Assembly: GCA_018302335.1 (NCBI GenBank) | Contig: JAGVZT010000001.1 | Span: 3,193-67,192 of the forward strand | Source of the DNA: Candidatus Woesearchaeota archaeon | GTDB taxonomy: Archaea; Nanobdellota; Nanobdellia; Woesearchaeales; JAGVZT01 | Direction of reading: 5' to 3' | Length of the DNA: 64,000 nt | Shown here: positions 1 through 64,000 of the stretch, piece after piece | Layout of the letters: each line of letters opens with the position of its first letter | How positions within the stretch are numbered: position 1 is the first letter of the stretch | The notes under the pieces: model-generated | The model's database searches: none | Told to the model about the DNA's origin: nothing | Seen by the model: only the letters and a program-made list of their open reading frames with translations | Program-made: the position numbers and the translations under genes

Positions 1-254
1 CCGGTGTCCGCGTCCGCGATGCACGGCATGGATGTCCCGAGGGCGATCGCCCCGGAAAGCTCCGCCATCTCGGTCATGGTGAGGAGTTCGATGTCCGGAA
101 GCCCGCGCATCGCGGTGAGCGCCGCGCCCGAGATGTACGCGGCCTTGAATCCCAGACGCTCGGCGAGCTTCGCGGAAAGCGGGGAGAAGCATCCGGGCAT
201 CACCACGATGTCCTTTCCCGCGAGCAGCTTCCTGAAGTCCTCAGCCCTGGTCAT
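1..254 (-). CDS. PEP-mutase / isocitrate-lyase superfamily protein (2-methylisocitrate lyase-like). Only the N-terminal ~84 codons are present; the gene runs off the left edge.
   Basis: Reverse-strand ATG at 252-254 translates to MTRAEDFRKLLAGKDIVVMPGCFSPLSAKLAERLGFKAAYISGAALTAMRGLPDIELLTMTEMAELSGAIALGTSMPCIADADTG. The amphipathic N-terminus and DADTG metal-binding motif are typical of the PEP mutase/ICL family. Tight junction with the upstream ACAD gene. Confidence 0.6.
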   Translation of the reverse strand, partial: MTRAEDFRKLLAGKDIVVMPGCFSPLSAKLAERLGFKAAYISGAALTAMRGLPDIELLTMTEMAELSGAIALGTSMPCIADADT

Positions 255-1410
255 GCTGCGCCTCCTTCAACGCGAATTTCGCTATGACGAGCCGGAGAAT
301 CTCCGAGGTGCCTTCGCCGATGGTCATCAGCCGGGCGTCGCGCCAGTGGCGGTGCACCTCGCCCTCCTCGGTGTAGCCCCTGCCGCCGTGCAACTGGAGC
401 GCGAGGTCGCAGACGCGCAACGCCGCTTCCGACGCCACGAGCTTCGCCTGCGCTGCCTCGCTCGCGGCCTCGTCCCCGCGCCCCTTCAGCGCGCCAGCGT
501 GATAGGTGAGCGCCCGTGCGGCGGCCAGGGAGCTCTGCATCTCCGCGAGCTTCATCTGGCTCTCCTGGAATTCCGCGAGCGGCCTCCCGAACTGCTTCCG
601 TCGGGAGACGTGCAGCAGCGTCTTCTCGAACGCTGCTTGGCCTATACCGAGCGCCTGGGCGGCGATGCTCAGCCTTCCGTGGTTGAGGATGGACTTGGCG
701 ATGTCGAAGCCCTCTCCGGGCTTGCCCAGCATGGCATCCTCCGGGAGCTTGGCGTTCTCGAACAGTATCTCTCGCGTGGAGCTGCCCCGCACTCCCAGGG
801 TCTCGAAGCGGTGGCCGAAGGTCATGCCCTTGACCTTTTCGGTGAGGAAGGCGGTGATGCCCTCGGGAGCGCGGGCGAAGATGAGGTACACCTCGGCCTG
901 GCCGGAATTGGTCGCGTAGGTCTTCTTTCCGCTGAGGGTATAGCCTCCCTTTCCCGGCAGCGCGCTGCACTGGATGCCTCCCGCGTCGGACCCTGCCTCT
1001 GGTTCAGAGAGGGAGAAGCACGCGAGCTTCTTCCCGGAGACCAGTCCGGTGAGAAAGCGCTTCTTCTGCGCAGGAGACCCGAAGCGCTCCACTCCCCTGG
1101 CGACGGCGCCGTGGATGCCGGATGCGAGCGCGGTCGAAGCGCAGGACTTCGCGACGTGCTCGGTGCACGCGAGCGCAACCGGATAGGGAAGCCCCCGGCC
1201 GCCGCTCTCCTTCGCGAAGGACGTCGCGGTGAAGCCCTTCGCAGCGAGCTTCTTCAGGCTCTCGCCGGGAAACTCGCGCTCAGCGTCGATGCGCGCTGCG
1301 CTCGGCGCAATCTCCCTCGCGCAGAACGCCGCGAAGTCCTCCAGCAGGCCGCAGTGCGCCTCGAGGCCCAGGGACACGAGGAGTTTCTTCTGCTCCGCGA
1401 GATGGCTCAT
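241..1410 (-). CDS. acyl-CoA dehydrogenase
   Basis: 389-aa product starting MSHLAEQKKLLVSL at an internal ATG of the 455-aa track ORF; upstream ORF residues are R/G-rich junk. Motifs GIHGAVARG, FSLSEPEAGSD and catalytic-base region YTEEGEV are classic ACAD. ATGA overlap with the DUF35 gene stop. Confidence 0.9.
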   Translation of the reverse strand: MSHLAEQKKLLVSLGLEAHCGLLEDFAAFCAREIAPSAARIDAEREFPGESLKKLAAKGFTATSFAKESGGRGLPYPVALACTEHVAKSCASTALASGIHGAVARGVERFGSPAQKKRFLTGLVSGKKLACFSLSEPEAGSDAGGIQCSALPGKGGYTLSGKKTYATNSGQAEVYLIFARAPEGITAFLTEKVKGMTFGHRFETLGVRGSSTREILFENAKLPEDAMLGKPGEGFDIAKSILNHGRLSIAAQALGIGQAAFEKTLLHVSRRKQFGRPLAEFQESQMKLAEMQSSLAAARALTYHAGALKGRGDEAASEAAQAKLVASEAALRVCDLALQLHGGRGYTEEGEVHRHWRDARLMTIGEGTSEILRLVIAKFALKEAQHDQG

Positions 1411-2099
1411 GCCGGGACGAAGTAGACGTCGCTCGCGAGGAGTTTCGCGTTGCGACGGAACTGCGCCTTCACCTCCATGCCCACGGCGATGCCGTCCTGC
1501 CCGACGCCCACGAGCCGCGAGAGCAGCAGGGTATCCGCTCCCTCGAACTCGACGAGGACGAGATTGAACGGCGTCTCCTTGAGGAACTCCTGGGAGCCGA
1601 AGTAGCATGTCGTCCAGGAGTGCACCTTCCCCTTCAGCGGAAGCTCAATCCAGCGCGTCTTCTCCCCGCAGCGCATGCAGTGTCCCTTGGGCGTCGCAAA
1701 GGTGTAACGGCAGTGGATGCACCGCGTGCCCAGCAGCCTGCCGTTGGCGAGTCCCGCGAAGAACGGCGAGTCCTGGGCGTAGCTGTGCAGGTACTCCATC
1801 TCGTAGTGCCAGCGGATGACCAGCGGCGACATGCCATCGAGATGGGCGAGGTCCTTCGGGAAGGGGATGCGGAACGCCGAGTTTCCGTCCTCGGTCTCCG
1901 GAAGCCTGACCTTGCCCCGGAGATTTCCCGCGCTCACCGTGCCGACGCCCTGGGCCCTCTTGGCTGGCTTCGCCTTCGGCATCCTGCGCAGGGCCTTCTC
2001 CAGCGCTGGCCGCAGAGTCTCCGTGCGATTCCTGCTTGTCGGTCTTCTCGGAGGGCTCTTCCCGGCTTTCTTTTGGATTTTCTTGGACATCGTCACCAC
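1407..2099 (-). CDS. DUF35 OB-fold/zinc-ribbon protein (thiolase/HMG-CoA-synthase-associated scaffold), with an unusual K/R/P-rich N-terminal extension
   Basis: C-terminal ~140 aa carry a CxxC...CxxC ribbon (CIHCRYTF...CMRCGEKT) followed by an OB-fold-like region, as in archaeal DUF35 proteins encoded beside thiolases. 7-bp overlap with the thiolase stop; an internal start (MSPLVIRW, around 1832) is possible. Confidence 0.7.
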   Translation of the reverse strand: MVTMSKKIQKKAGKSPPRRPTSRNRTETLRPALEKALRRMPKAKPAKRAQGVGTVSAGNLRGKVRLPETEDGNSAFRIPFPKDLAHLDGMSPLVIRWHYEMEYLHSYAQDSPFFAGLANGRLLGTRCIHCRYTFATPKGHCMRCGEKTRWIELPLKGKVHSWTTCYFGSQEFLKETPFNLVLVEFEGADTLLLSRLVGVGQDGIAVGMEVKAQFRRNAKLLASDVYFVPA

Positions 2100-3379
2100 C
2101 CCCTCTCCAGCACGCTCACCGCGACATAGGTGCCGGTGCCTGCGTGCGAGTGTATCGCTCCCCGGCGCGGGTCCTTGAGCTGCAGCGAATCGTCACGGAA
2201 ATGCTTCCCTACGGTGCCCTGGAGCTGCCAGAGGGCAAAGACCGACTGCATCAGTCCCGTTGCACCGACCGGATGGCCGCACGCCAGCAGTCCGCCCGAG
2301 GGATTCACCGGGACGACGCCCTGCTCGCCCGTGAATTCGAGGCCATAGCGGACCTTGGGCATGAACGGCGCGCCTGTCTCCACGAAAGGCCCTCCTTCCC
2401 CGTATCTGCAGAGGCCCATGTCCTCGTAGGTCTGGATCTCGCTGCTGGTGTAGGCATCGTGCAGCTCCACGAAGTCGAGCTCCTCCAGGGGATTCTTGAT
2501 GTCTGCCTGCTCGTATGCCATCCTGCTCGCGGCGCGTCCCGCGCGAAAGGAGTGCACCCCTGGGTATTTCAGGTGGGCATAGTCACTTTTCTTCTCGTGC
2601 GGCAGGAGCATGACCTCGCCGTGGGGGCGGTCCGCCATCCGCATCGCGTCCGTGCCCGTGCCTACCCCGGTGATGCGCACCGGCCTCTTGGCGAAAGAAA
2701 ACGCGGTGTCCTTGTCGCACAGGAGCGCGACCGCCGCGCCCTCCGACATGGTGCAGATGTCCAGCAGCGTCAAGGGATATGATACCATCGGGGCGCTGCG
2801 CACCTCCTTCACGGTGTACGTCCCTGGATACTGCGCGTAGGGGTTGTGCTCGGCGTTCTTGTGGTTCTTCACCGAGACCATGGCGAACTGCTCGGGCGTG
2901 GTGCGGAACTCGTGCATGTGCCGCACCGCCATCATCGCGTAGTATCCCGTGTAGAATCCGCCGACCGGATAGTCGAAGTTCGTGTCGGACGCGAGCGCGA
3001 TGAACTCGTTGCCTTTCCAGGTGTTCACGTGCGCCATCGTCTCCCATCCGAGCGCGGCGCAGCACTTCATCCTTCCGGACGCAATCTCACGCCAGGCCGC
3101 CTGGAAGCCCAGGCCCCCGGTGGCGCCTCCGCCCTCGACGCGATGGCCGGGTTTCGGGCAGAGCCCGAGGTAGTCCTGTACCATCGCCCCTCCCATGAGC
3201 TGCCGCAGGAAATGGTCGGAGAAGTACGAGGAGACGCTCCCGTCGATGTCCTTTGTCTCCATCCCGACATCTCCAAGAGCGTAGTCGAAGGCCTCCTTGA
3301 CGAGCACCTGGAAACTCTTCTCCGGATGCGCCTTTGCGAATTTCGTCACACCGCCCGCAATCATATAGACCTCGTTCAT
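2093..3379 (-). CDS. thiolase, archaeal/SCP-x type (acetyl-CoA C-acyltransferase)
   Basis: Product [23 protein letters not shown]... with the thiolase active-site Cys region and C-terminal GHPVGATG. The track ORF (782 aa) is an artefactual fusion; the true start is the ATG in an ATGA overlap with the stop of the next thiolase at 3376-3379. Confidence 0.85.
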
Positions 3380-4599
3380 CTGCTGACCTCCATCGCCACC
3401 GCGCCGCCGCCGCCGAGGCAGAGGGTCGCGAGCCCTCGTTTCTCGCCGCGCTTCTGCATCGCATGCGCCAGCGTGACCAGGATGCGCGCCCCGCTGGCCC
3501 CTATCGGATGGCCGAGCGCCACCGCTCCGCCGTTGACATTGACCCGCTCCTCCTGGAGCCCGAGCTCTCTGACGACCGCGAGGCTCTGGAGCGCGAACGC
3601 CTCGTTCAGCTCCACCAGGCCATAGTCCCCCACGTTGCGACCGGTGCGCGAGGCGAGCTTCCGCACCGCGAGTGTCGGGGCGGTCATGTAGAGCGAGGGC
3701 TGGTGATGCGCGGAGGCATAGCCCTCGATGCGTGCGAGGATCTTGCAGCCGAGCTCCTCTGCCTTCTTCTCCGACATCACCACCACCGCCGCGGCGCCGT
3801 CGCTGAGCTGCGAGGCATTTCCTGCAGTGATGGTCCCCTTCGGAGAGAAGACCGGCTTCAGCGACGCGAGCTTCTCCATCGAGCTGTCGCGGCGGGGTCC
3901 CTCGTCGTGCTCGAGGCCGCCCGCGGGGGCCAGCTCGGCGTTGAATGCGCCGCTGTCCATCGCGGCCACGGCCTTCTGATTGCTTCGCAGCGCGAACGCG
4001 TCCTGCTGCTCCCGCGTGATGCCTCTCGAAGCGAGCCCCTCGGCAAGGGTGCCCATGTGGCAGTCCTGGTAGCAGTCCCAGAGCCCGTCTCTGACCATGG
4101 CGTCCGTCAGCTGGATATCCCCCGTGATGACTGTCTCTCTCTTGCTCAGGGCATCGGCCGCGATGAGCGAATCTTCCCGCGCTGCCACGCGTGCGTCGCC
4201 GAGCTTCTGCCACTGGCGGAAACTGCGTACGAGGTGCGGCGCGTTGCTCATGCTCTCCATGCCTCCCGCGACGATGATATCCGCGTCCCCAGCTGCCAGG
4301 GCCTGGCTCGCGAGGACAATCGCCTTGAGGCCGGAGCCGCACACCTTGTTGACCGTGAACGCGTTCACGCTCTCCGGCAGCTCCGCGAAGAGCGCAGCCT
4401 GGCGAGCTGGATTCTGGGCGAGGCCGGCCTGGAGCGCGCATCCCATGATGACCTCGTCCACCTCGCTGCCCGAGAGGCCGGCGCGCTCCACCGCGGCCCG
4501 CACTGCCACGGCACCAAGTTCAGGGGCGCTCAGCTCAGATAGTGAGCCGAGGAATTTCCCGATTGGCGTCCGCACCGCGGAGACGATGACCGTTTTCAT
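3376..4599 (-). CDS. acetyl-CoA acetyltransferase (thiolase II, bacterial type)
   Basis: [16 protein letters not shown]... with [10 protein letters not shown] (Cys nucleophile), [11 protein letters not shown] and [11 protein letters not shown]. Start ATG at 4597-4599 overlaps the crotonase stop. Confidence 0.9.
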
Positions 4600-5324
4600 C
4601 TGCCACCAGCCAGGAACTCGATGATTTTCTGCTTCGGCTCCCCGGAGGAGAAGCATTCGGTGAAGAGCTGCTGCTCCCGGACAAAGCCGTGGGCGTACCC
4701 TGCGAGGACTGCCAGCTTCGCTCTCCTGAGGGCGGCCTTGCTGTGCCGGGCCATGAGACGCGCGAGCCGCTCCGCTTCCGGCATGAGCTGCTCAGCCTTC
4801 ACGACATGATCCACGAGGCCGATGGCCAGCGCTTGGCTCGCGCTCACCGGCTCTCCGGTCAGTATCATCTCTTTTGCCCGGCCCAGGCCGACGAGACGCG
4901 GGAGACGCTGGGTGCCGCCTGCGCCGGGGATGATGCCGAGCTTGACCTCCGGCTGGCCGAACATCGCGCTCTCGGAGGCGATGCGCAGGTCGCAGGCCAT
5001 GGCAATCTCGTTCCCTCCTCCAAAGCAGTGGCCATTGACCGCGGCGATGATGGGTGGAGCGTCCTCCTCCATCTGCCGGAGGAGGGTGTGGAACAGCCCG
5101 GAATACTCAAGCGCCGTCTCCGGGGAGAGGTCACGGAGCTCCGACAGGTCGGCGCCAGCGCTGAAGGCCTTGCCCCTGCCGGTGAGGATGATGGCCCTCG
5201 CTTCGGTCGAGCAGGCCTCCCGGAGTTCGCGCAGCAGGGCTGAGGAGAGCGCGTTCATCTGCCGCTCCCGGTCAAGGGTGACCACCAGGACATTCCCGCG
5301 CTGCTCAATGGTGACGAATGGCAT
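4596..5324 (-). CDS. enoyl-CoA hydratase/isomerase (crotonase family)
   Basis: 242 aa with [24 protein letters not shown] and [20 protein letters not shown] motifs. Confidence 0.9.
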
Positions 5325-5344
5325 GGCAGGGCCCAGGACGCTGG

Positions 5345-5419
5345 CATATATATATGTTACCCGCGAGGCGGCATCGGGTTCTCCTGGTCGGCTGCGCGCC
5401 GCGAAAACCTTTATTAAGG
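5345..5419. promoter_or_regulatory. bidirectional archaeal promoter region (two TATA-like boxes)
   Basis: catatatatatg at 5345-5356 lies about 25 bp upstream of the minus-strand crotonase ATG (5324). aaaacctttattaagg at 5405-5419 lies about 26 bp upstream of the plus-strand thioesterase ATG (5441), consistent with leaderless transcripts. Confidence 0.5.
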
Positions 5420-5440
5420 GCGTGCCCCGACAGTCTAGGC

Positions 5441-5884
5441 ATGCAAGCGAAGTCGGCGGCCGAGGCCGCGGTGACCATGGTGCGAGAGATGTTCCCGCGG
5501 GACGCCAACGCCAACGGCGACATCTACGGCGGCAGGATTCTGGACCTCTTTGACGAGGTGAGCGGCATCGTGGCGAAGCGCCACGCGCAGTCCCACTGTG
5601 TCACGGCTGCGGTGCACGACATGGTCTTCGAGAAGCCGGTGGCAGTGGGCAATCTCATCCACATCACGGGACGCGTGGTCTACGTCGGGAGGACCTCCAT
5701 GACCCTCCGTATAGAGATGGACCGAGAGGAGCGCGATACCGGAAAGCGGGAGCGCGCGGCCTGGGCGTACTTCACCTATGTCGCGGTGAGGAAGGGCAAG
5801 CCCATTGAGGTCCCGCGTCTCCTCCTGCAGTCGGACGAGGAGAAACGCCTCTGGCACGAGGCGGAAGCCCTGAGGAAGCGCTAG
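5441..5884 (+). CDS. acyl-CoA thioesterase (hotdog fold, YciA-like)
   Basis: 147-aa product [40 protein letters not shown]... with the typical hotdog thioesterase N-terminus. Divergent from the beta-oxidation operon. Confidence 0.8.
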
Positions 5885-6150
5885 TCCTTGCCGGTTCCGC
5901 CGGTATAGGCGCCGTCCGGGAACTGGTACCCCATGTTCCCCAGCGCGTTGAGGTAGCTGCGGACCGCATCCAGGGCCTGCGGCTCCAGGTGCTGGCCCTC
6001 TTCTGGCAGGAGTTGCATGCACAGCCGCTCCAGTCCTCGCAGGTGCGGGCTGTCCATGGTGAACAAGAAGCGTCCCGAGAGGCCTTTGAGATAGCAGTGC
6101 ACATCGGCCGCTGTCACGGTATCATCATGGAGAATTTGGTTTCTAGTCAT
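5881..6150 (-). CDS. hypothetical small protein (89 aa)
   Basis: ORF with an internal ATG at 6150 and an AT-rich promoter-like region upstream; no recognisable domain. Confidence 0.35.
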   Translation of the reverse strand: MTRNQILHDDTVTAADVHCYLKGLSGRFLFTMDSPHLRGLERLCMQLLPEEGQHLEPQALDAVRSYLNALGNMGYQFPDGAYTGGTGKD

Positions 6151-6415
6151 TTTTGTGTATACTTTTTTGTGATGTTGCTGAGATTTCACACACATGGCTG
6201 TCCGTCATAGTATAATAAGCTTTTCCCCCGCATCTGGAAAGGGATTCCATCGGCTGCGCGGCGCACGACATCGGCCGTATTCCATGAGTTTTGGGTATCA
6301 CTGAGGCTTCCCCGGGAGCGTACGGCAACGCGGCCGGAGGTCTGATGGTTCGTCCTGACGAAACATTCTTTAAGGGGTTCCCGTCACCAGAGAGCCGGTT
6401 ATTAACAATAGTTAA

Positions 6416-7756
6416 ATGGGGGGGCAGATGGACCACACGCTTCGCGTCTATGAGAGCATTCTGGAGCTCCTGCCGAGCGAGGAGAACCCCACTCCCTTGG
6501 TCCGGCTGCAGAAGACCGTGCCGGAGCAGTTCCGCGTCTATGCGAAGCTCGAGTGGTACAACCCTTTCGGCGCGGTGAAGGACCGCATCGCAGCGAACAT
6601 GCTCCGCGACGCAGAGCGTCGCGGCCTCACTCCGCTGAAGAGGCTCATCGAGCCGACCAGCGGCAACACGGGCATCGGGCTTGCGATGATGGCCAATGCG
6701 CGCGGCTTCGCTCTGCGGACTCCGGTGAGCCAGGCCATCCCGCAGGAGAAGAAGACCACACTGCGCTTCCTCGGCAGCGATGTCGTGGAGATTCCCGACT
6801 CGCTCTGCCCGGACCCCAGCTCACCTGATGGTGCGATTGCCACGGCAAAGGGCATCGCTCGTTCGAATCCCGACCAGTGGCACATGCTCAACCAGTACGA
6901 GAACGACGCAAACATCGAGGCGCACTACCGCACCACGGGGCCGGAGATATGGCGGCAGACCGCAGGCAGGGTGACGCACTTCATCGCGGCGCTCGGGACC
7001 TGCGGGACCATCACCGGCACGGGGCGCTTCCTCAAGGAGCGCAATCCGGACGTGAAGGTCATCGGGGTGCATCCCCAGGAGGGCCACGAGATACCGGGAG
7101 TGCGGAGCATCAAGCAGCTCCAGGTGACGAAGCTCTTCCATCCTGAGGAGTACGACGCTCTTGTCGAGGTATCGAACGACGAGGCCTACGACCTCTGCCT
7201 CAGGCTCAACCGTGAGGAGAGCGTCATCGCGGGGCCGAGCAGCGGGCTGGCGCTCGCCGGTGCGCTCAAGGCGCTCGGCACCGAGCGGGACGCGCTGGCA
7301 GTGGTGATATTCCCCGACAACATCTTCAAGTACGCCAGTTTCCTGGAGAAGCATTTCCCGCAGTTCGCCGGCGCTGCGCAGCACGCGCCAGTCCCTGCCG
7401 GCCAGGACCCGCTGCTCGCCGCGATGCTCCAGGCCGCGAGGAATCCCCACACCACCCTGGAGGCGGAGGAGGCTCTCCCGCTGGTGACGCAGCAGGCCGC
7501 CGCGCTCGTCGACGTCCGGCCCGCGCAACAGTACCTCCAGGGCCATCTCCCCGGCGCGGTGAACATCCCGCTGCTGGAGCTGTCCAGCCGTGCGGCGCGG
7601 CTTCCGCGAGAGCGCCCGGTCATCACGGTCTGCAATCGCGGCAACGCTTCCATCTCCGGCATGCTCCTCCTGAGAGCGATGGGTTTCCAGGAGGTGCGCT
7701 CCCTGAACGGAGGCACCATCGGCTGGAGAGAGAAAGGATATCCCTTGGAGAGGTGA
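6416..7756 (+). CDS. cysteine synthase / cystathionine-beta-synthase family PLP enzyme fused to a C-terminal rhodanese domain
   Basis: N-terminal ~300 aa have PLP-fold motifs (AKLEWYNPFGAVKDR lysine region, EPTSGNTGIGLA, glycine loop GTCGTITG). C-terminal ~100 aa are a rhodanese module (LVDVRPAQQY...VITVCNRGNASI with the CxRG active-site loop). Alternative start at 6428. Confidence 0.85.
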   Translation: MGGQMDHTLRVYESILELLPSEENPTPLVRLQKTVPEQFRVYAKLEWYNPFGAVKDRIAANMLRDAERRGLTPLKRLIEPTSGNTGIGLAMMANARGFALRTPVSQAIPQEKKTTLRFLGSDVVEIPDSLCPDPSSPDGAIATAKGIARSNPDQWHMLNQYENDANIEAHYRTTGPEIWRQTAGRVTHFIAALGTCGTITGTGRFLKERNPDVKVIGVHPQEGHEIPGVRSIKQLQVTKLFHPEEYDALVEVSNDEAYDLCLRLNREESVIAGPSSGLALAGALKALGTERDALAVVIFPDNIFKYASFLEKHFPQFAGAAQHAPVPAGQDPLLAAMLQAARNPHTTLEAEEALPLVTQQAAALVDVRPAQQYLQGHLPGAVNIPLLELSSRAARLPRERPVITVCNRGNASISGMLLLRAMGFQEVRSLNGGTIGWREKGYPLER

Positions 7757-7761
7757 AACAC

Positions 7762-8625
7762 ATGGCAGAACAGCTGCAGCAGCAACGCTATGCGAACGAG
7801 CAGGCAGTGGTTTCAACGCAATGGGTCGCCGACCGTGTGAAGGACCAGAAGGTGCGCATCGTCGAGGTGGACTACGACCCCAAGAGCGCCTATGAGCTGG
7901 GCCACATCGGAGGGGCTGCCCTCATCCAGTGGGGGAAGGACCTCAATGATGGGGTGAGGCGCGACATCGTCAGCCCGCAGGGCTTTGCCGCGCTTCTCTC
8001 GCGCAATGGCATCACCCGCGAGAGCACGGTCATCCTCTATGGCGACTTCAACAACTGGTTCGCCGCGTTCGGCTACTGGGTCTTCAAGCTGTACGGACAC
8101 AAGGACGTGCGCCTGATGAACGGCGGCCGGAAGAAGTGGGCCGAGGAGAAGCGCTCCTACACCACCGAGGCGCCGAAGCTCGTCAAGAGCGTGTATCCGG
8201 AGCCCAAGGCTGACTGGACCCAGCGGGCGTATCTCCCGCAGGTGCAGGCCGCCCTCGGGAAGAAAGACTGGGGACTCGTCGACGTCCGCTCTCCCGCGGA
8301 GTACAAGGGCGAGATCACCGCTCCTCCGGAATACCAGAACGAGCAGTGCCGGGTCGCCGGCCACATCCCGGGCGCGAAGAGCATCCCGTGGGGCAAGGCA
8401 GTCAACGAGGACGGCACCTTCAAGTCCCAGGCGGAGCTGGAGGCGCTGTATCGCGCCGAGGGCATCACGCGGGACAAGTCCATCATCGCCTACTGCCGCA
8501 TCGGAGAGCGGAGCTCGCACACCTGGTTCGTGCTCAAGGAGCTGCTCGGCTATCCGAAGGTGGTGAATTATGACGGCTCCTGGACCGAGTGGGGCAACGC
8601 CGTGAACACCCCGGTGGAGCGGTGA
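7762..8625 (+). CDS. thiosulfate sulfurtransferase (tandem-domain rhodanese)
   Basis: Two rhodanese domains with active-site loop AYCRIGERSSH (CRxGxR type). The track start is GTG at 7753; ATG at 7762 is preferred. Confidence 0.85.
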   Translation: MAEQLQQQRYANEQAVVSTQWVADRVKDQKVRIVEVDYDPKSAYELGHIGGAALIQWGKDLNDGVRRDIVSPQGFAALLSRNGITRESTVILYGDFNNWFAAFGYWVFKLYGHKDVRLMNGGRKKWAEEKRSYTTEAPKLVKSVYPEPKADWTQRAYLPQVQAALGKKDWGLVDVRSPAEYKGEITAPPEYQNEQCRVAGHIPGAKSIPWGKAVNEDGTFKSQAELEALYRAEGITRDKSIIAYCRIGERSSHTWFVLKELLGYPKVVNYDGSWTEWGNAVNTPVER

Positions 8626-8834
8626 GGATAGATTTGCGGCAGAGCGAGGAGATGTGCGGCGAGTCCGGCGCGGCTCGCGCCATCGCCGCCATCGCCTCGG
8701 CGCACCGAGGGGAGCGCATCGAGGTCCTGAGCGACAACGCGGACCACCTCTTTGCGGTGCGAACCTGGGCGGAGCGCCACGGGCACTCTCTCCGGGAACA
8801 GGATTCCCGGCGCGTGCTCATCGAGGTCGCCTGA
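8622..8834 (+). CDS. TusA-like sulfur-carrier protein
   Basis: ~70 aa starting at GTG 8622: RIDLRQSEEMCGESGAA...GERIEVLSDNADHLFAVRTWAERHGHSL fits the TusA two-layer fold pattern (Cys near the N-terminus, then the evLeVlsDd and w...gH.l pattern). Reading-frame overlap with the rhodanese end; the track ORF begins earlier (8589). Confidence 0.5.
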   Translation: MRIDLRQSEEMCGESGAARAIAAIASAHRGERIEVLSDNADHLFAVRTWAERHGHSLREQDSRRVLIEVA

Positions 8835-9379
8835 TGGCCCTGGTGCGCGAGAGCGGGATGCCAGAGGAAACCCTCTGGGAGGGGTTCTTCGCGTCAGGCC
8901 TGCTGCAGCGGCTCGGCGTCCGCGGAACGGTGGCGGATTTCTGCTGCGGCTATGGCACCTTCAGCATCCCCGCCGCGCGCCTTGCGGAGCGGGTGCTGGC
9001 CTTCGACATCAGCGAGGAGATGGTCTCCCGCACCAGGGAACGCGCCGCTTCGCTCGGGCTCAGCAATCTTACCGCAGAGCGCTGCGACCTCGAGGAGGGA
9101 TGCCCGCTGCAGGAGCGGAGCGTGGACTGGGTGCTCCTGTGCAATATCCTCCACGGGGAGCGGCCTGAGCTGCTCCTCGGTGAGGCGAGGCGGATTCTCC
9201 GGCATGGGGGGAACGCGCTGCTGGTCCACTGGCTGCACGGAGCCACGCCGCGCGGGCCTCCGTTGGCCATCCGCCCCCGCCCGGAGGATCTTGAGAGGCT
9301 CGCCAGGGCTGCCGGATTCACCCGGCTGCAGCGGCGCGACGCCGTGCCGTGGCACTACGCAATCATAGCAGGGAGGTAG
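8834..9379 (+). CDS. class I SAM-dependent methyltransferase
   Basis: 181 aa from MALVRESG; motif I VADFCCGYGTF and post-I LAFDISEEM. ATG overlaps the TusA stop (TGATG). Confidence 0.75.
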   Translation: MALVRESGMPEETLWEGFFASGLLQRLGVRGTVADFCCGYGTFSIPAARLAERVLAFDISEEMVSRTRERAASLGLSNLTAERCDLEEGCPLQERSVDWVLLCNILHGERPELLLGEARRILRHGGNALLVHWLHGATPRGPPLAIRPRPEDLERLARAAGFTRLQRRDAVPWHYAIIAGR

Positions 9380-9382
9380 GAC

Positions 9383-10144
9383 ATGGGAACTGACAAGGGA
9401 ACGACTGCCAAAGCGCTCATCACGACGCTCCATCTGAAGAGCCCTCCGGTGGCCCTCACGAGAGTATCCGCCGCTCCTGCGGGAGTCCCGGCGCTCCGGG
9501 AGAAACTCCCCTCCAGCTGCGCCATGTGGCGACGGGCGGAGCACGGGGTATTCTACGCGAGCGCTGCGCAGCACATGGAATGCGCGGTCGGGGCGATGGT
9601 CATGGGCTTCTCCCTGAGCGGAGAGAAGCAGCAGGAGCTGATGTCGTTGGTGAAGCAGATGTGCGAGGTCTGCTACATCAAGGAGAGCGAGGTCCCGCAC
9701 ATCCCGCACTACACCGCTCCGGCCGATGGCATCGTCTACGGGCCGCTCTCGCGCTTTCCCCTCGAGCCCGACGCCGTGGTGCTGTGGCTTGATGCGCGCG
9801 GCGCGATGCTCCTCCAGGAGGCCCTCGGTGGAGCGGAATGGGGCGCCTCGCCCCAGGGCGCGGTCTTCGGCAGGCCGGGCTGCGCCGCGCTGCCCTTCGC
9901 GAAGGAGCACGGCTCCGCGGTCTCGCTGGGATGTGCAGGCATGCGCACCTTCACCGAGGTCAGCGGCGACCGTATGCTGGCGGTCGTCTCCGGGGAGAGG
10001 CTCTCCACTCTCGGGGAGCGCCTGCAGGTCGTCGCGAAGGCGAACGCGGCCATGCAGCTTCACTACGACCGGAAGAAGCGCGAGGTCAGAGCAGCGTCGG
10101 CAACTTCGCAAAAAACTCGCTCCGTGCATAGACGCGCGCGCTGA
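9383..10144 (+). CDS. conserved hypothetical protein (possibly DUF169 family)
   Basis: 253 aa with several conserved Cys (CAMW, MECAVGAM, CEVCYI, GCAALPF); no enzyme motif recognised. The family assignment is from memory and needs checking. Confidence 0.45.
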   Translation: MGTDKGTTAKALITTLHLKSPPVALTRVSAAPAGVPALREKLPSSCAMWRRAEHGVFYASAAQHMECAVGAMVMGFSLSGEKQQELMSLVKQMCEVCYIKESEVPHIPHYTAPADGIVYGPLSRFPLEPDAVVLWLDARGAMLLQEALGGAEWGASPQGAVFGRPGCAALPFAKEHGSAVSLGCAGMRTFTEVSGDRMLAVVSGERLSTLGERLQVVAKANAAMQLHYDRKKREVRAASATSQKTRSVHRRAR

Positions 10145-10385
10145 GCGCCCGGAGCTGGCCGATGCGCTCCTCAGCGGTGTGGCGCACGAAGGCCCGGCAT
10201 CGCGGCCCGAAGATTCTCGCCACGGAGAGGGCCTGCTGATGGCCGCCGTCCACGAGCACCACCTCGCTCCCCCTCGGGATGGCATCGGGCGAGGAGAAGA
10301 AATGCGCCTCCTTCCCGAGCTGGCGGAGCATCTCCTCGAGCTTCGCCCTGAAGAACAGCTCGTCGCAGAGGCACGCGACGGTCAT
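10086..10385 (-). CDS. hypothetical small protein (99 aa)
   Basis: Start MTVACLCDELFF preceded by GGAGGGAAGGAA (strong SD). 58-bp convergent overlap with the previous gene. Confidence 0.35.
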   Translation of the reverse strand: MTVACLCDELFFRAKLEEMLRQLGKEAHFFSSPDAIPRGSEVVLVDGGHQQALSVARIFGPRCRAFVRHTAEERIGQLRALSARVYARSEFFAKLPTLL

Positions 10386-10792
10386 TTCCTTCCCTCCGGC
10401 GGGATGATGACCCACGCGATGACGTACGCGAGGATGCCGTTGACGAAGCCCGTGAACACCGTGAGGAGCGCGAAGACCAGGCGCACCATGGCGGTGTCAT
10501 AGCCAAGATAGCGTGCGACGCCCGCGCACACTCCCGCGACGATGCGGTTGTCCTTCGGCCGCGCGAGGGCGGGTCTCCTGCCTTTCCGCAAGGCGGGCGC
10601 CTTCTTGTACGCGATGAGCAGATAGAGCGCGGCGCCGATGATGTTCAGGAACACGACGACCAGGACCCAGAGCAGTTTCTCGTCGTTCGGCATGTCGCTC
10701 CGCATGACCTCGACAAGGACCCATATCCAGAAGATGGCAGCGAGGAGGGCGAGGCCCATCATGCCGAACATCCACGTGCCGCTGAGGAACAT
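10382..10792 (-). CDS. small membrane protein with PLD-nuclease N-terminal TM domain plus PspC domain
   Basis: 137 aa from MFLSGTWMFG. N-terminal part LWVLVVVFLNIIGAALYLLIAYKK resembles PLDc_N; the C-terminus IAGVCAGVARYLGYDTAMVRLVFALLTVFTGF is a PspC domain. TATA-like ctttttattgg sits about 30 bp upstream. Confidence 0.6.
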   Translation of the reverse strand: MFLSGTWMFGMMGLALLAAIFWIWVLVEVMRSDMPNDEKLLWVLVVVFLNIIGAALYLLIAYKKAPALRKGRRPALARPKDNRIVAGVCAGVARYLGYDTAMVRLVFALLTVFTGFVNGILAYVIAWVIIPPEGRK

Positions 10793-10956
10793 GGAAGGAG
10801 GGTGCCGGCTGCCAATAAAAAGCTTGCGTCCTGCGCGAGTGGAAGATGAGCGCTTCCTCGGCCGGAAGGCCGTACGGTATCCGGGTGGTCTCGCCGGAAT
10901 CCCGGACACGCTCCCCAGCGCGGCCGACTCTGCCTTTCACTGAGCCGTCCGGCGCG

Positions 10957-12168
10957 TTACGAGACTCGCTCCATGCGACCATGCACCAGCGCGGTGCCCA
11001 GCGTGGCGAACAGGGTGGTGGAGAGGACCAGGAGCAGTACAATCTCCACGAGGTTGTCGATGACCAGGCCCGCCTGGAGGGCGAACAGCGCGATGAGGGT
11101 CGAGGTGAATCCGCGCGCGACCATCACCGTGATGACGGGGACGCCACCCTGGTAGAGAGGGAACAGGCGGACGAGCGCCCTTGCCGCGAGGTAGCGGGCG
11201 GCGAGCTGCGTCAGGGTGAGCATCCCCACCACCAGGAGAATCTCCCCCCGCAGGCTGCTGGGGCTGAACACCACCCCGAGAAAGACGAAGAAGAGGGTGC
11301 GCATCAGGAAGGTCAGCTCGTTGTTCACGGTGCGCACCATCCAGACATCGCGCTGCAGGGGGGTGAGCAGCCTGCCCACGAGCGCCGCATTGTTCAGCTT
11401 GCCCAGGACCGAGGGATAATTCCCGAGGAAGAGGCTGAAGGCCAGGACGACCAGCGCACCGTTGTACCCGAGGAACTGGCTCCCGTCATAGATGACCAGC
11501 GCCATGCCCAGGGTGAAGACATAGGTGAGCCGGTGGCTGGGAAGGTAGCGCAGGAAGAGGAACGCCCAGACCCCTCCGGCGAGCAGGCCGAGCGCCGGGG
11601 ACATGACCAGTTCATTGAACACAAGCCGATGGATTAGGGGGGCGGGGCCTGCCCGCGCCAGGGAGATGAGGATGGTCGCCGCAGCGATGAGCGTCACGTC
11701 ATTGAGGATGCTCTCCAGCACCAGCAGGGTCTTGGTGTCTTCTCCCACCTTCAGCTGCGCGAGGAGGTGGGTCACGGTGATGGTGGTGGTGCCGCTCCCG
11801 ACGATGCCGAGGAAGATGCCGTTGAGCAGCGGCCAGTGGAAGCCGAGGACCGTGACCAGGGTGACCAGCGCCGTGGTGAGCAGCAGCACGAGCACCGTGA
11901 GGAAGAGCGCCCCGCTCGCGTTGCGGATGGTCTTGGCGAGGTCGAGGGACAGCCCGCTCTCCAGCAGGACCAGCACCAGGGCCAGGGAGAGGAGGAAGCC
12001 GGCCTTGTCGAGGAAGAAGGCGGGGGCCACCACGTTGAAGACCGGCCCGACGAGGATGCCGATGACCATCAGGAAGACGGACTCGGGAATCCGGGTCTTG
12101 CTGAAGAGCACGTTCCCCACGAAGCCGACCAGGATGATGACGCCGAGCAGGAGCAGGCCGCTTGCCAT
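10957..12168 (-). CDS. nhaP: Na+/H+ antiporter (CPA1, NhaP type)
   Basis: 404 aa from MASGLLLLGVIILVGF; 11-12 TM helices with CPA1 motifs (ESILNDVTLIAAATI, ATDP-like region). TATA gctttatatg centred about 27 bp upstream of the ATG (leaderless). Confidence 0.85.
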   Translation of the reverse strand: MASGLLLLGVIILVGFVGNVLFSKTRIPESVFLMVIGILVGPVFNVVAPAFFLDKAGFLLSLALVLVLLESGLSLDLAKTIRNASGALFLTVLVLLLTTALVTLVTVLGFHWPLLNGIFLGIVGSGTTTITVTHLLAQLKVGEDTKTLLVLESILNDVTLIAAATILISLARAGPAPLIHRLVFNELVMSPALGLLAGGVWAFLFLRYLPSHRLTYVFTLGMALVIYDGSQFLGYNGALVVLAFSLFLGNYPSVLGKLNNAALVGRLLTPLQRDVWMVRTVNNELTFLMRTLFFVFLGVVFSPSSLRGEILLVVGMLTLTQLAARYLAARALVRLFPLYQGGVPVITVMVARGFTSTLIALFALQAGLVIDNLVEIVLLLVLSTTLFATLGTALVHGRMERVS

Positions 12169-12223
12169 GCCGCCTTCCAGCCGGAGGTGGCATATAAAGC
12201 TTACCGCCCGGAAAGTCCCCATC

Positions 12224-12283
12224 GGCCGCATTGCCGCGCGCTTTCCGCGCTGTCGTGATTCCGCGCTCAGCAACGCGGCCGGC
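12224..12283 (+). repeat. hairpin-forming intergenic element, divergent copy E of the dispersed family
   Basis: cggccgcattgccgcgcg...cgcgctcagcaacgcggccgg: imperfect inverted repeat sharing the CGGCCGCATTGC terminal motif with copies at 20757, 37031, 45414, 46371 and 54607. Confidence 0.5.
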
Positions 12284-12446
12284 TGTCGCCACATTTTTTT
12301 ACACCGCGCGGAGGCAACGTTTAAATATCCGGATGCCGTTCTTCCGTCGGGATGGACAGGCGTGGGAGAATTATGCGCGAAGCCATGAGCACGCTCTCAG
12401 CGACGGCGCTGACGTTCGGGGTGCTCTGGCTCGTGGCGAACGTCAT

Positions 12447-13301
12447 CTAGTAATCGGAGAGAGTTGCTGACCCGGCTCCTCCTTTCACGTATCGTTCTGC
12501 GAAGTCCTTCAGGATATCCGGACCTTTCGACGCGCCGATGCGCACCACGCGGGCGGTGTCTCCGTTGAGCTGCCCTTTCGAGTCGAGGATTCCCGCTGCG
12601 AGGAGCATCTGGAGCGCGGTCCGCGCATCCCCGATGCCGCCCGAGGCCTTCACCCCGATAGGGTTCCTCGCATGGTAGGGTCCCACGGCGTCGCGCATCC
12701 AGGAGATGAATTCGAAGGTCGCGCCCTTGGGGATGCCCGCCTGGGGCTGGCCGAAGCCCGTGGAGCTCTTGACGAAATCAGCATGCTCCTGCTTCGCGAT
12801 GCGGCAGGCCTCCTGGATGAGCTCCTTCTCCTGGAGGTAGCAGGTCTCGATGATGACCTTGACCAGGCGCGGGTCCTGCGCGAGCATGTTGACCCTGTCG
12901 CGGACGGCGAGGACCATGCGTATCTCGTTGCGCACATCCTCGAAGTCGCGCTCCAGCGCGGAGGAGATGTCGATGACCATGTCCACCTCGTGCGCGCCGT
13001 TCATGAAGGCATCCTCGGCCTGCTTGACCTTGACGTGTGGGGTGTCTGCGCCGAGAGGGAAGCCGATGACGGTGCATATCCTCACCGCGGAGTTCTCCAG
13101 GACCTTCCGCGCGAGCAGCACGTCGTCGCCGTTGATGCAGACGCTCGCGGCGCCCATCTCCCTCGCCTCCTGGCAGAGCAGCTCGATGTCCTTCCTGCGC
13201 GCGGTCGCGGAGAGGTTGGTGTGGTCGATGAGGGCCGCGAAGCCCTTGGGGCCGAGCTTGCCGGCGAGGGCCGTCAGGTCACCGTCGGAGGGGAGCTGCA
13301 T
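12447..13301 (-). CDS. deoC: deoxyribose-phosphate aldolase
   Basis: 285 aa from MQLPSDGDLTALAG; FAALIDHTNL, VCTVIGFPLG and Schiff-base lysine region DFVKSSTGFG. TATA gcttaaaatc lies about 30 bp upstream. Confidence 0.8.
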   Translation of the reverse strand: MQLPSDGDLTALAGKLGPKGFAALIDHTNLSATARRKDIELLCQEAREMGAASVCINGDDVLLARKVLENSAVRICTVIGFPLGADTPHVKVKQAEDAFMNGAHEVDMVIDISSALERDFEDVRNEIRMVLAVRDRVNMLAQDPRLVKVIIETCYLQEKELIQEACRIAKQEHADFVKSSTGFGQPQAGIPKGATFEFISWMRDAVGPYHARNPIGVKASGGIGDARTALQMLLAAGILDSKGQLNGDTARVVRIGASKGPDILKDFAERYVKGGAGSATLSDY

Positions 13302-13507
13302 GCTGTTCCGTGACGCGGCCGAGATTTTAAGCGTTGCGCCGGACGCCGGGGAAAACATACCCGTTCGGCCGTGCTGCTGGGAATTTCCGGCATGACGAGA
13401 CCCCCGGGACTTCCGCGTCACTGCGGCCGGCATTTCATGAAGTTCAGCGCTGCCGACGGGAAAACTATTTAAACCACGGCAGGACGGGCTCAGGCGAGGT
13501 GGCGCTC

Positions 13508-14763
<1,256 letters not shown>

Positions 14764-14764
<1 letters not shown>

Positions 14765-14813
14765 GTGGTATCAACTGATACCACTTGAACTATTTTGATA
14801 CCATCTGGTATCA
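14764..14813. promoter_or_regulatory. two adjacent perfect palindromes sharing a GGTATCA core (terminator or DNA-binding site)
   Basis: AGTGGTATCA-AC-TGATACCACT (14764-14785) and TGATACCA-TC-TGGTATCA (14796-14813), separated by a T-rich stretch, lying between convergent ahcY and a minus-strand membrane-protein gene. Confidence 0.5.
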
Positions 14814-14838
14814 GAAAAGTTTATGGCCGCCCAGTGAG

Positions 14839-15480
14839 TCAGTCCGAGACTCGCAGGTACTCCAGTTCCATCTCGCCCGTCCGCGCGTGGTAGCGCAGGA
14901 CCAGCTGGCCGTCAGCGTCGACAGGACAGGCGATGTCCGCGCTCGCCGGGAGGAGGAGCATGCCCTTCACGAGCACGCTGTTTTTACCGCACCACAGCTC
15001 TCCCGTGCCGAGCTGTCCCCAGGGGGTGTACAACTGAACACGCGCCTCGCCCGGTGGAAGGCCTGAGAGCCGGAACTCCAGCGGGGCGCTGTCCGCGGAG
15101 ACCACTTCGTCCAGGCGGATGTCCTGCTCTCCCAGGAGTTCGTACACCACAGCCGTACGTGAGGACTGCGGTTCCTCCTGGGGGAGGTAGCTCAATGCAA
15201 TCCCGCATCCGGCTCCGGCGAGGAAAAGCGGCAGTGCCACTCTGAAGGCGGCGCCCACAAGACGTTGGTAGCACGTCGGAGGAGCTGGCTCGAAGCTCAG
15301 CGCTGGCTGGCCGTTCCTGAGAATTTCAACCTTCCCGTCAGGATGGCGCCGCTGCTCCCATCCCTGGGTGCTCTTCACCACGAGGGTGCCGTCATCCTCG
15401 CGCGTGACGGTATCATCGATGCCAATCCGATGGGGGTCATATGAGAAGACATCGCCGCTGGAATCTATGTCCTTGTCCAT
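14839..15480 (-). CDS. hypothetical single-pass membrane protein
   Basis: 213 aa from MDKDIDSSG, with SD GAGGTGA 8 nt upstream. Central TM helix AAFRVALPLFLAGAGCGIALSYL. Last gene of a four-gene minus-strand operon. Confidence 0.5.
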   Translation of the reverse strand: MDKDIDSSGDVFSYDPHRIGIDDTVTREDDGTLVVKSTQGWEQRRHPDGKVEILRNGQPALSFEPAPPTCYQRLVGAAFRVALPLFLAGAGCGIALSYLPQEEPQSSRTAVVYELLGEQDIRLDEVVSADSAPLEFRLSGLPPGEARVQLYTPWGQLGTGELWCGKNSVLVKGMLLLPASADIACPVDADGQLVLRYHARTGEMELEYLRVSD

Positions 15481-15485
15481 TGCGT

Positions 15486-16382
15486 TCACCTCACGCATGC
15501 TGCCGGCTCGTCCCGGCCGAAGACTTTCTCCACATAGTACATCGTCGCGCAGCTGGCCACTCGGCCGAACATGCCTCCCCGCTCCGTGCCGTAACGCTCC
15601 GTCATGTAGCCGAGCAGGTCGCCCCCGCACGAGACGCCGTTGTACGCGCGAGCCATGACCTCCTCCGGAGCGGTGTACCAGCGGTCGATGAGCACGTCAT
15701 CCCTGCCGTCAGGGTCACCGAAAAAAGGGCCCGCATTCCCGAAGACGCCGACGCAGACGTAATGAATGGCTCCAGCGGGTTCTGCGGCGCTTGCCGGCCT
15801 GGTCTCGAAGCCGTTCGCGGACGCGATGGCGACTCCCTGGCTTCGCTTGCGGAGCAGCACCTGGGCGCCGAGCTCCACGTTGTCCGACTCGTCATACGCG
15901 TCGAGCCGATGGCCATCAACGATACTCTCTCCGGTGACGCCGGGCATGACCTGGCCGATTCCTATCGCTCCGGCGTACGAACGCTTGACCTCTCCTCCGC
16001 TGGTGTGTTGCAGGTTGGATTCGATGCGCCAGAGGTCGGTGAGGAAATCCTCGCGGATGCCATAGAGGCATCCGACGCTCGCGATGCGCTCCTCGACGGA
16101 GCCGGCCTCCGCAGGGATGCCGCAGCTGTTCTGCGGCGCCGCCCTCTCCGGCTCGTCCTGAGGGACCTCCTGCGGGGCCATCAGAATGGGCGTCTCCTGC
16201 TCGACCAGTTGCCAGGCGTCGTCGAGCATGGCCGGGTCGAGGAGGAAGCCCTGCATGTACTCGGGGACCTGCGGTTCCGGCCGCGCGAACAGGGAGGACG
16301 CGCGGTGCGCGCCGTATCCGAGGAGCGCCGCCGCAAGCGCCCCTGCGGCGAGGCGCCTAGCGCCTGCGCTTCCGAAGTGCAT
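15486..16382 (-). CDS. secreted lytic transglycosylase (SLT domain) protein
   Basis: 298 aa from MHFGSAGARRLAAGALAAALLGYGAHRA (signal peptide). SLT signature IESNLQHTSGGEVKRSYAGAIGIGQVMPGVT (catalytic E-S ... S.AGA.G..Q.MP.T) plus downstream AYDESDNVELGAQVL and AYNGVSCGG motifs. Confidence 0.6.
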   Translation of the reverse strand: MHFGSAGARRLAAGALAAALLGYGAHRASSLFARPEPQVPEYMQGFLLDPAMLDDAWQLVEQETPILMAPQEVPQDEPERAAPQNSCGIPAEAGSVEERIASVGCLYGIREDFLTDLWRIESNLQHTSGGEVKRSYAGAIGIGQVMPGVTGESIVDGHRLDAYDESDNVELGAQVLLRKRSQGVAIASANGFETRPASAAEPAGAIHYVCVGVFGNAGPFFGDPDGRDDVLIDRWYTAPEEVMARAYNGVSCGGDLLGYMTERYGTERGGMFGRVASCATMYYVEKVFGRDEPAACVR

Positions 16383-16899
16383 AGGCTCCACCGAGGGCTG
16401 CTGCGCTGAGACCCGCCCAGCATGCGAGGGGTATCCTGCTGTCCTCCGGCGCCTGGCCGGTGAGCCCGAGGGTGCTGCGGATTGCCTCGGTGTCCTCGGA
16501 GAGGCGCGCCGCCTGGAGCCTCTCGGTGACGCGCTCCCGGCACGACAGGATGTCAGCGCGCGCCGCGGGGGAGAGCATGACGTACACGCCAGGCTCCAGT
16601 GAGGCATCGCACTCCGGGGCATAGGGTATCGTTGTGTCCTCCATGGCAGCCGCCTCGAGCGCGAGCCCGTCGCTGTCGTGGGAGCGGAACTGGAGCATCG
16701 CCCCCTGCTCCCCTTCCATGGGAAGCATCACCACATATGATGAGGTCATCCTGCTGCGTTCATCGTCGAGGATCGCCTGCGAGCCCTGTACCCCGCCGAT
16801 GGCGTACGCCGCAGCGAGGGCGAGGGCCGCGCCGCCGAGAAGCGCGATGCGCCTCTCGCCGAGATTCCGGACCTTTTCCATAAGTGCCATGCTGCTCAC
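16357..16899 (-). CDS. hypothetical membrane/secreted protein
   Basis: N-terminal TM/signal IALLGGAALALAAAYAIGG and C-terminal hydrophobic anchor LACWAGLSAAALGGAYAL; no domain recognised. Confidence 0.45.
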   Translation of the reverse strand: MSSMALMEKVRNLGERRIALLGGAALALAAAYAIGGVQGSQAILDDERSRMTSSYVVMLPMEGEQGAMLQFRSHDSDGLALEAAAMEDTTIPYAPECDASLEPGVYVMLSPAARADILSCRERVTERLQAARLSEDTEAIRSTLGLTGQAPEDSRIPLACWAGLSAAALGGAYALRKRRR

Positions 16900-17825
16900 C
16901 TCTCCACGTCGATGCCGCTCAGGGTGATGGTGCCATGCGCCTTCACCTCGATGCGGAGCTCTCCCCCTGCCGGGACCGTCCCGTCAAGGGCGAGGGTGCC
17001 GTCGCCGTACATGCTCTCGCTCTCGCAGGAGCCATTGACGCATGCCTCGATGGTGCCGAAGCCGCTGTCCACTCCGGGCTGGTAGCGCACAAGGACACGG
17101 ACCGAGCCCGGAGCGAGTCCATTGAGCACTGCCTCCGCGCTTCCGGAGGAAGTCCAGATGTAGTCGCCATAGCCGCTCTTGAGCCACTCGCCCGAGCGCC
17201 GTACTTCGTCGTAGGAGAGGTGCACGGTATCGCCCGGACCGCTGTCCGGTGGCGTCGGCTGCTCGCTAGACTCCTGCAGCATGGGCTCCTTCGGGAGGTC
17301 GGCTGCGCGCCGCACCAGCTCGGTGTAGAAGCCGAGCGTCTCGCGCTCGTCGTCGCTCAGCTCCGCGATGGCCGCGCCGAAGGCGTCCCGCCTGATGAGG
17401 GTGGCGAGGTCGGGCGAAGCATATGCGGCGATGCGCTTCCCGTCCACGCTGAGTTCGGCCTGGCACCACGGGCCGAGCTGGGCGCAGGCATTCGCGAGGA
17501 ATGGCAGCTGGATGCCGTCGCTGAAAGGGGAGTCCGCGCGCTGCTCCGCGCCGAGCCACTCCTGAAAACGCCCGCGGTCAAAGCTGAGGAACATCCCGCC
17601 GGTGACATAGGGACTTCCGTCCGCGGACTCCTGCCCGTCCGGGCCCACGCGCACCTCGCGGAACGCAAGCAGATAGTGAGATGGGACCTCCTGGTTGATG
17701 AGCGTATTTCCAGACCTCGCTTCCGCGAGCGCAGGCCCGAGGGTGAGTCTCCCCACGCCGTACGCGGCGCCGAGCGCGGCGATGCCCAGGGCGCCATAGA
17801 GCGCGATTCTGCGGCCGGTGTCCAT
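16896..17825 (-). CDS. hypothetical secreted protein
   Basis: ~309 aa from MDTGRRIALYGALGIAALGAAYG (signal/anchor). SD GGAGGTGA upstream and TATA-like cttttaagtgtttaacc further upstream. First gene of the operon. Confidence 0.5.
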   Translation of the reverse strand: MDTGRRIALYGALGIAALGAAYGVGRLTLGPALAEARSGNTLINQEVPSHYLLAFREVRVGPDGQESADGSPYVTGGMFLSFDRGRFQEWLGAEQRADSPFSDGIQLPFLANACAQLGPWCQAELSVDGKRIAAYASPDLATLIRRDAFGAAIAELSDDERETLGFYTELVRRAADLPKEPMLQESSEQPTPPDSGPGDTVHLSYDEVRRSGEWLKSGYGDYIWTSSGSAEAVLNGLAPGSVRVLVRYQPGVDSGFGTIEACVNGSCESESMYGDGTLALDGTVPAGGELRIEVKAHGTITLSGIDVER

Positions 17826-17928
17826 ATCATTCACCTCCTGAATATCGCCACTATGGAATGGTTAAACACTTAAAAGCGTTTCGGTCAGTTCCTGTCTCTT
17901 GCACAGCCATCCAAACATTTAAGAGGCG

Positions 17929-18366
17929 ATGCGAACCCATGCATCCGACGGCACGCGGCCGAAGACCATGGAGGCAGTCATCCACGGACCGATACGCAAG
18001 AAGCAGCTCCCCCAGGAGATTGAAGTATGGTATGTCCTTCCTGCGTTGCGCCGGGAGTATGCGAAAGTCTTCATCTCCGAGCACCATCTCAGCCAGAGGC
18101 AGGTCGCTGCCAGGCTCAAGGTGACTGAGGCGGCGATATCGCAGTACATCAATGGCAAGCGCGGGGATGTGGTGCACTTCAGCGAGAAGGTGCTCGAGGA
18201 GGTGCGCAAGTCTGCCGCCGCCATCGTGGGCGGCAAGGCAGAGCTGTTCCGTGAGCTCGAGCGCGTCAGCCGCACCATCTCGGTGAAGCGCATTGTCTGC
18301 GAGATGTGCCGCAGCTCGAACCAGGGTCTCGATGACTGCGAGATATGCTTCGATGGAAATCATTAA
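17929..18366 (+). CDS. HTH (XRE-like) transcriptional regulator with C-terminal zinc ribbon
   Basis: 145 aa; helix-turn-helix QRQVAARLKVTEAAISQYINGKRG and a terminal CEMCRSSNQGLDDCEIC ribbon. TATA catttaagag is centred about 23 bp upstream of the ATG (leaderless). Confidence 0.6.
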   Translation: MRTHASDGTRPKTMEAVIHGPIRKKQLPQEIEVWYVLPALRREYAKVFISEHHLSQRQVAARLKVTEAAISQYINGKRGDVVHFSEKVLEEVRKSAAAIVGGKAELFRELERVSRTISVKRIVCEMCRSSNQGLDDCEICFDGNH

Positions 18367-18395
18367 AAACTCCCGACCCCCCATCGTGTACCTTG

Positions 18396-19673
18396 ATGGG
18401 GAGCAGCGCATCTGAGGTGCGGGATGCGCAGAGCTGTCTTCTGCACGGCGCACGGATGCTCGTGCGGGGAAGGCTGCTCCGGCGCGACATTCTCATAGAG
18501 CGCGGGAAGTTCTCGCGAGTGTTCAAGGCGAGCAAGAGCGCGCAGTTCAGCGGAGGGCGGATGGACTGCAGGAATCTCATCGCTCTTCCCGGGCTCATCG
18601 ACGCGCATGTGCACTTCCGGGAGCCCGGTTCCTCGCACAAGGAGGACTGGTATACGGGAAGCGCAGCGGCCGCGGCGGGAGGGGTCACGACGGTGCTGGA
18701 CATGCCCAACACGCTTCCTCCCACCCTGACGTTCGCCGAGCTGGAGCGCAAGCGCGGCCTTGCCCGGAAGAGCCTCGTGGACTACGGCTTCCACCTCGGG
18801 GCGTCGCTCGCTCACCCGAACGCCTGCGCAGACCATCCCCTGCTGGAGCAGGTGGCCGGAGTCAAGTTCTACTTCAACGAGACCACGGGAAACCTGCGCA
18901 TCGCGCTCTACGACAACGGCCGCGACCGGGTGACGTCGATGATGCGCGCCCTCGTCAAGTCGCGCGTTCCTGCGGTGCTGCACGCAGAGGGAAATGCCGC
19001 GCGCGATGCCCTGGAGCTGGTCAGGCGCGCAGGGTGCAGTGCGGTCGTTGCGCACACCCCGGGAAGGGCGGAGCTCTCGCACATCGCCGAGGCCCGGTCG
19101 CGCGGCGCGTCGGTCCGCTGCGAGGTGGCTCCCCATCACCTCTTCCTCAGCAAGGAGAACCTTCGCCAGCTCGGGACATTTGCGGTGATGAAGCCGCCTC
19201 TGGGAAGCAGGCTCGACCAGACCGCGCTCTGGGACGCGGTGCGCTCGCGAACGGCGGACCTCATCGCCAGCGACCACGCCCCGCACACCTCCGCGGAGAA
19301 GCTGCTGGACAAGGCCCCCTTCGGAGTCCCCGGGCTGGAGACCACCCTGCCGCTCCTCCTCGACGCGCAGCACCGCGGACTGCTTTCCCTGCAGGACATC
19401 CAGCGGCTGTGCAGCGAGTCTCCTGCGAGCGTCTTCGGCCTCAAGGAAAAGGGGCGCATCGCCGAGGGCTTCGATGCGGACCTTGTGCTCGTGGACCCCG
19501 GCCTTGAGCAGAAGGTCCAGAATGGGAAGCTGCACACCAAGTGTGGCTGGTCCCCGTTCCACGGCAGGCTGCTGAAAGGCTGGCCGGTGATGACCTTCGT
19601 GCGCGGCCAGCTCGTCTTCCGCCAGGGTGAAGTGCTGCAGTCCTCTGGCAGGGAGGTGCGGTATGCCCGCTGA
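18396..19673 (+). CDS. pyrC: dihydroorotase (cyclic amidohydrolase family)
   Basis: Metal-binding GLIDAHVHFREPG, the hydrophobic VLDMPNT region and C-terminal DHAPH. TATA cattaaaaac is about 26 bp upstream of ATG 18396. The track ORF starts earlier inside the previous gene. Confidence 0.8.
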   Translation: MGSSASEVRDAQSCLLHGARMLVRGRLLRRDILIERGKFSRVFKASKSAQFSGGRMDCRNLIALPGLIDAHVHFREPGSSHKEDWYTGSAAAAAGGVTTVLDMPNTLPPTLTFAELERKRGLARKSLVDYGFHLGASLAHPNACADHPLLEQVAGVKFYFNETTGNLRIALYDNGRDRVTSMMRALVKSRVPAVLHAEGNAARDALELVRRAGCSAVVAHTPGRAELSHIAEARSRGASVRCEVAPHHLFLSKENLRQLGTFAVMKPPLGSRLDQTALWDAVRSRTADLIASDHAPHTSAEKLLDKAPFGVPGLETTLPLLLDAQHRGLLSLQDIQRLCSESPASVFGLKEKGRIAEGFDADLVLVDPGLEQKVQNGKLHTKCGWSPFHGRLLKGWPVMTFVRGQLVFRQGEVLQSSGREVRYAR

Positions 19674-20754
19674 GCTTCCCGGGCCCGGGACGCTGCCGCC
19701 GACCTATGACCATCTGCGCTCCTACGAGGAGAACAGGGATGAGGGGCCGTTCTTCTCGGGCCCGGTTCCTCGACGGAAGATTCCCTCGCGGCGCGTGCGC
19801 TTCCTCGGGTTCCCGGTGAACTCCCCGGTGGGCATCGCCGCCGGCCCCCTGCTGGACTCGAAATGGATTGCGCTGTACGCGAAGCTCGGCTTTGACATCC
19901 TCACCTACAAGACCGTGCGCACCAGGGAGGCGAAGGCGCACAGCCTGCCGAACATCCTCTTCCTCAAGCCCGAGGGACAGGTCTATCCGGGGGAGGCGCC
20001 TCTGGTCGCCTCTTCCGAGAGGAGCCGGTATCCGGTGAGCATCACGAACTCTTTCGGCATGCCCTCGTGGGACCCGGAGCGCTGGATTCCGGACGTGCGG
20101 AAGGCGCGCGCATCGCTCCGGGAGGGCCAGCTCCTCTCCGTCAGCGTGGTGGGCAGCGACACCTCCAGCTTGCAGGCGCTCGCATCGGACTACGCCCGCT
20201 GCGCGGAGCTCGCCTTCGAGGCCGGAGCCCATCTCATCGAGCTGAATCTCTCCTGCCCCAATGTGCACGGCGCCTGCGCCTCGGTGTACCTCGACCCCGA
20301 GAGCGCCGAGGCAGTCTCCCGGGCGGTGCGGGGCGCCGTGGGAAAACAGAAGGTCCTGGTCAAGCTCGGTTACTATGAGGAGCGGCCGAGGCTGGAGATG
20401 GTCCTGCGCGCGGTGCTGCCGCACGTCGATGGGATAGCCGCCATCAACACCGTCTCGCGCCCGGTCCGTTCTCCCGATGGGAAGGTCGCGCTGCCGGGGA
20501 GGGAGCGCAGCGGCATCTGCGGAGCGGCAATCCGGAGCGCCGCGCTCGGCACCGTGGAGCAGCTCTGCTCCCTTCGCGAGAAGCTCCTTGCCGAGTTCGC
20601 GGTCGTTGGTGTCGGGGGCATCATGACGCCGGCGGACGCCATGGCGCATCTCCGCGTCGGGGCAGATGCGGTGATGATGGCCACGGCCCCGATGTACGAC
20701 CCGTATTTGGCGATGCGGCTCCGCGAGGCCGGAGACTGGCCCGCGCGCAGGTGA
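19663..20754 (+). CDS. pyrD: dihydroorotate dehydrogenase family protein (class 1-like)
   Basis: 364 aa from MPAELPG. GIAAGPL, ELNLSCPNVHGA (active-site Cys loop) and VGVGGIMTPADA match the DHODH / dihydropyrimidine dehydrogenase fold; the pyrC neighbour favours PyrD. SD GGGAGGTG lies 5 nt upstream; 11-bp overlap with pyrC. Confidence 0.75.
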   Translation: MPAELPGPGTLPPTYDHLRSYEENRDEGPFFSGPVPRRKIPSRRVRFLGFPVNSPVGIAAGPLLDSKWIALYAKLGFDILTYKTVRTREAKAHSLPNILFLKPEGQVYPGEAPLVASSERSRYPVSITNSFGMPSWDPERWIPDVRKARASLREGQLLSVSVVGSDTSSLQALASDYARCAELAFEAGAHLIELNLSCPNVHGACASVYLDPESAEAVSRAVRGAVGKQKVLVKLGYYEERPRLEMVLRAVLPHVDGIAAINTVSRPVRSPDGKVALPGRERSGICGAAIRSAALGTVEQLCSLREKLLAEFAVVGVGGIMTPADAMAHLRVGADAVMMATAPMYDPYLAMRLREAGDWPARR

Positions 20755-20756
20755 AT

Positions 20757-20805
20757 TCGGCCGCATTGCGGACAATGTCCGGGATTCCGGCCATGCGGCG
20801 CGCGG
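20757..20805 (+). repeat. hairpin-forming intergenic element, copy A
   Basis: cggccgcattgcggacaatgtccgggattccggccatgcggcgcgcgg, immediately after the pyrD stop. Confidence 0.55.
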
Positions 20806-20863
20806 CACCGAGAAGATTTTTGGCGGCACAACCTTTAAATGCACCCGCGCCCGGGGAGGAGCG

Positions 20864-23410
20864 GTGCAACCTGCAGAATCACCCTGGGCGTTCAACGCTG
20901 AAGAGGTGCTCGCTGGCCTCGCCACCTCCCTCTCCGGGCTGTCGGAGCAGGAGGCAGCGGGCCGCGGGAAGGAGCATGGCGCCAACCGCATCCCGCACTC
21001 CGGGCATCGCAGGGCTCCGGCCATCCTGCTCATGCAGGTGATGAATCCGCTCATCCTGGTGCTCGTGTTCTCGGGCACCGTCTCCTTGTTCCTCGGTGAC
21101 AGGGTGACGTTCGCCATCCTGCTCATGACGGTGCTGCTCACGGTCGTTCTTGGCTTCTTCCAGGAGTACCGCGCGGAGAGGGCGCTGCGGGAGCTGCGGA
21201 GCTACCTGACGGACCGAGTCACGGTGGAGCGGGCAGGAACGGTGCGCGAGACGGACAGCGAATCGCTCGTCCCGGGTGACATCGTCCATCTCGGGGTGGG
21301 CGACATGGTTCCGGCGGACATCAGGCTGCTGCAGGTGAACTCCTGCTCGGTGGACGAGAGCTCGCTCACCGGGGAGAGCGTGCCGGAGCCGAAGCACATC
21401 GCCCCGCTGGAGGCGGAGAGGCCGCTGCCGCAGTACCTGGGGAACATGGCCTTCATGGGCACCTCGGTCGCGTCCGGCTCCGCCACGGGGGTGGTCGTGT
21501 TCACCGGGATGCGGACATTCTTCGGGAGGACCGCGGCGCACCTGCAGAAGACCCCGCACGCGGGGGACTTCCAGCGGAATATCCGGCGGTTCAGCGCCTT
21601 CCTCCTCCGGGTCATCATCGCCATGACGCTGTTCGTCTTCCTCACGAACGCACTGCTGGGCAAGGGCATCTTCCCTTCCTTCCTCTTCGCCATCGCGATT
21701 GCGGTGGGCATCACCCCGGAGGTGCTTCCGGTCATCATGACCCTGACCCTCTCCGCGGGCGCGCTCAGGATGGCCCGTGAGAAGGTCATCACGAAGAAAC
21801 TCGCGTCGGTGGAGGACCTGGGCAACATCGACGTGCTGTGCTGCGACAAGACGGGGACGCTCACCACGGGAAAGATTGCGCTGAGGCAGGCCATAGGAGT
21901 CAGGGGAGAGCAGGACGACACACTCGTGCTGCGCGGCCTGCTCTGCAACGCGGCATGGCGGGGGCGCGGGCACCATGCGTTCGGCAATCCGACGGATGCG
22001 GCCATCCGGGAGAGCGGCCTGGCGAAGCGCTTCGAGCCGCAGCTCAGGGAGCACACCATCCTCTCCCACAACGATTTCGACTTCCAGCGGAGGAGGATGA
22101 GCGTCCTGGTCCGCGGGAAGCGCGGCATACGCCTCATCTGCAAGGGCGCCGTGGAATCGGTCCTCGCGGTGAGCAGCTTCCTTCCCGGAGGGAGGCTCAT
22201 CACTCCCGCCGAGCGGCGGCGTCTCCTGGAGGTCGCCGAATCCCACGAGCGCGACGGCTACCGCACCATCGCGGTCGCGGAGAAGGCCATCGGGGCGGTC
22301 AAGGGGAGCAAGGACGACGAATGCGACCTCGTGATGCTGGGTTTCCTCCTCTTCCTCGACCCCGCGAAACGCACTGCCAAGCGCTCCCTCCGGATGCTGC
22401 GCGACCTCGGAGTCGAGATACGCATCCTCTCCGGAGACAGCCCGACGGTGACCCGGAAGATCTGCCGGGATGTGGAGCTGCCCATCGTGGAGGACCGCAT
22501 CCTGACCGGAGAAGAGCTGTACGGCATGAGCGAGGCGGATTTTCTCGTGGTGGTGAAGCGCTACAATGTCTTCGCCCGGGTGACGCCCGAGCAGAAGCAC
22601 CAGATCGTCGCCGCCCTGGAGCTCGCGGACCACGTCGTGGGATTTCTCGGCGATGGCATCAACGACGCGCCGGCCCTCCGCGCCGCGGACGTGGGCATCT
22701 CGGTGGACTCGGGCGTGGGAATCGCGAAGGAGTCCGCGGACATCATCCTCACGAAGAAGAGCCTCCGCGCCCTGGTGCACGGCATCACCGAGGGGCGGAG
22801 GACCTTCGGCAACATCACCAAGTACGTCCTCAACATCACCAGCGGGAACTACGGCAGCATGCTGACCCTGGCGCTCAGCTCCCTCGCGCTGCCCTTCTTC
22901 CCCATGCTCTGGTCCCAGATCCTGCTCCTCAACCTGCTCAGCGACATCCCCCTGCTGGCGCTCGCGACTGACCGCGTCGATCAGGAGTCGCTGCGCAGGC
23001 CGCGCAGGTGGGACCTGCGGTTCATCGGCAGCTTCATGGTGGTGTTTGGGCTGCTCAGCGCCTTCTTCGACCTCACCCTCGTGGTGCCGCTGTACTTCCT
23101 TGGGGTGAGTCCGGCGCTCTTCCGCACCGCGTGGTTCGTCGAGTCCGCTCTCTCGGAGGTTGCGGTGACGTTCGCCATCCGCACGCAGAAGCCGCTCTTC
23201 CGGAGCAGGCCGAGTTCGTTGCTGGTGGTGGCGAGTGTCTTTGCCGGAGTGGCAATCGTGGGGCTGCCGTTCACCGCGTTCGGGCAGAAGTTCCTGGAGT
23301 TCGTGCCCCTGCCGCCGGTGTTCCTGGCTGCGATAGGTGTGGTTGTCGTCGGGTACGTCGCGTCAGCGGAATTCCTGAAGCGCCGCTTCTTCCGCTGGAA
23401 GCCGCTCTAG
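20864..23410 (+). CDS. P-type cation-transporting ATPase (Mg2+/Ca2+ P2/P3-like)
   Basis: 848 aa; DKTGTLT phosphorylation site, TGES, GDGINDAPAL and 10 TM segments. GTG start preceded by GGGGAGGA (SD) and TATA ctttaaat about 28 bp upstream. Confidence 0.9.
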   Translation: MQPAESPWAFNAEEVLAGLATSLSGLSEQEAAGRGKEHGANRIPHSGHRRAPAILLMQVMNPLILVLVFSGTVSLFLGDRVTFAILLMTVLLTVVLGFFQEYRAERALRELRSYLTDRVTVERAGTVRETDSESLVPGDIVHLGVGDMVPADIRLLQVNSCSVDESSLTGESVPEPKHIAPLEAERPLPQYLGNMAFMGTSVASGSATGVVVFTGMRTFFGRTAAHLQKTPHAGDFQRNIRRFSAFLLRVIIAMTLFVFLTNALLGKGIFPSFLFAIAIAVGITPEVLPVIMTLTLSAGALRMAREKVITKKLASVEDLGNIDVLCCDKTGTLTTGKIALRQAIGVRGEQDDTLVLRGLLCNAAWRGRGHHAFGNPTDAAIRESGLAKRFEPQLREHTILSHNDFDFQRRRMSVLVRGKRGIRLICKGAVESVLAVSSFLPGGRLITPAERRRLLEVAESHERDGYRTIAVAEKAIGAVKGSKDDECDLVMLGFLLFLDPAKRTAKRSLRMLRDLGVEIRILSGDSPTVTRKICRDVELPIVEDRILTGEELYGMSEADFLVVVKRYNVFARVTPEQKHQIVAALELADHVVGFLGDGINDAPALRAADVGISVDSGVGIAKESADIILTKKSLRALVHGITEGRRTFGNITKYVLNITSGNYGSMLTLALSSLALPFFPMLWSQILLLNLLSDIPLLALATDRVDQESLRRPRRWDLRFIGSFMVVFGLLSAFFDLTLVVPLYFLGVSPALFRTAWFVESALSEVAVTFAIRTQKPLFRSRPSSLLVVASVFAGVAIVGLPFTAFGQKFLEFVPLPPVFLAAIGVVVVGYVASAEFLKRRFFRWKPL

Positions 23411-24156
23411 GAGTTCGGGCCCCACTGGAGCTTCGCTGGGCTGCTCACGTACCGCTCGAGGAACTCTTCGAGCGGGCCGAGGTCCCTCGCCGTCAGCGGC
23501 CTGCCGTCCGGATGCCAGCACTGTGTCATCGCGACGCATATGCGCGTAAGGCCTATCGCCGTCATGCTGTGCACGTCCTTAATGTGCGCGGCATAGTGGG
23601 GGGCACCTATCCTGCTGGGAAAGGAGCGAACCTCGACGTCGTTGCCGGAGCCCTGCGCTGCCCGGTAAGCTACGGCCTGCTGCTCCGCGCTGAGAGGAGC
23701 GGAGAGCTGGTACGCCCCGCCCTTCTCGGGGGTGCGTGGCAGCTCCAGGATGCCGAACAGCCTCTTGCAGAGGTCAAGGTCCTCGCCCTCGGTGAACAGC
23801 CAGTGGTTGCCGCTCTCCAGCTCAGGAATCTGCTCCAGCGTGGTCTCCTGCGCGGTAAGCTGCCGCCATGCAGTGAGTTGGAAGTTGTCCCCGCCGAAGC
23901 GCTGGAAGAATTCGGCTGCGCCCTCCCTGTTGAGGAGCGGAGCATTATGGGAGACCATCGCCAGCGAGACATTGCCGAGCTCCCGGTCCGGCCGGGTGTA
24001 TTTCGCCGAGGCGCGGAGCAGATGGCCGGTCTTGTCGGTCGCCATCAGGGCAAGCTCCGTGCCGAGCGGGGCATCCCCCCGGTGCTGGATGAGCATCTCG
24101 TACAGACTCGCCACGAGACGAGGATTCCGAAGAGCTTTATATATTTTACTACTCAT
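23407..24156 (-). CDS. hypothetical protein (249 aa)
   Basis: Clean ORF convergent with the ATPase (stop codons overlap); no domain recognised. Confidence 0.45.
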   Translation of the reverse strand: MSSKIYKALRNPRLVASLYEMLIQHRGDAPLGTELALMATDKTGHLLRASAKYTRPDRELGNVSLAMVSHNAPLLNREGAAEFFQRFGGDNFQLTAWRQLTAQETTLEQIPELESGNHWLFTEGEDLDLCKRLFGILELPRTPEKGGAYQLSAPLSAEQQAVAYRAAQGSGNDVEVRSFPSRIGAPHYAAHIKDVHSMTAIGLTRICVAMTQCWHPDGRPLTARDLGPLEEFLERYVSSPAKLQWGPNS

Positions 24157-24294
24157 TGATGGAAACTATACACCCAGAACGCGCCCCCGCGGACACGCGC
24201 CAGGTTGGGCAATGCCCAACGTGCGCCTACTCCTATTTAAATAAGATTGTACTTGAATACAAACACTTATAAATAAAGAACCTCCTTTGGCAGT

Positions 24295-25407
24295 ATGCGA
24301 GAGGCAATACGCGCGGTAGCGCAGACAACGTTCGCCAGCACCGGAATCCTGCGGGAGAAATACGTCGCACCCATCGAAGCTTGGCTCTCCCGTCCTGAAA
24401 TCATTGTCGTCAAAGGCGTTCGCCGCTGCGGCAAATCCATCATCCTGCAGCAGGTGGCATCCCGCCTGCAGGAGAAGGCAGCATATGTGAATTTCGACGA
24501 CTATCGCCTGCTCATGCACCTTGACCTGTCGCTGCTGGATGAGATTCTGGCAGCGTATCCCGAGGTGGATTACTTCTTCTTCGATGAAGTGCAGAAGATT
24601 CCGCAGTTCGAGAGCTGGCTGCGTACCCACTATGACATCAAGACGCACAAGAAATTCATCATCAGCGGATCAAGCATCTCGTTGCTCTCGCCCGGTCTCG
24701 GCACTGTCCTCACTGGCAGGAACATCACCTTTGAGGTCTTCCCGCTTGACTTCGCGGAATTCTGCACGTTCGGCGGAGCATCGCTCGAGACCTACTTGGA
24801 ATGGGGCGGGTTCCCTGAGGTGGTGCTCGAGCCGGACCCTGCCAAGAAGCGGCAGCTCCTCACGCAGTACTTCAACGACATCCTCCTCCGGGACATTCTC
24901 GAGAAGCACGGCATCGCGCCGACACAGCAGTTCAAGGCTTCCGCGCAATACATCCTCGCGAACACCGGCCTCAAAATCAGCGCAAACAGGTTCGCGAAAG
25001 AGCTTGGAATCAACAGCCGCACCGCTGAAAACTACCTCTCACACATGATTGATGCGTACCTGATATTCGAAGTGCCCTTCTTCTCCCATAGCGCAAAGAC
25101 GAAGTACCGCGCCGGTAGGGCCTCCAAGTACTACTCAATCGACAACGGTCTGACGACCGCGCTCTCCACCAGGACCAACAGGGGGCACCTCTTCGAAGCC
25201 GCTGTCGCACACGCGCTGCGTGGGCGCGGCGCCGAACTCTATCACTGGTCCGGGAGCCGGGAGGTGGACTTCGTCCAGGGGGATACCGCATACCAGGCAA
25301 CGCTTACCTCCACCGGGGGGGACGCGTTCGCGGAACTGAGCCGGGAGTTCAAGCATATCAAGCGGACCGTGACTGTCACCCCAGCGGGCCTTGAGGTCCT
25401 TCATTGA
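24295..25407 (+). CDS. ATPase of the archaeal AAA_14/DUF4143 family
   Basis: Walker A VKGVRRCGKS and Walker B YFFFDEVQ; C-terminal DUF4143-like region. TATA cttataaataaag centred about 22 bp upstream of the ATG. Confidence 0.8.
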   Translation: MREAIRAVAQTTFASTGILREKYVAPIEAWLSRPEIIVVKGVRRCGKSIILQQVASRLQEKAAYVNFDDYRLLMHLDLSLLDEILAAYPEVDYFFFDEVQKIPQFESWLRTHYDIKTHKKFIISGSSISLLSPGLGTVLTGRNITFEVFPLDFAEFCTFGGASLETYLEWGGFPEVVLEPDPAKKRQLLTQYFNDILLRDILEKHGIAPTQQFKASAQYILANTGLKISANRFAKELGINSRTAENYLSHMIDAYLIFEVPFFSHSAKTKYRAGRASKYYSIDNGLTTALSTRTNRGHLFEAAVAHALRGRGAELYHWSGSREVDFVQGDTAYQATLTSTGGDAFAELSREFKHIKRTVTVTPAGLEVLH

Positions 25408-25666
25408 TGCTGCCCTGAAGAGTGCGTATCGCGACTGGCCTGCTGAACACGACGCTCGCGATGCGCCTGATGCGAGGGTCGCTCTATTTGTCTTAAGCGT
25501 ACCGGCCGCCAAGCCTGAAAATCTACGAGGTGACAGAACGATAGGCGGTGGCGAGCATGTCCTTGCGCTTCTCCAACAGAAGAATCTTCTGAAAGGTTAT
25601 GGCGGGGATGAGTCCGCTTCCTTATACCTGGTCTCGTGCGCAATGAGCTGCTACAAGACCATCCAG

Positions 25667-26191
25667 TCAGGAATCAAAAAAAGGCCCGTGCTTCTCGGCT
25701 TCTTGAAGGAATCTCAAATCCCTCTTGACGATGAATCTTCCCTGGTAATCCGTTGGCTTTTCCTTCTTCAGCAGTTCGATGGCTTCCTTGAGTAGGTACC
25801 ATTCCACCCTGAAACCTTCCATCTGCTCCTCTTGGGTATAGCTGGGCTCGCCCTCTTCACTCTCCGTGGCCAGGAAGCAGGTTGATGTCTGATGCTCACG
25901 AAGCCGACTCTTGTATTCCACTGTGTGACCAAGATGTTCGCCTATGCGTATTCTTGAGCCGATTTCCTCTTCCACTTCCCTGTGCAGGGCTTCTTCGGAG
26001 GTCTCTCCAATATCAATCCCTCCTCCTGGAAGCTTGTGATAGGAAAGCTTCTGGACGTGCAAAAGTGCAATTTTGTCTCCACGTCTCAGGACGCAGCGTG
26101 CGGCCCTGCGTTCCCTCCACGCACCCACCGTCCGGCTCTTCAACCCCACATCCTCGTCTCTCAACTCCAGGAGGGTTATCATCAGAACCAT
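25667..26191 (-). CDS. NUDIX hydrolase
   Basis: Nudix box GGGIDIGETSEEALHREVEEEIG. TATA ttcttaaac lies about 26 bp upstream (leaderless). Confidence 0.75.
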   Translation of the reverse strand: MVLMITLLELRDEDVGLKSRTVGAWRERRAARCVLRRGDKIALLHVQKLSYHKLPGGGIDIGETSEEALHREVEEEIGSRIRIGEHLGHTVEYKSRLREHQTSTCFLATESEEGEPSYTQEEQMEGFRVEWYLLKEAIELLKKEKPTDYQGRFIVKRDLRFLQEAEKHGPFFDS

Positions 26192-26424
26192 CCCGCCCTT
26201 CCGTGTTTAAGAAACTACTGCCTTCCGAAAGAATGACGAGGTGAAACCATGAATCACAGACAGACGCCCTTCGCGCCGCGCCCATCCCCTTAGAGATGGC
26301 CAAGCCGCAGAAATGTTTGACGCTCTGGATGGAGCAGGCCTTCGCGGGGCGGCGCTGTCCAGGAACCCGCGCTCTCCGTGGGGCAAATGCTTCTCCAACG
26401 CGGGTCTTCCTGTTCAACGCGGCG

Positions 26425-27414
26425 TCACACCGTCTGCCGCACGCCGGTCCGCGACGCCTCGTACGCGGAAAGGATGACTTCGAGATTGCGCCGGCCCTCT
26501 GCGCCAGGCACCGGCGACGGCTCGCCGCGCTGCAGCCGGGAGAAGAAGTCCGAGAACAGCCCCTTGAACCCCCACTCCCAGGGAGGTGCTTTCAGCTCCT
26601 TCCACTCGCCGCGATAGTGCATGAGCTTCCCGCTCTTGCGCGAGAGGGAGAGGGTGCCCTCGCTGCCATACACCTCATAGACCCACTGTCCTCCGCCGGA
26701 CACGGCCCACGAGACCTGCAAGGACGTCGTGCCGAACTCGTGCTGCAGCAGGGCCAGCGCGAGGTCCTCGACCTCATGCTCCTCGCGTTCCGTGCTGACC
26801 GCTGCAGTCACCGTCTTGACCTCGCCGAGCAGCGCCCGTGCGAGGTAGATGTCGTGGTAGCCGTTGTCGAGCAGGCAGCCGAAGCCCGCGATAGCCCGCT
26901 GCGTCCTCCACTCGGGATTGAATTCCGGCGCGCCGTCCCAGTGCGACCCGCCCAGCCCTTCGGTGCGGATGAGGAACGGCTCGCCGATGGCTCCCTGCTG
27001 GACCATCTTTCGGACGAGCTGCATGCTAGGCTGGTAGAGGTAGTTGTGCGCGACGCAGAGCTGCACTCCCGCGCCCGCAACCGCATCAAGCACCTGGTCC
27101 GCCTGCCGGAGCGAGGTCGTGAGGGGCTTCTCGCAGAGGATGTGCTTCTTGCACTGCGCGGCGTCCATCAGGACCTTGTGGTGGTGGAAGTGCGGCACCG
27201 CGATGTCCACCACATCGACGTCGGACTGGCCGAGCAGGAGTTTGTAATCCGCGAAGCGCCTCTCCGACGGAACCCCGAGCATGTCCCCGATTTTCTCGCG
27301 CCTTCGCTCCACCGGGTCGGCGAGCGCTGTGACCGTGACGCCGAGCTCCCTGTAGGCGGGCACATGGCCCTCCTCCACGATGCGGCCGCAGCCGATGATG
27401 CCGACGCGCATCAT
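26425..27414 (-). CDS. Gfo/Idh/MocA-family NAD(P)-dependent oxidoreductase
   Basis: MMRVGIIGCGRI Rossmann N-terminus, the consensus EKP motif (CEKPLTTS) and C-terminal dimerisation domain. ATGA overlap with the upstream isomerase gene. Confidence 0.85.
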   Translation of the reverse strand: MMRVGIIGCGRIVEEGHVPAYRELGVTVTALADPVERRREKIGDMLGVPSERRFADYKLLLGQSDVDVVDIAVPHFHHHKVLMDAAQCKKHILCEKPLTTSLRQADQVLDAVAGAGVQLCVAHNYLYQPSMQLVRKMVQQGAIGEPFLIRTEGLGGSHWDGAPEFNPEWRTQRAIAGFGCLLDNGYHDIYLARALLGEVKTVTAAVSTEREEHEVEDLALALLQHEFGTTSLQVSWAVSGGGQWVYEVYGSEGTLSLSRKSGKLMHYRGEWKELKAPPWEWGFKGLFSDFFSRLQRGEPSPVPGAEGRRNLEVILSAYEASRTGVRQTV

Positions 27415-28172
27415 GCCCTCAGCGCCTCCAGCGCCCGGCTGGCGTGCTCCGCCTGCCGGGACTGGCCGTCGTATTCGACCATCACCCATCCTTTGTAGCC
27501 TGAATAGGCGAGAGTGCCAAGCACGCGGGGAATGTCCAGCTGGCCCTCGCCCAGCGGCCGGAACTCTCCTGACGCGTAGTCCTTGAGGTGCACATAGCCG
27601 ATGCGTCCGGCATGCCGCTTGACCACCTGCGCGGGGTCCATCCCCGCGAGGGCGAGATGCGCGGTGTCCGGGCAGAGCAACACCGCTTTAGGGTCGGTGA
27701 GTGACAGCACCTTCTCGATGCTCTGCTCGTCGTAGACCAGGCAGCCCTGGTGGGGATGGAGCGCGAGGGTCACCGCATGGGGCCAGGCAGCCTGCGCCAT
27801 GGCATCGAGCGTCTTCGCCATCTCCTCTAGCTCCTGCGGCAGCGACTGCAGCTGTCCCCCGCCAACGACCAGTGTGCTCCCACCGAGGCGTTCGAGCAGT
27901 CCCGCGGCTCTCGCGGCGTTCTCGACATGGAGGCTTCGCTGGCCAGGATGGCCGAGCGCGCCATCGTAGTAGAGAGAGGCGAGCGTCATGCGGTGCGAAG
28001 ACAAATGCTCCTCGAGGTCCAGAAGCCGGAAGTCGTCCCACTGCGCGATGTCCGCGAAGCTCTCCGTGCCCGCATATCCCAGCGCGGAGAGGTCGCTGAT
28101 GGCGGTGAAGAGTCCCTGGCCCCAGTTCCAGCTGAGAGAATGGTACCCGACAGGCATGCCGAAGCGTTCCAT
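27411..28172 (-). CDS. sugar phosphate isomerase/epimerase (xylose-isomerase-like TIM barrel)
   Basis: 253 aa from MERFGMPVGYHSLSW with typical HLAL and GYVHLKD motifs. TATA gcttataag about 35 bp upstream. Confidence 0.8.
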   Translation of the reverse strand: MERFGMPVGYHSLSWNWGQGLFTAISDLSALGYAGTESFADIAQWDDFRLLDLEEHLSSHRMTLASLYYDGALGHPGQRSLHVENAARAAGLLERLGGSTLVVGGGQLQSLPQELEEMAKTLDAMAQAAWPHAVTLALHPHQGCLVYDEQSIEKVLSLTDPKAVLLCPDTAHLALAGMDPAQVVKRHAGRIGYVHLKDYASGEFRPLGEGQLDIPRVLGTLAYSGYKGWVMVEYDGQSRQAEHASRALEALRA

Positions 28173-28248
28173 ACAATCCCCCCGGCCGGGAGAAGGCCTC
28201 ACCGCTTATAAGCATTAAGGTTATTAACCTCGCCGTAAAGAGACAGGC

Positions 28249-28416
28249 ATGGCGCGCATCTGCATCGCCTGCGGCGCGGAGATGGTGTACGAGCAGCGGT
28301 TCTGGCGCTGTCCCCGCTGCCGGGCGATGGAGGAGGGCGAAAGTCCGTCTGGCAACGGAAAGCAGCGCTACCGGAGCTACCGCCAGGGCGGCCCGCTGCG
28401 GAGCCAGAAGCGCTGA
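28249..28416 (+). CDS. 55-aa zinc-ribbon mini-protein (not in ORF track)
   Basis: MARICIACGAEMVYEQRFWRCPRCRAMEEGESPSGNGKQRYRSYRQGGPLRSQKR with CxxC-x12-CxxC. TATA ggttattaacc centred about 27 bp upstream of the ATG; divergent from the isomerase gene. Confidence 0.4.
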   Translation: MARICIACGAEMVYEQRFWRCPRCRAMEEGESPSGNGKQRYRSYRQGGPLRSQKR

Positions 28417-28576
28417 GCGCTCGCGCCGCAAAAAGGGAGTATCTTTCGGTCGCCATGCTGGGCAATATCCAGGTTGTCTCGTAGGAATACCGGATATCCT
28501 CAGCAACGCGGCCGATCTCCCCCTCTAAAAGACAGTCGGCACAAGATATTTATGCTCGCTCATGCCGAAAGGCGCG

Positions 28577-31219
28577 ATGAAGGCAGCACTGCTTCTCGCC
28601 GCGTTGCTCCTGGCGGGCTACGCAGCCGCCGCTCCGGATGCATCTTGCGACCTGAAGGATTTCCCGGAGTTGTTCTCTTACGGCGAGGCCAAGAACAGGA
28701 ACCTCGCCACGGCGTTGTACTCCATCAGCGCAGCGTTCAAGGAAAAGGACGTGGCCATGACGCGGGAACTGCTCGCGGCGGTCATGGCCACCCTCGCGAA
28801 GGAAGTCGGCGGGGACGCTTTCCTGCCTGTCGAGGAGAACGGCGATTACGGCATGGGCGACAGCTGCGCCTACCGGATAGGCGGGAACTGCAGGAGTAGT
28901 CCCTATGGCGGTGGGGCGGACTACAAGGGACGAGGGTATATCCAGATAACCCACAAGGAGAACTACGCGAAGTACTGCGGTCCGGAATGCGTAGGAACGT
29001 CGGCTCCGGAGCTTGACGTCTGCGGCTGCAAGCACCAGAAGCGCTGCACCCAGACTGACGAAAGCATCTGCCCGCAGGTCATAGCCCTGCGTCCGGAGTA
29101 TGCCGGGAGAATCTTTGCCGCGTATTACCTCGGGACCAGGTCCGATGGCAGCAACCTTGTCCAGCTGGCGCAGAACAGTGAGTACCGCACGGTCGGCAAG
29201 AAGATAAACGGGGGAAGCGGCTACGCGGACGACTTCTCCGGCAAGGCAGGCGATTTCCTCCAGCTCTTCGAATCACACAGGGTGCAGACGAGGCAACTCC
29301 TGGGCTGTCTGGATGTCAGCTCTGACTATTGCACCGAGAACGGCCTTTGCGGGCCGGGAAAGGAGTGCGACCTCAGCACGCACACGTGCGAACAAAAGCA
29401 GCCGCCCACGGTCCCTGCTCCGGAAGGATGCGAGAGCGGGTATCTGTTCTCCTGCAATGACCGCGTCAGCACCGCCATCCAGAGGTACCTGCCAATCGTC
29501 TTCAGGGTCATCGTGCGGAATTGCCAGGACGGATACCTCTACGGGAGCGACCGGCGCTGCCACCCCGAATGCGGCAGCGGTACCTACTGCGGAGGCGATT
29601 CCGAGTGCTACAACGGCCAGTGCCTCTCCTGCGACTCCGGCCATGCCCTCGGGGAAGATGGCCTGTGCTATCCCGAGCGTGCGAGCACCTGCGAGGCAGG
29701 ATATCTCCTGGGTGAGGACGAACGCTGCCATCCGGAATGCGGCAGCAGGGAGTACTGCATAGGCGATGCCGTCTGCCTCGGCGGAGAATGCCTCTCCTGC
29801 GACCCGGGCTATTACCTGGGAACGGACGGGCTCTGCTATCCGTACAACGGGGGGGAAGACGATGCATGCCCCACGGGTTACGTCTATGGCGATGATGAGC
29901 TCTGCCATCCGGAGTGCGGCAGCGGGACGTACTGCGCGGACGGTGCGGTCTGCTACGACGGAGCATGCCTCTCCTGCGACGGGGGTCATTATCTCGGGAC
30001 CGATGGCCTGTGCTATCCGGACGATGGGGACGGAAGCTCCTGCCCAGTAGGCTATGTCCCCGGCGAGGACGGGCTCTGCCACCTCGAATGCGGGAGCGAG
30101 ACCTACTGCGTCGGGGGGTCCGAATGCTACAACGGAGCATGCCTCATCTGCGACCCGGGCAATTATCTCGGAACCGACGGGATGTGCTATCCGGAGAGAA
30201 CCTGCGATGACGGCTATCTCCTGGGGAACGACGACCTGTGCTATCCGGAGTGCGGCAGCGAGACCTACTGCGCAGGCGATTCTCTCTGCTTCGACGGGGA
30301 ATGCCTCTCCTGCGACGGGGGGTATTACCTAGGAACCGATGGCATGTGCTATCCCGAGGACGGCGGCGCGGGCTCCTGTGCCGCAGGCTACATTCCCGGG
30401 GACGACGGCCTGTGCCATCTGGAGTGCGGCAGCGGGACCTACTGCATCGGCGATTCCTTCTGCTACAACGGGGAGTGCCTCTCCTGCGACCCAGGGTACT
30501 ACCTCGGGAGCGACGGCAACTGCTATCCCGAAGGTGACTGCGATTACGGCTACATCCTGGGCGACGACGGCCTGTGCCACAAGGAATGCGGCATCAGCGA
30601 CACGTACTGCACCGGCGATTCCCAGTGCTTCTTCGGGCGATGCCTCTCCTGTGACCCAGGGTACTACCTCGGGACTGACGGCAGTTGCTATCCCGAAAAC
30701 GGTGGCAGCAGCTGCAACTCGGGTTATATCCTCGGCACCGACGACCTGTGCCACCGTGAGTGCGGCAGCAGCGGGACGTACTGCACGGGCGATGCGCAGT
30801 GCCTCAACGGCCGGTGCCTCTCTTGCGACTATGGGTACTACCTCGGGACCGATGGCAACTGCTATCCCGAAGGCGGCAGCAGCTGCAACTCGGGTTATAT
30901 CCTCGGCAACGATGACCTGTGCCATCCGGAATGTGGCAACAGCGGGACGTACTGTACGGGCGATTCCCAGTGCCTCAACGGCCGATGCCTGAGCTGCGAC
31001 TATGGGTACTATCTCGGGACCGATGGGAATTGCTATCCCGAAAACGGTGGCAGCAGCTGCAACTCGGGTTATATCCTTGGGAACGATGACCTGTGCCATC
31101 CGGAGTGCGGCAACAGCGGGACGTACTGCATCGGGGGCTCCATCTGCTACTACGGCCGATGCCTGAGCTGCGACCCGGGGTACTATCTCGGGACCGACGG
31201 CAATTGCTATCCGTACTAG
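28577..31219 (+). CDS. secreted GH19-like (chitinase/lysozyme family 19) domain protein with ~13 tandem cysteine-rich repeats
   Basis: Signal peptide MKAALLLAALLLAGYAAAA. GH19 signature YKGRGYIQITHKENY (compare [FY]GRGPIQ[IL][ST]xNxNY) and catalytic-Glu region ATLAKEVGGD. From about aa 300 on there are 54-58-aa repeats CHPECGSGTYCxGDSxCYNGxCLSCDxGYYLGTDGxCYPE. TATA atatttat centred about 27 bp upstream of ATG 28577. Confidence 0.8.
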   Translation: MKAALLLAALLLAGYAAAAPDASCDLKDFPELFSYGEAKNRNLATALYSISAAFKEKDVAMTRELLAAVMATLAKEVGGDAFLPVEENGDYGMGDSCAYRIGGNCRSSPYGGGADYKGRGYIQITHKENYAKYCGPECVGTSAPELDVCGCKHQKRCTQTDESICPQVIALRPEYAGRIFAAYYLGTRSDGSNLVQLAQNSEYRTVGKKINGGSGYADDFSGKAGDFLQLFESHRVQTRQLLGCLDVSSDYCTENGLCGPGKECDLSTHTCEQKQPPTVPAPEGCESGYLFSCNDRVSTAIQRYLPIVFRVIVRNCQDGYLYGSDRRCHPECGSGTYCGGDSECYNGQCLSCDSGHALGEDGLCYPERASTCEAGYLLGEDERCHPECGSREYCIGDAVCLGGECLSCDPGYYLGTDGLCYPYNGGEDDACPTGYVYGDDELCHPECGSGTYCADGAVCYDGACLSCDGGHYLGTDGLCYPDDGDGSSCPVGYVPGEDGLCHLECGSETYCVGGSECYNGACLICDPGNYLGTDGMCYPERTCDDGYLLGNDDLCYPECGSETYCAGDSLCFDGECLSCDGGYYLGTDGMCYPEDGGAGSCAAGYIPGDDGLCHLECGSGTYCIGDSFCYNGECLSCDPGYYLGSDGNCYPEGDCDYGYILGDDGLCHKECGISDTYCTGDSQCFFGRCLSCDPGYYLGTDGSCYPENGGSSCNSGYILGTDDLCHRECGSSGTYCTGDAQCLNGRCLSCDYGYYLGTDGNCYPEGGSSCNSGYILGNDDLCHPECGNSGTYCTGDSQCLNGRCLSCDYGYYLGTDGNCYPENGGSSCNSGYILGNDDLCHPECGNSGTYCIGGSICYYGRCLSCDPGYYLGTDGNCYPY
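29555..31216 (+). repeat. coding tandem repeat (~162-174 bp period, ~11-13 copies; the last three copies are nearly identical at DNA level)
   Basis: Visible as recurring tgccatccggaatgcggcagcgggacgtactgc...tgcctctcctgcgac...tgctatccc units. Copies at about 30700-30850, 30850-31000 and 31000-31150 differ by only a few bases, suggesting recent expansion or homogenisation. Confidence 0.85.
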
Positions 31220-31306
31220 GCAACCGCGCTGACGGCAACTTTCACCAGCGCAACAAACTATATAAACGCGCGACGCGCTGAGCACCCTGCGGCAGAGCCG
31301 CGAGAG

Positions 31307-33250
31307 ATGAGACTCATGAAATCCGCAGTCCTGATGATGCTCCTTGCCGCCCTCTTCGCGATGCAGCTCGCCTCCGCCGCCACGGTCATTGTCCTCAACG
31401 AGACCGAACCGCAGATCTATTCCCTGCAGAGCGTCCTGGTCTCGGGAGACCTCGGCGCGAACTCCCTGAGCGTCATCGGCGGCGGGGAAGTCCTTTCCGG
31501 CAGCCTGGTGAAGGTCTATCTCTTCGGGCCGAGCCGGGACCTGCTCATCAAGGGCCTCTCGGTGAACGGCAGGTCCCGCTCCCTCTCCTTCGACGAGCAG
31601 GGCTACTACTTCCTCGCGGAGAAGGGCGACTTCGGCTTCTCTGCGGACATGGAGATTCGCACCATCGGCCAGGTCCGCCTGCACGTGCCCGGCCCGATGA
31701 ACGAGCTCACCTTCAAGCTCCAGCACGGCTACGCCATCGATGGTGACCGCTTCGGCGTCAAGGATGAGGATGTCATCATCCAGCGCTCCGAGAAGGTTGC
31801 GATGCTCTCGAACGGCAATTTCCGCTTCTCCTACGGCCTGCGCAACGAGTTCACCTACGATATCGCGTTCAGGGCCTTCGGCAAGTCCCTGGGCAGCTAC
31901 GTCCTCCCCCTCCGCAACGGGGAGACCGTCACGTCGGTGAGCGGCGCGCTCAACTGGGACCAGCAGGGAAGCCAGCTCCTTCTCGATCTCGCGGACAGCC
32001 AGGCGGAGGTCATCGTCAGGGGCTTCTTCAGCTCAGCCTCGCTGCGGGTCCCGCTCTCCGAGGACACGCACCATGTCCTGATAGAGTCCGACCCTGAGAA
32101 GAAGCTCACGGTCTCGACGGCCGCGAAGGAGATCGACCTCCAGGAGATACCCCTCGTCCCCCAGTACGGCAACGCGCGCGCCTTCCTTGCGGACGCGAAC
32201 GACAACTTTGAGGTGAGCGTGCAGAAGCTCGGCCTCCTGCCCTCGCTCGCTGCCGCAGTCCGGAGCGCCACGAACGTCGTCGCGGTGACCCCGAAGGGCA
32301 GCATCATCGGCGAGATGATTTATAACTATGCCAACACTGGGGTCGATTACCTCGAGGTGGACACGCCGGGCCAGCCCCTGTATGCCTCGACCGCGAGCAG
32401 TCCTGTCAAGCTCACGAAGGAAGAGAAGCTCCTGCTCGCCTTCCCCAAGGACGAGTACGGCACCCTGGACCTCGTGTACTTCACGACCAGGCACTCCATC
32501 CTTCCTGTCGACCTCATCAGCGTGCCGCTCGCGAGGACCGAGCTCCCCATCACCACGATGACGACGCAGATTCACCTGCCTGGGGATGTCTTCGTCCTGG
32601 AGACTTTCGGCGCGCAGGGCGGGAGCGAGCTGCCGGACCTGTGGACGGTCGTCGTCCTGGTCGCAATCCTCGCGTTCCTCGGCTACCTGCTGGTCAACGA
32701 CAGGAGGTTCATCGCGGCGTACGTGTTGTTGGCGACGAGCCTCCTCATCCTGGACGGCCGTCTGCTGCTGCTGCTCATCGCGGGGACGATTTACCTCAAG
32801 GTGCGCGACCGCCTCTCTGCTGGCGTCCTCAAGTGGCTCCTCGCAGGTGCGGGGATTCTCCTCGTCATCGTCCTCGTTGTCGGAGGGCTGATCTCCCTCC
32901 TGGGAGGCCTCGGGGGAACTCAGTACGCTGCGAGCGGGGTGTACGAGAGCTCGGCGGACAGCGGCATCATGGCCTCAGCGCCCGCTCCATTCTTCGAGGG
33001 CATGAGGAAGATAGGCGCGGATGAGGAAGCCGCAATCACCGTGCCCACGCGCGAGGGCGTCCTCCCGGTGAAACTGGAGATTCCCGAGCTCGGCAAGCAG
33101 GTCACCGTGACAAACGACCTCGTCACCAAGGAGAACCCGGTCAGCCTGCACGTGCTCGTGGTCGCGTCCTGGCTGAAGTACCTCTTCGTGGTTGCTGCGG
33201 TGCTTGCGGGCCTCTTCTGCCGTCGCGAGTACCGCGCCCGAAACCGCTAG
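31307..33250 (+). CDS. large secreted/membrane protein (signal peptide, ~430-aa extracellular beta-rich domain, several C-terminal TM helices)
   Basis: MRLMKSAVLMMLLAALFAMQLASAATVIV signal; hydrophobic helices at about aa 440-560 and 620-640; no catalytic motif recognised. TATA ctatataaac upstream. Confidence 0.65.
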   Translation: MRLMKSAVLMMLLAALFAMQLASAATVIVLNETEPQIYSLQSVLVSGDLGANSLSVIGGGEVLSGSLVKVYLFGPSRDLLIKGLSVNGRSRSLSFDEQGYYFLAEKGDFGFSADMEIRTIGQVRLHVPGPMNELTFKLQHGYAIDGDRFGVKDEDVIIQRSEKVAMLSNGNFRFSYGLRNEFTYDIAFRAFGKSLGSYVLPLRNGETVTSVSGALNWDQQGSQLLLDLADSQAEVIVRGFFSSASLRVPLSEDTHHVLIESDPEKKLTVSTAAKEIDLQEIPLVPQYGNARAFLADANDNFEVSVQKLGLLPSLAAAVRSATNVVAVTPKGSIIGEMIYNYANTGVDYLEVDTPGQPLYASTASSPVKLTKEEKLLLAFPKDEYGTLDLVYFTTRHSILPVDLISVPLARTELPITTMTTQIHLPGDVFVLETFGAQGGSELPDLWTVVVLVAILAFLGYLLVNDRRFIAAYVLLATSLLILDGRLLLLLIAGTIYLKVRDRLSAGVLKWLLAGAGILLVIVLVVGGLISLLGGLGGTQYAASGVYESSADSGIMASAPAPFFEGMRKIGADEEAAITVPTREGVLPVKLEIPELGKQVTVTNDLVTKENPVSLHVLVVASWLKYLFVVAAVLAGLFCRREYRARNR

Positions 33251-34416
33251 ACCTGCGCGAGGAGGTGGCCGAGCTTCTCCTTCTTCGAGCGGAGATACGC
33301 CCGGTTGGTCCGCGTGGGCCGGACCTCGAGAGGAACGCGCTCAATCACGCGGATTCCCGCTTCTTCCAGAGCGGAGATTTTCGCGGGATTGTTGGTCATC
33401 AGCCGCACGGAGCGCACCCCGAGGTCGGCCAGCATCGCCGCCGCGACGCCGTAGTCACGCTCGTCCGGGCGGAAGCCGAGATGCTCATTGGCCTGCACCG
33501 TATCGAGCCCGCGGTCCTGTAGGGCGTACGCACGGAGCTTGTTCGCGAGCCCGATGCCGCGGCCCTCCTGCCGGATGTAGAGCAGCACTCCCCCCTCTTT
33601 TGCGACAGCGCGCATCGCCTGCCGGAGCTGGGGCCCGCAGTCGCAGCGCTGCGAGAGCAGCGCCTCTCCGGTGAGGCATTCCGAGTGCACGCGGACAAGC
33701 GCTCCGTCCTTGACCTCGCCGCTGACGAGCGCGAGGTGGTGGGTGTCCGCGCGGTAGAGATGCAGGTCGAAGCTGCCGAACGGCGTCGGCAGGACAGTCA
33801 GGGCCTCCCATGCGGAGCGCTTCCGGAAGGCGATGAGGTCCGCGATGGAGACTATCTTGAGCCCATGCCGATGTGAGAACTCCTCAAGCTGCGGTATGCG
33901 CATCATCCCGCCATCGTCCGCGCAGAGCTCGCAGATGACTCCCGCGGGAGAGAGGCCGGCGAGGGAGCAGAGGTCCACCGCAGCCTCGGTATGCCCTGGA
34001 CGCGAGAGCACCCCTCCCGTTTCGGCGTGCAGGGGGAAGACATGCCCTGGCCTCCGGAGGTCTCCGGGCTTGGTGTCCGGAGCGAGCAGGGCCAGGATGG
34101 TCCGCGCCCGGTCTGCTGCGGAGACCCCGCTGGCCGTCCCGTGCCGGGCGTCCACGCTGACGGTGAACTTGCACTGCTGGCTCTCGGTGTTCGCTGCGAC
34201 CATCTCCGGCAGCTCCAGCGCAGCGAGACGCTGAGCGTTCATCGGGACGCAGACCAGTCCGGAAGCATGGCGCATCATGAACGTCAGTTTCTCAGCAGAG
34301 GCGAACTGCGCTGCAAGGAGCAGGTCGCCTTCGTTCTCGCGCTCGGTGCTGTCCACCACGATGAGCATCTCTCCTCGGCGCAGCGCATCGAGCGCCTCGG
34401 GGATGGGGCAGCTCAT
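33247..34416 (-). CDS. ribBA: bifunctional 3,4-dihydroxy-2-butanone-4-phosphate synthase / GTP cyclohydrolase II
   Basis: N-terminal RibB motifs (RENEGDL, HTEAAVDL) and C-terminal RibA motifs (zinc-site CxxC, Q...LMTNNPAK). Confidence 0.9.
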   Translation of the reverse strand: MSCPIPEALDALRRGEMLIVVDSTERENEGDLLLAAQFASAEKLTFMMRHASGLVCVPMNAQRLAALELPEMVAANTESQQCKFTVSVDARHGTASGVSAADRARTILALLAPDTKPGDLRRPGHVFPLHAETGGVLSRPGHTEAAVDLCSLAGLSPAGVICELCADDGGMMRIPQLEEFSHRHGLKIVSIADLIAFRKRSAWEALTVLPTPFGSFDLHLYRADTHHLALVSGEVKDGALVRVHSECLTGEALLSQRCDCGPQLRQAMRAVAKEGGVLLYIRQEGRGIGLANKLRAYALQDRGLDTVQANEHLGFRPDERDYGVAAAMLADLGVRSVRLMTNNPAKISALEEAGIRVIERVPLEVRPTRTNRAYLRSKKEKLGHLLAQV

Positions 34417-35489
34417 GGCCGCGCCTCCACCAAGATGTCCGTTCCGCTCCTGCTGACGGAGAGCGACGTGAGGCGGAGAGCGTCCGCGAGCGCGGGAGTC
34501 TCCCCGCCGACGAGGCCCTTGGCATCGCCGCCGATGAGCAGGGGCGCGACGAAGAGCAGCACCCGGTCCACCAGGCCTTCTGCGAGCATCGCGGCGTTGA
34601 GCTCGCTGCCGCCTTCGAGGAGCACGCTTGCGATGCCTTGCTGGCCCAGCTTGCCGAGCAGGTCCTTCAGGCTCACCCTGCCGTTCACCGCATCGCAGAG
34701 CAGCACCTCCGCTCCGGCCGCAGCCAGCGCCTCTGCCCGGAGGAGCGGCGCATGCTCCGTCACCGCCACGATGGTCCTGCCGGTTTCGTGAAGCATGGAC
34801 GCATCCGGCGGAAGTCGGGCGGAGCTGTCCACCACCACGCGCACGGGACTGCGTCCTTCAGGGATGCGGCAGGTCAGTCTTGGATTGTCACGGAGGGCGG
34901 TCCCGATGCCCACCATCACGGCATCGTGCTGGTCCCGCAGGCGGTGGGCTGCCTCGCGGCTCTCCTCGCAGGATATCCAGCGGGACTCTCCGTGCGCGGC
35001 CGTGAGCTTGCCGTCGAGCGAGGTCGCTGCCTTCATGGTGACGAACGGCATCGCGGTGGTGACGTGCTTGGCGAAGAAGCGGATGATATCCCGGCACCGT
35101 TCCTCGAGGACCCCGGTGGTGACCTCGATGCCTGCGGCGCGCAATGCCGCGGCTCCCCTGCCGCTCACCTTCGGGTTGGGGTCGGTGCAGCCGAAGACCA
35201 CCTGCGAGATTCCCGCGCGGATGATGGCCTCGGTGCACGGTCCGGTCCGTCCGGTGTGGCAGCAGGGCTCCAGGGTGCAGAAAAGAGTCGCTCCTTGGAC
35301 ATCGTTGCCGCGCGAGGCCGCGTCGGCAATCGCCTCGACCTCGGCGTGCGGCAGTCCCGCCTTGCAGTGGAAGCCTTCACCGATGACCCTGCCATCGCGG
35401 ACCAGCACCGCCCCGACCGGAGGATTCGGCGAGGTCCGGCCGAGTCCGCGCTCCGCGAGGGCCAGCGCCAGCTCCATGAACTCGCTCAT
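34413..35489 (-). CDS. ribD: riboflavin biosynthesis deaminase/reductase
   Basis: 359 aa from MSEFMELALALAE; CMP/dCMP-deaminase zinc motif HAEVEAI...LEPCCHTGRTGPC and a C-terminal RibD reductase domain. The N-terminal 99 track codons are out-of-context junk; ATGA overlap with ribH. Confidence 0.85.
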   Translation of the reverse strand: MSEFMELALALAERGLGRTSPNPPVGAVLVRDGRVIGEGFHCKAGLPHAEVEAIADAASRGNDVQGATLFCTLEPCCHTGRTGPCTEAIIRAGISQVVFGCTDPNPKVSGRGAAALRAAGIEVTTGVLEERCRDIIRFFAKHVTTAMPFVTMKAATSLDGKLTAAHGESRWISCEESREAAHRLRDQHDAVMVGIGTALRDNPRLTCRIPEGRSPVRVVVDSSARLPPDASMLHETGRTIVAVTEHAPLLRAEALAAAGAEVLLCDAVNGRVSLKDLLGKLGQQGIASVLLEGGSELNAAMLAEGLVDRVLLFVAPLLIGGDAKGLVGGETPALADALRLTSLSVSRSGTDILVEARP

Positions 35490-35881
35490 TGCTTCACCAT
35501 GGCCAGCGCCGCCTCGACTCCGTGCTGGGCGTAGGGCTCCGCGCGCTTCGTCGCCTGGTCCCAGGTGACATCGGGGCCGATGATGCTCAGCGTCACCGGA
35601 GTGTCGAAGCGGAGCATCAGCTCCATCAGGGCGTTCGCCACCGACTTCGCGATGACCTCGTCGTGGGACGTCTCTCCCTTGATGATGGCTCCGAGCACGA
35701 CGACCGCGCCGACCTCTTTGCATGAGAGCATACGCTGCACGGCAAGAGGGAGCTCGAACGCGCCCGGGACATGCGCGATGACGCACTCGGCCTTCCTGCG
35801 CTTCGCCTCAGCCTGCGCTGCCGCGAGCATGAGGGAGGTGATTCCTTCGTTGAAATCCGCGACCACAATGCCAAGTTTCAT
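35486..35881 (-). CDS. ribH: 6,7-dimethyl-8-ribityllumazine synthase
   Basis: 131 aa MKLGIVVADFNEGITSLM...; lumazine synthase fold motifs. Confidence 0.85.
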   Translation of the reverse strand: MKLGIVVADFNEGITSLMLAAAQAEAKRRKAECVIAHVPGAFELPLAVQRMLSCKEVGAVVVLGAIIKGETSHDEVIAKSVANALMELMLRFDTPVTLSIIGPDVTWDQATKRAEPYAQHGVEAALAMVKQ

Positions 35882-36342
35882 GGGCGCACCTCGATTGCCC
35901 CTGCGTCCGGATAGCCCTGCCTTCGGCCCTGGCCGGCGAAGGGCGTCAGGCCCGTGCCGTCCCGCAGCAGCAGCGCGTTGAGCGCGTGCTTCCGCGCGCG
36001 GTCCAGCGCGATTTCCGCCTGGCGCCGCTCGTCCCCGGGCGCCTCGCTCTCATGGAAGAAGACCTTGAGGATGTGCTTGCCCTCCTGGACCTCGGCCATG
36101 ATGAGACCGATGTTCGCCTCGTGCGCGCAGCGCTCGTCGATATCCTTGCCTCCTACCCACCCCAGGGCGATGACCAGGTCGCAGCCCTGCTCCCGGAGGA
36201 GCCGCACCGAGGCTGCGGGAAGGTCCTTCATCCCCGGGACCGTGTAGCGGGAGAGCTCCACGGTCGCGCTGCGGAGCGCATCTATGGCCTCTGCTGCCAT
36301 GTCCACGCGCGCGAAGGTGGTGTCTGCGATGCCTATTTTCAT
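35878..36342 (-). CDS. ribC: riboflavin synthase, archaeal type (lumazine-synthase-like fold)
   Basis: 154 aa MKIGIADTTFARVDMA..., resembling the MJ1184-type archaeal riboflavin synthase; sits between ribH and rbkR. Confidence 0.7.
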   Translation of the reverse strand: MKIGIADTTFARVDMAAEAIDALRSATVELSRYTVPGMKDLPAASVRLLREQGCDLVIALGWVGGKDIDERCAHEANIGLIMAEVQEGKHILKVFFHESEAPGDERRQAEIALDRARKHALNALLLRDGTGLTPFAGQGRRQGYPDAGAIEVRP

Positions 36343-36974
36343 GGGGACACCTCCACTGTCTGGCCATCCTTCAGGTTGAGCGCCTTCCTGAGGAAGACAG
36401 GCGCGATGAGCTCAAGAGTGTCCCTCTTGTGCGCAGTCCGGTCCGGAACGAGCGCTGCGCCATGCACCCTGCGCTGGATGCTCAGGGGGTAGCAGTGCAC
36501 CGCTCCGTAGGTGCGCTGGCTGGTGGAGAACCCGTCGACGGTGACTTTCCGCAGGGGGGAGAGGAAGCGGCGAGCGTCCTCTTCGCGGACCTGGAGGTTG
36601 AGCGTCCCGGGATAGGGCGTGAAGCCCAGCGCCTTTGCGATGCGGCTGCTGTACACCTTCACGTAGAAGGCCCCTTCTCCGAGGCCGCTGGCCACCTTGC
36701 CGGCGAGGGCGGGGGTCTTCCGGTCAAGAAGCCCCTCGAGGCGGCCCTTCTCCTCGCGCAGCGTGGACCAGCCCTGCTCGGTCAGGGAGAGCTGCTGGCC
36801 CTGCGAGGCGAGCTTGCGCGCGATGAGGCCGCGCTCCTCCATCGCGCGGATGTGGCGCGAGGCGCTCTGCTGGGAGACTCCCCAGAGTATGCCCAGCTCC
36901 GCCGTCGATACCGGCTTCTGCCCGTGAGCGAGAAGCTCCGCCAGCAGGCGGAGCTCGATGTATATCCCCCCCAT
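36339..36974 (-). CDS. rbkR: RbkR: winged-HTH regulator fused to CTP-dependent riboflavin kinase
   Basis: N-terminal HTH (VSTAELGILWGVSQQSASRHIRAMEERGLI) plus C-terminal archaeal riboflavin kinase domain (GTLNLQV...PLRKVTVDGF...HGAALVPDRTAHKRDTLELIAP). First gene of the rib operon. Confidence 0.75.
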   Translation of the reverse strand: MGGIYIELRLLAELLAHGQKPVSTAELGILWGVSQQSASRHIRAMEERGLIARKLASQGQQLSLTEQGWSTLREEKGRLEGLLDRKTPALAGKVASGLGEGAFYVKVYSSRIAKALGFTPYPGTLNLQVREEDARRFLSPLRKVTVDGFSTSQRTYGAVHCYPLSIQRRVHGAALVPDRTAHKRDTLELIAPVFLRKALNLKDGQTVEVSP

Positions 36975-36990
36975 CTCCTCGCAAAAAGGA

Positions 36991-37008
36991 GTAGCTACTT
37001 AAAAATGT
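36991..37008 (-). promoter_or_regulatory. rib operon promoter: GTAGCTAC palindrome abutting a TATA box
   Basis: On the coding strand this reads aacATTTTTAAGTAGCTACtcctttttgcgagATG. The TATA is about 22-28 bp upstream of the rbkR ATG, and the perfect 8-bp palindrome GTAGCTAC (36991-36998) sits between TATA and start, a candidate autoregulatory operator. Confidence 0.45.
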
Positions 37009-37030
37009 TACGCATGGTGCAGGTCCCGAA

Positions 37031-37100
37031 GCGGCCGCATTGCAGGGAATATCCGGCATTCCTGTGAGGCCATCCGGAGCCCCTGCGGCATTCCGGCCGG
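37031..37100 (+). repeat. hairpin-forming intergenic element, copy B
   Basis: gcggccgcattgcagggaatatccggcattcctgtgagg...cctgcggcattccggccggg, between the rib promoter and the next minus-strand ORF. Confidence 0.55.
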
Positions 37101-37123
37101 GTTGTTTCACGATGGAGCGAGAA

Positions 37124-37354
37124 TCAGCGCCCGAGGATATTGGCGAGGAGAGCGACGCAGAGCAGCGCGAGGAGGAACGCGAGCATGAAATTCAGCCGCT
37201 TGTTCGGCTCTCCGTCCACCGTGCCGAGGATGCGCGTCTTCTGCAGCAGCGCGAACATGAGGGTGAAGACGATGAGGAAGGGCAACACCACATCGTAGAG
37301 GCCGATGGCGTTCAGGGTGTCCAGGATGCCGCGGATGCTGGTCGGTTCAGCCAC
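37124..37354 (-). CDS. possible small membrane protein (~76 aa, GTG start)
   Basis: The track ORF (37124-37486) would overlap tRNA-His. An internal GTG start gives a two-helix hydrophobic peptide, LPFLIVFTLMFALL and FMLAFLLALLCVALLANIL. Weak. Confidence 0.25.
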   Translation of the reverse strand: MAEPTSIRGILDTLNAIGLYDVVLPFLIVFTLMFALLQKTRILGTVDGEPNKRLNFMLAFLLALLCVALLANILGR

Positions 37355-37437
37355 GAAGGCATCATGCCGTTGGCCTTCATAAATCTTGCGTCTCGCGGCC
37401 GCGGAGAATCGTGGGGATGATGGGCCAGCTGCCGGAA

Positions 37438-37509
37438 AGCGGTAGGCGAGAATCGAACTCGCGACAAGGGATCCACAGTCCCCCATTTTACCACTAAACT
37501 ACTACCGCC
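37438..37509 (-). tRNA. tRNA-His (anticodon GUG)
   Basis: Reverse strand reads G-GCGGTAG TA GTTT AGTGGTA AAAT G GGGGA CTGTGGA TCCCT TGTC GCGAG TTCGATT CTCGC CTACCGC T. That gives a 7-bp acceptor stem, a 5-bp anticodon stem with loop CU-GUG-GA, a perfect 5-bp T-stem, and the extra 5-prime G(-1) typical of tRNA-His. Confidence 0.75.
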
Positions 37510-37635
37510 ATACCTGCCGGTGGCGCGAGAATCAGCGCCTATGAAGACAACCACCAGGCATGCACTCCGGTGATGGCCGGCCGCTTTTAAACGTTTCGCG
37601 GCAATGTTTATTAACGGCGCTGTCCAGGGGAAGGC

Positions 37636-39099
37636 ATGCGCATTGGTGGCAGGCTCTCGGTGGCGGACGTCGTGTCCGTGGCACGGGACCGCGGACACGT
37701 GGCGCTCTCTGTGGCCGCAAGAGAACGGATGGCACGCTCTTCAGCGCACGTCGCACGCATCGTGGAAAGCGGTGAGCGCGTCTACGGAGTGAACACCGGT
37801 TTCGGGGCGCTCGCCGATGTCAGCATCCCCGCGGACAGGCTCGTGGAACTCCAGCGCAGCCTCGTGCGTAGCCACGCCTCGGGCGCAGGTGAGCCGCTGC
37901 CAGAAGAGGCAGTCCGCGGAGCGATGCTCCTCGCGGCGAACAGCTTCGGTAAGGGCCTGTCCGGAGTGCGTCCGGCGGTCGCGCAGTCGCTCATCGCTTT
38001 CCTCAACCGCGGCGTCACCCCGCTCGTGCCGGAGCACGGCTCCCTCGGAGCGAGCGGGGACCTCGCGCCACTCGCGCACATCGCGCTCGTGCTCATCGGA
38101 GAGGGCGAGGCAATCGTCCAGAGAAGGCGCGTCTCCGGAAAGCAGGCGCTGCGCATCGCTCGTCTGAAACCCCTGACATTGCGGCCGAAGGAGGGCCTCG
38201 CCCTGGTCAACGGCACTCACGTCAGCGCGTCGATGGCAGCCCTCGCGGTCCATGACGCTGCGGCGCTCCTGCGGCAGGCGCATCTTGCCGCAGCGGCGAG
38301 CTTCGAGGCGCTGCTGGCGCACCGCGCGCCGCTCGACAGCCGCATCCACCGCGCGAGGCCGCACCGTGGCCAGCAGGAGAGCGCCGCGCTCCTCCGCTCC
38401 CTCCTGCAGGGCAGCGCCCTGCTGGACAGCGTCCCGCACGTGCAGGACCCGTACTCGCTCAGATGCGCCCCCCAGGTGCTCGGCGCATCCCTCGCCGCGC
38501 TCCACCATGCGACGCGCGTGGTGGAGACCGAGCTGAACAGCGTCACCGACAACCCGCTCTTTTTTGATGGCGCGTTGAGCGGCGGCAATTTCCACGGCCA
38601 GCCCCTCGCCCTGGTGCTCGACTACCTCGCCATCGCTCTCGCGGAGGCGGCCAGCATCGCCGAGCGAAGGGTCGCGCTGCTCATGGACAAGCATCACAGC
38701 CGCGGGCTTCCCGCGTTCCTCGCCGGAAATCCTGGGAGAGAGAGCGGCTTCATGGTGGCGCACTACACTGCCGCGTCGCTCGTGAGCGAGAGCAAGATTC
38801 TCTGCCATCCCGCGTCGGTGGACAGCATCCCGACGAGCGCGGGCCAGGAGGACCACGTGAGCATGTCCCTCGTGGCCGGAAGGAAGTGCCTGCGCGTCCT
38901 TGAGAACACGAGGAGCGTTGTTGCCATCGAGTTGCTCGCGGCCCTGCAGGGTGTCGAGCTGCGCGACGGAAAGCCCGGAAGGGGGGTCTCGGCCGCGCTG
39001 AGGAACATTCGCCGGGATGTTCCGCCGCTGAGGCGCGACCGCTCCCTCGCGCCGGACATCGAGAAGGTGCGGGGACTGATGCGCGCGGGCCGCCTCTGA
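37636..39099 (+). CDS. hutH: histidine ammonia-lyase
   Basis: 487 aa; MIO-forming GSLGASGDLAPLAH (Ala-Ser-Gly) and conserved NTGFGALAD, HQDAVS-like regions. TATA gtttattaac about 26 bp upstream. Confidence 0.9.
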   Translation: MRIGGRLSVADVVSVARDRGHVALSVAARERMARSSAHVARIVESGERVYGVNTGFGALADVSIPADRLVELQRSLVRSHASGAGEPLPEEAVRGAMLLAANSFGKGLSGVRPAVAQSLIAFLNRGVTPLVPEHGSLGASGDLAPLAHIALVLIGEGEAIVQRRRVSGKQALRIARLKPLTLRPKEGLALVNGTHVSASMAALAVHDAAALLRQAHLAAAASFEALLAHRAPLDSRIHRARPHRGQQESAALLRSLLQGSALLDSVPHVQDPYSLRCAPQVLGASLAALHHATRVVETELNSVTDNPLFFDGALSGGNFHGQPLALVLDYLAIALAEAASIAERRVALLMDKHHSRGLPAFLAGNPGRESGFMVAHYTAASLVSESKILCHPASVDSIPTSAGQEDHVSMSLVAGRKCLRVLENTRSVVAIELLAALQGVELRDGKPGRGVSAALRNIRRDVPPLRRDRSLAPDIEKVRGLMRAGRL

Positions 39100-39162
39100 G
39101 CCCGGAATCCTTCCGTTGTCGGGAGCGCAGAGTATAAATTCAGGCCGGATGGTCTGCGTCCC

Positions 39163-39639
39163 GTGGAGGGAAGTTCTTTTGCGCGGCGGCACGCCCATAG
39201 ACCGAAGCGCGTCGTCGACGCGTGCGTCATTCTTGCCTCTCCGGTAGAGCCTTCCTGCGCCCGATGTCTTGTAGGGCTGTCTTTTGAGTTCCATGGCTAT
39301 ATCACTCATCAGCTCCTCGGAGAGGTGGTGCACGGGGCATGCGAGAACATTCCTGAAGTCCATCTGCGGCACCAGCTGCTCGTGTACCTCGCGGAGCTGA
39401 TTGCTCTGCGGCGCCTCGCGGTGCTGCCCATCGTGTGGATACCCCCTGAGCGGCTTGAAAAAGTGAGAGAAAAGCTTCCCTATGTCACCAGCGACGATGC
39501 GGTGCATCTGGCAGAGATGCAGGCGCACGGCATACGCGAATTCGTCACGATTGACAATGAGTTGACCAGCAGGAAGAACGGAAATAGGATGGCCCAGCTC
39601 GGCCTGAAGATAATCGACCCCCGCTCAGGAGAGCTTTAG
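39163..39639 (+). CDS. PIN-domain protein (VapC-like ribonuclease)
   Basis: N-terminal VVDACVIL, central acidic residues and GIREFVTIDNEL fit the PIN fold. GTG start with TATA gtataaat about 27 bp upstream. Confidence 0.6.
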   Translation: MEGSSFARRHAHRPKRVVDACVILASPVEPSCARCLVGLSFEFHGYITHQLLGEVVHGACENIPEVHLRHQLLVYLAELIALRRLAVLPIVWIPPERLEKVREKLPYVTSDDAVHLAEMQAHGIREFVTIDNELTSRKNGNRMAQLGLKIIDPRSGEL

Positions 39640-39744
39640 CTTCTTGAGAGTAAGGCCCGCCTTCCTGTATCCGGCGACCAACTCTTCGTAGAGGCACTGG
39701 AGCCTTTCGTCCTGGAAATCCACGGTGACAGGCTTCTTTGGCAT
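39624..39744 (-). CDS. 39-aa leaderless mini-ORF convergent with the PIN gene (not in ORF track)
   Basis: MPKKPVTVDFQDERLQCLYEELVAGYRKAGLTLKKLKLS. TATA TATTTAAA (rc of cgctttaaatagg, around 39765-39776) is centred about 26 bp upstream of the ATG; its 3-prime end overlaps the PIN gene by 16 bp. Confidence 0.35.
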
Positions 39745-39827
39745 GGGTGACAGAGGGCGGCCGCGCTTTAAATAGGTTGCTGCATCCCACGCGGAAGCCT
39801 TCCGGCGCCGCCCGGGAAAGGTCTAGG

Positions 39828-40586
39828 TTATTCCCTGCGGCAGACATAGAACACCGGAGGATGCGTCATGATGTCCTGTGCAGAAATCTGCAGCTCGCCG
39901 TTCGCCTCGAGAAGGGCGAGTCCGGCGTCCGCAATCTGGGCGCAGACCTCCCCGCGCGAGGGGATGTGGATGTACTGCGTGGTGCGGTGCGTGCTGCCAG
40001 GCTCGCTGGGCTCTCGCTCGAAGAACCGGTCCCCGTAGTCCACCTCAGGGATATCGAAGCCGAGCGGCTTCATCACAGAGAAGCGCAGCGCCTGTTGCAG
40101 CCAGAACAGGGCGAACCTTCGCGCGTACACGCGCGGATGCGCGGTGAAGATGAGCACCCCCTCGGGGCGGAGGACTCGACGCATCTCCCGCAGCGCCGCA
40201 AGACGCTGTGCGCTCCCGGGAATCTGGGTCCATCCCTGGTTGGAGAACAGCACGTAATCGAAGGAGCAGTCCGGGAAGCGCAGGGAGGTGGCATCTCCCG
40301 CTTCATAATGGATTTCTTTGCCCTTGGCGCGCGCGATGCGTCTCGCGCTCTCCACCATCGCAGGCACCAGGTCCACACCAACCACCCGGTAACCCTTCTC
40401 ATGGAGGGGGAGAGTCGTGCGGCCAGTGCCGCAGCCCATGTCGAGCAGTTTCCCGCGGCGGTTGGTGAAATATTTCTGGATGAAATGCCGTTCGGAGTCC
40501 CAGAGTCCCTCCTCGGCCTTCTGGGCGTAGAATTTCTGCGCGTTCTCCCCGGAGAACTCATCGATGACCAGTTGCCTGAGGTCCAT
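39828..40586 (-). CDS. class I SAM-dependent methyltransferase
   Basis: Motif I LLDMGCGTGRTT and motif II VVGVDLVPAMV. Confidence 0.8.
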   Translation of the reverse strand: MDLRQLVIDEFSGENAQKFYAQKAEEGLWDSERHFIQKYFTNRRGKLLDMGCGTGRTTLPLHEKGYRVVGVDLVPAMVESARRIARAKGKEIHYEAGDATSLRFPDCSFDYVLFSNQGWTQIPGSAQRLAALREMRRVLRPEGVLIFTAHPRVYARRFALFWLQQALRFSVMKPLGFDIPEVDYGDRFFEREPSEPGSTHRTTQYIHIPSRGEVCAQIADAGLALLEANGELQISAQDIMTHPPVFYVCRRE

Positions 40587-40611
40587 CAGAGGGAAAGGGC
40601 TGCCAGGCTAA

Positions 40612-43098
40612 TTAAGGTTTACGACGCCGCGCGATGATGCGCTGCCGCTCCAGCACGCGCTTCCTCCCGTCGGGCAGGAACTCAGCGGCGCGCGTCCTCA
40701 CCCGGGCATCGGCGATGCGGTGCACCTCGACCTCGAATCCGAGCGCGAGCAGCTTCGGGAAGCACTTCTTCTGCCGTAGGGAGAGCTGCTCGTGCTGCAG
40801 CTTGCACTCGACGAACACGAACCTGCCAGACTTGAGGCACAGGAAATCCGGCATGCCGTGATGCACCGCGCAGAGGTACTGGAGCTCCTCCAGCTTTCCG
40901 GGATGGTGCGCGTTGAGCAGGGCGCAGAGCCGCGCGTACTTCCTGCGCACCGCAGGATACTCGCTGCCGAGGCGTCGCGTGATGTCCAGGATGCCCCCGC
41001 GCCAGACCTCATACCCCCGCTTCTCTAGCCGGCGTCTCGCCAGGCGCTCCGAGAGCCCGGTCCTCTTCGGACTGTCGTGCACAGGAAGAGTGCGCTCACG
41101 GACGCGTGGCGCGTAGTCCTGCAGGAGAGCCTGGCGCTCCTGCGCCGCGAGCGCAAGGACGTCCTTTCTGGAGAGGCCGAAGGGCTGCAGCAGCACATGG
41201 AGCGAGCGCGCGAGCAGCCTGGTATAGCGCTCGATGTCCGGCCGCGCTGAGAAGCGCTCCGCGAGCTGCACCCCGTCCTCGGTGAAGACAAAGCTGGCAG
41301 GTTCCCCCGCATGCCACTCCGTTCCACGGAGCTGCTCCACGATGGCCTTCTGCGGAATGTCTCGCGAATACTCCGTCTTCGAGAGGGTGATGGTGCACGC
41401 GAGCTCCTCTGCGCCCATTCCGGGGATGGTGGCGATGGTCTCGCGCAGCAGCCCCCCGAGCTGAGGGATGCGCGCCTTGATGTCTCTCGCGGTCTCGCAG
41501 GGCGCGAGCGTCTCCAGGCAGCGCTGCTGGAACGCGCGCACCGCACGCGGAGAGGACCGCTGCCTGACCTCGATGCCCCGCGCCTTGATTCTCCCGTCGG
41601 AAAAGACCCCGAAATACCGTGCGGGCACCGGGCGCCTGGAGTCGTTGACGCTCGGCAGGAACACCACCCACCTGAACACCCCTTCCAAGCTGACGGGGAT
41701 GCCTGCGAGCGCCGCGATATCATCGCGGAGCCCTTCCAGCTCGGTCATCCCCCGCTTCTTCACGTAGAGCGCGTCCACGATGCCATGCACCACCTCGAAG
41801 CCGCGCTCCTCCGCGAGCTGCTTCGCCTGCAGAAGGGTCTCCCGGGCGTACGCGCAGACCGCCATGTGGCTCGCGGGGAGGCCGAGCTTGAACTCCCGGA
41901 AGCGCAGGTAGCCGTTGCTGCTCACGAGAACCGCCTTGAGGCCTGCCGCGCGCCGCTTGTTCACCGCAGTCGGATTCCGCTTGTACTCCATCCTGCGCTC
42001 CAGGAACGGGCGCACGGCGATGGGCACCAGCCCCTCGTGATGGCGCGATATGGTGAGCGGCAATCCTGGAACATGCTCCAGCGGCTCCTCGGCCGAGAGG
42101 AGCATCTCCGCGCTCACGTTGCGGTTGACCATAAGCCAGGGGAACATGCTCGCGAAGTCCAGCTCGGCGACGTCTCGGTGGAAGCCGAGCATCGGGTCGA
42201 GGGTCAGCCCCGCGCGGTCTCCCTTGAGGAGGGTCGCCATGCTCAACGGTGGAGAGAGGGGTTTTTCCTTGTGGGGGATGAGGTATCCCCGTTGATACAT
42301 CTCGCGGAGGAGGGCGAACTGGAACACCGCCCCGGCGCTTCGTGAGGCGAGCTGCTGCAATCTCGCTCCGGACAGGCGGCAGAGTTCCATCAGCGCGTCC
42401 GGCTCGAGATGGCCGAGCGTGCTCGCGCTGTCGAGGAGGAACCGTCCATGGAGCCTGAATGCGTAGTCCCGGAAGTCGACCCTGCCGTAGGTGAAAAAAG
42501 CGCGGCCTCCGCGATAGCGCAGCGGCATGGCGTCCCAGCGGTGGAAGTCGCAGCCGCTCAGCTTCGGGAGCTCCCGGAAGGCGCGGGGCATCACCAGCGC
42601 GTCCGGGTCGCGCTCGCGGAGCAGCGCGGGAAGCTCCTCCAGCGCGGCTGGCTCATTGTCCACGAAGAGCTGCGCCCCTTCCCGAGAGAGTTCCATGACG
42701 CGCAGGGGGGGATAGCCGCCCTCTGCGGGAAGGACGCTGCCGTGATGGATGCGCACCGCTGCGCACGGTAGCAGGTTGTTCGCGAAGAGGTACTGCATCT
42801 CGGGAGCGATGTCCGCGTCGTACAGCGGGACGCGCCATCCGGTCTCGCGCTCGAGCCAGCGCACGAACGCAGAGAAGCGGTCCAGCCGCTCCACGGGGAT
42901 GGCAAGCACCTCTTTCCAGCCGAAGCAGGTCTGCCGCTTGACCGCGCTGAACGCGACGTTCGCCCTCTCCAGCACCGGCCTCGCGCCAGGGGCGGCGTAG
43001 AGCGTCGCGACGAAGGGGACCTCGACGCGCTCGTCCCGCTTCCCCTTCAGCCAGAGCACCACGCTCCTGCCCTTGGGATACGCGTCCATCAGCCACAT
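40612..43098 (-). CDS. family-B DNA polymerase homolog with degenerate catalytic motifs (iPolB-like) fused to a C-terminal VRR-NUC nuclease domain
   Basis: PolB motif A LDFASMFPWLMV (DxxSLYPS, Tyr to Phe) and motif B region KAVLVSSNGYL. Motif C reads VVHGIVDALYV instead of YGDTDS, with one catalytic Asp lost. No DxE exonuclease motifs in the N-terminal half. The last ~120 aa, HHGMPDFLCLKSGRFVFVECKLQHEQLSLRQKKCFPKLLALGFEVEV, match the VRR-NUC PD-(D/E)xK pattern (G.PD...FvEvK...ls..Q...l..lG). Confidence 0.75.
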   Translation of the reverse strand: MWLMDAYPKGRSVVLWLKGKRDERVEVPFVATLYAAPGARPVLERANVAFSAVKRQTCFGWKEVLAIPVERLDRFSAFVRWLERETGWRVPLYDADIAPEMQYLFANNLLPCAAVRIHHGSVLPAEGGYPPLRVMELSREGAQLFVDNEPAALEELPALLRERDPDALVMPRAFRELPKLSGCDFHRWDAMPLRYRGGRAFFTYGRVDFRDYAFRLHGRFLLDSASTLGHLEPDALMELCRLSGARLQQLASRSAGAVFQFALLREMYQRGYLIPHKEKPLSPPLSMATLLKGDRAGLTLDPMLGFHRDVAELDFASMFPWLMVNRNVSAEMLLSAEEPLEHVPGLPLTISRHHEGLVPIAVRPFLERRMEYKRNPTAVNKRRAAGLKAVLVSSNGYLRFREFKLGLPASHMAVCAYARETLLQAKQLAEERGFEVVHGIVDALYVKKRGMTELEGLRDDIAALAGIPVSLEGVFRWVVFLPSVNDSRRPVPARYFGVFSDGRIKARGIEVRQRSSPRAVRAFQQRCLETLAPCETARDIKARIPQLGGLLRETIATIPGMGAEELACTITLSKTEYSRDIPQKAIVEQLRGTEWHAGEPASFVFTEDGVQLAERFSARPDIERYTRLLARSLHVLLQPFGLSRKDVLALAAQERQALLQDYAPRVRERTLPVHDSPKRTGLSERLARRRLEKRGYEVWRGGILDITRRLGSEYPAVRRKYARLCALLNAHHPGKLEELQYLCAVHHGMPDFLCLKSGRFVFVECKLQHEQLSLRQKKCFPKLLALGFEVEVHRIADARVRTRAAEFLPDGRKRVLERQRIIARRRKP

Positions 43099-43334
43099 GG
43101 CCGGCCCTCGAGCTGGCGCAGGCGCTTCTCCTGTTCCAGCATCACGCTCAGGACGAGGAAGGCCCAGGAGTGGAAGCTGCTCGCGGAAGAGACTGCCCCG
43201 TAATGCCGGTACGCCTGGGCGAGCAGGCCGTCAAGGAGTTCCTGCTCCTCCGGCCGGAGGGCCCGGCCGAAGGCGCGCATCTCGACCATCAGCAGGTCGA
43301 GAGCAACGCGCTGGCTGGACACGATGTGCCCCAT
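43089..43334 (-). CDS. hypothetical small helical protein (81 aa)
   Basis: Immediately upstream of, and overlapping, the iPolB gene start; no domain recognised. Confidence 0.4.
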   Translation of the reverse strand: MGHIVSSQRVALDLLMVEMRAFGRALRPEEQELLDGLLAQAYRHYGAVSSASSFHSWAFLVLSVMLEQEKRLRQLEGRPCG

Positions 43335-43714
43335 GGGTGCCCCTCCTTCACCCCCACCAAGACGTCGCGGCGCTCTCCAAGAGCGGAGAAGAGCTCCCAG
43401 ATGTGCCCCACCACCGCGGCGTTCTCTGCCTCGTCCTGGTAATGGAACAGGTGGTGGAACGTCGTGACGATGACGACGCGCGCATCGAGCGCAGAAGCCA
43501 GCGCATCTGCCTGCAAGAGGGCGTCCCGCAGGGAGTAGAGCAGGTCAATCTCCACCACGAAGACTGCCTCAAGCTCCTCCTGGCTCGCGAACGGCAGCGC
43601 CATGGGGTCTGCGCATGCAGCGCAGTCCAGCACCAGCGATGGCAGCCGCTCGAACGCGAGCCTGAGGAGCCGTGCGTTGACCTCCCTCGTCTTGCCCCGG
43701 AAGGCTGCGAGCAT
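43289..43714 (-). CDS. hypothetical protein (141 aa)
   Basis: First gene of the three-gene minus-strand unit ending in iPolB. TATA cttataacc (rc ggttataag) about 35 bp upstream. Confidence 0.4.
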   Translation of the reverse strand: MLAAFRGKTREVNARLLRLAFERLPSLVLDCAACADPMALPFASQEELEAVFVVEIDLLYSLRDALLQADALASALDARVVIVTTFHHLFHYQDEAENAAVVGHIWELFSALGERRDVLVGVKEGHPWGTSCPASALLSTC

Positions 43715-43812
43715 ACGTATTGTCGGGGAAGACGCCCTTATAACCCCTGCGCGCGGATGTCCAGTGGGGAGTGATTGTTGCCGAGGGTTTCATACCCCGG
43801 CCTTCAGCCCGT

Positions 43813-44787
43813 TCACCTCTCGAGCTCGCTGAGCTTCTCCTCGAACTCGTAGAGGTCGCGCACGACATGCGGCTCCTTCCGGTAGCCGCGCCGGTCGATG
43901 AGGAAGGCGTGCATACCGGCCGCGGTGGGCACCGCATAGTCGCGCTCCGCGTCGTCCCCGAGGTGGCACACCTCCTCGGGCAGAACTCCGAGTTCCTCGC
44001 ATAATTCCCGGCACACCGCCGGGGTGATGACCATCTTCCTGAAGTCGGATGAGACGCTGTACACCCGGAGGAACCGCTTCTGCATCTTTCCGGCCGAGAG
44101 CTTGATGTCCAGCATCTTGCGCTCGGCGTGGGTGAGGAGGACCAGGTGATATCTCCGGGAAAGGCGCTCGAGCGTCGGCTGCACGTCCGGGTAGAGGGTG
44201 ATGTCCTTCCTCAGCCCGCAGATGAGGGTCTCGAACGTCGTTTTCAGCCGGAAATGCTTTATCCAGAAATCCGGGTCGCGCCATGCGCGGACCTTGCCCC
44301 ACAGTCTCCGGTATTCACCCGTGACGATGGAGAAAGCCTTCTCCTTGGTGACCCTGTACTGCTTCGCGTACGCGTTCGGGAATTCCCGCCTCCAGAGCAG
44401 CTCGTCAAACTGCGTGTCGAACAGGGTGTCGTCCATGTCGAGGCACAGGACCTTGATGCGTCTGCTCCTGAACAGGGGTTTCCTGCGCTCGAGCTCGTGC
44501 AGCATGCGGTCGCGTTCCTTCAGCCTCCCCCGCGCGGACGCGACGAAGGACTCCATCTCGCCAAGCCAATCCTCGTCGATGCTGTATTCAAGACGGTCTT
44601 TCCGGAGCTGTCCCTGCTCGCGCATGTGTTGCAGCTTCTTGTGCACCGCCTGGTAGCTCACCGAGATGCCGCACCGCGAGCGGACCTTGTAGTAGATCTG
44701 GCGCGCGGTGAGAGGCTGAGCGAGCAGCAGCACGTCGAGCATCGCCCCTCCGAGACCCTCCGGCTGCATCGCGTCCGCTCCGGCCAT
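43813..44787 (-). CDS. winged-helix DNA-binding domain fused to HAD-superfamily hydrolase
   Basis: N-terminal wHTH (LTARQIYYKVRSRCGISVSYQAVHKKLQHMREQGQL) and C-terminal HAD motifs (LCLDMDDTLFD motif I, LVLLTHAERK, GDDAERD). Confidence 0.7.
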   Translation of the reverse strand: MAGADAMQPEGLGGAMLDVLLLAQPLTARQIYYKVRSRCGISVSYQAVHKKLQHMREQGQLRKDRLEYSIDEDWLGEMESFVASARGRLKERDRMLHELERRKPLFRSRRIKVLCLDMDDTLFDTQFDELLWRREFPNAYAKQYRVTKEKAFSIVTGEYRRLWGKVRAWRDPDFWIKHFRLKTTFETLICGLRKDITLYPDVQPTLERLSRRYHLVLLTHAERKMLDIKLSAGKMQKRFLRVYSVSSDFRKMVITPAVCRELCEELGVLPEEVCHLGDDAERDYAVPTAAGMHAFLIDRRGYRKEPHVVRDLYEFEEKLSELER

Positions 44788-44807
44788 GCCGGAGGGGAAG
44801 CGCCCGG

Positions 44808-44849
44808 GGTATAAGAATCTTCGGATGAAATCAACCAGATGGTTGATTT
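44808..44849 (+). promoter_or_regulatory. shared divergent promoter with a perfect 10-bp-arm palindrome (candidate Lrp operator)
   Basis: gggtataagaatc TATA box followed by AAATCAACCA-GA-TGGTTGATTT (44828-44849), about 55 bp upstream of the lrp-family gene's ATG. Confidence 0.5.
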
Positions 44850-44905
44850 ACTGCAAGGGTAGGTTCATCATCCACCCCGCATTCTCCGGAAGCAGAGGTG
44901 GGAAC

Positions 44906-45385
44906 ATGTCACAGAAAAGAGATGCGTTGCAGAAAAGAGATTTGCTCATCGTGTGCAACCTGCGCCAGAACGCGCGGGAGACGCTCACGAGGATGAGCCG
45001 CAAGACCAACATTCCGATCAGCACCATCTACGACCGGCTGAAGCACCATGAGCGGGACCTCATCACCAGGCACACTTCGCTCATCGACTTCGCGAAGCTG
45101 GGATACTCCACGCGTGCTATTGTCCTGCTGTCGGTCGCGCGCGAGCAGCGCGATGCGCTCCGCGATTATCTCGCCACGCATCACAGCGTGAACACCCTCA
45201 TCAAGATCAACGACGAGTACGATTATCTCGCGGAGCTCATCTGCAAGCAGATACGTGACATCGAGGAGTTCATGGAGCGCACCGAGGAGCGCTTCAGGGT
45301 GAAAAGGAAGAAGGTCTACTACGTCACGGACGAGGTGAAGCGCGAGGGATTCCTCAGCGACCCCAAGCTGGTCAGTATGCTGTGA
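44906..45385 (+). CDS. Lrp/AsnC-family transcriptional regulator
   Basis: 159 aa from MSQKRDALQKRDLLIVCNLRQNARETLTRMSRKTNIPISTIYDRLKH (HTH) with a C-terminal RAM domain (AIVLLSV...NTLIKINDEYDYLAELICK). SD AGAGGTGGG 4-5 nt upstream. Confidence 0.8.
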   Translation: MSQKRDALQKRDLLIVCNLRQNARETLTRMSRKTNIPISTIYDRLKHHERDLITRHTSLIDFAKLGYSTRAIVLLSVAREQRDALRDYLATHHSVNTLIKINDEYDYLAELICKQIRDIEEFMERTEERFRVKRKKVYYVTDEVKREGFLSDPKLVSML

Positions 45386-45413
45386 ATGGGGATGGCTCTG
45401 GGAGCGCACACGA

Positions 45414-45490
45414 CGGCCGCACTGCGAAGAATTTCCGGGATTCCTGCGAGACAGACCGGAACTTGCACGGGATTCCGGCCTGGATACGGA
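45414..45490 (+). repeat. hairpin-forming intergenic element, copy D
   Basis: cggccgcactgcgaagaatttccgggattcctgcgagacagaccggaacttgcacgggattccggcc, downstream of the lrp-family gene. Confidence 0.55.
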
Positions 45491-45649
45491 AGATTTCCTG
45501 CAGAGTCGCGGGAGATTGCCCATTTTTAAACAAGATGGAAATAGCGAGTATATCCCCTTAAAATAAACAAAAGCACCTATACCACCAAATTTACTCCCGA
45601 AATATTCAAATAGGGGTTGGCTCTACCCCCGGAGAAGCGGGTGAGATCG

Positions 45650-46363
45650 ATGTACCTGAAGCAGAAGGGCAACCGGTGCGGTCTGTACTCGTATTACAAC
45701 CTTGCCAACGAGCTCCACCTCCCGACGAGGGCTGAGATACGCCGCATCCTTTCGGAACGGGAGTTGTGTGTGGCGAACTATCGCTTCTATCCCGGGCAGG
45801 GACTCTATCCGGAGCAGCTTGCCATGGTCATCTCGGAGCACCTCCCCAAGGGATACGATGCGCATCTCATCAGCAACGACTGGAACATCTTCCCGCCCAA
45901 CTGCAACGCCAGAGAGGTCAGGAAGCACCTGGAAAAGATTCTCCGCCACAAGGGCTCGTTCCGGGAGACGCATGCGAAGCGCCAGGCGAAGAGCTATCTC
46001 GAGCTGATGCGGAAGTGGAAATGGAAGATCACCACCGAGCAGATCACCCTTGACGTGCTGGAGCGGCGGACCGACCGCGCGCCGCTGCTCGCGAGCTGCC
46101 TTCCGATGCTGCTGCACCCGCAGATGCGCCGGGGCAAGGATTTCCTGCGCACCGCGCGCGCCCTCCGCTGGGACCCCGAGCGGGAGGACAGCCACTTCTT
46201 CGTCGTAGGACGTGCGACGCGCCATGAGTTCAAGGTCATCGACTCCAGCACCTGCTCAGGTGAACGCTGCAGCTGGCGCATCACGAAGAAGGATGTGCAC
46301 GCGAGCATCGCGATGGACGACCAGCCGACGCTCATCCAGATCGTGCCGCGGCGGACTCCGTAA
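45650..46363 (+). CDS. hypothetical protein (237 aa), possibly a papain-like Cys/His peptidase fold
   Basis: MYLKQKGNRCGLYSYYNLANEL... has a conserved Cys near the N-terminus and a His (EDSHFFVVG) later. Assignment is speculative. The TTG-start track ORF is extended; ATG 45650 is preferred (SD GGTGAG). Confidence 0.5.
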   Translation: MYLKQKGNRCGLYSYYNLANELHLPTRAEIRRILSERELCVANYRFYPGQGLYPEQLAMVISEHLPKGYDAHLISNDWNIFPPNCNAREVRKHLEKILRHKGSFRETHAKRQAKSYLELMRKWKWKITTEQITLDVLERRTDRAPLLASCLPMLLHPQMRRGKDFLRTARALRWDPEREDSHFFVVGRATRHEFKVIDSSTCSGERCSWRITKKDVHASIAMDDQPTLIQIVPRRTP

Positions 46364-46370
46364 GGACAAT

Positions 46371-46438
46371 CGGCCGCATTGCGGAGAATGTCCGTCATTC
46401 CGGTGAGACAACCCGGATATTGCGCGGCATTGCGGCCG
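46371..46438 (+). repeat. hairpin-forming intergenic element, copy C (most complete, with terminal inverted repeats)
   Basis: cggccgcattgcggagaatgtccgtcattccggtgagacaacccggatattgcgcggcattgcggccgag. The ends CGGCCGCATTGCGG and CGGCATTGCGGCCG are near reverse complements. Confidence 0.6.
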
Positions 46439-46500
46439 AGAAACGCCGACTACATCGCCCGGCGATAGGGTTTATATATGCCGTCCGCGCGTATATCCCC

Positions 46501-48666
46501 ATGAGGCGCGCGGGCATCCTCCTTGCATTCCTGCTCCTCGCGGGAAGCGCGGCCGCCGACTGCCGCGTGCTGAACGCCGACATCTTCCTCGCCGGAGACG
46601 TGGCGGACTGCTACATCGTCAATGCCCCGCTGCGCATCGATGGCCGCAACCACACCCTCATCGGCAGGGGGGGCATCGGCATCGACAACCGGGCGGGCCA
46701 CGGCCTGACTGTCGAGAACCTGCGGCTCACCAACGTCACGGTGGGGCTCTGGGCCAGGGGGATGCGCTTCTCCCTCCTGGATTCCATCCTGGTGGAGACG
46801 CTCGACGCGCCGAACAGCTACGGCGTCGTGCTCGAACAGAGCGAGGAGAACCTCCTCCAGCACAGCTCCATCGTGACGCGCGGGGCGTGGGGGCACGGCA
46901 TCGCCGTCTCCGGGGGGAGAAACAACCGCGTCCTCAACACCTCGGTGCGCACCCTGGGCCAGAGTGCGCATGGCGTGTTCATTCTGAGCTCGCGCGGGAA
47001 CCGCTTTGACGACCTCTCGATTGCTGCGCACGGCGACTCCATCGTGCTCGACCGCTCAAGCGGCAATCTCTTCGCCGGTGGAAGCGCAAGCGGCCAGGAG
47101 GCGCTCCTCGTCCTGCCGGGCTCCGCAGGAAACCGGCTGGAGGATGTCTCCCTTGATGGCCTGTCTCTCTCGGTGCATGAGATTGCCTCTCGCGCGCTCT
47201 ACCGCGATGTCACGGCGGTGCTGAAGCCAGGTCTCGTCGAGCTCACCACCGCGCTCGGGGTGCGGGAGCTCGGACAGGGCCTGGTGGACTTCTCTCTCGG
47301 CTATGAGGACACCCTCCGAGTCATGGAAGCAACCATCACCCTCTTTCAGTATGACCCCGCGCGTGGCGCGTGGTATGCCCTCTCCAATGAGCTGGACAGC
47401 GTGGGCAACACGGTCCGCTCGGGCAATCTCAGCTCTCCCGGGCTCTTTGTCCTGCTCGGTGAGGCCCCGCAGCCGGACCTCAGCGGGGTCTACCTTCCGG
47501 TCCGGGTCATCGGCGGACTGGACGTCGAGGTGTTCCTGAGCGGCCGCCGCGCTCCTGTCTTCCTCCGCCGGATGGAGAATGCATCCATCGTCATGACCAT
47601 CACCGAGGAGCAGAGGGAGCGGCTCGCGAACCGCAGCGGAGCGGCGTCTGACGGCTATGCCGTCCCGGGCTCGAGCGTGGAAATCATCAGGGAGCAGGGT
47701 GATGCTCCCGCAGAAAGCGAGGCCAGCGGGATGGAGAGCTATTTCGTTCCGACCGCCGGGAGGGACAACCAGACCGCCGCCAATCTCACCGGCAGTACGG
47801 AGCGTGCGGGCGCTTTCCCCTGGGTCGCGCTCCTGGCAATCGGAGCGGTCGTCACGGGCCTGCTCTACGCCGTGCTCCGGCGGAGCCGCGTGCGCGCGTC
47901 CTGGGATGACGCAGGTTCTGCGGACGCCGCGACGCTGGAAGGCGCTTCGACCGCGGAGAGCGCGCTGGAGCTCATGGCGGTCGAGGGGTCGCGCGACATA
48001 CTCGTCATGCAGGAAGGCCGTGCGCTTGGCATCCTCATGCGGCGCACCGTCGTCCGCGAGGTGGCTGCCGGACGGGACCCTCGGAGCATCCATGTCCGGG
48101 AGCTCGTCAGGCCGGTCCAGTCCGTGTCACCCGGTGCCTCCATGCGGGCTGTCCTGCGCATCGCCGTCCGGCAGGCTGCAACTCCCGTCCGGCGCGGGAG
48201 TGCAATCACCGGAGTACTGAGCAGGAGCGAGTTTCTCCGGCAGGTGGTGGAGATGCTGTCGCGCAGGCAGTTCCGACCCGGCGAGATTCCCTCAGCCAGC
48301 CAGGCGAGGGTCTACAACTACCTGACAGCCGACGGAAGCCAGCCGATGGGCACCCTTGTGGAGAAGATGGTGCAGGAGACGGCGGACTGCATCCTGGTGA
48401 TGGACGATGCGCATGTCACGGGCATCATCACGGACCGTGATATCCTCAAGGAGTACCTGCGAAGCCCCTCGGGGCTCCGGTCCGCCCTTGCGGAGCACAT
48501 CATGTGCAAGGGCGTGCTCACTGTCCAGAGCGCCGACACCGCGCTCCAGGCCGCCAGGGAACTGGTCGCGAGCGGAGTGCGCCGCGCCCCTGTCCTCTAC
48601 AAGGGGAAAGTGGTGGGAATCGTCACCGAGCGTTCCCTGTTGGTGGCACTCGATAGGCTGCTGTGA
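46501..48666 (+). CDS. membrane protein with extracellular right-handed beta-helix (pectate-lyase/NosD-like) domain and two cytoplasmic CBS pairs
   Basis: Signal MRRAGILLAFLLLAGSAAA; repeated NxxG/beta-helix rungs (GIGIDNRAGHGLTVENLRLTNVTVGL, GIAVSGGRNNRVLNTSV...); TM helix AFPWVALLAIGAVVTGLLYAVL; then four CBS motifs. TATA gggtttatatatg centred about 26 bp upstream (leaderless). Confidence 0.75.
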   Translation: MRRAGILLAFLLLAGSAAADCRVLNADIFLAGDVADCYIVNAPLRIDGRNHTLIGRGGIGIDNRAGHGLTVENLRLTNVTVGLWARGMRFSLLDSILVETLDAPNSYGVVLEQSEENLLQHSSIVTRGAWGHGIAVSGGRNNRVLNTSVRTLGQSAHGVFILSSRGNRFDDLSIAAHGDSIVLDRSSGNLFAGGSASGQEALLVLPGSAGNRLEDVSLDGLSLSVHEIASRALYRDVTAVLKPGLVELTTALGVRELGQGLVDFSLGYEDTLRVMEATITLFQYDPARGAWYALSNELDSVGNTVRSGNLSSPGLFVLLGEAPQPDLSGVYLPVRVIGGLDVEVFLSGRRAPVFLRRMENASIVMTITEEQRERLANRSGAASDGYAVPGSSVEIIREQGDAPAESEASGMESYFVPTAGRDNQTAANLTGSTERAGAFPWVALLAIGAVVTGLLYAVLRRSRVRASWDDAGSADAATLEGASTAESALELMAVEGSRDILVMQEGRALGILMRRTVVREVAAGRDPRSIHVRELVRPVQSVSPGASMRAVLRIAVRQAATPVRRGSAITGVLSRSEFLRQVVEMLSRRQFRPGEIPSASQARVYNYLTADGSQPMGTLVEKMVQETADCILVMDDAHVTGIITDRDILKEYLRSPSGLRSALAEHIMCKGVLTVQSADTALQAARELVASGVRRAPVLYKGKVVGIVTERSLLVALDRLL

Positions 48667-48764
48667 ATCCAGCGGGACGCGATGACGCGCGCTGCGTTGT
48701 CTCGCAGTGATTCGTTCTCAGCATCAGGCTGTCTCCATACTTTTCCTGCAACGCCCTGCCGACA

Positions 48765-48774
48765 CGTTTAAAAA
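48765..48774 (+). promoter_or_regulatory. TATA box for tRNA-Glu
   Basis: gtttaaaaag about 30 bp upstream of the mature tRNA 5-prime end. Confidence 0.55.
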
Positions 48775-48798
48775 GCACCTGCGCTTCCGCCACGGCAC

Positions 48799-48873
48799 GC
48801 CCTGGTGGTGTAGTCCGGTCAATCATTCCGCCCTCTCGAGGCGGAGACCCGGGTTCAAATCCCGGCCGGGGCA
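48799..48873 (+). tRNA. tRNA-Glu (anticodon CUC)
   Basis: GCCCTGG TG GTGTAGTCCGGTCAATCAT TCCGCC CTCTCGA GGCGGA GACCC GGGTTCAAATCCCGG CCGGGGC A closely matches archaeal tRNA-Glu (GUGUAGUCCGG.CAAUCAU; T-arm GGGUUCAAAUCCC). Anticodon loop is CU-CUC-GA. No CCA encoded. Confidence 0.9.
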
Positions 48874-48879
48874 TACCTA

Positions 48880-48887
48880 GTTTTTCT
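48880..48887 (+). terminator. oligo-T archaeal terminator after tRNA-Glu
   Basis: tttttctt seven nucleotides after the tRNA 3-prime end. Confidence 0.55.
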
Positions 48888-49028
48888 TACAAAGAAGGGC
48901 ATAACTCCGCAGCGCCACAACGCAAGAGATTGCTAACAGAACATCCTAACCAGGGTTATAGGTTCTGCTGCTGGATGATGAGTTACTTTAAATAACTTTA
49001 AATACTTTAAGTCATTATTGGTTAAAGT

Positions 49029-50405
49029 ATGGAACAGAGCCTTTTCAAGGAGCTTGCCGCACTGGATGAGGGCGCCTCGCTTGAATTCAAGCGGTCCCTT
49101 TCTGATTCCGACAAGATATGCCAGACAATCTGCGCCTTTGCCAACACCACGGGCGGCCTCGTCGTCTTCGGCATACAGAAGCAGGGAAGAAAGCCTATCT
49201 TCGCCGGGATAGGAGATACGGACGCAGCGCAGAGGGAACTCCAGAACTGGATTCACAACAATCTCAGGCCGCAGCTCCGCTACAGCCTTGACACCGCCCG
49301 CTTGGAAGGCAGGCAGTTCGTGCTGCTCACCATCGAGCCGCTTCCCCTCTCCGAGATATGCTCGTTCAAGCATGGCGTCTGGCGGAGGTCGGGCTCTGCG
49401 AATATCGAGCTTTCAGGGGAGCATCTCGTCACCTTCCTGCGCGAGAGGGGCATGCTGTCCTTTGAGGAGCTGCACTCCCCTGCCCGCCTGGGGGACATGG
49501 ATACCGGGAAGATTAGGAATCTCCTCCGTGCGAGGCGCGTCGTGCCGGAAGAGCATGAGCCAATCAACTACCGGACAGTCCTTGAGAGCATGGGTGTTGC
49601 GGTCACCCTTGACAGGTTCATCCTCAAGAAGTCCGCACCCCTCTTCTTCGCGAAGGATGTATCGAAATTCCAGCCCAACTGCGAAGTCAGGATTGTAAGG
49701 TTCCGGGGCGGCGAGCATACCCTCGAGGCGAAGGATGAGGACAAACGGCATGTGGACACGATACCGGAACTCCTGCGGACGGCATTCGATGCTATCATCC
49801 GGATGGTCGGTGCAGTTTCTGCCATCAAGCACGGCCAGAGGGCCGACATCCCCGCCCTCCCCGCTGAGGTGGTCAGAGAGGCGCTGACCAATGCGGTCGG
49901 CCATCGCGATTATATCGACCCCAATGGGATTCTCGTGGAGGTATATGACGACAGGCTGCAGATTACGAATCCTGGCAGCCTGCTCTCCGGCCAGACCATC
50001 AAGAACTTTGCTGACACAAGGCGCCACCGCAACCCTACTGTGCACAGGCTGCTGAATGATGCTGGCTGGGGGGAAGGCCTGTACTTCGGCATCAAGCTGA
50101 TGTACCGCAAGATGCGGGAGGGTGGCTTTCCCGACCCCGAGTTCCAGGACCTGGGCGGCTATTTCAGGGTTGTCCTTCACACTGCACGGTCGCACAGGAA
50201 GCGGAAACCGATGGATGTGGTGAACGAGCGCCAGGCGAAGGCGATAGCCTACCTGGAGAGGCACAAGTCAATCCGCACCAGCGAGTATGCACGCATCGTA
50301 GAAGTCTCCACCGTCACAGCAGTGAAGGACCTCAACGAGCTCGTCCGGCAGGGAAGGCTGAAGAAAGTTGGGACATACCGCGGCGCCCACTACACGAAGT
50401 CGTAG
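49029..50405 (+). CDS. AlbA_2 (Schlafen-like DNA-binding) plus HATPase_c_4 (RecG-C-terminal-like) domain protein with C-terminal wHTH
   Basis: N-terminal EGASLEFKRSL...ICAFANTTGGLVVFGI (AlbA_2 signature), central REALTNAVGHRDY...ITNPG (HATPase_c_4) and a C-terminal HTH. Lower-GC flank with repeated ACTTTAAATA upstream; immediately downstream of tRNA-Glu. Confidence 0.75.
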   Translation: MEQSLFKELAALDEGASLEFKRSLSDSDKICQTICAFANTTGGLVVFGIQKQGRKPIFAGIGDTDAAQRELQNWIHNNLRPQLRYSLDTARLEGRQFVLLTIEPLPLSEICSFKHGVWRRSGSANIELSGEHLVTFLRERGMLSFEELHSPARLGDMDTGKIRNLLRARRVVPEEHEPINYRTVLESMGVAVTLDRFILKKSAPLFFAKDVSKFQPNCEVRIVRFRGGEHTLEAKDEDKRHVDTIPELLRTAFDAIIRMVGAVSAIKHGQRADIPALPAEVVREALTNAVGHRDYIDPNGILVEVYDDRLQITNPGSLLSGQTIKNFADTRRHRNPTVHRLLNDAGWGEGLYFGIKLMYRKMREGGFPDPEFQDLGGYFRVVLHTARSHRKRKPMDVVNERQAKAIAYLERHKSIRTSEYARIVEVSTVTAVKDLNELVRQGRLKKVGTYRGAHYTKS

Positions 50406-50564
50406 GTTGCTTTAAGGATTTTAAGCCTTAAAGTTCTTGGAGTAAGTTAAAGTGCTGTGAGCCATCGGCTGAAACGACATACACTCCTGGGAAAGTGAAT
50501 CCCTAACCTAACTTCGTAAACAGAACATCCTAAACTTATGTTAGTAATCCCGGCCGGGGCATAC

Positions 50565-50981
50565 TCACAGGTCCTTCAGATATGCCTCCGTGAGGGTGCG
50601 GATGAGTTTCTGGATTCCTTCAGCGTGCTCCGCCACTTCCGCTACGGAAATGTTCTGACCATAGTAGTTGATCCGGTTCCTGATGCGTCTGAAGCGGTCA
50701 TACTTTTCTGCTGCCAGCGACTCGCCCTTCTCCTTGAGATAGAAGGTGAACGCCTCATGGGAATAGACCTTGTAGCCATCCAGCACGGCCATTGCCTCTA
50801 CGATGGCTCTCAAGGTGTCGTAGTAATTGCTCATCATCTTGCGCGCGGCCTTTTCGTCCAGGGGGACGGTATCGAGGAACGCCAGGTCCTCGTGTGCGGT
50901 GGTCAGAAGCGATCTTGCGAGCTGGACGTCGCGGGATGATTTCCTGACAGAGCCGCTCTTCAGGAAATCCGAGAACGTCAC
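50565..50981 (-). CDS. HEPN-domain protein (putative toxin of a HEPN/MNT pair)
   Basis: 138-aa all-helical protein with the C-terminal R..RN..NYYG region typical of the HEPN superfamily. ATGA overlap with the upstream MNT gene, the canonical MNT-HEPN arrangement. Confidence 0.55.
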   Translation of the reverse strand: MTFSDFLKSGSVRKSSRDVQLARSLLTTAHEDLAFLDTVPLDEKAARKMMSNYYDTLRAIVEAMAVLDGYKVYSHEAFTFYLKEKGESLAAEKYDRFRRIRNRINYYGQNISVAEVAEHAEGIQKLIRTLTEAYLKDL

Positions 50982-51520
50982 AAGAAGACCTCCCAGAAAC
51001 CATGGAGCACCACGCCATTCACGAAATTGTTCAGCAACTCCATATTCTGGTCCTTCAGTCTGTCAATCTCCTGCCTGGAATGCACGAACAACTGAATTTC
51101 CTGGCCTATCTTCTTCTCGAAGGCCGAAACATCAGCAGTCCTCTTCGCGGGAGTGATAATAAGCAGGTCGACATCGCTCTGCGGGGTGCTCTCGCCTTTC
51201 CTGCATGAACCGAAGAGCACGATGGCCTCAGGATTGTTGAATCGGTCAATCAGGTAATCAATGAGTCCGGAGGACCACAGCTGCTCAATGTGGAAGCAGA
51301 GTTTCCGGTGACGATAAAGGGGATTCTGGGCATTTGCCCTGAATACCTGTGCCTGGAGCCTTTTCTCACGGACCAGAAGTCCCTGCCTCTCCAGGCTGCG
51401 AAGGTACTTCGAGGCTGTCGTTGGAGAGATGCCCAGTCTCAGCGCAAGGTTACGTACATGGAACTCGGTCCCGGGATCGCGGAGGAAGGTTTCGAGCAGC
51501 CTGTTGTGGTTTCTGTCCAT
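50978..51520 (-). CDS. minimal nucleotidyltransferase (MNT) with N-terminal wHTH
   Basis: LFGSCRKGESTPQSDVDLLI is the GS-x9-DxD nucleotidyltransferase signature; the N-terminal HVRNLALRLGISPTTASKYLRSLERQGLL is a wHTH. Confidence 0.7.
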   Translation of the reverse strand: MDRNHNRLLETFLRDPGTEFHVRNLALRLGISPTTASKYLRSLERQGLLVREKRLQAQVFRANAQNPLYRHRKLCFHIEQLWSSGLIDYLIDRFNNPEAIVLFGSCRKGESTPQSDVDLLIITPAKRTADVSAFEKKIGQEIQLFVHSRQEIDRLKDQNMELLNNFVNGVVLHGFWEVFL

Positions 51521-51546
51521 TTTTTAGGGTAACTGTTCATCTTGTT

Positions 51547-51567
51547 GGACAGTTGTCCATATAAATG
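51547..51567 (-). promoter_or_regulatory. palindrome GGACA-GT-TGTCC abutting a TATA box upstream of the HTH-MNT gene
   Basis: ggacagttgtccatataaatg on the plus strand; on the coding strand it reads catttatatgGACAACTGTCC, about 30-45 bp upstream of ATG 51520. A likely autoregulatory operator. Confidence 0.4.
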
Positions 51568-51692
51568 TTTTGGTCTCTGAGGCGCCCATTGCTGGGGTCG
51601 GCGGTGAACTCGGATTCCGGTCGGGGCATGGTTCACCGCCGTGGACACCAGGCAGCGCAATAGTTAATAAGCACCGTCCCCGACTGAGCGGC

Positions 51693-51848
51693 ATGACCAA
51701 GAGAACACTGGCATCGTACGAGAAGCCGTTGCCGAGGCAGGTCAAGAGGAGCACGGAAGGGACATGCCCCTATTGCCACAAGCATGTCCAGGCCCTGGAG
51801 CTTCATATCCATGACAAGCACCTGCGGGAAAAGCGGGTCAGGCGCTGA
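51693..51848 (+). CDS. 51-aa C2H2-type zinc-finger mini-protein
   Basis: MTKRTLASYEKPLPRQVKRSTEGTCPYCHKHVQALELHIHDKHLREKRVRR has CxxC-x12-HxxxH. TATA gttaataagc centred 26 bp upstream of the ATG (leaderless). The track ORF is longer (from 51570). Confidence 0.45.
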   Translation: MTKRTLASYEKPLPRQVKRSTEGTCPYCHKHVQALELHIHDKHLREKRVRR

Positions 51849-51928
51849 ACGCGAGCTCATCCCGTGCCGGTCCCCGCTGTCGATGGAAACTCTCCTGGAA
51901 ACCCTTAAGAACCCGGCCGATTCCATGA

Positions 51929-52669
51929 GTGGCATCTTGGACAGGAATGCATGAGACCATCGTCGCGGTGGCGGACAGCGCGGTCCGCATCCTTTCCCCG
52001 TGGAAGCTGGACCTCTCACGCTACTACGAGACTGCGGAATCGTCCGAGCTGAGCATCATCTTGCAGGACGCGGACAGCTATTCCGCGGTGTTCGAGCCTC
52101 CATACCGGGAGCTGCGCTGCTCCACTCCAGGGAACCTGGAGCAACTGGCGCGGCAGCTGGCGCTCTATCTCGGCTGCTTCCACTCGGAGCGCTACCAGGC
52201 GGTGCACGGTTGCGGACTCGTCGCGGATGGAGCCGGGATCCTCTTCTCCGGCAATTCCGGCTCCGGGAAATCGCTCATGCGCGAGCTGCACCCCCGTGCG
52301 CAGGTCCTCGATGATGATATCCTGATGCTGGATACGCTCGGGGGGAGGATGCTGGTGACAGGAAAGCGCGGGACCGTGACCGATGAAGTGGAGACGGCCC
52401 GCATCCTGGTCGAGCCTCGAAGTCCGCTGCGCGAGGCAACGCTCGACCTTGTGGTGCTGCTGGACAGCGCGCTGCCGAGCGGACATCTGGAGCGGAGAGA
52501 GGCGATTCCCAGGAGCTATGCGAAGCTGGACGCCCTGCCGGACGTGCTGCAGTCGGCCTACTGCGCGCTGCCGGACATAGAGAGCACGGTTCCGGTGCAT
52601 CTACTGGGAACGAAAGGAAAGCGGAGGGAGCTGCTCGCTGAGGCAGTGCGCTCCCTCATGTCGCGTTGA
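51929..52669 (+). CDS. P-loop protein resembling the HPr-kinase/phosphorylase C-terminal domain
   Basis: GCGLVADGAGILFSGNSGSGKS resembles the HprK-C pattern [24 protein letters not shown]. No further assignment. Confidence 0.5.
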   Translation: MASWTGMHETIVAVADSAVRILSPWKLDLSRYYETAESSELSIILQDADSYSAVFEPPYRELRCSTPGNLEQLARQLALYLGCFHSERYQAVHGCGLVADGAGILFSGNSGSGKSLMRELHPRAQVLDDDILMLDTLGGRMLVTGKRGTVTDEVETARILVEPRSPLREATLDLVVLLDSALPSGHLERREAIPRSYAKLDALPDVLQSAYCALPDIESTVPVHLLGTKGKRRELLAEAVRSLMSR

Positions 52670-54581
52670 GTATCTCCTTCCGCAGGCGCTCAATCTCCTT
52701 CAGGAGCAGCTGTCTCGTCGGGCCCGCAGAGCCCTTGTACAGCTCGTTCGCGAGATGGTAGAGCTCCTTCACTCCGGGCTCGCGGGAGCGGACTCTCCGG
52801 GAGATTTCCTCCGAGATGGCCCGCGCCAGGCTCACCGCGTCCGCCGCTGCCGAGGCCGCCGCGCTGTTGTACCGCTCGAGTTGCTTCCTCACCGCGTCAG
52901 GTGCGCCTTCCACCGAGACAGCGCCGCCGACCTGCGAAAGGGTAATCCGCTTGGCCGGTTCCGGGCGCTTCTGCCGGGAGAGCTCCTCCTCCCTCTTCCG
53001 GAGCGCGGCTTTCAGCGAGGCTACCTCCTGCTCGTTCTTCGGCATGCTAGCCTGGGCGGAGCGCGCAGCTCGCTGCAGCTGCGCTTTCTTCTTCTCGAGG
53101 GATGGCAGCGCGGCGTTGAGGGCGACCAGCCGCTCCCGAAGACGGGCCTGCTGTGCCCGGAGAGCTGCGCTCTGCTGGGCAAGCCGTTCCTTCAGTACCT
53201 GCAGCTTCCGCACCTCGGCGTGTGCCGAGCGTAAGACGGTATCCTGTCGGGAGACCAGCGCGCCCTGGGCCTGGGCGCGCCGTGAGGCGTCCGCTTCCTT
53301 CTTCCGAAGCGCCGAGACTGATGAGCCTAGAGCCCTTTCCCGGCCGCGCAGGGATGCGATATGCGAGAGAGCGGAGTGTGCCTTGCGTTTCTCGGCCGAG
53401 GCCGCCGCGAGGGCGGCACGATGCCTGCGCTCCATCGCGGTCAGCCTGTGGCGGAGCGAGGTCAGGAGGGCTTTCCCCTTCGTGAAATCCCGAGAGGAGC
53501 GGAGAGCCGCATTGCGCTGAGATGCAAGCTCGCGCCGCAGTGCGTCCAGCTCGCTCTGTTTCTGCGCGGCCTTCTTCTCGACCGACGCTGCGTCCTTGCG
53601 CTCCATGCGGGCCGCGGAGGCGTTCTGCCGCATCTGTGCCCTGGTCTCCTTCAGCCGGGCTTCCATCTGGACAAGGCGCTCCTGGCGCTCGTTGAGCATG
53701 GTCCGCGCGTGCTTCAGGTCCTGGCCGGCGCTGACCAGCGCGGCATTCCGGCCGTCGACGGCACGCCTCGCCGCGGAGAGCTTGTTGGATAGCTCCTTCC
53801 GCTTGGCTTCGAGGGATGCAAGGCGCTGATGCTCGTCCGTCTCCTCCTTGCGTGCGGCGAGGAGCTGCTGTCTGGCCTCCTCGAGGGAAAGACGGAGCTT
53901 CTCTTTCTCCTTCCGGAGCCTGTCCGCGTCGGTGGCGAGCTGGGCGTGATGCCGCTCGGCATCCTTCAGGGACTCTTCCTGTGCGGCGATGTGCGCCCGC
54001 AAGGATGACTCCTCTTGCTTGAGTCGCTCATCCTTCTCCTCATGGCGCTGGCCGAGCACATGGAGCTTCTCGCGCGCTGAGCCGAGCTCCTTCTGCAGGG
54101 CGGCGAGCGCGGCCTTCTTTTCGGAGAGATCCTTCTCCGCTGAGTCCGTCTGCTTGGATGCGGAGAGGAACTCCTTCTCCCGAGCATCCGTGCGCTTCTG
54201 CAGCCCCTCGGATTTCCTCTTCAGGCCGGCAATCCGGCGCTCGAGGCGCTGCTCCTCATCGCGGGAAGCGGCCATCTGCTCCCCGAGTGCCGCAAGCTGT
54301 GCTTCCTCGCGGCGCTTCTCCTCCTGGAACGCCGACTTCTGCCCGGCAAGCGCCTTCTCCTTCCTGGCAAGCGCTTCGTCCAGCGCGGAGAGGCGCTGCT
54401 GCTTCTCGTCCTTCTCCCGCTCCAGGCGCCTGATATGCGCCTCCCGGGAGGAGAGCTCCTTCTGCAGGCCGTCAATCTCGCGCGTGACCGAGGACAGGTA
54501 CTCCTCCAGAACCCGGACGTCGCCCTCGATGAGAGAGTGCATCTCCTTGAAACTCTCGAGCGGGCCCGGCATGCCTCCCAC
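52656..54581 (-). CDS. 641-aa coiled-coil protein (SMC/myosin-tail-like heptad repeats)
   Basis: More than 500 aa of continuous E/K/R/A/L/Q-rich heptads (LQKELSSREAHIRRLEREKDEKQQRLSAL...). Short non-coiled N- and C-termini. GTG start. Confidence 0.7.
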   Translation of the reverse strand: MGGMPGPLESFKEMHSLIEGDVRVLEEYLSSVTREIDGLQKELSSREAHIRRLEREKDEKQQRLSALDEALARKEKALAGQKSAFQEEKRREEAQLAALGEQMAASRDEEQRLERRIAGLKRKSEGLQKRTDAREKEFLSASKQTDSAEKDLSEKKAALAALQKELGSAREKLHVLGQRHEEKDERLKQEESSLRAHIAAQEESLKDAERHHAQLATDADRLRKEKEKLRLSLEEARQQLLAARKEETDEHQRLASLEAKRKELSNKLSAARRAVDGRNAALVSAGQDLKHARTMLNERQERLVQMEARLKETRAQMRQNASAARMERKDAASVEKKAAQKQSELDALRRELASQRNAALRSSRDFTKGKALLTSLRHRLTAMERRHRAALAAASAEKRKAHSALSHIASLRGRERALGSSVSALRKKEADASRRAQAQGALVSRQDTVLRSAHAEVRKLQVLKERLAQQSAALRAQQARLRERLVALNAALPSLEKKKAQLQRAARSAQASMPKNEQEVASLKAALRKREEELSRQKRPEPAKRITLSQVGGAVSVEGAPDAVRKQLERYNSAAASAAADAVSLARAISEEISRRVRSREPGVKELYHLANELYKGSAGPTRQLLLKEIERLRKEILNAT

Positions 54582-54606
54582 TGGGAAGGCATGGTTTAAA
54601 TAGATT

Positions 54607-54668
54607 TCTCAGCAGCCGGCCGCGATACCGTGCGACGCCGGCATGCCGGACATTCTCCGCAAAGCGGC
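54607..54668 (-). repeat. hairpin-forming intergenic element, copy G (reverse orientation)
   Basis: rc of 54640-54668 is gcggccgctttgcggagaatgtccgg..., matching copy C. Lies between two co-directional genes of the minus-strand operon. Confidence 0.55.
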
Positions 54669-54671
54669 CGC

Positions 54672-56141
54672 TCAGCGCTTCTCGACTTGCAGCCCGGCGA
54701 GCTCCACGGCGCCGGGACGCGTTTCCGCGAGATAGAGATTGACCCAGGGATTCTGCTCGTCGGCGTAGCTCCAGCGCGATGACACCGCTCGGAGCCACTC
54801 CCCTACCATCTGGTCGCCGGCCTTCTCGATGAACGCGATGGCCTCCCCGGTGGACCGGTAGCGCACCACGTCAGGGTCCTGGTCCTGCATCCTGGACAGA
54901 AGGTCGAAGAGCACCGGGTCCTTGCGCACCGGATAGACCATGGAGAGCTTGACATCTCCTGAGCATGAGGAGAAGTGCCCGTATGCTGCAGCTTCATCCC
55001 TGGCGCCCTCGATGGCTGCGATTGCCTCCTCCAATTCCCGCACAGTCTCCGGAGCCCGGGCGCTGTCCACCCGCCTGAAGAGGTCGGAGACGCTCGCGGC
55101 GCTCTTGAGGTCCCCTGCCTCAGCCTGGCGCGCGGCTCGGCGGAGGGTCTGGAGCCGTTCCCTGCCGGCAGAGGCAGAGTAGAAGAGGAAGCCCTCCCGG
55201 ATGAGCGCGTCGAGAAGGTCATCGGTCTCTCTGCCGTTCACGACGGCATACTGTTCGGTGCGGCGGCTCTCGCCGTTCCCTGCGCCGTGCTGGAAGTAAA
55301 CCATGAGCGGCTTCGTCCCGGTGAGAGAATACAGGTCCATGCTGTCTCCGCGGAGTTTGTAGCTCGCAGATTGCATCTTCACCGGGAATACCCCGTCCGG
55401 CCGGATGAGCCTCAGGTTCCCCAGGCCCGGGCGGCTGCCCTCTGCGCCGTACTTGAGGGTGAAGGCGTCCAGCACGGCCTGCTGCGTCTCCGCGGAGAGG
55501 ATGGAGCGGTAGTCCTCTTTCGCGTCCTGCACCACGCGATGGAGCTTCGCGAACGCCTCGAGGGCGCGAGTCGGAGTCTCGAGGGTCACCGAGAGGGAGA
55601 GACCTCCCTCGCCGAGCATTGCCGACGCGATGAGCGCCGTGGGGGTCAGCGCGGGCCCCGTGACTCTTCCGTAGAGCGCCTCTCCGAGGGTCACCTGCTG
55701 GATGAGCGGGCCCGCCTTCGCATGCACCTCGCTGAGGAGCTGCTCCATGAAGGAGAACTCGTCGCTGATGATGTCGCATTCCCGCTGCTGCGGGGAGACG
55801 ATGATGAGCCAGTCGTCGAGATCATAGCCCAGGGCGCTGCCCCCCTTGTCGATGCGGAAGCTCTCGTCCGCGACCTCTCGGCCGAGGATGTCCTGGAGCG
55901 CGGCTCGGTATCTCTCGGCGTCGCGCCCGGTGAGGGTGAGCAGACGCTTGTCGGGTATGAGCAGCACGCTGTCTTCCACGTGCTCGCGGGAGTTGAGGTA
56001 GCGCTTGCGCAGGTGCTTACCCGCGATGTCCTGCAGGATATTCCTTCCTGCTGGAGGGACAGCGCCGGCAGGCTTGCTTGCCTCCTTCTTCGTGCGCAGG
56101 CTGCGCGCGTACTCTCCCAGGTCGCTAGGCTTCCGCGTCAT
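54672..56141 (-). CDS. hypothetical protein (489 aa)
   Basis: Clean ORF; 4-bp overlap with the upstream AAA ATPase gene. No domain recognised. Confidence 0.6.
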   Translation of the reverse strand: MTRKPSDLGEYARSLRTKKEASKPAGAVPPAGRNILQDIAGKHLRKRYLNSREHVEDSVLLIPDKRLLTLTGRDAERYRAALQDILGREVADESFRIDKGGSALGYDLDDWLIIVSPQQRECDIISDEFSFMEQLLSEVHAKAGPLIQQVTLGEALYGRVTGPALTPTALIASAMLGEGGLSLSVTLETPTRALEAFAKLHRVVQDAKEDYRSILSAETQQAVLDAFTLKYGAEGSRPGLGNLRLIRPDGVFPVKMQSASYKLRGDSMDLYSLTGTKPLMVYFQHGAGNGESRRTEQYAVVNGRETDDLLDALIREGFLFYSASAGRERLQTLRRAARQAEAGDLKSAASVSDLFRRVDSARAPETVRELEEAIAAIEGARDEAAAYGHFSSCSGDVKLSMVYPVRKDPVLFDLLSRMQDQDPDVVRYRSTGEAIAFIEKAGDQMVGEWLRAVSSRWSYADEQNPWVNLYLAETRPGAVELAGLQVEKR

Positions 56142-58003
56142 TGCTTCCTCTGCTTCTTGGCCTTCTCCAGCTCGGTCATGAGCTTGTCCAGCATCTCCAT
56201 GGGCATGGTCTCGAAGCTGTACTCTGCAGCCACGACGCTTGGGTCTCCCCGCGCCATGGCGGCGAGGCGGTACTGCTTCACGTGGCGCTGGAACTCCGCT
56301 TCGTCCGCCGCCACCACATCCTTGTCGCGCGTCTCATGGTAGCTGCGGATTCCACTCTCGATGGCGTCCGTATAGACCTGGGTGAGGAAGGTCGCGTACT
56401 TCGTCTGGAAAGCGGGGATGTCCGTGCGCCGGAGCTCGTCCAGCTCGCTCCTGGCCTCCGCGGGTATCTTGAGCCCCTTGGCAGCCTCCAGCTCGAGCCG
56501 GCGGCAGAGGTTCCGGACGTCCCTGCCGGAGAGGCTGTGCGCGTAATCGTCCGGGAAGTCCGGATGGAAGCACAGCGCCCCGAGGTCCGTCCACTTCTTC
56601 TCCGGGATCTCTGCGCTCTTCTTGCTCAGGCGGACGTAGCCATGCTTGATGCCTCGCTTGAGCTCCAGCTGGAGGAGCTTCCCGAAGTCCTCGGGTGTCT
56701 CCGGGCCGGTGACGAACATCTCGTTCTGCCTCAGGCGCGATGAGAGCGCGTCGTCCAGCGTGAGCGGCTTGTTGGTCGTCGCGATGAGGAGGTAGTTGCC
56801 CAGGGTGCTCGATGCGACTCCCTCGAGCTGGTTGAGCAGCTCCTGCATGAGCCCCCGTTCCGGGGAGTCCTCACGCATATCCTCGCGGGAGGCGAGCAGC
56901 GCGTCGATGTCCTCCACGACGATGAGGTAGACCTTGTCCCCGCTGTGCACCTTGGCGAATTCCTTCCGGATGAGGTCTTCCCCCTCTCCGAACCACTTGC
57001 TCTTGATGCGGGAGTCGATGAACAGCGTCTCGAAGGGAAGACTGCGCTCCTCGGACATCCGGCTCAGGTGGGAGACCATCCCCTGGATGGTCAGCGTCTT
57101 CCCCGTTCCCGGCCTCCCTTTCAGGAGGTAGGTGTTCGGCAGCCGCACGACGTCGAGCGCAGGATTCCCGCCCTTGTCGTACCATCCCAGGAAGTTGTCC
57201 GCGATGGAGATGAGCGACTCCTTGAGGTCGGTGTTCCCGATGATCTGGTCCCATTCCACGCGCTCCACCACGGTCGCCTGGGAGAATCCCGGGCGGAACT
57301 CGAAGCCGGTGATGACCACATCGCTGACTCCCCAGGGCTCGCCCTCGAGGACCCAGCTCGCGTTGCCAAGATTGTACCGCTGCACCACGTCGCTGAAGCG
57401 GTCCTTCTCCCAGCGCACCTGGTTGATGAGGAAGCTGTACGCGCCCTGGAGGACCTTGCGCAGGTTCTCGTCGTCGATGGTGCCAAGCTTGACGTGCTGG
57501 CGCGCGAGGCCCCTGAGCACGATGTGCGTCAGGTTGTCCATCAGCTCGTCCTTCTCCAGGCTGAAATCCACGTTGAGATAGTCGTTATCCCGGTCGAGGA
57601 GGTCCGCCTCGAGGCTCTGGAGGCCCGCGCACGCCCCGGAGAAGAGGGCGTAGGCGTTGATGAACGCGCGCTCCTGCTTGGCCGCTGCCGCGTCGCCTTC
57701 GGGCTTGATGAGCTGCTCGAGACCGTCGTGTACCGCGAGGTAGGTGCCGAGGGCGCGCTTGTAGCTGGTGAGCGCGGCTATCTGCTCGGGGCTGTTCATG
57801 CACTGGTCTGCGGTCCCTGGGTCGCCGACCTGCTCCAGGACGTACTGGTAGAGGGAGAACTTCCGGTTCTGTTGGATTCCCGGCGGGAGCTTGTCCGGAG
57901 TGAACTCCGCATACGGGAAGAACGCGTTGCCCTTCAGCCAGACGCGCACTGCCTTCTCGCACTGCTTCCAAGTCGCTGGCTTCACTCTACGTGCTGTGCT
58001 CAT
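56138..58003 (-). CDS. classic AAA-family ATPase (Cdc48/FtsH-like module) with 330-aa N-terminal domain
   Basis: Walker A LLKGRPGTGKTL; SKWFGEGEDLIRKEF (compare SKWVGESEKLVRxLF); Walker B YLIVVEDIDAL; SRH-like region ATTNKPLTLDDALSSRLRQNEMF. 4-bp overlaps with both neighbours. Confidence 0.85.
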   Translation of the reverse strand: MSTARRVKPATWKQCEKAVRVWLKGNAFFPYAEFTPDKLPPGIQQNRKFSLYQYVLEQVGDPGTADQCMNSPEQIAALTSYKRALGTYLAVHDGLEQLIKPEGDAAAAKQERAFINAYALFSGACAGLQSLEADLLDRDNDYLNVDFSLEKDELMDNLTHIVLRGLARQHVKLGTIDDENLRKVLQGAYSFLINQVRWEKDRFSDVVQRYNLGNASWVLEGEPWGVSDVVITGFEFRPGFSQATVVERVEWDQIIGNTDLKESLISIADNFLGWYDKGGNPALDVVRLPNTYLLKGRPGTGKTLTIQGMVSHLSRMSEERSLPFETLFIDSRIKSKWFGEGEDLIRKEFAKVHSGDKVYLIVVEDIDALLASREDMREDSPERGLMQELLNQLEGVASSTLGNYLLIATTNKPLTLDDALSSRLRQNEMFVTGPETPEDFGKLLQLELKRGIKHGYVRLSKKSAEIPEKKWTDLGALCFHPDFPDDYAHSLSGRDVRNLCRRLELEAAKGLKIPAEARSELDELRRTDIPAFQTKYATFLTQVYTDAIESGIRSYHETRDKDVVAADEAEFQRHVKQYRLAAMARGDPSVVAAEYSFETMPMEMLDKLMTELEKAKKQRKQ

Positions 58004-59151
58004 CGTGCCACCTCATGGTATATCTTGAGCGGGCTTCCCTTGGTGAGCTCCGCCAGGACCGCTCTCGCCTGCGCGTCGCAGACCGCAAGCTCGTCCGACG
58101 CGACGTCCTCCCTGCGGTAATCCTCGCGGAAGGAGTCCTTGCGGAGGCGGAGGGGCTTCCGTATCGTCCCCCTGCTCGAGAGGTAGTCCCGCCGGTAGCG
58201 GAGGAATGCGATGTCAGGATTCGCTTCGAGAAGCTCGCGCAGCGCGCGCCCTTCCCTTCCCCGCATGGTGCTGAGGTCGCGGACGTTTGCGCTGTAGAAA
58301 GGCCCGTACACCCCGATGGAGACGTGCTTCGGGTGCAGCGCCTCGATGCTGTCCAGGCCCTCCATGAGGTCGTAGGGAGTTCCCCAGAATTTCCGGGTGA
58401 GCATATCGGAGAGTTCCGCGGAGATGACCGCGCTCTTTCCTTCCATGCGGAGATCCTTCGCCGTCCCGCGCATCGGGATATCCTGGTCAAGGATGATGAT
58501 GCAGCTGTTGTATGCAGCCTGCGGCAGATTGTATGCGGTGAACACCAGCTTGAAGCGCTCGGTCGACATCCCGTCAGGGGTGAGATTACCCTTGCCCACG
58601 CGCATTGCGCGCAGGTCGGTGTGCAGGTCGCTCTTCGACGCAAGGGGGATGTCCAGCGTCTTTGTCCGGCGCGAGAAGTCGAGTTCCCGGACCGCAGCCG
58701 TAAGCTCCTCGAAGCGCCCCGCGTACGCATTCCCCGGGAGATTCTCGTCGAAGAGCAGGTCCTCCAGGGCAGCAGCAAGCGCGGCTTCCCGATGGGGCTC
58801 CGGAGCGTTGCGCACGTCCGACAGCCTGGTCAGGAGATAGTCGAAACGCGGCAGGCCGCTCTCGGTATCCACGCTTACCTCGCGCCAGACTCCTGTGTTC
58901 TCGTGGAAGTCCTCAGCTCCGCTGATGTACCGCAGCGCTCCCATCGCGGCCCGGACTCGGTTGAGTTCTTTTGCGAGGTCAGCCAGCACCCCGCGATGCA
59001 GCTTCCTGCTCTCTTCGGGGATGCCTGGGGCGGTGGGAAGTCCAGGGTCCGACGCGAGCTGCTCCGCAAGCTGCCCGGTCTGTCCGAGCAGCTTCGCGAG
59101 GTAGCGCTCTTTCTCCTCTCCCTTGAGGGAGACAAAGCCCGAGGGGCTCAT
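58000..59151 (-). CDS. hypothetical protein (383 aa)
   Basis: Start MSPSGFVSLKGEEKERYLAKLLGQ with GGGAGG 8 nt upstream. The 95 extra track codons upstream are R/S/P-rich junk overlapping the previous gene. Confidence 0.6.
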   Translation of the reverse strand: MSPSGFVSLKGEEKERYLAKLLGQTGQLAEQLASDPGLPTAPGIPEESRKLHRGVLADLAKELNRVRAAMGALRYISGAEDFHENTGVWREVSVDTESGLPRFDYLLTRLSDVRNAPEPHREAALAAALEDLLFDENLPGNAYAGRFEELTAAVRELDFSRRTKTLDIPLASKSDLHTDLRAMRVGKGNLTPDGMSTERFKLVFTAYNLPQAAYNSCIIILDQDIPMRGTAKDLRMEGKSAVISAELSDMLTRKFWGTPYDLMEGLDSIEALHPKHVSIGVYGPFYSANVRDLSTMRGREGRALRELLEANPDIAFLRYRRDYLSSRGTIRKPLRLRKDSFREDYRREDVASDELAVCDAQARAVLAELTKGSPLKIYHEVAR

Positions 59152-59155
59152 GTAT

Positions 59156-60478
59156 TCAGCCTCCCTGCGGCGCGGTCTCCTCCTTCTCCTGCCGCTCGAT
59201 ATCGGCGAGGATCTGGTCGATGCGCTTGGGCTTCTCCGCCTTCGTGGGGTCCGCCACGTAGGCAGGGTCCACATAGATTCCCTGCTGCGTGAGATGGTAC
59301 GCGTTGGAGAAACGCCGCTGCTCATCCTGGGTCTCGCGGGAGTAGGCCTTGACCTGCTCCATAACTTCTTCCTCGAAGAAGGGTTTCGCGAGCATCTCCA
59401 TCGCCTCGTGGGCGATTCCCCGCGCAGCAAGCACATTCATCATCATGACCTCGTTGGCCGCCTTCATGGTGCGGTTGTAGAGGTTGATGAGACGCGTCGC
59501 GTGCATCGCGCTCGCTGCGGTCTTGCCGTTCTGCTGGAAGATGGGCATCGAGTACTTGATTTGCGCCTCGTACCCTATCTGCATCATCTCATACGACGCG
59601 ACGAGACTCTGCACCGTCAGGAGAGTCGCCTCCTGTGCGCGACTGGAGTTCTCGGACTGGTCCAGCAGCTTGTCCGCGCGGTTGCGCTCATTCCGCAGGT
59701 TGTTCACCGTCAGCTCCTTCTGCTGGAGTTCGCCCTGCGCAGCGGTCACGCTGCGCCCGAACTCTTCCCTGGCGAGCTTCTCCGCATCGTTGAGCATCGG
59801 CATCTGCTCCCACTGGGAGACCAGTGTGTCATACTCTCCTTTCTTGGTTTCCATCTCGCGCTCGGCGCCGAGCACCACCTGGTCGAGCCTGGTGGATTCT
59901 CCTCGCCAGTGGTCTGACTCTTCATGGAGGTAGTCGAGATGGGAATGGCCATCTGCCTCGAGCGTCTGGAGCTGCTTGAGCGAGCCCTTGATACTGTTCC
60001 CTGCGCCGGTGAAGTTGCGTATAGTGTCCCCGATGATAGAGTCCAGGAGGCCGCCGCTCCGCTCCGCGCGGTCGAGCATCTTGTTCTTGCCGTAGGTCTT
60101 CAGGAACGGCACCCCGCTGAGGAAGCCCCGATGCATCGAGCGGTACAGGCCCCACATGACGCCCTTCGCGCGCATCCTGCCCAACGCGCCCTGCCAGTTG
60201 GAGGAGAGGTCCTTGTGCTGCTCAACGAGGTCGTCGAGCTCAAGGGCGTACTCGGCCATCATCCTTGCGAAGTTCTCGACAGTGATGCCGCTCTTCCCGA
60301 AAAGCGTGGTCTGCTCGCCGAGGGACTGCTGCTGGTCAGCTCTGCTCCGGCGGCCGCGCTCCAGCACGTCGCGCGGATTCTCCATGCTGCGCTCGCCCGA
60401 GAGCGTGTCGTAGAGGCTCATCCCCCCGCGGCGAACCTGCTTCAAATCTTCCATTGCGGTGTCCTGCTTCTTGGCCAT
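59156..60478 (-). CDS. hypothetical coiled-coil protein (440 aa), possibly TelA-like (toxic anion resistance family). This is a recollection-level guess.
   Basis: Largely helical with long Q/E/R-rich segments. First gene of the minus-strand operon; TATA TATTTAGT and SD GAGGTGAGG upstream. Confidence 0.55.
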   Translation of the reverse strand: MAKKQDTAMEDLKQVRRGGMSLYDTLSGERSMENPRDVLERGRRSRADQQQSLGEQTTLFGKSGITVENFARMMAEYALELDDLVEQHKDLSSNWQGALGRMRAKGVMWGLYRSMHRGFLSGVPFLKTYGKNKMLDRAERSGGLLDSIIGDTIRNFTGAGNSIKGSLKQLQTLEADGHSHLDYLHEESDHWRGESTRLDQVVLGAEREMETKKGEYDTLVSQWEQMPMLNDAEKLAREEFGRSVTAAQGELQQKELTVNNLRNERNRADKLLDQSENSSRAQEATLLTVQSLVASYEMMQIGYEAQIKYSMPIFQQNGKTAASAMHATRLINLYNRTMKAANEVMMMNVLAARGIAHEAMEMLAKPFFEEEVMEQVKAYSRETQDEQRRFSNAYHLTQQGIYVDPAYVADPTKAEKPKRIDQILADIERQEKEETAPQGG

Positions 60479-60885
60479 CCCTTCCTCACCTCATTTGGAT
60501 ACCGGGCGATGACGCCATCCCCCGTTTGTACACTAAATATGTACTACGCAGGGGTGAATCTATATTCACTTAAAAGGTTTACTATGGTTGGCACCCTCCT
60601 GTACAATGCGCCTCTCACCCCGCGTAGGGATTACCGCCCTTTCAGGGTGCATCTCGTCGGTGGGCGTGGCCGCGTTAAAAACATTCCCACTGAAAATTCA
60701 GCGTAATCGGAATTTGCAGGCTGTTCATATCTGATTTCACGGGAATCTTTGGCAGAGCATTCAAATGGTGGCGGGACTTGCCGTCGCCAGTGAGGGAAAA
60801 TCAGGAAGCGGAGGCGGAACCTTTATATTGCAATGAAAATTCCTAAAATCACCACTGTCAGATACCAAATAGGGAGGGACCAAGA

Positions 60886-61542
60886 ATGAACGATGCGCCG
60901 GCTGACCCGCTTCAAGACCTGCCGCCCGAGCGGCCGCTCGAATTCCGCACCGACGACGCGCTGTACGTCTTCCTCATCGGTCCGGGCGTCGCGAGAGTCG
61001 AGGAGAACTACCGCGTCGCGTGGGAGGCCGAATCCCGCGCCGGAGATACCGTCTGGCGGCTGAGCGAGCCGGAGCTTGCGAAGGCCCCGACGCTCCGTGG
61101 CAAGGGCCCGCTGGGGATGACTCTCCGGGAACTGCTCACCGAGTACGTGATGAACTTCCAGGGCGACCGCATCGCGGACGCCCAGCAGAAGCTGCTCTGG
61201 AGGACAGCGAGGGATTTTATTGGAAGGGAGCAGCGTGGTGGAAGAAGCCTGCGTGAGCCCGGCGTCCAAGATCAGCGTCAGGACATCGTGTACACCCTCA
61301 CTCCGCTCTCCGGGATGGACAAGCCGAAGCCAATCACCTCGCTGGATGAGCAGGTGGGCGAGAACTGCTGGCTCACGAAGCTGGTGCCGAGCAACCTTGG
61401 CCACCCGCCGAGCGACGACGAGGTCGCGATGTGGATGTACGGCTTTCGCCTCGTGTACTCGGAGCATCAGGCAGGCGGGCTCATCATCGGACCTCTCGGG
61501 GGAGAGGAGATAGCGAGGCTCTCCGAGCATTATACGAAGTGA
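60886..61542 (+). CDS. hypothetical protein (218 aa)
   Basis: TATA cctttatattgc (around 60822-60832) and SD GGGAGGGA 10 nt upstream of the ATG. Normal composition, unlike the overlapping antisense ORF. Confidence 0.6.
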   Translation: MNDAPADPLQDLPPERPLEFRTDDALYVFLIGPGVARVEENYRVAWEAESRAGDTVWRLSEPELAKAPTLRGKGPLGMTLRELLTEYVMNFQGDRIADAQQKLLWRTARDFIGREQRGGRSLREPGVQDQRQDIVYTLTPLSGMDKPKPITSLDEQVGENCWLTKLVPSNLGHPPSDDEVAMWMYGFRLVYSEHQAGGLIIGPLGGEEIARLSEHYTK

Positions 61543-61546
61543 GCGC

Positions 61547-62866
61547 ATGGCACTGGAAGAACCCTACATCAGGCATCTGCTCGAGGACGGAGCCGTCGTT
61601 CTCGGAGGACGGTTGTACAAGCCGAGCGGGAACGAGCAAGCGATGGAGGGTGATGCGGTGCTCGCCATCGGCGCGAGGAGCCTGAAGCTGGAGCCGCTCG
61701 CACTGGCCTTCGATATCGAGCGCGCGTACTTCGAGGACCCGGTCGTGAGCGAGCAGATGCAGGAGATGCAGATGAAACTGCTGAAGAAGTACTCCTCGCA
61801 GCTCGGGACCAAGGTCAAGGACCTGTTCATCGAGCAGGAGCTGCTCGCGTTCATCTCAGAGGAAGTTCTCCCGTACTTCGCGACGAGCGGAGATGAGCTT
61901 GCCCGCATCGCGGGACGCAGGCTCCAGCCCGCGAAGGAGAAGAAGTCCTCAAAGGGGCTGCGCGCTCTCGGCGTCCGGCCCACGCGCCAGAGACCCGCAC
62001 CGCTTCGAGAGGCCAGCCTCCTCGAAGATACCCTTGCCGAGCTTTCCCTCGGCGACGTGTGCACCGCGCGCGCGGGAGGCGGGACGCTCGTATACTCGCT
62101 TGCCCTCACGGATGCTCCGAGCGGGCCGTCGGTCTCCGTCGGCGGCAGGATTTACTCGCTCGTGTACCGGATGCCGTTTGAGAAGTTCGCGCAGGCGTAC
62201 AATCAGCGGCTCGCGAGGAAGCTCCAGCAGGATGCCCTTGCGGGCGAGGAGGGCGCTGCTGATGCGTTGAGCGAGAAACGCACGCTGGAGCAGCGCGTCC
62301 GGGAGAGTGTCTCGAAGGTGCAGGACCTCAGGGTGGAGCGCCTCGCGCCGGACAAGTACCTGCTCACCCTGGGGGTGCCCCAGTTCGCGAACCGAGGGGA
62401 GGACGGCGGTATCTACGTCTTCCCCCCGTGCGAGGTCTCCGTGGCGCTTTACGCGGTACGAGTCCAGCCGGGCAAGCCCTGCGATATCCGCTATGTGAAG
62501 CCCTTTGTCAAAGGGGCGTATCTCCATCCCTTCGTGCAGCACCACAGGAAGCTTGAGCAGGGCATCATCGAGGAGAACAAGTCCATCTGCCTCGATGATG
62601 ACCTGGAGAAGGACCGCTCGCGATGGGCGACCGCGCGGCTGGAGAGCATGTCCCTCGGCCAGAAGGTCGCAGGATATCTGATGCTCGGCCGCGACATCCT
62701 GGTCACCGGCTACAAGCTGGAGGGCAGTCCTGGTAAGTACAAGCTGCTCAACAGGCCGCGCAGCGCCTTCGTCTATGACAGGCAGGCCTACCTTCCGCTC
62801 AAGAAAGACGAGAAATGGCTCAGAGAGCATGGCATGGTCGTCAGCAACACCCAGGAGGAGGTATGA
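61547..62866 (+). CDS. hypothetical protein (439 aa) with a C-terminal UBC/E2-like HPx...G...ICLD motif
   Basis: YLHPFVQHHRKLEQGIIEENKSICLDDDL resembles the E2 active-site block HPN[IV]...G.ICLD[IL]. The Asn is replaced by Phe and the spacing is longer, so this is only suggestive. 4-nt spacer after the previous gene. Confidence 0.6.
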   Translation: MALEEPYIRHLLEDGAVVLGGRLYKPSGNEQAMEGDAVLAIGARSLKLEPLALAFDIERAYFEDPVVSEQMQEMQMKLLKKYSSQLGTKVKDLFIEQELLAFISEEVLPYFATSGDELARIAGRRLQPAKEKKSSKGLRALGVRPTRQRPAPLREASLLEDTLAELSLGDVCTARAGGGTLVYSLALTDAPSGPSVSVGGRIYSLVYRMPFEKFAQAYNQRLARKLQQDALAGEEGAADALSEKRTLEQRVRESVSKVQDLRVERLAPDKYLLTLGVPQFANRGEDGGIYVFPPCEVSVALYAVRVQPGKPCDIRYVKPFVKGAYLHPFVQHHRKLEQGIIEENKSICLDDDLEKDRSRWATARLESMSLGQKVAGYLMLGRDILVTGYKLEGSPGKYKLLNRPRSAFVYDRQAYLPLKKDEKWLREHGMVVSNTQEEV

Positions 62867-64000
62867 ACATGAGTGACATCGCTGCCTATATGACGAAGAA
62901 GATGCAGGAGCGCGGCAAGGAGCGCACAATCATCATCCCCGCGACGCAGGAGATAGAGATGGTCCGCATCTCTCCAGGGGCAGTGGCGAAATTCTACGCC
63001 ATACGGGACATCTACCGGGACATGCTCCGGGAGTCCGGCGCGAGGAGCGAAGTGGAGGCGAGCCAGGAGTTCTATACCTGGGGAGTCCGCCAGCGAGGAG
63101 AGGACATCACACGGGACTTCTACCTGCCGCACCAGACGGAGAACACCACCGTCCGCACGAACTTCGACCCGCTGGAGGAGGCGCTCACCTCCGACCTGAG
63201 GCAGTATCTCGAAGGAACCGACCTCGAGGTGTACTGCTGGACGCATATCCATCCATGGCCGCAGTCCTATGCCTCTGTAGTTCACCCGAGTTCGACCGAC
63301 AGGGAGAACAACAAGCGCATCCTGAGCTGGCTCGCAGGCCAGGAGGGCAGCCGCCTCCGCGGCTATGACGTGACCAAGATGCCGTCCCTCAAGAGGACGC
63401 TCGAAGGCGAGGTCCTGGAGCTTTCGGACGAGACCAGCCTGAACGTCTACCGCGTCCGGCTGGACCGCAGCGGGCTTTCGGCTGCCCTGCAGGAAAGCCT
63501 CGGCAAGCGGGGACTCAAGGCAGACAAGGAGAAGACGGACGCTGCGTTGCAGGAGGCGCTGGAGCATTCGGGGCTCGTCGCGTCCCTGGAGGACCACTCT
63601 CCGGTGTACATCGCGTACAGCAAGAGCCTCATCTTCAATTGCCGGGCGTCTCCCGCGGAGCTGGCAGGGCTCTTCTCCCCCGAGAGCGGAAGGACCGACG
63701 AGAGCCATCTCTACGGGGAAGTGTTCGGATACCTCCTCGACAGCCACGGCAGGATTGTGCAGGACTCCTATTTCTGCCAGGAAGTTCCCGTCCGGGTCGT
63801 TCCCGTCGCGGGAGACTTCGAGCTGACCGCGGAGGGGACGCTCGCTCCGAAATATCTCGGCGCGCTGGAGGCCGAGGTGCGGAAGCGCATCAACCTCGAC
63901 CGCAGGACCCGCCGGGCGACCGAGGTGGAGAAGGCAATCAAGGAGGCAGCAACACCCATTCCCATCGTGGAGCCCGCGGACGTGATGGTTCCGGTGCAGG
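62863..64000 (+). CDS. hypothetical protein, partial (runs off right edge), with a JAB/MPN-like HxH-x7-S-xx-H motif
   Basis: Not in the ORF track because it is incomplete. ATG in an ATGA overlap with the previous stop; SD CAGGAGGAGG. Translation MNMSDIAAYMTKKMQERGKERTIIIPATQEIEMVRISPG...EVEASQEFYTWGV...LEVYCWTHIHPWPQSYASVVHPSSTD... The block EVEASQEFYTWGV ... HIHPWPQSYASVVH parallels the JAMM E...HxHx7SxxD pattern, with His in place of Asp. Confidence 0.5.
   Translation, partial: MNMSDIAAYMTKKMQERGKERTIIIPATQEIEMVRISPGAVAKFYAIRDIYRDMLRESGARSEVEASQEFYTWGVRQRGEDITRDFYLPHQTENTTVRTNFDPLEEALTSDLRQYLEGTDLEVYCWTHIHPWPQSYASVVHPSSTDRENNKRILSWLAGQEGSRLRGYDVTKMPSLKRTLEGEVLELSDETSLNVYRVRLDRSGLSAALQESLGKRGLKADKEKTDAALQEALEHSGLVASLEDHSPVYIAYSKSLIFNCRASPAELAGLFSPESGRTDESHLYGEVFGYLLDSHGRIVQDSYFCQEVPVRVVPVAGDFELTAEGTLAPKYLGALEAEVRKRINLDRRTRRATEVEKAIKEAATPIPIVEPADVMVPVQ

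Follow-up and report, generated by a model that had tools for sequence, protein, structure and literature searches.

Gene Content and Layout of the Operon

A five-gene operon occupies positions 6416–10144 on the plus strand of the window, the 64-kb (64,000-nucleotide) stretch of an archaeal contig analyzed here. Its genes encode, in order, a fusion of a PLP-dependent (PALP) enzyme to a rhodanese domain, a CysA2-type tandem rhodanese, a TusA-like protein, a SAM methyltransferase and a DUF169 protein. All five open reading frames match the coordinates and strand of the original prediction, and the domain assignments uphold both the identities and the order that it gave. The genes are all translationally coupled, with junctions of −4, −4, −1 and +3 nt, and GC3 is 0.82–0.88 across every called frame. 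A TATA-like AT-rich stretch read directly from the DNA, GTTATTAACAATAGTTAAAT (6397–6416, +), lies just 5′ of the probable first start codon, ATG 6428, and on this archaeal contig is tentatively a candidate promoter element. The ahcY gene (13334/13508–14764), previously drawn on as nearby support for a role in methyl and sulfur metabolism, is excluded from the operon because three minus-strand genes intervene.

A CysM-type Enzyme Fused to a Rhodanese Domain

The first gene (6416–7756, +) encodes a CysM-type PLP enzyme with a single C-terminal rhodanese domain, 446 residues long if read from ATG 6416 and 442 from ATG 6428, the start used in every database gene call. The PLP domain (residues 22–301; 6479–7318, +; Pfam PALP 2.9e-63, and alignments) carries the PLP lysine K55 (6578–6580), a TSGNTG asparagine loop, a GTCGT phosphate loop and R230. 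Its nearest solved relatives are the CysM enzymes of Salmonella and E. coli (7e-59; 203 bits to 2JC3/2V03), and the fusion scores 253 bits with the NCBIfam cysM model compared with 165 bits for SbnA, although it stays under every NCBIfam equivalog cut-off (252.9 versus 394.2 for cysM, 266 versus 344 for cysKM). CysM is the class of cysteine synthase that accepts bulky sulfur nucleophiles: thiosulfate is used by the E. coli enzyme and a protein thiocarboxylate by that of Mycobacterium tuberculosis. Alignment to 2JC3 reveals a family-specific inserted loop, LCPDP (consensus LCPxP; 6803–6817, +; C131 at 6806–6808), an addition of 5 residues over enterobacterial CysM that also occurs in two unfused relatives (L005 and L006).

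The rhodanese domain (residues 351–439; 7466–7732, +; Pfam 6.7e-19) contains the catalytic loop CNRGNAS (7631–7651), with the catalytic C406 at 7631–7633, which aligns with the catalytic cysteine of BpPRF, a persulfide dioxygenase fused to a rhodanese (5VE3; C-to-S variant 5VE4). In an AF2 model (m9517e9d0449e) both domains are confidently predicted (mean pLDDT 87.5), joined by a flexible linker (residues 320–329; 7373–7402, +) with pLDDT below 50. Across 121 sequences, namely the fusion and the best 120 of >7,900 database matches, K55, S82, N84, C196, R230 and S275 of the PLP domain, C131, P132 and P134 of the inserted loop, and C406 and G409 of the rhodanese domain are all invariant (121/121). 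Because the PLP lysine, the asparagine loop and the rhodanese cysteine are retained throughout this set, the objection that the C-terminal domain might lack its catalytic cysteine fails. The protein is, as had been proposed, a genuine fusion of the two domains.

The Sulfurtransferase, TusA-like and Remaining Genes

The second gene (7753–8625, +) starts either at GTG 7753, which overlaps the upstream stop codon, or at ATG 7762, as in database gene calls. Its product has two rhodanese stretches by Pfam, with the active cysteine (8494–8496) in a CRIGERS loop, and it matches Thermus rhodanese (1UAR, 1.2e-100) and the M. tuberculosis thiosulfate sulfurtransferases (3HWI/3AAX, ∼1e-87), as expected of a CysA2-type tandem-domain thiosulfate sulfurtransferase. 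Rhodaneses of this type are independently linked to CysM-like genes at two other loci (L005 and L009).

The third gene (8622–8834, +), annotated at NCBI as hypothetical protein J4439_00070, encodes a divergent TusA-like putative sulfur carrier of 70 residues, recognized with a profile of its own subfamily. The predicted overlap of a GTG start with the end of the rhodanese gene is borne out (GTGA), at GTG 8622 and not at the proposed GTG 8589, which was rejected in view of this overlap and of the starts in two relatives (L084 and L176), where the reading frame also begins directly after the rhodanese stop codon. The Pfam TusA score is 24.5 bits, under the 28.6 cut-off. The subfamily profile nevertheless matches the TusA-fold structures TM0983, Ta1170 and YedF, and the invariant Cys12 (8655–8657; motif EMCGES) falls on their CPxP cysteine; the CPxP-like motif that had been anticipated is absent, the protein reading C-G-E-S. 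The subfamily is rare (∼31 representatives among 1.84 billion), yet the gene is real: it adjoins the same type of rhodanese independently on three contigs, those of the window, L084 and L176, and since the relatives also keep the cysteine, the concern that the reading frame might not be conserved is removed.

The fourth gene (8834–9379, +) encodes a class I SAM-dependent methyltransferase of 181 residues (Pfam Methyltransf_25/31/11; 59.8 bits for Methyltransf_25) whose true start, ATG 8834, overlaps the TusA-like stop codon (TGATG). As an operon partner it is conserved in one relative (L084), where a 55% identical orthologue is likewise coupled to the TusA-like gene. Another 79 metagenome loci carry homologues. 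Homologues of this methyltransferase are usually preceded by ArsR-type regulators, and some have DsrE-like, rhodanese or AhpD-like neighbors. The last gene (9383–10144, +) encodes a DUF169 protein of 253 residues (Pfam 74.7 bits) in which four cysteines and one histidine (C46, H64, C67, C167 and C184) are invariant among 25 homologues; it is not kept as a partner in the relatives' loci.

Distribution and Gene Contexts of the Fusion

The fusion is not an unusual architecture; it is common in bacteria. The best 120 of >7,900 database matches are all full-length fused homologues (56–67% identity), from Myxococcota, Planctomycetota, Acidobacteriota, Gemmatimonadota and Actinomycetota, and JGI already labels such proteins "cysteine synthase/rhodanese-related sulfurtransferase." At 3 of the 12 loci examined (L087, L174 and L002), JAB-ThiS-ThiF/rhodanese (MoeZ) genes, which are the mycobacterial CysO/Mec/MoeZ gene set, lie directly downstream of the fusion, with Rrf2/IscS/IscA also on its 3′ side; none of the ThiS, JAB or ThiF genes is found within the 64-kb window. 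CysD/CysNC lie near the fusion at a fourth locus (L175) and IscA/Mrp/Nfu upstream of it at a fifth (L085); these surroundings are contexts of cysteine and sulfur supply. The set of fusion, tandem rhodanese, TusA-like protein and methyltransferase recurs only with a 67% identical relative (L084). The tandem rhodanese and TusA-like genes are missing from most fusion loci, and therefore the fused domain cannot generally depend on them.

A Possible Route to Cysteine from Protein-carried Sulfur

The best reading of these data, plausible at a probability that we put at roughly 0.45, is that the operon serves to build cysteine with protein-borne sulfur at the sulfane level (from thiosulfate or persulfides) in place of free sulfide. 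Taking the gene identities, the operon structure, the invariance of every catalytic residue and the conserved rhodanese/TusA-like pair as established, we infer a sulfur source, an order of transfer, a nucleophile and an amino acid substrate as follows. The tandem rhodanese would accept the outer sulfur atom of thiosulfate on the cysteine of its CRIGERS loop, setting sulfite free, and hand it on to the small TusA-like protein. This carrier, bearing it on its own cysteine, would deliver it to C406 of the rhodanese domain, flexibly tethered to the CysM-type PLP domain. There O-acetyl- or O-phosphoserine would be converted to an aminoacrylate on K55. Sulfur might be added to it in one of two ways, through a direct attack by the C406 persulfide with subsequent reductive release, or as sulfide set free within the active site. 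Candidate resolving thiols are C131 and C196, the two cysteines specific to the family, and the methyltransferase and DUF169 protein may be lineage-specific accessories.

This reading of cysteine synthesis from carried sulfur is favored because the PLP domain is closest to CysM, because K55, the asparagine loop, R230 and C406 are invariant among the 121 sequences, and because C406 aligns with the catalytic cysteine of an active rhodanese fusion. It also draws on the cysteine and sulfur supply contexts of the fusion elsewhere, the linkage of CysA2-type rhodaneses to CysM-like genes, the recurrent rhodanese/TusA-like adjacency, the translational coupling of all five genes, and the experimental precedent for sulfur exchange between rhodanese and TusA in other systems (PMC11094781, PMC4175335). 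Against it count the subthreshold NCBIfam scores, the uncertain domain placement in the model (pTM 0.67, with a disordered linker), the missing partner genes at most fusion loci, and the presence on MoeZ of a rhodanese of its own wherever CysO/MoeZ occur. The genes next to the operon include none for a thiosulfate transporter, a serine acetyltransferase or a reductant, our literature search returned no biochemical data on any fused family member, and characterized fungal enzymes of the same architecture form C–N and not C–S bonds (PMC12751119); these points weigh on the same side. Of the original proposal, a protein-bound sulfur donor fits the closeness to CysM and the CysO/Mec/MoeZ set after the fusion at 3 of 12 loci, whereas the singling out of a persulfide over sulfide, thiosulfate or thiocarboxylate is not supported.

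The protein could instead be an ordinary sulfide-dependent CysM with HS− as its nucleophile, the fused rhodanese, tandem rhodanese and TusA-like protein generating or buffering sulfide nearby (thiosulfate and reductant giving sulfide and sulfite) or protecting the enzyme. The PLP domain does have all the residues of a normal O-acetylserine sulfhydrylase, dedicated carrier genes are missing at most fusion loci, and one fusion adjoins sulfate-activation genes that end in sulfide. We nonetheless think this unlikely, as it leaves unexplained a covalent fusion whose catalytic cysteine is 100% conserved across phyla in the best 120 of >7,900 matches, the invariant extra cysteines C131 and C196, and the recurrent CysO-type contexts. 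E. coli CysM condenses thiosulfate directly to S-sulfocysteine, and the CysM domain here might do the same, with rhodanese-type cysteines then stripping sulfite to leave cysteine. The closest solved relatives are indeed thiosulfate-using enterobacterial enzymes, with the equivalent arginine kept as R230, and thiosulfate sulfurtransferase genes adjoin. However, we know of no rhodanese that strips sulfite from S-sulfocysteine, and the occurrence of the fusion in CysO-type operons is left unaccounted for; even though an archaeal TusA can bear a thiosulfonate group (PMC4175335), we hold this route to be highly unlikely.

It is quite unlikely that the genes form a reactive-sulfur stress operon. In such an operon the rhodaneses and TusA would serve to scavenge sulfane sulfur and CysM to assimilate sulfide, while the methyltransferase would convert sulfide, methanethiol or a persulfide into methylated products that are volatile or inert. 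The ArsR-type and DsrE-like/rhodanese/AhpD-like surroundings of the methyltransferase homologues, the likeness of the fused rhodanese to those on persulfide dioxygenases (among the nearest solved relatives, after 1YT8) and the precedent of H2S and MeSH detoxification by cytosolic class I SAM methyltransferases (PMC11445057, PMC12904073) would suit such a role, but the operon and its immediate neighborhood contain no regulator, sulfide:quinone oxidoreductase or persulfide dioxygenase, and the fusion contexts elsewhere are biosynthetic. The rhodanese domain might also be a redox or regulatory module, like the C-terminal regulatory domain of cystathionine β-synthase, its adjacency to other sulfurtransferases being incidental. 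Such domains are common in the superfamily, cystathionine β-synthase entries are among the fold matches, and the additional invariant cysteines might act as a redox switch; the six-residue catalytic loop with its invariant cysteine is, however, typical of active sulfurtransferases, and the four-gene synteny recurs in the 67% identical relative, which makes this scarcely probable. We give least credence to a C–N bond-forming β-substitution enzyme akin to aspergillomarasmine A synthase, Fda4 or SbnA, one that would join O-phosphoserine and an amino acid and whose rhodanese-like domain would play no part in sulfur chemistry. Over the two domains together, the best fold match is indeed aspergillomarasmine A synthase (8H4H; E 3.7e-30, 27% identity, 471 aligned columns), and Fda4, a PLP enzyme that likewise has a rhodanese-like domain, couples O-phosphoserine to alanine (PMC12751119). 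But the scores favor CysM over SbnA, the rhodanese cysteine is invariant and aligned with a catalytic one, sulfur-transfer genes are neighbors here and CysO or sulfate-assimilation genes elsewhere, and no oxidoreductase or NRPS partner is present.

Comparison with Known Systems

Enterobacterial CysM (O-acetylserine sulfhydrylase B; 2JC3, 2V03 and 2BHS) is the best match in both sequence and fold (residues 25–319, ∼37–38% identity, TM 0.9 to target). The two share the PLP lysine, the TSGNTG loop, the phosphate loop and the R230-equivalent arginine, whereas the enterobacterial enzyme, which accepts thiosulfate besides sulfide, has neither the rhodanese domain nor the LCPxP insertion and carries a threonine at the position of C196. 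M. tuberculosis CysM matches less well (158 bits) than its E. coli counterpart, but the thiocarboxylate-dependent CysM-CysO-Mec-MoeZ pathway (EC 2.5.1.113) also gives a CysM-type enzyme a protein-bound sulfur donor. There the sulfur comes from a rhodanese domain that is part of MoeZ (PMC3227635); here such a domain resides on the synthase, and the carrier is TusA-like, implying persulfide chemistry, and not a ubiquitin-like thiocarboxylate.

The solved structures nearest to the fused rhodanese after the multidomain sulfurtransferase 1YT8 include the rhodanese domains of persulfide dioxygenase fusions (BpPRF, 5VE3; 3TP9), and the TVC(R/N)xGxxS loop and catalytic cysteine align. They offer a precedent for a rhodanese that is tethered to an enzyme and deals with the sulfur compound which that enzyme consumes or makes, although the partner there is a metallo-β-lactamase-fold dioxygenase of sulfide oxidation and not a PLP enzyme of biosynthesis. 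Fungal aspergillomarasmine A synthase and Fusarium Fda4 have the same architecture, a cysteine synthase-like PLP domain with a rhodanese-like domain (PMC12751119), but at only 27% identity; they belong to eukaryotic secondary metabolism, join O-phosphoserine to Asp or Ala (alanine for Fda4) through a C–N bond, and have no sulfur-transfer partners described.

M. tuberculosis CysA2/CysA3 and SseA and the Thermus rhodanese (3AAX, 3HWI, 3HZU and 1UAR) are full-length close homologues of the tandem rhodanese and share its CRI(G/A)ERS loop. Mycobacterial cysA2/cysA3 are paired with a small partner gene, sseC; here the small partner is a divergent TusA-like protein, and the operon is shared with a cysteine synthase. 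Like members of the TusA family, this protein is a small single-cysteine carrier of TusA fold, its cysteine aligning with the CPxP cysteine of TM0983, Ta1170 and TusA, but its motif is CG(D/E)x, the preceding loop is two residues longer, and the score falls under the Pfam cut-off. The rhodanese-TusA-DsrE relays known to us supply tRNA thiolation, Moco synthesis or sulfur oxidation, never a PLP enzyme.

Organization of the Operon

Five ORFs lie on the + strand between window positions 6416 and 10144, in the order that the original prediction described, namely a PLP enzyme fused to a rhodanese domain, a tandem-domain rhodanese, a TusA-like carrier, a SAM methyltransferase, and a multi-cysteine protein. 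Pfam agrees with all five identities, the TusA-like match being sub-threshold. The TGA of the fusion overlaps GTG 7753 of the tandem rhodanese, whose own TGA overlaps GTG 8622 (GTGA) of the TusA-like gene, the TGA of which in turn overlaps the methyltransferase ATG 8834 (TGATG), and the fifth gene starts 3 nt past the methyltransferase stop; the genes are thus packed in a way that allows translational coupling. GC3 is 0.82-0.88 in every called frame, and the GC content of the operon (0.66) matches that of the window (0.64). The gene ahcY, which had been linked to the cluster, is 3 kb away with three opposite-strand genes between (PspC-like, a Na+/H+ exchanger, and DeoC), and we rejected it as an operon member, it being a separate transcription unit.

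No riboswitch or leader was detected 5' of the operon by Rfam, the sole matches being two tRNAs elsewhere. An AT-rich stretch, GTTATTAACAATAGTTAAAT, lies at 6397-6416, directly 5' of the probable start ATG 6428 and within DNA of 65% GC; this could be a candidate archaeal TATA box, leading to a leaderless or short-leader transcript. At the other end, a convergent 109-residue ORF at 10086-10415 on the - strand, with a coding-like GC3 of 0.85, shares 59 nt with the 3' end of the fifth gene; Pfam gives no match for it, and a near-identical contig (L081) carries it as a gene call of 99 residues.

The Fused Enzyme and Its Invariant Cysteines

The predicted fusion is borne out by Pfam matches to PALP (2.9e-63, residues 22-301) and Rhodanese (6.7e-19, residues 351-439). 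Enterobacterial CysM is the nearest match of the PLP domain (7e-59 against 2JC3/2V03; Foldseek TM 0.9 to target), with lower scores for Mycobacterium tuberculosis CysM, CysK, and CBS. Among NCBIfam models cysKM and cysM rank highest, all under their cut-offs (cysKM 266 versus 344, cysM 252.9 versus 394.2, and cysK 233.6 versus 351), and by sequence the fusion belongs to the CysK/CysM superfamily, outside every named equivalog tested. In an AF2 model both domains are predicted with confidence (mean pLDDT 87.5), but the linker at residues 320-329 is disordered and the pTM is 0.67, which leaves the relative placement of the domains undefined.

We aligned the fusion with its best 120 database homologues, all of which contain both Pfam domains at 56-67% identity. 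The PLP lysine, whose conservation had been put forward as a check, is Lys-55 within GAVKDR, which aligns with the CysM lysine and is present in 121/121 sequences. The substrate (asparagine) loop TSGNTG (Ser-82/Asn-84), the GTCGTITG phosphate loop, and PSSG, for the serine that contacts the pyridine nitrogen, are likewise present and invariant in the fused family (121/121 for Ser-82, Asn-84, and Ser-275). So is Arg-230 (121/121), considered for its bearing on O-phosphoserine versus O-acetylserine as substrate; it aligns with the position of M. tuberculosis Arg-220, where enterobacterial CysM also has an arginine. The same check on the rhodanese domain gave a similarly clear result, with Cys-406 and Gly-409 of the loop CNRGNAS found in all 121 proteins; Cys-406 opens a six-residue active-site loop and aligns with the catalytic cysteine of BpPRF, whose C-to-S variant is PDB 5VE4.

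Two further cysteines are specific to this family. Cys-131 lies in an LCPxP loop (6803-6817), a five-residue insertion relative to CysM that ends, in the alignment, six residues ahead of the position of CysM Met-119, a residue lining the substrate pocket. Cys-196 (7001-7003) lies in the phosphate loop, which reads GTCGT in place of the GTTGT of CysM. Both cysteines occur in 121/121 fused proteins and also in unfused relatives on a Nitrospiraceae contig (L005:986-1948) and a Spirochaetales contig (L006:8001-8951), and both are absent from characterized CysM and CysK. The invariance of the LCPxP and GTCGT cysteines across the whole subfamily is a new element.

The Tandem Rhodanese and the TusA-like Protein

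The second gene holds two Pfam rhodanese stretches and a CRIGERS loop, as expected of the tandem-domain sulfurtransferase that had been proposed. It matches over its full length the Thermus rhodanese 1UAR (1.2e-100) and M. tuberculosis CysA2/CysA3/SseA (3AAX/3HWI). CRIGERS aligns with CRIAERS, the common loop being CRxxERS, and the catalytic cysteine (Cys-248) is found in the C-terminal domain only, within a CRxGERS loop, as in CysA2/SseA-type proteins. Two other loci are independent links of CysA2-type rhodaneses with cysteine synthase genes. On the Nitrospiraceae contig such a rhodanese directly follows the unfused LCPxP-type CysM, and on a Phycisphaerae contig (L009:3618-7642) five genes lie on one strand, encoding a CysM-like protein, a JAB peptidase, a tandem rhodanese of the CysA2 type (54% identity with the one in the window), a CysK-like protein, and APS kinase.

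For the third gene, a GTG start inside the rhodanese gene had been proposed, and the longest ORF does run from GTG 8589 (+). However, we rejected this codon, as conserved sequence opens only at IDLR (8628), and the related genes on two other contigs (L084 and L176) start just past the rhodanese stop, so that GTG 8622, giving a protein of 70 residues, is the likely start. NCBI annotates the ORF as a hypothetical protein, it misses the Pfam TusA gathering cut-off (24.5 versus 28.6 bits), and a word-based homologue search found nothing beyond the ORF itself and its L084 counterpart. When 1.84 billion representatives were searched exhaustively with HMMER, 31 TusA-like proteins were recovered, mostly of 70-110 residues. 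Alignment of 17 members of this subfamily reveals a single invariant cysteine (Cys-12 of the window protein) in the consensus DLxxxExxCG(D/E), and 15 of the 17 match Pfam TusA at E <= 0.01. A profile of the subfamily, from which every known TusA was left out, matches TM0983, Ta1170, and YedF (1JDQ, 1PAV, and 1JE3), the invariant cysteine falling on the cysteine of their CPxP motif. The CPxP-like motif itself, for which an alignment had been suggested, is not there, the sequence being CGES in the window and CGDP in L084. The ORF is nevertheless conserved in relatives, being present in L084 and also in L176, a third independent contig, where a CRIGERS rhodanese is directly followed by the carrier. 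Given the HMMER subfamily, the matches to TusA folds, and the adjacency to rhodanese on three contigs, sequence comparison indicates that this is a real, rare, and divergent TusA without CPxP and a specific partner of CysA2-type rhodaneses. CPxP, the signature of TusA carriers, occurs in the loop of the fusion yet has been lost from the operon's own TusA-like protein.

The Methyltransferase and DUF169

The fourth gene, called a SAM methyltransferase in the original prediction, matches several class I Pfam models (Methyltransf_25 at 59.8 bits, the cut-off being 27). The protein, of 181 residues, shares 55% identity with the orthologue in L084, and its motif I (DxGCGxG) reads DFCCGYG. Its best solved relative is an uncharacterized Sulfolobus protein (PDB 3I9F, 3.9e-10). 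An ArsM-like, cysteine-based mechanism was considered and rejected, as there is no conserved cysteine past motif I. We surveyed 79 further metagenome loci (L089-L167) with homologues of 40-50% identity, at which tblastn found none of the operon partners seen in the window. The commonest neighbor is an ArsR-type regulator just 5' of the methyltransferase homologue (20 of the 80 neighbor ORFs scanned); DsrE-like (6), SHOCT (5), rhodanese (2), SelA (2), and AhpD-like (CxxC) proteins are found as well. Small membrane/SHOCT or DsrE-like proteins are often found 3' of these genes. The ArsR, DsrE-like, SelA, and rhodanese neighbors hint at a stress role for the family, involving sulfur/selenium or a metalloid. 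Methyltransferases of broadly the same class that act on H2S or methanethiol exist (MddH, MddM1/2; PMC11445057, PMC12904073).

The fifth protein had been described as a multi-cysteine unknown. It is indeed rich in cysteine, with four that are invariant together with one invariant histidine, but Pfam does assign it, to DUF169 (PF02596; 74.7 bits against a cut-off of 27; about 950 homologues). The AF2 model is confident, yet no solved structural relative was found. Its homologues sit in unrelated gene contexts and it is absent from L084; DUF169 is probably a lineage-specific addition to the operon.

Distribution and Genomic Context of the Fusion

The fusion is far from unique. It is widespread, with >7,900 significant matches among 8,000 candidates scored; named homologues come from Myxococcota, Planctomycetota, and 'Deltaproteobacteria', genome loci from Gemmatimonadota, Vicinamibacterales, Phycisphaerae, and Acidimicrobiaceae, and many homologues already bear the JGI label 'cysteine synthase/rhodanese-related sulfurtransferase'. 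A scan of genome contigs with the fusion alignment gave matches mostly to the generic [VI]EPTSGNTG pattern, full fusions being limited to L001-L004. The literature searched contained no work on a CysM-rhodanese fusion from a prokaryote.

Twelve fusion loci were inspected. In three of these (L087, L174, and L002) JAB-ThiS-ThiF/rhodanese genes lie directly 3' of the fusion, with Rrf2 and IscA next and, in L087 and L174, IscS too. JAB-ThiS-ThiF/rhodanese genes make up the mycobacterial CysO system (PMC3227635), in which CysM depends on a thiocarboxylate (EC 2.5.1.113), and Iyer et al. 2006 (PMC1779556) listed operons of this kind in which the cysteine synthase is unfused. By tblastn, none of its components (ThiS-like CysO, JAB (Mec), and ThiF-rhodanese (MoeZ)) is encoded in the 64-kb window. 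One locus each places the fusion beside CysD/CysNC (L175), downstream of IscA/Mrp/Nfu (L085), or near an IscS-like gene (L173). Neighbors were uninformative in L086 (Pfam-annotated gene calls) and in L001, L003, and L004 (tblastn scans only, using a fixed set of proteins related to sulfur). Among the inspected loci, the fusion is joined by genes for the tandem rhodanese, the TusA-like protein, and the methyltransferase only in the window, of which L081-L083 and L088 are near-identical copies, and in L084, which has no DUF169 and whose fusion is 67% identical to that of the window. With loci so varied and so few carrying the window's partners, the fused family has the look of a CysM-type cysteine synthase with a housekeeping role, and the window operon shows one particular sulfur-supply module. 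A further new element is that here, on an archaeal contig, a rhodanese-fused CysM is specifically paired with a rare TusA lacking CPxP and with a CysA2-type rhodanese.

The contig is labeled as DPANN, which makes the operon noteworthy; to our knowledge, DPANN organisms are generally held to lack amino acid biosynthesis. On the - strand, at 33247-36974 and 40612-43098, are RibBA, lumazine synthase, riboflavin synthase, HTH-riboflavin kinase, and family B DNA polymerase. The riboflavin synthase is of the archaeal type (TIGR01506, above cut-off) and the riboflavin kinase is HTH-fused and CTP-dependent, and these markers together with the family B polymerase indicate that the contig is archaeal. 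A GC content of 64% is unusual for the Candidatus Woesearchaeota label that NCBI gives the source MAG (proteins MBS3163803-810), and the label is surprising too for an operon of sulfur biosynthesis, the nearest named homologues of the fusion being bacterial. Patches of lower GC (0.55-0.60 versus 0.64-0.67) at 24001-26000, 44001-46000, and 48001-52000, one of which adjoins a tRNA-Glu (48799-48873), may be inserted or mobile DNA.

Proposed Chemistry and Comparison with Known Systems

With small corrections, the gene-level observation is confirmed, and the protein-persulfide interpretation attached to it seems a reasonable one. CysM-type enzymes take thiosulfate or protein thiocarboxylate (PMC3227635). 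The best-supported reading of the operon is that sulfane sulfur is assimilated into cysteine by a protein relay, in which the tandem rhodanese would be loaded by thiosulfate or another persulfide source and would load the TusA-like carrier, which would then load Cys-406 of the fused rhodanese, the sulfur finally being added to the CysM aminoacrylate. Exchange of sulfur between rhodanese and TusA is documented (PMC11094781), and an archaeal TusA is able to carry thiosulfonate (PMC4175335). The sulfur source, the order of transfer, the use of OAS or OPS, and direct persulfide attack versus local sulfide release are points of this scheme that we infer; direct persulfide attack on the aminoacrylate would require a reductive release, for which Cys-131 or Cys-196 are candidates.

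The most serious rival keeps free sulfide as the nucleophile. We consider it unlikely, at roughly one chance in five, that cysteine is made without free sulfide through a Cys-406 persulfide passed to, or resolved by, Cys-131 near the pocket, with the sulfur placed directly onto the PLP-aminoacrylate. A different chemistry altogether is raised by the top fold match over both domains of the fusion, fungal aspergillomarasmine A synthase, and in Fusarium the joining of O-phosphoserine and alanine is carried out by a PLP enzyme that has a rhodanese-like domain (PMC12751119). As these fungal C-N enzymes share the architecture of the fusion, architecture alone is no proof of C-S chemistry; the CysM-like sequence, the invariant catalytic cysteine, and the sulfur-related neighbors nonetheless argue for it here.

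Should the relay operate, it would provide a function for a very large, phylogenetically broad, and uncharacterized CysM subfamily. Invariant Cys-406 and the LCPxP cysteine offer sharp handles on the hypothesis, and the window operon supplies candidate physiological donors in its tandem rhodanese and TusA-like carrier. For a rhodanese tethered to the enzyme that it serves, the PDO-rhodanese fusions, including BpPRF, with which the fused rhodanese loop aligns, are a precedent. If the Cys-406/Cys-131 persulfide reading is true, it would be a new reaction mode of fold-type II PLP enzymes, present in thousands of bacteria and this archaeon and running alongside the thiocarboxylate route of CysO; and if protein persulfides do feed cysteine synthesis, this would be a second protein-mediated, sulfide-sparing route beside that of mycobacterial CysO.

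Follow-up and report, generated by a model that had tools for sequence, protein, structure and literature searches.

Murein transglycosylases of DPANN archaea have been under discussion since 2013-2015. In family 1 of the lytic transglycosylases (LTs), motifs II-IV comprise G-L-M-Q, A-Y-N-x-G, and a conserved tyrosine, and the set E-S, G-x-x-Q, A-Y-N-G, and Y-V is the family 1 pattern according to the motifs of Blackburn and Clarke. Genome content is the main basis on which interactions between DPANN archaea and bacteria have been proposed, with domains that cut peptidoglycan as one of the chief arguments. It is generally true, as an earlier note on this DNA held, that murein-type LTs are unusual in archaea, but such domains are recurrent and published in Woesearchaeota, Pacearchaeota, and other DPANN archaea (PMC8204110; PMC9723730), and the protein at the centre of this analysis (g2, MBS3163817.1) already carries the name 'lytic transglycosylase domain-containing protein' at NCBI. 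Binding or degradation of bacterial walls has also been proposed for DPANN SLT proteins in this literature (PMC8204110; PMC9723730; cited in PMC12352652).

The locus described here belongs to a groundwater Woesearchaeota (DPANN) archaeon and was analysed within a window of 64 kb, i.e., the whole stretch of DNA under study. The four genes of interest and the elements surrounding them are the following:

14765-14812, minus strand: a pair of stable hairpins in the gap between the stops of the convergent genes g1 and AdoHcyase, predicted from sequence
14839-15498, minus strand: g1, 219 aa (213 aa in NCBI), putative orphan protein (ORF and translation)
15486-16382, minus strand: g2, 298 aa, GH23/SLT domain joined by a linker to a weak Ala-rich N-terminal anchor
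15513-16100, minus strand: SLT/GH23 catalytic domain of g2, about residues 95-290
15663-15836, minus strand: family-specific insertion of g2, ~55 residues (residues ~183-240, IASANGFETR...WY), from hhalign and MAFFT
16017-16022, minus strand: codons of E121-S122, predicted catalytic Glu-Ser motif, invariant in the 7-member family
16357-16890, minus strand: g3, 177 aa, putative orphan protein (ORF and translation)
16896-17825, minus strand: g4, 309 aa, orphan protein (ORF and translation)
17826-17928, no strand: intergenic region from which g4 and the HTH_3 gene diverge, read from sequence
17929-18366, plus strand: gene for an HTH_3 (XRE-type) regulator with C-terminal CxxC...CxxC (Pfam HTH_3, E = 7.7e-6)

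The earlier note had described four genes that overlap or abut, and both the layout and the coordinates agree with our reading of four minus-strand ORFs: g4 and g3 are separated by 5 nt, g3 and g2 overlap by 26 nt, and g2 and g1 by 13 nt. The packing is operon-like, and g4-g3-g2-g1 are probably co-transcribed. A TATA-like TTTTAA is located about 48 nt 5' of the g4 ATG on the g4 strand, so read from the sequence, and the intergenic region may serve as the g4 promoter; SD-like sequences are found 7 nt 5' of the g4 ATG (GGAGGTGA) and 5' of g3 (GAGGTGA). At the other end, the hairpin region folds as RNA with -26.3 kcal/mol compared to -14.9±2.7 for shuffled sequences (z = -4.2) and is likely a bidirectional terminator region. 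Regulation of the four-gene cassette by the HTH_3 protein is conceivable from the position of its gene.

The archaeal context assumed in the earlier note is confirmed by archaeal markers within the window, namely an archaeal riboflavin synthase (ribC_arch), a CTP-dependent riboflavin kinase, and an archaeal PolB, by the assignment to Candidatus Woesearchaeota at NCBI, and by synteny in five related contigs; in addition, the sequences closest to the AdoHcyase of the window are from Woesearchaeota. Bacterial codon usage, which would have indicated contamination, is not the case: the codons of the four genes are native, with correlations of 0.82-0.96 to the 26 other genes of the window (background mean 0.94, minimum 0.82) and a GC3 of 0.75-0.84. 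The neighbours of the cassette are AdoHcyase, DeoC, a Na+/H+ exchanger, PyrC, PyrD, a P-type ATPase, and the HTH_3 regulator.

The sequence strings on which the SLT assignment was originally based (IES...SYAGAIGIGQVMPG, AYDESDNVELGAQVL, and YNGVSCGG) are present in g2. The signature had been called unmistakable, and here the domain proved real at the level of family profiles, but not unmistakable in Pfam. A search with the PF01464 HMM, proposed in the earlier note as a check, missed the threshold (14.8 bits, E = 0.021, gathering threshold 21.3 bits), SLT_2 (PF13406) likewise remained below its cut-off of 24.3 (14.8 bits, E = 0.017), a Pfam scan of g2 at the default threshold (E ≤ 0.01) gave no match, and all direct Pfam and NCBIfam scores were under the curated cut-offs. 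Recognition of the SLT signature therefore needed family-level profiles. A profile of the g2 family retrieved 42 remote matches from 1.84 billion proteins (best E 3.7e-12), all of which align to profile positions ~100-200 and 37 of which carry PF01464. When the g2 family was compared with an alignment of SLT domains by hhalign, a probability of 99.85% was obtained (E 6.8e-31), a value that is transitive rather than independent evidence, as the template set was picked by the family HMM. At the family level, these profile comparisons settle g2 as a protein with a GH23/SLT lytic transglycosylase domain.

The motifs expected for such a domain are all present. Within the 7-member g2 family, E121-S122, G141/G143/Q144, Y247-N248-G249, and Y283-V284-E285 are invariant, and the motifs GIGQ (residues 141-144), AYNG (246-249), and YVE (283-285) aligned with the corresponding SLT columns. 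In 32 SLT sequences, E, G, G, Q, and N are invariant, and in alignments of 32 and 42 SLT sequences the E of the catalytic motif is invariant and its S nearly so. With E-S at the end of the second helix followed by motifs II-IV, g2 has the motif set of family 1 LTs. In a profile match to the PDB, the ES motif is paired with the 'VET' of E. coli Slt35/MltB, whose Glu we take to be the catalytic Glu162. A family-specific feature is the insertion, located after the DNxELGAQ helix and before the AYNG motif, where ordinary SLT domains have a gap; a small beta-sheet is predicted for it, with strands at model residues 109-111, 121-127, and 146-152.

Structure prediction with AF2 for full-length g2 and the 7-sequence family alignment reached a pLDDT of 37; the usable model is that of the g2 domain alone with a 32-sequence alignment, and because this alignment was enriched in SLT sequences, the model and the sequence evidence are not independent of each other. 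The modelled fold is lysozyme-like and alpha-helical with a putative substrate groove and matches those of lytic transglycosylases. According to hydropathy, the N-terminus of g2 is a weakly hydrophobic Ala-rich segment, and Cys pairs are conserved in the family. The hydrophobic N-termini of the proteins and these Cys pairs would fit an extracytoplasmic location.

The g2 family is tiny (about 8 clusters), and its members are only ~45-48% identical overall. The same g2 protein is encoded on 19 contigs of independently made assemblies, each with the same archaeal genes next to it, and in five related contigs (L007-L011) with 50-62% GC the SLT gene is found between the genes for HTH_3 and AdoHcyase/DeoC, the HTH_3 gene adjoining it with 58-60% identity (73% over a partial match in L011). 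None of the related contigs has g4, g3, or g1 at this locus, where the SLT gene occurs by itself. A pattern scan of GTDB species representatives found no relative of the g2 SLT family, a scan of JGI metagenomes yielded the identical sequence only, and 80 AdoHcyase loci of GTDB representatives (about 20 of them DPANN) contained neither an SLT-like ORF nor HTH/DeoC/PyrC synteny within about 6 kb. The top remote matches of the family are DPANN proteins mixed with unnamed metagenomic fragments; those with names are from Woesearchaeota/AR15, Aenigmarchaeota, and Diapherotrites, and no bacterial donor is nameable among them. Horizontal acquisition from bacteria, as considered in the earlier note, would thus have to be old, since the SLT gene diverges from its relatives (53-56% identity) at about the rate of the neighbouring DeoC and HTH (58-62%) and the closest of the named remote relatives likewise come from DPANN archaea. 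Judged by these comparisons, g2 is an old gene, vertically inherited in a small high-GC clade of Woesearchaeota and part of a wider DPANN set of SLT genes.

The three partner proteins are membrane-anchored according to hydropathy, in agreement with the earlier note. In g4, a predicted N-terminal anchor (residues 6-25, following GRRIAL) leads into a central domain containing two Cys; a Pro/Ser linker then connects to a C-terminal domain of ~110 aa (residues ~196-309). g3 has a predicted anchor at residues 13-35, preceded by ERRIAL, and ends with a hydrophobic stretch followed by RKRRR. g1 consists of an acidic N-terminal region of ~75 aa, one predicted TM segment at residues 80-106, and a C-terminal domain of ~110 aa. 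The C-terminal domains of g4 and g1 align with a Smith-Waterman score of 59 compared to 26.9±4.5 for shuffled sequences (0 of 2000 shuffles reached 59) and with a BLASTP E of 0.002; by these scores, they are related, and the common domain may be a surface or glycan-binding module. No family match was obtained for g3 and g1, and none in Pfam, NCBIfam, or PHROG for g4. Among 5.8 billion clusters, g4 matched itself and one fragment only, with no homologue outside its own population, and the 90% clusters of g3 and g1 comprise four and seven members, respectively, all of the same population. The orphan status of the partners is established for g4 and for g3 and g1 is suggested by cluster membership. 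A conserved operon unit of the SLT gene and its partners is not supported: these are absent from the loci of the relatives, and g4, g3, and g1 appear to have joined the SLT gene in this lineage only. Other relationships were considered and rejected. For the separated sub-domains of g4, g3, and g1, Pfam offered at best CatAgl_D1 (E = 0.042), too weak to count as evidence, and nothing usable came from searching PDB sequences with the C-terminal domain of g4. An origin of g3, g4, or g1 from the Cys-containing N-terminal module that precedes SLT in the relatives was tested, and similarity did not extend beyond the TM helix; low-scoring tblastn alignments between the C-terminus of g3 and the relatives' SLT genes (E ~0.2-0.4) were judged to be chance.

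The best explanation, to which we assign a probability of roughly 60%, is that g2 is a small membrane-tethered GH23/SLT lytic transglycosylase likely directed against bacterial murein, with lineage-specific additions as partners. g2 would be tethered on the outer side of the cytoplasmic membrane, with E121 of the invariant E-S motif as the single acid/base on the beta-1,4 MurNAc-GlcNAc bond; the motifs GIGQ, AYNG, and YVE would line the substrate groove, and the lineage-specific beta insertion of ~55 residues would modify it. The archaeon is taken to have no murein of its own, and hence the substrate of g2, presumed to be surface-displayed, is most likely the peptidoglycan of neighbouring bacteria. 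With the enzyme, the archaeon could penetrate or hold on to bacteria, be they partners or prey, or free muropeptides from wall debris, and in this lineage g4, g3, and g1 would have been added around it. Going further, the compact SLT protein could represent a DPANN-specific GH23 subfamily, with the insertion shared by Aenigmarchaeota. In this lineage it would have recruited g4 and g1, whose common C-terminal domain would be previously undescribed, and g3, which would be anchored at both ends, and the proteins would together make up a module at the cell surface for gripping bacterial walls and opening them; we regard this extended reading as quite doubtful. If true, it would amount to a minimal set of genes for episymbiosis with, or predation on, bacteria by an archaeon.

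Several other explanations were weighed against a murein-directed LT. The GH23 domain could act on a non-murein glycan (chitin/chito-oligosaccharides or an archaeal or environmental GlcNAc polymer) or be a hydrolytic g-type lysozyme, with a role in polysaccharide scavenging; structures of GH23 lysozyme and chitinase score almost as high as LTs against the g2 model. This is unlikely, as the motif set is that of family 1 LTs, the best profile and structure matches are LTs, and chitin-utilisation genes are absent from the vicinity of g2. A relic, degenerate or without catalysis, whose remaining role at the surface is structural or the binding of glycans, would account for the sub-threshold Pfam scores and the very small, restricted family; the invariance of all catalytic and groove motifs at ~45-48% overall identity points to purifying selection on the active site and makes such a relic improbable.

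Two further possibilities concern the origin and surroundings of the gene. The earlier note had suggested a part in a secretion or conjugation-like apparatus, which would make the SLT protein a 'space-making' enzyme (VirB1/EtgA-like) of a secretion, conjugation, or pilus machine and the three membrane proteins parts of it. This suggestion found no support and is very improbable: no ATPase, coupling-protein, pilin, or other secretion/conjugation genes occur within ±10 kb, elsewhere in the 64-kb window, or in the related loci, the neighbours are housekeeping genes syntenic across relatives in which the SLT gene occurs alone, and, lacking murein, the archaeon would have no wall in which such an enzyme needs to make space. 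That the cassette is bacterial or phage DNA, i.e., contamination in binning or assembly, recently transferred DNA, or the endolysin of a prophage, might be thought of because SLT domains are overwhelmingly bacterial or phage and because g2 has weak PHROG matches to virion lysins (E 9.5e-4 to 0.06). It is already effectively refuted by the 19 independent contigs, the native codon usage and GC3, and the synteny in five diverged relatives in which SLT identity tracks that of DeoC and HTH; moreover, no phage genes lie near g2, and viral structure matches to the model are no better than bacterial ones.

Among known systems, phage virion SLT lysins (phiKZ gp144, PRD1 P7, internal virion proteins, and tape-measure SLT domains) differ from g2, which is chromosomal, syntenic in archaeal relatives, and without phage context, and LTs of the VirB1, EtgA, and P19 types are encoded among or beside apparatus genes, none of which were found in the window or in related loci. 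Compared to family 1 LTs of GH23 (PF01464; E. coli Slt70, MltC, and MltE; P. aeruginosa MltF and Slt), g2 scores below the Pfam gathering threshold, carries the insertion before AYNG, has an N-terminal helix instead of a lipobox as predicted anchor, and, in an archaeon taken to be without murein, would not be an autolysin of its own wall. Close to g2 are also the LT proteins of DPANN archaea (fam00969 of Castelle 2021, PMC8204110; Woesearchaeota GH23 of Vigneron et al. 2022, PMC9723730; AR15/AR20), which share with g2 the host group, the domain type, and the proposed extracellular role against bacterial walls, and to which the nearest named remote relatives of its family belong. These proteins are described as large, with lengths of up to ~3000 aa and in many cases several domains (NlpC/P60, GH25), and as enriched among the smallest genomes, whereas g2 has 298 aa and a single domain, forms a tight family of its own, and is encoded in a genome of 65% GC with beta-oxidation-like and riboflavin pathways; of the features of fam00969, it thus has the SLT domain in a Woesearchaeota/Pacearchaeota genome but lacks the large multi-domain architecture. 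The only remote match spanning nearly the whole g2 domain (profile positions 89-293) is the LT-domain protein MBU5688283.1 of Aenigmarchaeota (P0032, 332 aa), which has in common with g2 a part of the insertion (AIA..GF...Y.C) and the motif AYNG[WV][GS]C; elements of the insertion ('AIA..GF', Y, C) also occur in the Aenigmarchaeota SLT proteins P0014, P0042, and P0047. The Aenigmarchaeota versions are about 30% identical to g2 and Cys-rich, and they have other N-terminal regions and no common synteny. Overall, g2 is a modest addition to a reported and already annotated class of DPANN enzymes and mostly confirms the existing annotation and the existing hypothesis; being small and single-domain with intact motifs, it is handier than the DPANN proteins of 1000-3000 aa discussed so far and a practical first protein with which to test murein cleavage by DPANN SLT domains.

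The SLT (GH23, lytic transglycosylase domain) candidate g2 belongs to a cassette of four packed genes:

g4, 16896-17825, minus strand, ORF of 309 aa
g3, 16357-16890, minus strand, ORF of 177 aa
g2, 15486-16382, minus strand, ORF of 298 aa
g1, 14839-15498, minus strand, ORF of 219 aa (213 aa from the NCBI start six codons downstream)

g4 and g3 are separated by 5 nt, and the overlaps amount to 26 nt for g3/g2 and 13 nt for g2/g1. Strong Shine-Dalgarno-like elements precede g4 (GGAGGTGA) and g3 (GAGGTGA), TTTTAA is found some 48 nt before the g4 start codon within a 103-nt divergent intergenic region, and the four genes are presumably co-transcribed. A longer, 378-aa reading of g2 with an Arg/Ser/Pro-rich N-terminus overlapping g3 is used by no gene caller. 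Two stable hairpins 3' of the g1 stop (14765-14812; z = -4.2 versus shuffles) occupy the space where g1 and AdoHcyase converge and are likely to function as a bidirectional terminator. Both share the same arms, GATACCA/TGGTATC and GTGGTATCA/TGATACCAC, and this arm, being repeated, could serve as a binding site. Divergent from the cassette is the gene for an HTH_3 (XRE-type) regulator (17929-18366, plus strand) with a C-terminal CxxC...CxxC, which might control either the SLT gene or the adjacent genes pyrC/pyrD.

The earlier note had regarded the SLT motif as unmistakable; the domain holds when family profiles are used, but this certainty was overstated, since in the PF01464 search proposed there g2 reached 14.8 bits (E 0.021) and did not pass the cut-off of 21.3. 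PF13406 (SLT_2) gave 14.8 bits, NCBIfam a single 17-bit local match (MltB), and phmmer of g2 against the PDB no relevant match. The g2 family is tiny (seven clusters at 90% identity plus one more representative at 50%), and its members are 45-48% identical overall; within the C-terminal 200 residues, about 90 columns are invariant. From 1.84 billion representatives, the family profile retrieved 42 additional proteins (best E 3.7e-12); each aligns to profile positions ~100-200, and 37 contain Pfam SLT. A profile-profile comparison with the SLT regions of these remote matches yielded 99.85% probability (E 6.8e-31), evidence that is transitive and not independent because the templates were chosen by the g2-family profile. 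The g2 residues E121-S122, G141-I-G-Q144, A246-Y-N-G249, and Y283-V-E285 fall, in this alignment, on the four motifs of family 1 lytic transglycosylases; the E, G, G, Q, and N of the SLT motifs are invariant in 32 of 32 aligned sequences. Slt35/MltB was matched weakly by PDB profile search (E 0.14), with the ES motif of g2 over 'VET', the catalytic motif of that enzyme. At the family level, the sequence evidence clearly argues for g2 as an SLT domain protein.

For full-length g2, AF2 gave a pLDDT of 37 with a seven-sequence alignment; for residues 85-298, a pLDDT of 86.1 and a pTM of 0.83 were obtained with an alignment of 32 sequences, remote SLT domains among them. This model depends on the SLT enrichment of the alignment. 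In Foldseek searches against the PDB, the 50 best matches were all lytic transglycosylases, at weak values (E ~1e-2, TM 0.3-0.43), and the viral predicted structures matched were solely LT_GEWL/SLT virion lysins, which were no closer. Most of what remains unaligned is a stretch of about 55 inserted residues (~183-240, 'IASANGFETR...WY') that separates the DNxELGAQ helix from AYNG; in the model it forms a small beta-sheet. The predicted structure corroborates the sequence evidence and is no independent proof.

The archaeal context of the SLT gene is borne out by archaeal markers, the Woesearchaeota assignment, and the nearest AdoHcyase sequences. Encoded in the window are a riboflavin synthase of the archaeal type (above the cut-off of TIGR01506), a CTP-dependent riboflavin kinase, and a family B polymerase that is likewise archaeal; the NCBI entries of the four proteins (MBS3163816-19) are assigned to 'Candidatus Woesearchaeota archaeon', identical proteins occur on contigs of Rifle aquifer data sets, and the GTDB species representatives with the nearest AdoHcyase sequences are Woesearchaeota MAGs (66-70% identity). 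The GC content of the cassette (64-67%) is within the range of the window, the correlation of the four genes with 26 other window genes in synonymous codon usage is 0.82-0.96 (background of window genes: mean 0.94, minimum 0.82), and their GC3 is 0.75-0.84 (background 0.68-0.92). The check for contamination by way of bacterial codon usage, as put forward in the earlier note, was therefore negative, given these markers, the Woesearchaeota relatives, and the native GC, GC3, and codon usage.

In five of five related contigs (GC 50-62%), the SLT gene is present at the same locus, flanked on one side by the divergent HTH_3 gene, plus PyrC where the contig reaches it, and on the other by convergent AdoHcyase, then Lrp/AsnC and DeoC, interrupted in one lineage by a short insertion. 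AdoHcyase is 73-79% identical to that of the window, HTH and DeoC are 58-62% identical, and the SLT domain 53-56%; the HTH_3 neighbour, kept in all five, shows 58-60%, and 73% over the truncated match of contig L011. As indicated by the common locus and the identity levels of the neighbours, the SLT gene was passed down together with neighbouring genes in a high-GC Woesearchaeota clade. The g2 family was not found in GTDB species representatives, a JGI metagenome scan for it gave nothing beyond identical sequence, and SLT was near AdoHcyase in 0 of 80 loci from other genomes. No bacterial donor could be named from the remote matches; the named remote relatives are DPANN proteins, and the remaining top matches are unnamed metagenomic fragments:

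an 'archaeon', 1150 aa, NlpC/P60+SLT
Woesearchaeota and archaeon GW2011_AR15, 903 aa
Aenigmarchaeota, three 'lytic transglycosylase domain-containing' proteins
Diapherotrites, one protein

The Aenigmarchaeota proteins have part of the g2-type insertion and the AYNG[WV][GS]C motif in common with g2. In the related archaea (contigs L007-L011, homologues P0002-P0008), the N-terminal ~100 residues of the SLT homologues contain a conserved Cys-containing module (EEGxCYYLxF...GxEWxxIxCDALExLLEE...AYVDxxG) between TM anchor and SLT domain, which has no Pfam match and is absent from g2 of the window.

As to the proposed operon, the four genes do overlap or abut, but its unity was overstated: in the related contigs the SLT gene stands alone, and counterparts of g4, g3, and g1 were found in none of the five. 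These three are probably lineage-specific orphan partners, which may have roles alongside g2. They have no match in Pfam, NCBIfam, or PHROG, a search of 5.8 billion clusters revealed no g4 homologue outside its own population, and the 90% clusters of g3 and g1 comprise solely population variants. By hydropathy, g4 and g3 each have an anchor at the N-terminus, and g1, whose N-terminal 75 residues are acidic, has a central TM segment behind them. g4 and g1 share a related C-terminal region of ~110 residues (Smith-Waterman 59 versus 26.9+-4.5 for shuffles, equalled in 0 of 2000; BLASTP E 0.002). The g3 C-terminus (16357-16430, minus strand) has a second hydrophobic stretch followed by RKRRR (..PEDSRIPLACWAGLSAAALGGAYALRKRRR); this tail resembles a tripartite sortase/archaeosortase-type sorting signal or a tail anchor, and NCBIfam sorting-signal models gave no match at E<=0.01. 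An Arg-Arg-[Ile/Leu]-Ala motif precedes the hydrophobic segment in g4 (GRRIAL, 17811-17825), g3 (ERRIAL, 16840-16860), and g2 (ARRLAA, 16350-16360), resembling twin-arginine signal peptides; the motif is missing in the relatives' SLT homologues, and no Tat genes were seen within the window.

A secretion or conjugation-like apparatus, also suggested earlier, finds no support, as nothing resembling secretion, conjugation, pilus, or phage genes is present in the 64-kb window. Elsewhere, a riboflavin cluster (33247-36974, minus strand) combines bacterial-type fused RibBA and RibD (eubact_ribD) with the riboflavin synthase and CTP-dependent riboflavin kinase of archaeal type, and so exemplifies the mixed bacterial/archaeal pathways reported in DPANN. 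At 241-5884, genes for acyl-CoA dehydrogenase, a thiolase-domain ORF (782 aa as listed, N-terminal 360 aa without assignment), enoyl-CoA hydratase, and 4HBT thioesterase are grouped, a beta-oxidation-like set of a kind uncommon in reduced DPANN genomes. Three low-GC islands (24000-26000, 44000-46000, and 49000-52000; 55-58% versus ~65%) may represent acquired or mobile DNA; the gene for an AAA_14/DUF4143 ATPase (24295-25407) is located in the first. Large ORFs without Pfam match (885, 647, 641, and 489 aa) are located at 28562-33250 (plus strand) and 52656-56141 (minus strand), and 52-60 kb shows strong negative AT skew (-0.13 to -0.21), with an AAA ATPase at 56138-58003.

The best-supported reading is that g2 is a surface-tethered GH23 lytic transglycosylase acting on foreign (bacterial) peptidoglycan, with substrate, lytic versus hydrolytic chemistry, and topology being putative. 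The protein already carries the annotation of a lytic transglycosylase domain protein, and the phenomenon is known from the literature: a foreign-peptidoglycan role was proposed for Woesearchaeota and Pacearchaeota proteins with an SLT domain (Castelle et al., PMC8204110), GH23 genes were reported in Woesearchaeota MAGs and predation on bacteria was argued for (Vigneron et al. 2022, PMC9723730), and this is cited in connection with archaeal peptidoglycan hydrolases (Strock et al. 2025, PMC12352652). Overall, what the earlier note observed is largely right, and its interpretation right in part. Such enzymes are unusual in archaea in general, as it stated, but for Woesearchaeota and other DPANN, in which murein-type transglycosylase domains are a recurring published finding (PMC8204110, PMC9723730), their rarity was overstated. 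Its small size makes g2 of some practical use for testing the DPANN-bacteria hypothesis. It differs from the published DPANN SLT proteins in being a small, single-domain protein with an insertion, in belonging to a tight syntenic family of a high-GC clade with broader metabolism, and in the lineage-specific orphan partners at its locus.

Follow-up and report, generated by a model that had tools for sequence, protein, structure and literature searches.

Locus and copies of the repeat

The intergenic element at positions 46371-46438 (+) of the window, i.e. the whole stretch of 64,000 nucleotides of Candidatus Woesearchaeota DNA that was analysed, is a full-length (68 nt) member of a dispersed repeat family and, with a covariance model (CM) score of 86.1 bits, the best copy in the window. 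Its sequence is CGGCCGCATTGCGGAGAATGTCCGTCATTCCGGTGAGACAACCCGGATATTGCGCGGCATTGCGGCCG. Its 5' end is 7 nt past the stop codon of gene 45617-46363, and some 31 nt separate its 3' end from the TATA-like box of gene 46501-48666. By its Cys/His motifs the product of gene 45617-46363 looks like a C39-type peptidase. The G+C content of the window is 65%, and two stretches of lower G+C are seen in it (44000-46400 and 48000-52000, 0.55-0.60 versus 0.65). The first of them holds genes 44786-45385 and 45617-46363, both with no Pfam match, and the two best-conserved copies of the repeat separate and follow these genes.

Exactly 10 non-overlapping copies were found in the window with an nhmmer profile built from the copies listed in the initial annotation, and an unfiltered covariance model run on both strands returned the identical set. 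The initial annotation had counted at least six copies. All six listed ones are real and lie at or within a few bases of the positions given for them; copies 6272, 10859 and 28447 had been missed, and what had been described as a fragment (13377-13393) is actually part of a full copy, 13366-13430. The 31-nt 5' motif that all copies were said to share occurs in the window at five sites with up to 3 mismatches (0 in 100 dinucleotide shuffles). One CM match within a gene (16229-16283, E = 0.04) is devoid of any family box and was taken as chance.

Full length was also noted for four other copies of the window. The copy at 45414-45481 (+, CM 76.7 bits) is located 28 nt past the stop codon of gene 44786-45385 and is followed by GGAAGATTTCC and then by the TATA box of gene 45617. 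The copy at 37032-37099 (+, CM 78.8 bits) is antisense to its neighbours on both sides, the gene for riboflavin kinase, 36339-36974(-), on one and a small ORF with tRNA-His(-) on the other. The riboflavin kinase encoded in the window is the CTP-dependent one, an archaeal enzyme. The copy at 28447-28514 (-, nhmmer E = 3.6e-12, CM 71.5 bits) occupies a divergent spacer between genes 27411-28202(-) and 28562-31219(+). No Pfam match was obtained for the latter gene. A unit of about 171 nt (57 aa) is repeated six times in tandem at 29515-30540, longer duplications also occur inside the gene, and its product is probably a repeat-domain surface protein. The copy at 10859-10926 (-, found with nhmmer, CM 73.6 bits) begins 30 nt past the stop codon of the Na+/H+ exchanger gene (-), with the TATA box of the next (-) gene downstream.

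The other copies are shortened or degenerate. The copy at 12223-12282 has an internal deletion and belongs to the minus strand (39.9 bits on minus versus 22.8 on plus), not to the orientation in which it had been listed at 12224. It is placed between a DeoC-like gene, with its stop codon at 12447, and the Na+/H+ exchanger gene, with its TATA box and a start at about 12168; read on the minus strand, it is followed by GGGGACTTTCC and then by the TATA box of the exchanger gene. The copy at 13366-13430 (+, CM 47.5 bits), with a deficit of 4 nt, lies in the divergent spacer between DeoC(-) and SAHH(+, start 13508). The copy at 20758-20813 (+, nhmmer E = 1.3e-9, CM 26.8 bits) is internally deleted with its first 34 nt or so intact, and it is located 3 nt past the stop codon of a pyrD-like gene and upstream of the TATA box of a P-type ATPase gene. 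The copy at 54617-54670 (-, CM 45.3 bits) has lost 14 nt internally; it begins 1 nt past the stop codon of gene 54672-56141(-), and the TATA box of gene 52656-54581(-) follows downstream. Finally, a degenerate copy with recognisable ends is found at 6272-6337 (+, nhmmer E = 0.002, CM 26.2 bits with E = 0.009), upstream of gene 6416-7756(+).

Distribution of the family

When further contigs of this organism from metagenomes (NCBI label Candidatus Woesearchaeota; obtained by a pattern scan of JGI metagenomes and by retrieval via flanking proteins) were added, the number of distinct copies rose to 33 in about 170 kb of DNA, the window included. A stricter pattern gave 15 loci in the JGI metagenomes. 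Three of these are the organism of the window (99.6-99.8% identity) and the remaining ones are other regions, with a maximum of six or seven copies per 13 kb. The proteins of the window occur only on metagenome contigs; the 90% cluster of its SAHH includes an NCBI protein assigned to 'Candidatus Woesearchaeota archaeon', and the LonB of locus L056 bears this label too. An exact-pattern scan of 185,579 GTDB species representatives (one genome each), which did not return the window itself, produced only 47 single matches in unrelated bacteria, i.e. chance level, and 0 copies were present in the viral contigs scanned. With Rfam only two tRNAs were found in the window at the gathering score, the elements had no match at E ≤ 5, and loci L056, L060 and L063 were also free of any match. 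In the literature searched on small palindromic repeats nothing was found on this 68-nt family, and no description of small dispersed palindromes in DPANN- or Woesearchaeota-type genomes was encountered.

Anatomy of the element

The length of the element is 68 ± 1 nt in approximately two-thirds of the 33 copies, the others being internally deleted. Its boundaries are sharp and its ends are imperfect inverted repeats of 12-14 nt (5' CGGCCGCAYTGC, 3' GCATTSCGGCCG); inverted repeats had been described in the initial annotation for the fuller copies. The outer 6 bp are paired in 17-20 of 20 full-length copies and the pairing at positions 7-12 is less regular. When conservation was scored on copies not ascertained through the scan pattern, near-invariant blocks were recognised in the 5' part (CGGCCG at 1-6, TGC at 10-12, GAG at 14-16, T19, CCGG at 22-25 and AT at 27-28) and in the 3' part (GAGAC at 35-39, CGGA at 44-47, CGG at 55-57 and CGGCCG at 63-68), while positions 8-9, 13, 20-21, 26, 29 and 48-54 vary freely. 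Mirror symmetry of the two arms is confined to about 14 nt and the inner CCGG; the inner parts (GAGAATNT versus the variable 48-54) are not mutually inverted. The element is as rich in G+C as the genome. The idea that the CGGCCG ends are restriction sites was rejected, with 70 occurrences counted in the window and 69 expected.

In the immediate flanks there is a preference for T at -1 and for a purine at +1. A weak, short T-rich patch is present at +13 to +17 past the 3' end (T in 15 of 23 copies at +13, binomial P = 3e-6), and because it accompanies the element in every gene context, the unit probably extends to about 85 nt. The 3' tail was also considered as a degenerate copy of the internal GAGAATNTCCG box and this was rejected for the family as a whole (P = 0.30); a strong match of the tail to the box is seen in three copies (45414, 12223 and L056_2376).

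Position relative to genes

All 33 distinct copies are intergenic, on both strands and in every kind of spacer, and none lies in a coding region, as had been claimed for the copies first listed. Intergenic DNA constitutes about 9% of the window (9.2% of bases) and 10 of 10 copies are located there (P ~ 4e-11), where they account for about 11% of the intergenic bases. Between tandem genes, 12 copies are sense and begin 1-35 nt past the co-oriented stop codon of the upstream gene and 6 are antisense, a bias which is not significant (P = 0.24); 12 of the 33 copies occupy divergent spacers and 2 convergent ones, with one copy at a contig end left unclassified and two more at contig ends provisionally placed by their single visible neighbour. 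To the earlier statement that the copies lie mostly right after stop codons a correction applies: copies 37032, 13366, 28447 and 6272 have no preceding co-oriented stop codon.

In about three quarters of the classifiable copies the 3' end faces a gene start. The distance from the 3' end to the TATA box ranges from 15 to more than 200 nt, is often 30-42 nt, and is not phased; for elements followed by a promoter it is 15-42 nt, with 30-37 nt the commonest. TTTAWA boxes are found 25-30 nt before start codons in the window, and since the TATA box is absent where a gene end follows the element, the promoter is that of the gene and not a part of the repeat. No functional theme is shared by the flanking genes, which are ordinary housekeeping genes. 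At locus L075 (16867-19928), just past where the window ends on the right, a closely spaced run of five adjacent paralogous genes (202-207 aa) belonging to no Pfam family was noticed. They are part of a long, co-directional cluster, which also includes a ThiF-family gene. The cluster contains 0 copies of the repeat, and one weak copy is present at L075 21048, approximately 1.1 kb downstream of it.

Age of the family, strains and relatives

Pairwise identity of the copies is 70% on average (57-87%) and identity to the consensus 80%. No two copies are more than 87% identical, thus there is no sign of recent activity. The variable columns are linked (summed mutual information 48.3 versus 42.9 ± 1.3 after permutation, P < 0.001), which means that the copies form subfamilies related by descent; positions 26-29, where GATTCC, CATGCC and AATGC alternate, are an example.

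Among strains 99.0-99.9% identical no presence/absence polymorphism was found, every copy being at the same place. Variable positions between strains amount to 4.3% in the elements versus 0.69% in their surroundings, and this faster change is due to an 11-nt indel polymorphism in copy 12223 and to the replacement of the 5' half of copy 13366. In strains about 99.5% identical elsewhere, this half is exchanged for a version that differs at approximately 15 positions, and no identical donor of gene conversion for it is present in the sampled DNA.

The nearest relatives in databases are 73-79% identical in SAHH and 75% in LonB, with none between these values and 98%. Their syntenic stretches of 12-22 kb hold 0 copies, compared with five and eight in the matching stretches of the focal genome. 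Orthologous spacers which carry a copy in the focal genome are about 100 nt longer there than in a relative (201 versus 93 nt and 139 versus 40 nt), and a spacer without a focal copy is of similar length in both (104 versus 109 nt); the comparison is one of lengths, the intergenic DNA of the relatives being too diverged to align with the focal spacers. In three relatives an AsnC/Lrp-family gene is situated between the DeoC-like gene and SAHH. This gene is missing here, and a 180-nt spacer (13300-13508) holds copy 13366 in its place.

Tests of mobility

A search for target-site duplications (k = 2-8) gave none at any offset, as counts did not exceed those of permuted flank pairings. It should be mentioned that the flanking repeats of MITEs may erode in old copies (PMC10969869). 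No related autonomous element or solo end was found in about 170 kb of the DNA of the organism, and in the window and the loci (genome fragments, about 170 kb) there is neither a transposase gene sharing the ends of the element nor a RAYT (Y1/HUH) gene. Gene 45617-46363 was examined as a partner transposase and rejected, with no Pfam match and no HUH motif.

Two IS elements, IS4/5-like and rve-type, were seen. Their ends are unrelated to the repeat and both of these ordinary elements moved in strain comparisons in which the repeat copies stayed fixed. In the strain contigs L070 (1-183) and L073 (1-117), the DNA left of window position 12204 is replaced by the 3' end of an IS4/IS5-type DDE transposase gene, with the motif Y-x2-R-x3-E-x6-K at the C-terminus of its product; the junction is 18 nt past copy 12223, before the TATA box of the Na+/H+ exchanger gene. 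The rve-type (integrase-core) IS is polymorphic, about 940 nt long and located at L078 18030-18968, with empty sites at L081 12336-12351 and in L056. Its inverted ends include GTGACATATGTCA, its target duplication is 16 nt long (CTGCAGAACCGTTGGG), and it sits 29 nt past a partial repeat copy, upstream of an ABC1 kinase gene.

Comparison with known repeat systems

MITEs are defined as multicopy, intergenic, non-coding elements shorter than 500 bp, with terminal inverted repeats of 4-30 bp and a capability of forming a stem-loop, which are moved by an enzyme acting in trans; in archaea they are known from Sulfolobus (SM1-SM4), Haloquadratum and Halobacterium (PMC10969869). The repeat described here resembles them as a 68-nt, non-coding, multicopy and intergenic unit in which terminal inverted repeats surround a unique core and a stem-loop can be formed. 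In contrast to MITEs, it has no flanking direct repeats, no parent IS with the same ends in the approximately 170 kb seen and no recent or polymorphic insertions, it is not A+T-rich, and it falls at the very small end of the size range.

REP, BIME and REPIN sequences, such as E. coli REP and the REPIN-RAYT system of Pseudomonas, are short extragenic imperfect palindromes (PMC3116915, PMC3337134, PMC3733652, PMC12306157), and REP-like palindromes have been reported generically from archaeal genomes (PMC12306157). Several features are shared with this group: the family is high-copy, strictly extragenic and of the same G+C content as the genome, it is present on both strands and often just past stop codons inside operons, it is old and vertically inherited in the lineage with a subfamily ('population') structure and no target-site duplication, and its copies are hotspots for local rearrangement and nearby IS insertion. 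However, the unit measures 68 nt rather than 20-40 nt and does not consist of two full inverted REPs, its ends are CGGC...GCCG without the GTAG or CGTC tag (criterion of PMC3733652), no RAYT gene is present in the approximately 170 kb seen, and the host is a DPANN-type archaeon. As it fails defining tests of both REPs and MITEs, the family is filed as REP/MITE-like and as a member of neither group.

Dispersed intergenic repeats with inverted ends also include ERIC, Correia/NEMIS, the CIR of Caulobacter and RUP/BOX/SPRITE of pneumococcus. Such repeats can be co-transcribed with flanking genes, and some, like CIR, are strictly intergenic (PMC10969869). Unlike the present element, all of these are 100-240 bp long; sequence similarity to them is absent, and none of the TA duplications (Correia), promoters or IHF sites (several of them) or the terminator role (SPRITE) was found here.

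Origin of the family

On balance it seems probable, if only just, that the repeats constitute a lineage-specific, old and non-autonomous palindromic family of the REP/MITE type, small and non-coding. The family would have multiplied by copying into the intergenic DNA of one archaeal lineage after its split from the nearest sampled relatives. We infer an enzyme supplied in trans that did the copying and that read the inverted ends together with internal boxes; a transposase or a REP-associated (RAYT-like) enzyme may be proposed. The exclusion of copies from genes, irrespective of strand and type of spacer, and the greater length of spacers that hold a copy fit this history. Only the insertions that broke neither a gene nor a promoter would have survived, and such survival would explain why copies are found in the gap from a stop codon to the following TATA box or else with divergent promoters on either side. 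The family is now old and, over the time in which the strains diverged, practically immobile; its copies drift, undergo internal deletions and seem to trade sequence among themselves. The existence of the family, its anatomy, its confinement to intergenic DNA, its subfamilies, its absence from relatives and its fixation among strains are established by the data, and the copying mechanism and the enzyme are a matter of inference. The miniature mobile element suggested in the initial annotation is compatible with the sharp ends, inverted termini, strictly intergenic location, subfamilies and absence from relatives, but a MITE in the strict sense is not supported, as no target-site duplication, partner IS or strain polymorphism was found. 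A REP/MITE-type repeat could also, possibly, have been retained as a protein-binding site. It has to be counted against the reading as a mobile repeat that the near-invariant boxes and the preserved length could reflect selection by the host instead.

Alternative explanations

The last point leads to a rather unlikely, nevertheless substantial alternative, in which the element is a double-stranded DNA site maintained by the host for an architectural or regulatory purpose, with a sequence-specific protein contacting boxes about one helical turn apart. The binder might be a protein of the nucleoid or Lrp type, or a transposase that was domesticated, the sites would be kept upstream of promoters genome-wide, and a mobile origin would be possible but no longer relevant. 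A protein-binding site reused throughout the genome had been among the candidates of the initial annotation, and the sharp boundaries, inverted ends, intergenic location, subfamilies and absence in relatives are compatible with it. Position-specific conservation of the boxes in copies not picked by the scan pattern, the length of exactly 68 nt kept in most copies despite 20% mean divergence from the consensus, the fixation of all copies among strains and the absence of a strand or RNA signal all agree with such a site, as does the orientation of the 3' end toward a gene start, often at 30-42 nt from the TATA box; the wide and unphased spread of these distances, however, does not. The conservation profile has its period peak at 10.5 nt (P = 0.03 in the 9.5-11.5 band), but the test was post hoc and is not significant over all periods (P = 0.23). 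It also speaks against this alternative that flanking genes have no common functional theme, that subfamily linkage indicates descent by copying and not convergent sites, and that the nearest relatives run the same syntenic genes without the element.

A bolder form of this proposal is still less likely. According to it, the repeat is not decaying junk but a maintained, protein-bound element, the archaeal counterpart of the bacterial REP/BIME-RAYT symbiosis, in which a single-copy domesticated enzyme or nucleoid protein would read the boxes one helical turn apart on about 85 bp upstream of promoters. If true, this would be a first for a DPANN-type archaeon, with about 10% of the scarce intergenic DNA devoted to it.

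A role at the RNA level appears improbable. Here the element would act as a 3'-UTR hairpin that shields the upstream mRNA from 3' exonucleases, or as a helper of termination together with the T-rich patch. Such a role is rated low, since one copy in three is at a site without transcript ends and since no mark of a functional strand is found. It is suggested by the 12 copies past co-oriented stop codons, by the enrichment of T past the 3' end and by the folding of individual copies. The focal copy folds into a long hairpin of -34.2 kcal/mol as RNA (z = -3.2) and -18.1 kcal/mol as DNA, and for single copies the folds exceed those of shuffles in stability, both as RNA (z from -0.6 to -3.5) and as DNA. 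Nevertheless, the opposite strand folds about equally well. Over 20 full-length copies the long hairpin is paired at 78.9%, as against 77.7% in column shuffles, and RNAalifold retains only six outer pairs, A8-U62 and the inner CCG/CGG stem. The palindrome is a property of the consensus and is not maintained copy by copy. The hairpin-forming capacity noted in the initial annotation holds for the focal copy, but family-wide the complementarity is consistent only in the outer 6-8 bp and the inner CCG/CGG stem.

Compensatory covariation is absent (the RNAalifold covariation term of +0.44 is unfavourable), as is any strand asymmetry between G-U and A-C mismatches (31 versus 34 overall and 13 versus 16 in the core stems), and with neither of the two present, neither strand has the look of an RNA under selection. 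A different inner stem, in which TTCCGG pairs with CCGGAA, was poorer than the long hairpin and showed no covariation. A second hairpin or terminator in the 24 nt past the element was rejected as well (-3.08 versus -3.14 kcal/mol in shuffles). The T patch is short, is situated 13 nt off the stem and occurs also in promoter-only contexts, no U-tract abuts the hairpin, and an Rfam family match is lacking. With 12 of 33 copies in divergent spacers, 6 antisense in tandem spacers and no significant orientation bias, the terminating or mRNA-stabilising hairpin listed among the first candidates is not supported as an explanation of the family, and a mobile element or a reused binding site is the better reading. 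For the preferred REP/MITE-type repeat, a palindrome inherited from the source copy and unselected in RNA would be expected to exhibit neither pairing constraint nor strand signal.

Integron attC sites have RYYYAAC...GTTRRRY cores arranged as R''/L''...L'/R' and occur in cassette arrays beside an integrase. The repeat is similar to them as an imperfect palindrome (attC sites are 57-141 nt long) placed directly past the stop codon of a co-oriented gene, in contrast to them it has no R''/R' cores, cassette arrays or integron integrase, one third of its copies lie in divergent promoter regions and its flanking genes are housekeeping genes. That the copies are attC-like recombination sites bounding gene cassettes, e.g. 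gene 45617-46363 or the Na+/H+ exchanger inserted between direct copies, is very improbable indeed. Several genes absent from the synteny of relatives do lie between copies (the exchanger, with 12223(-) and 10859(-) on its two sides, and the peptidase-like gene, with 45414(+) and 46371(+)) or in blocks flanked by or ending with a copy (radical-SAM and YidD blocks of L078), and many copies begin right past a stop codon. But with a copy every 3-6 kb, chance alone would give such flanking, LonB is flanked likewise although it is syntenic in a relative, the orientations relative to the flanked genes are mixed, no cassette arrays or integrase exist in the window and the ends have no RYYYAAC/GTTRRRY cores.

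Significance

REPs, REPINs and MITEs are well studied in bacteria and poorly characterised in archaea. In the compact genome described here, about 11% of the intergenic DNA belongs to a single family that is lineage-restricted and old, yet still sharply defined. It can be used as a strain and lineage marker, and it provides a warning for annotation, as such hairpins are not terminators or sRNA genes. It also offers a tractable case for asking whether archaea hold partnerships of the REP-RAYT kind. Current concepts are unchanged unless a dedicated binding protein or enzyme turns up.

Other strain-variable features of the window

Two further differences between strains were noticed near the focal copy. 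Gene 46501-48666, which encodes a NosD/beta-helix and CBS protein, carries a 93-nt in-frame strain indel (47852-47942): the window has these bases, and strain contig L051 does not. An insert of 1.67 kb with low G+C (48877-50545, region 48799-50564), for which L051 has the empty site, adjoins the 3' end of tRNA-Glu(ctc). It contains one gene (49029-50405, Schlafen AlbA_2 + HATPase_c_4 + HTH) and has a 19-nt direct repeat, AATCCCGGCCGGGGCATAC, at its borders. As there is no integrase within it, the insert is regarded as a small strain-variable island, possibly related to defence.
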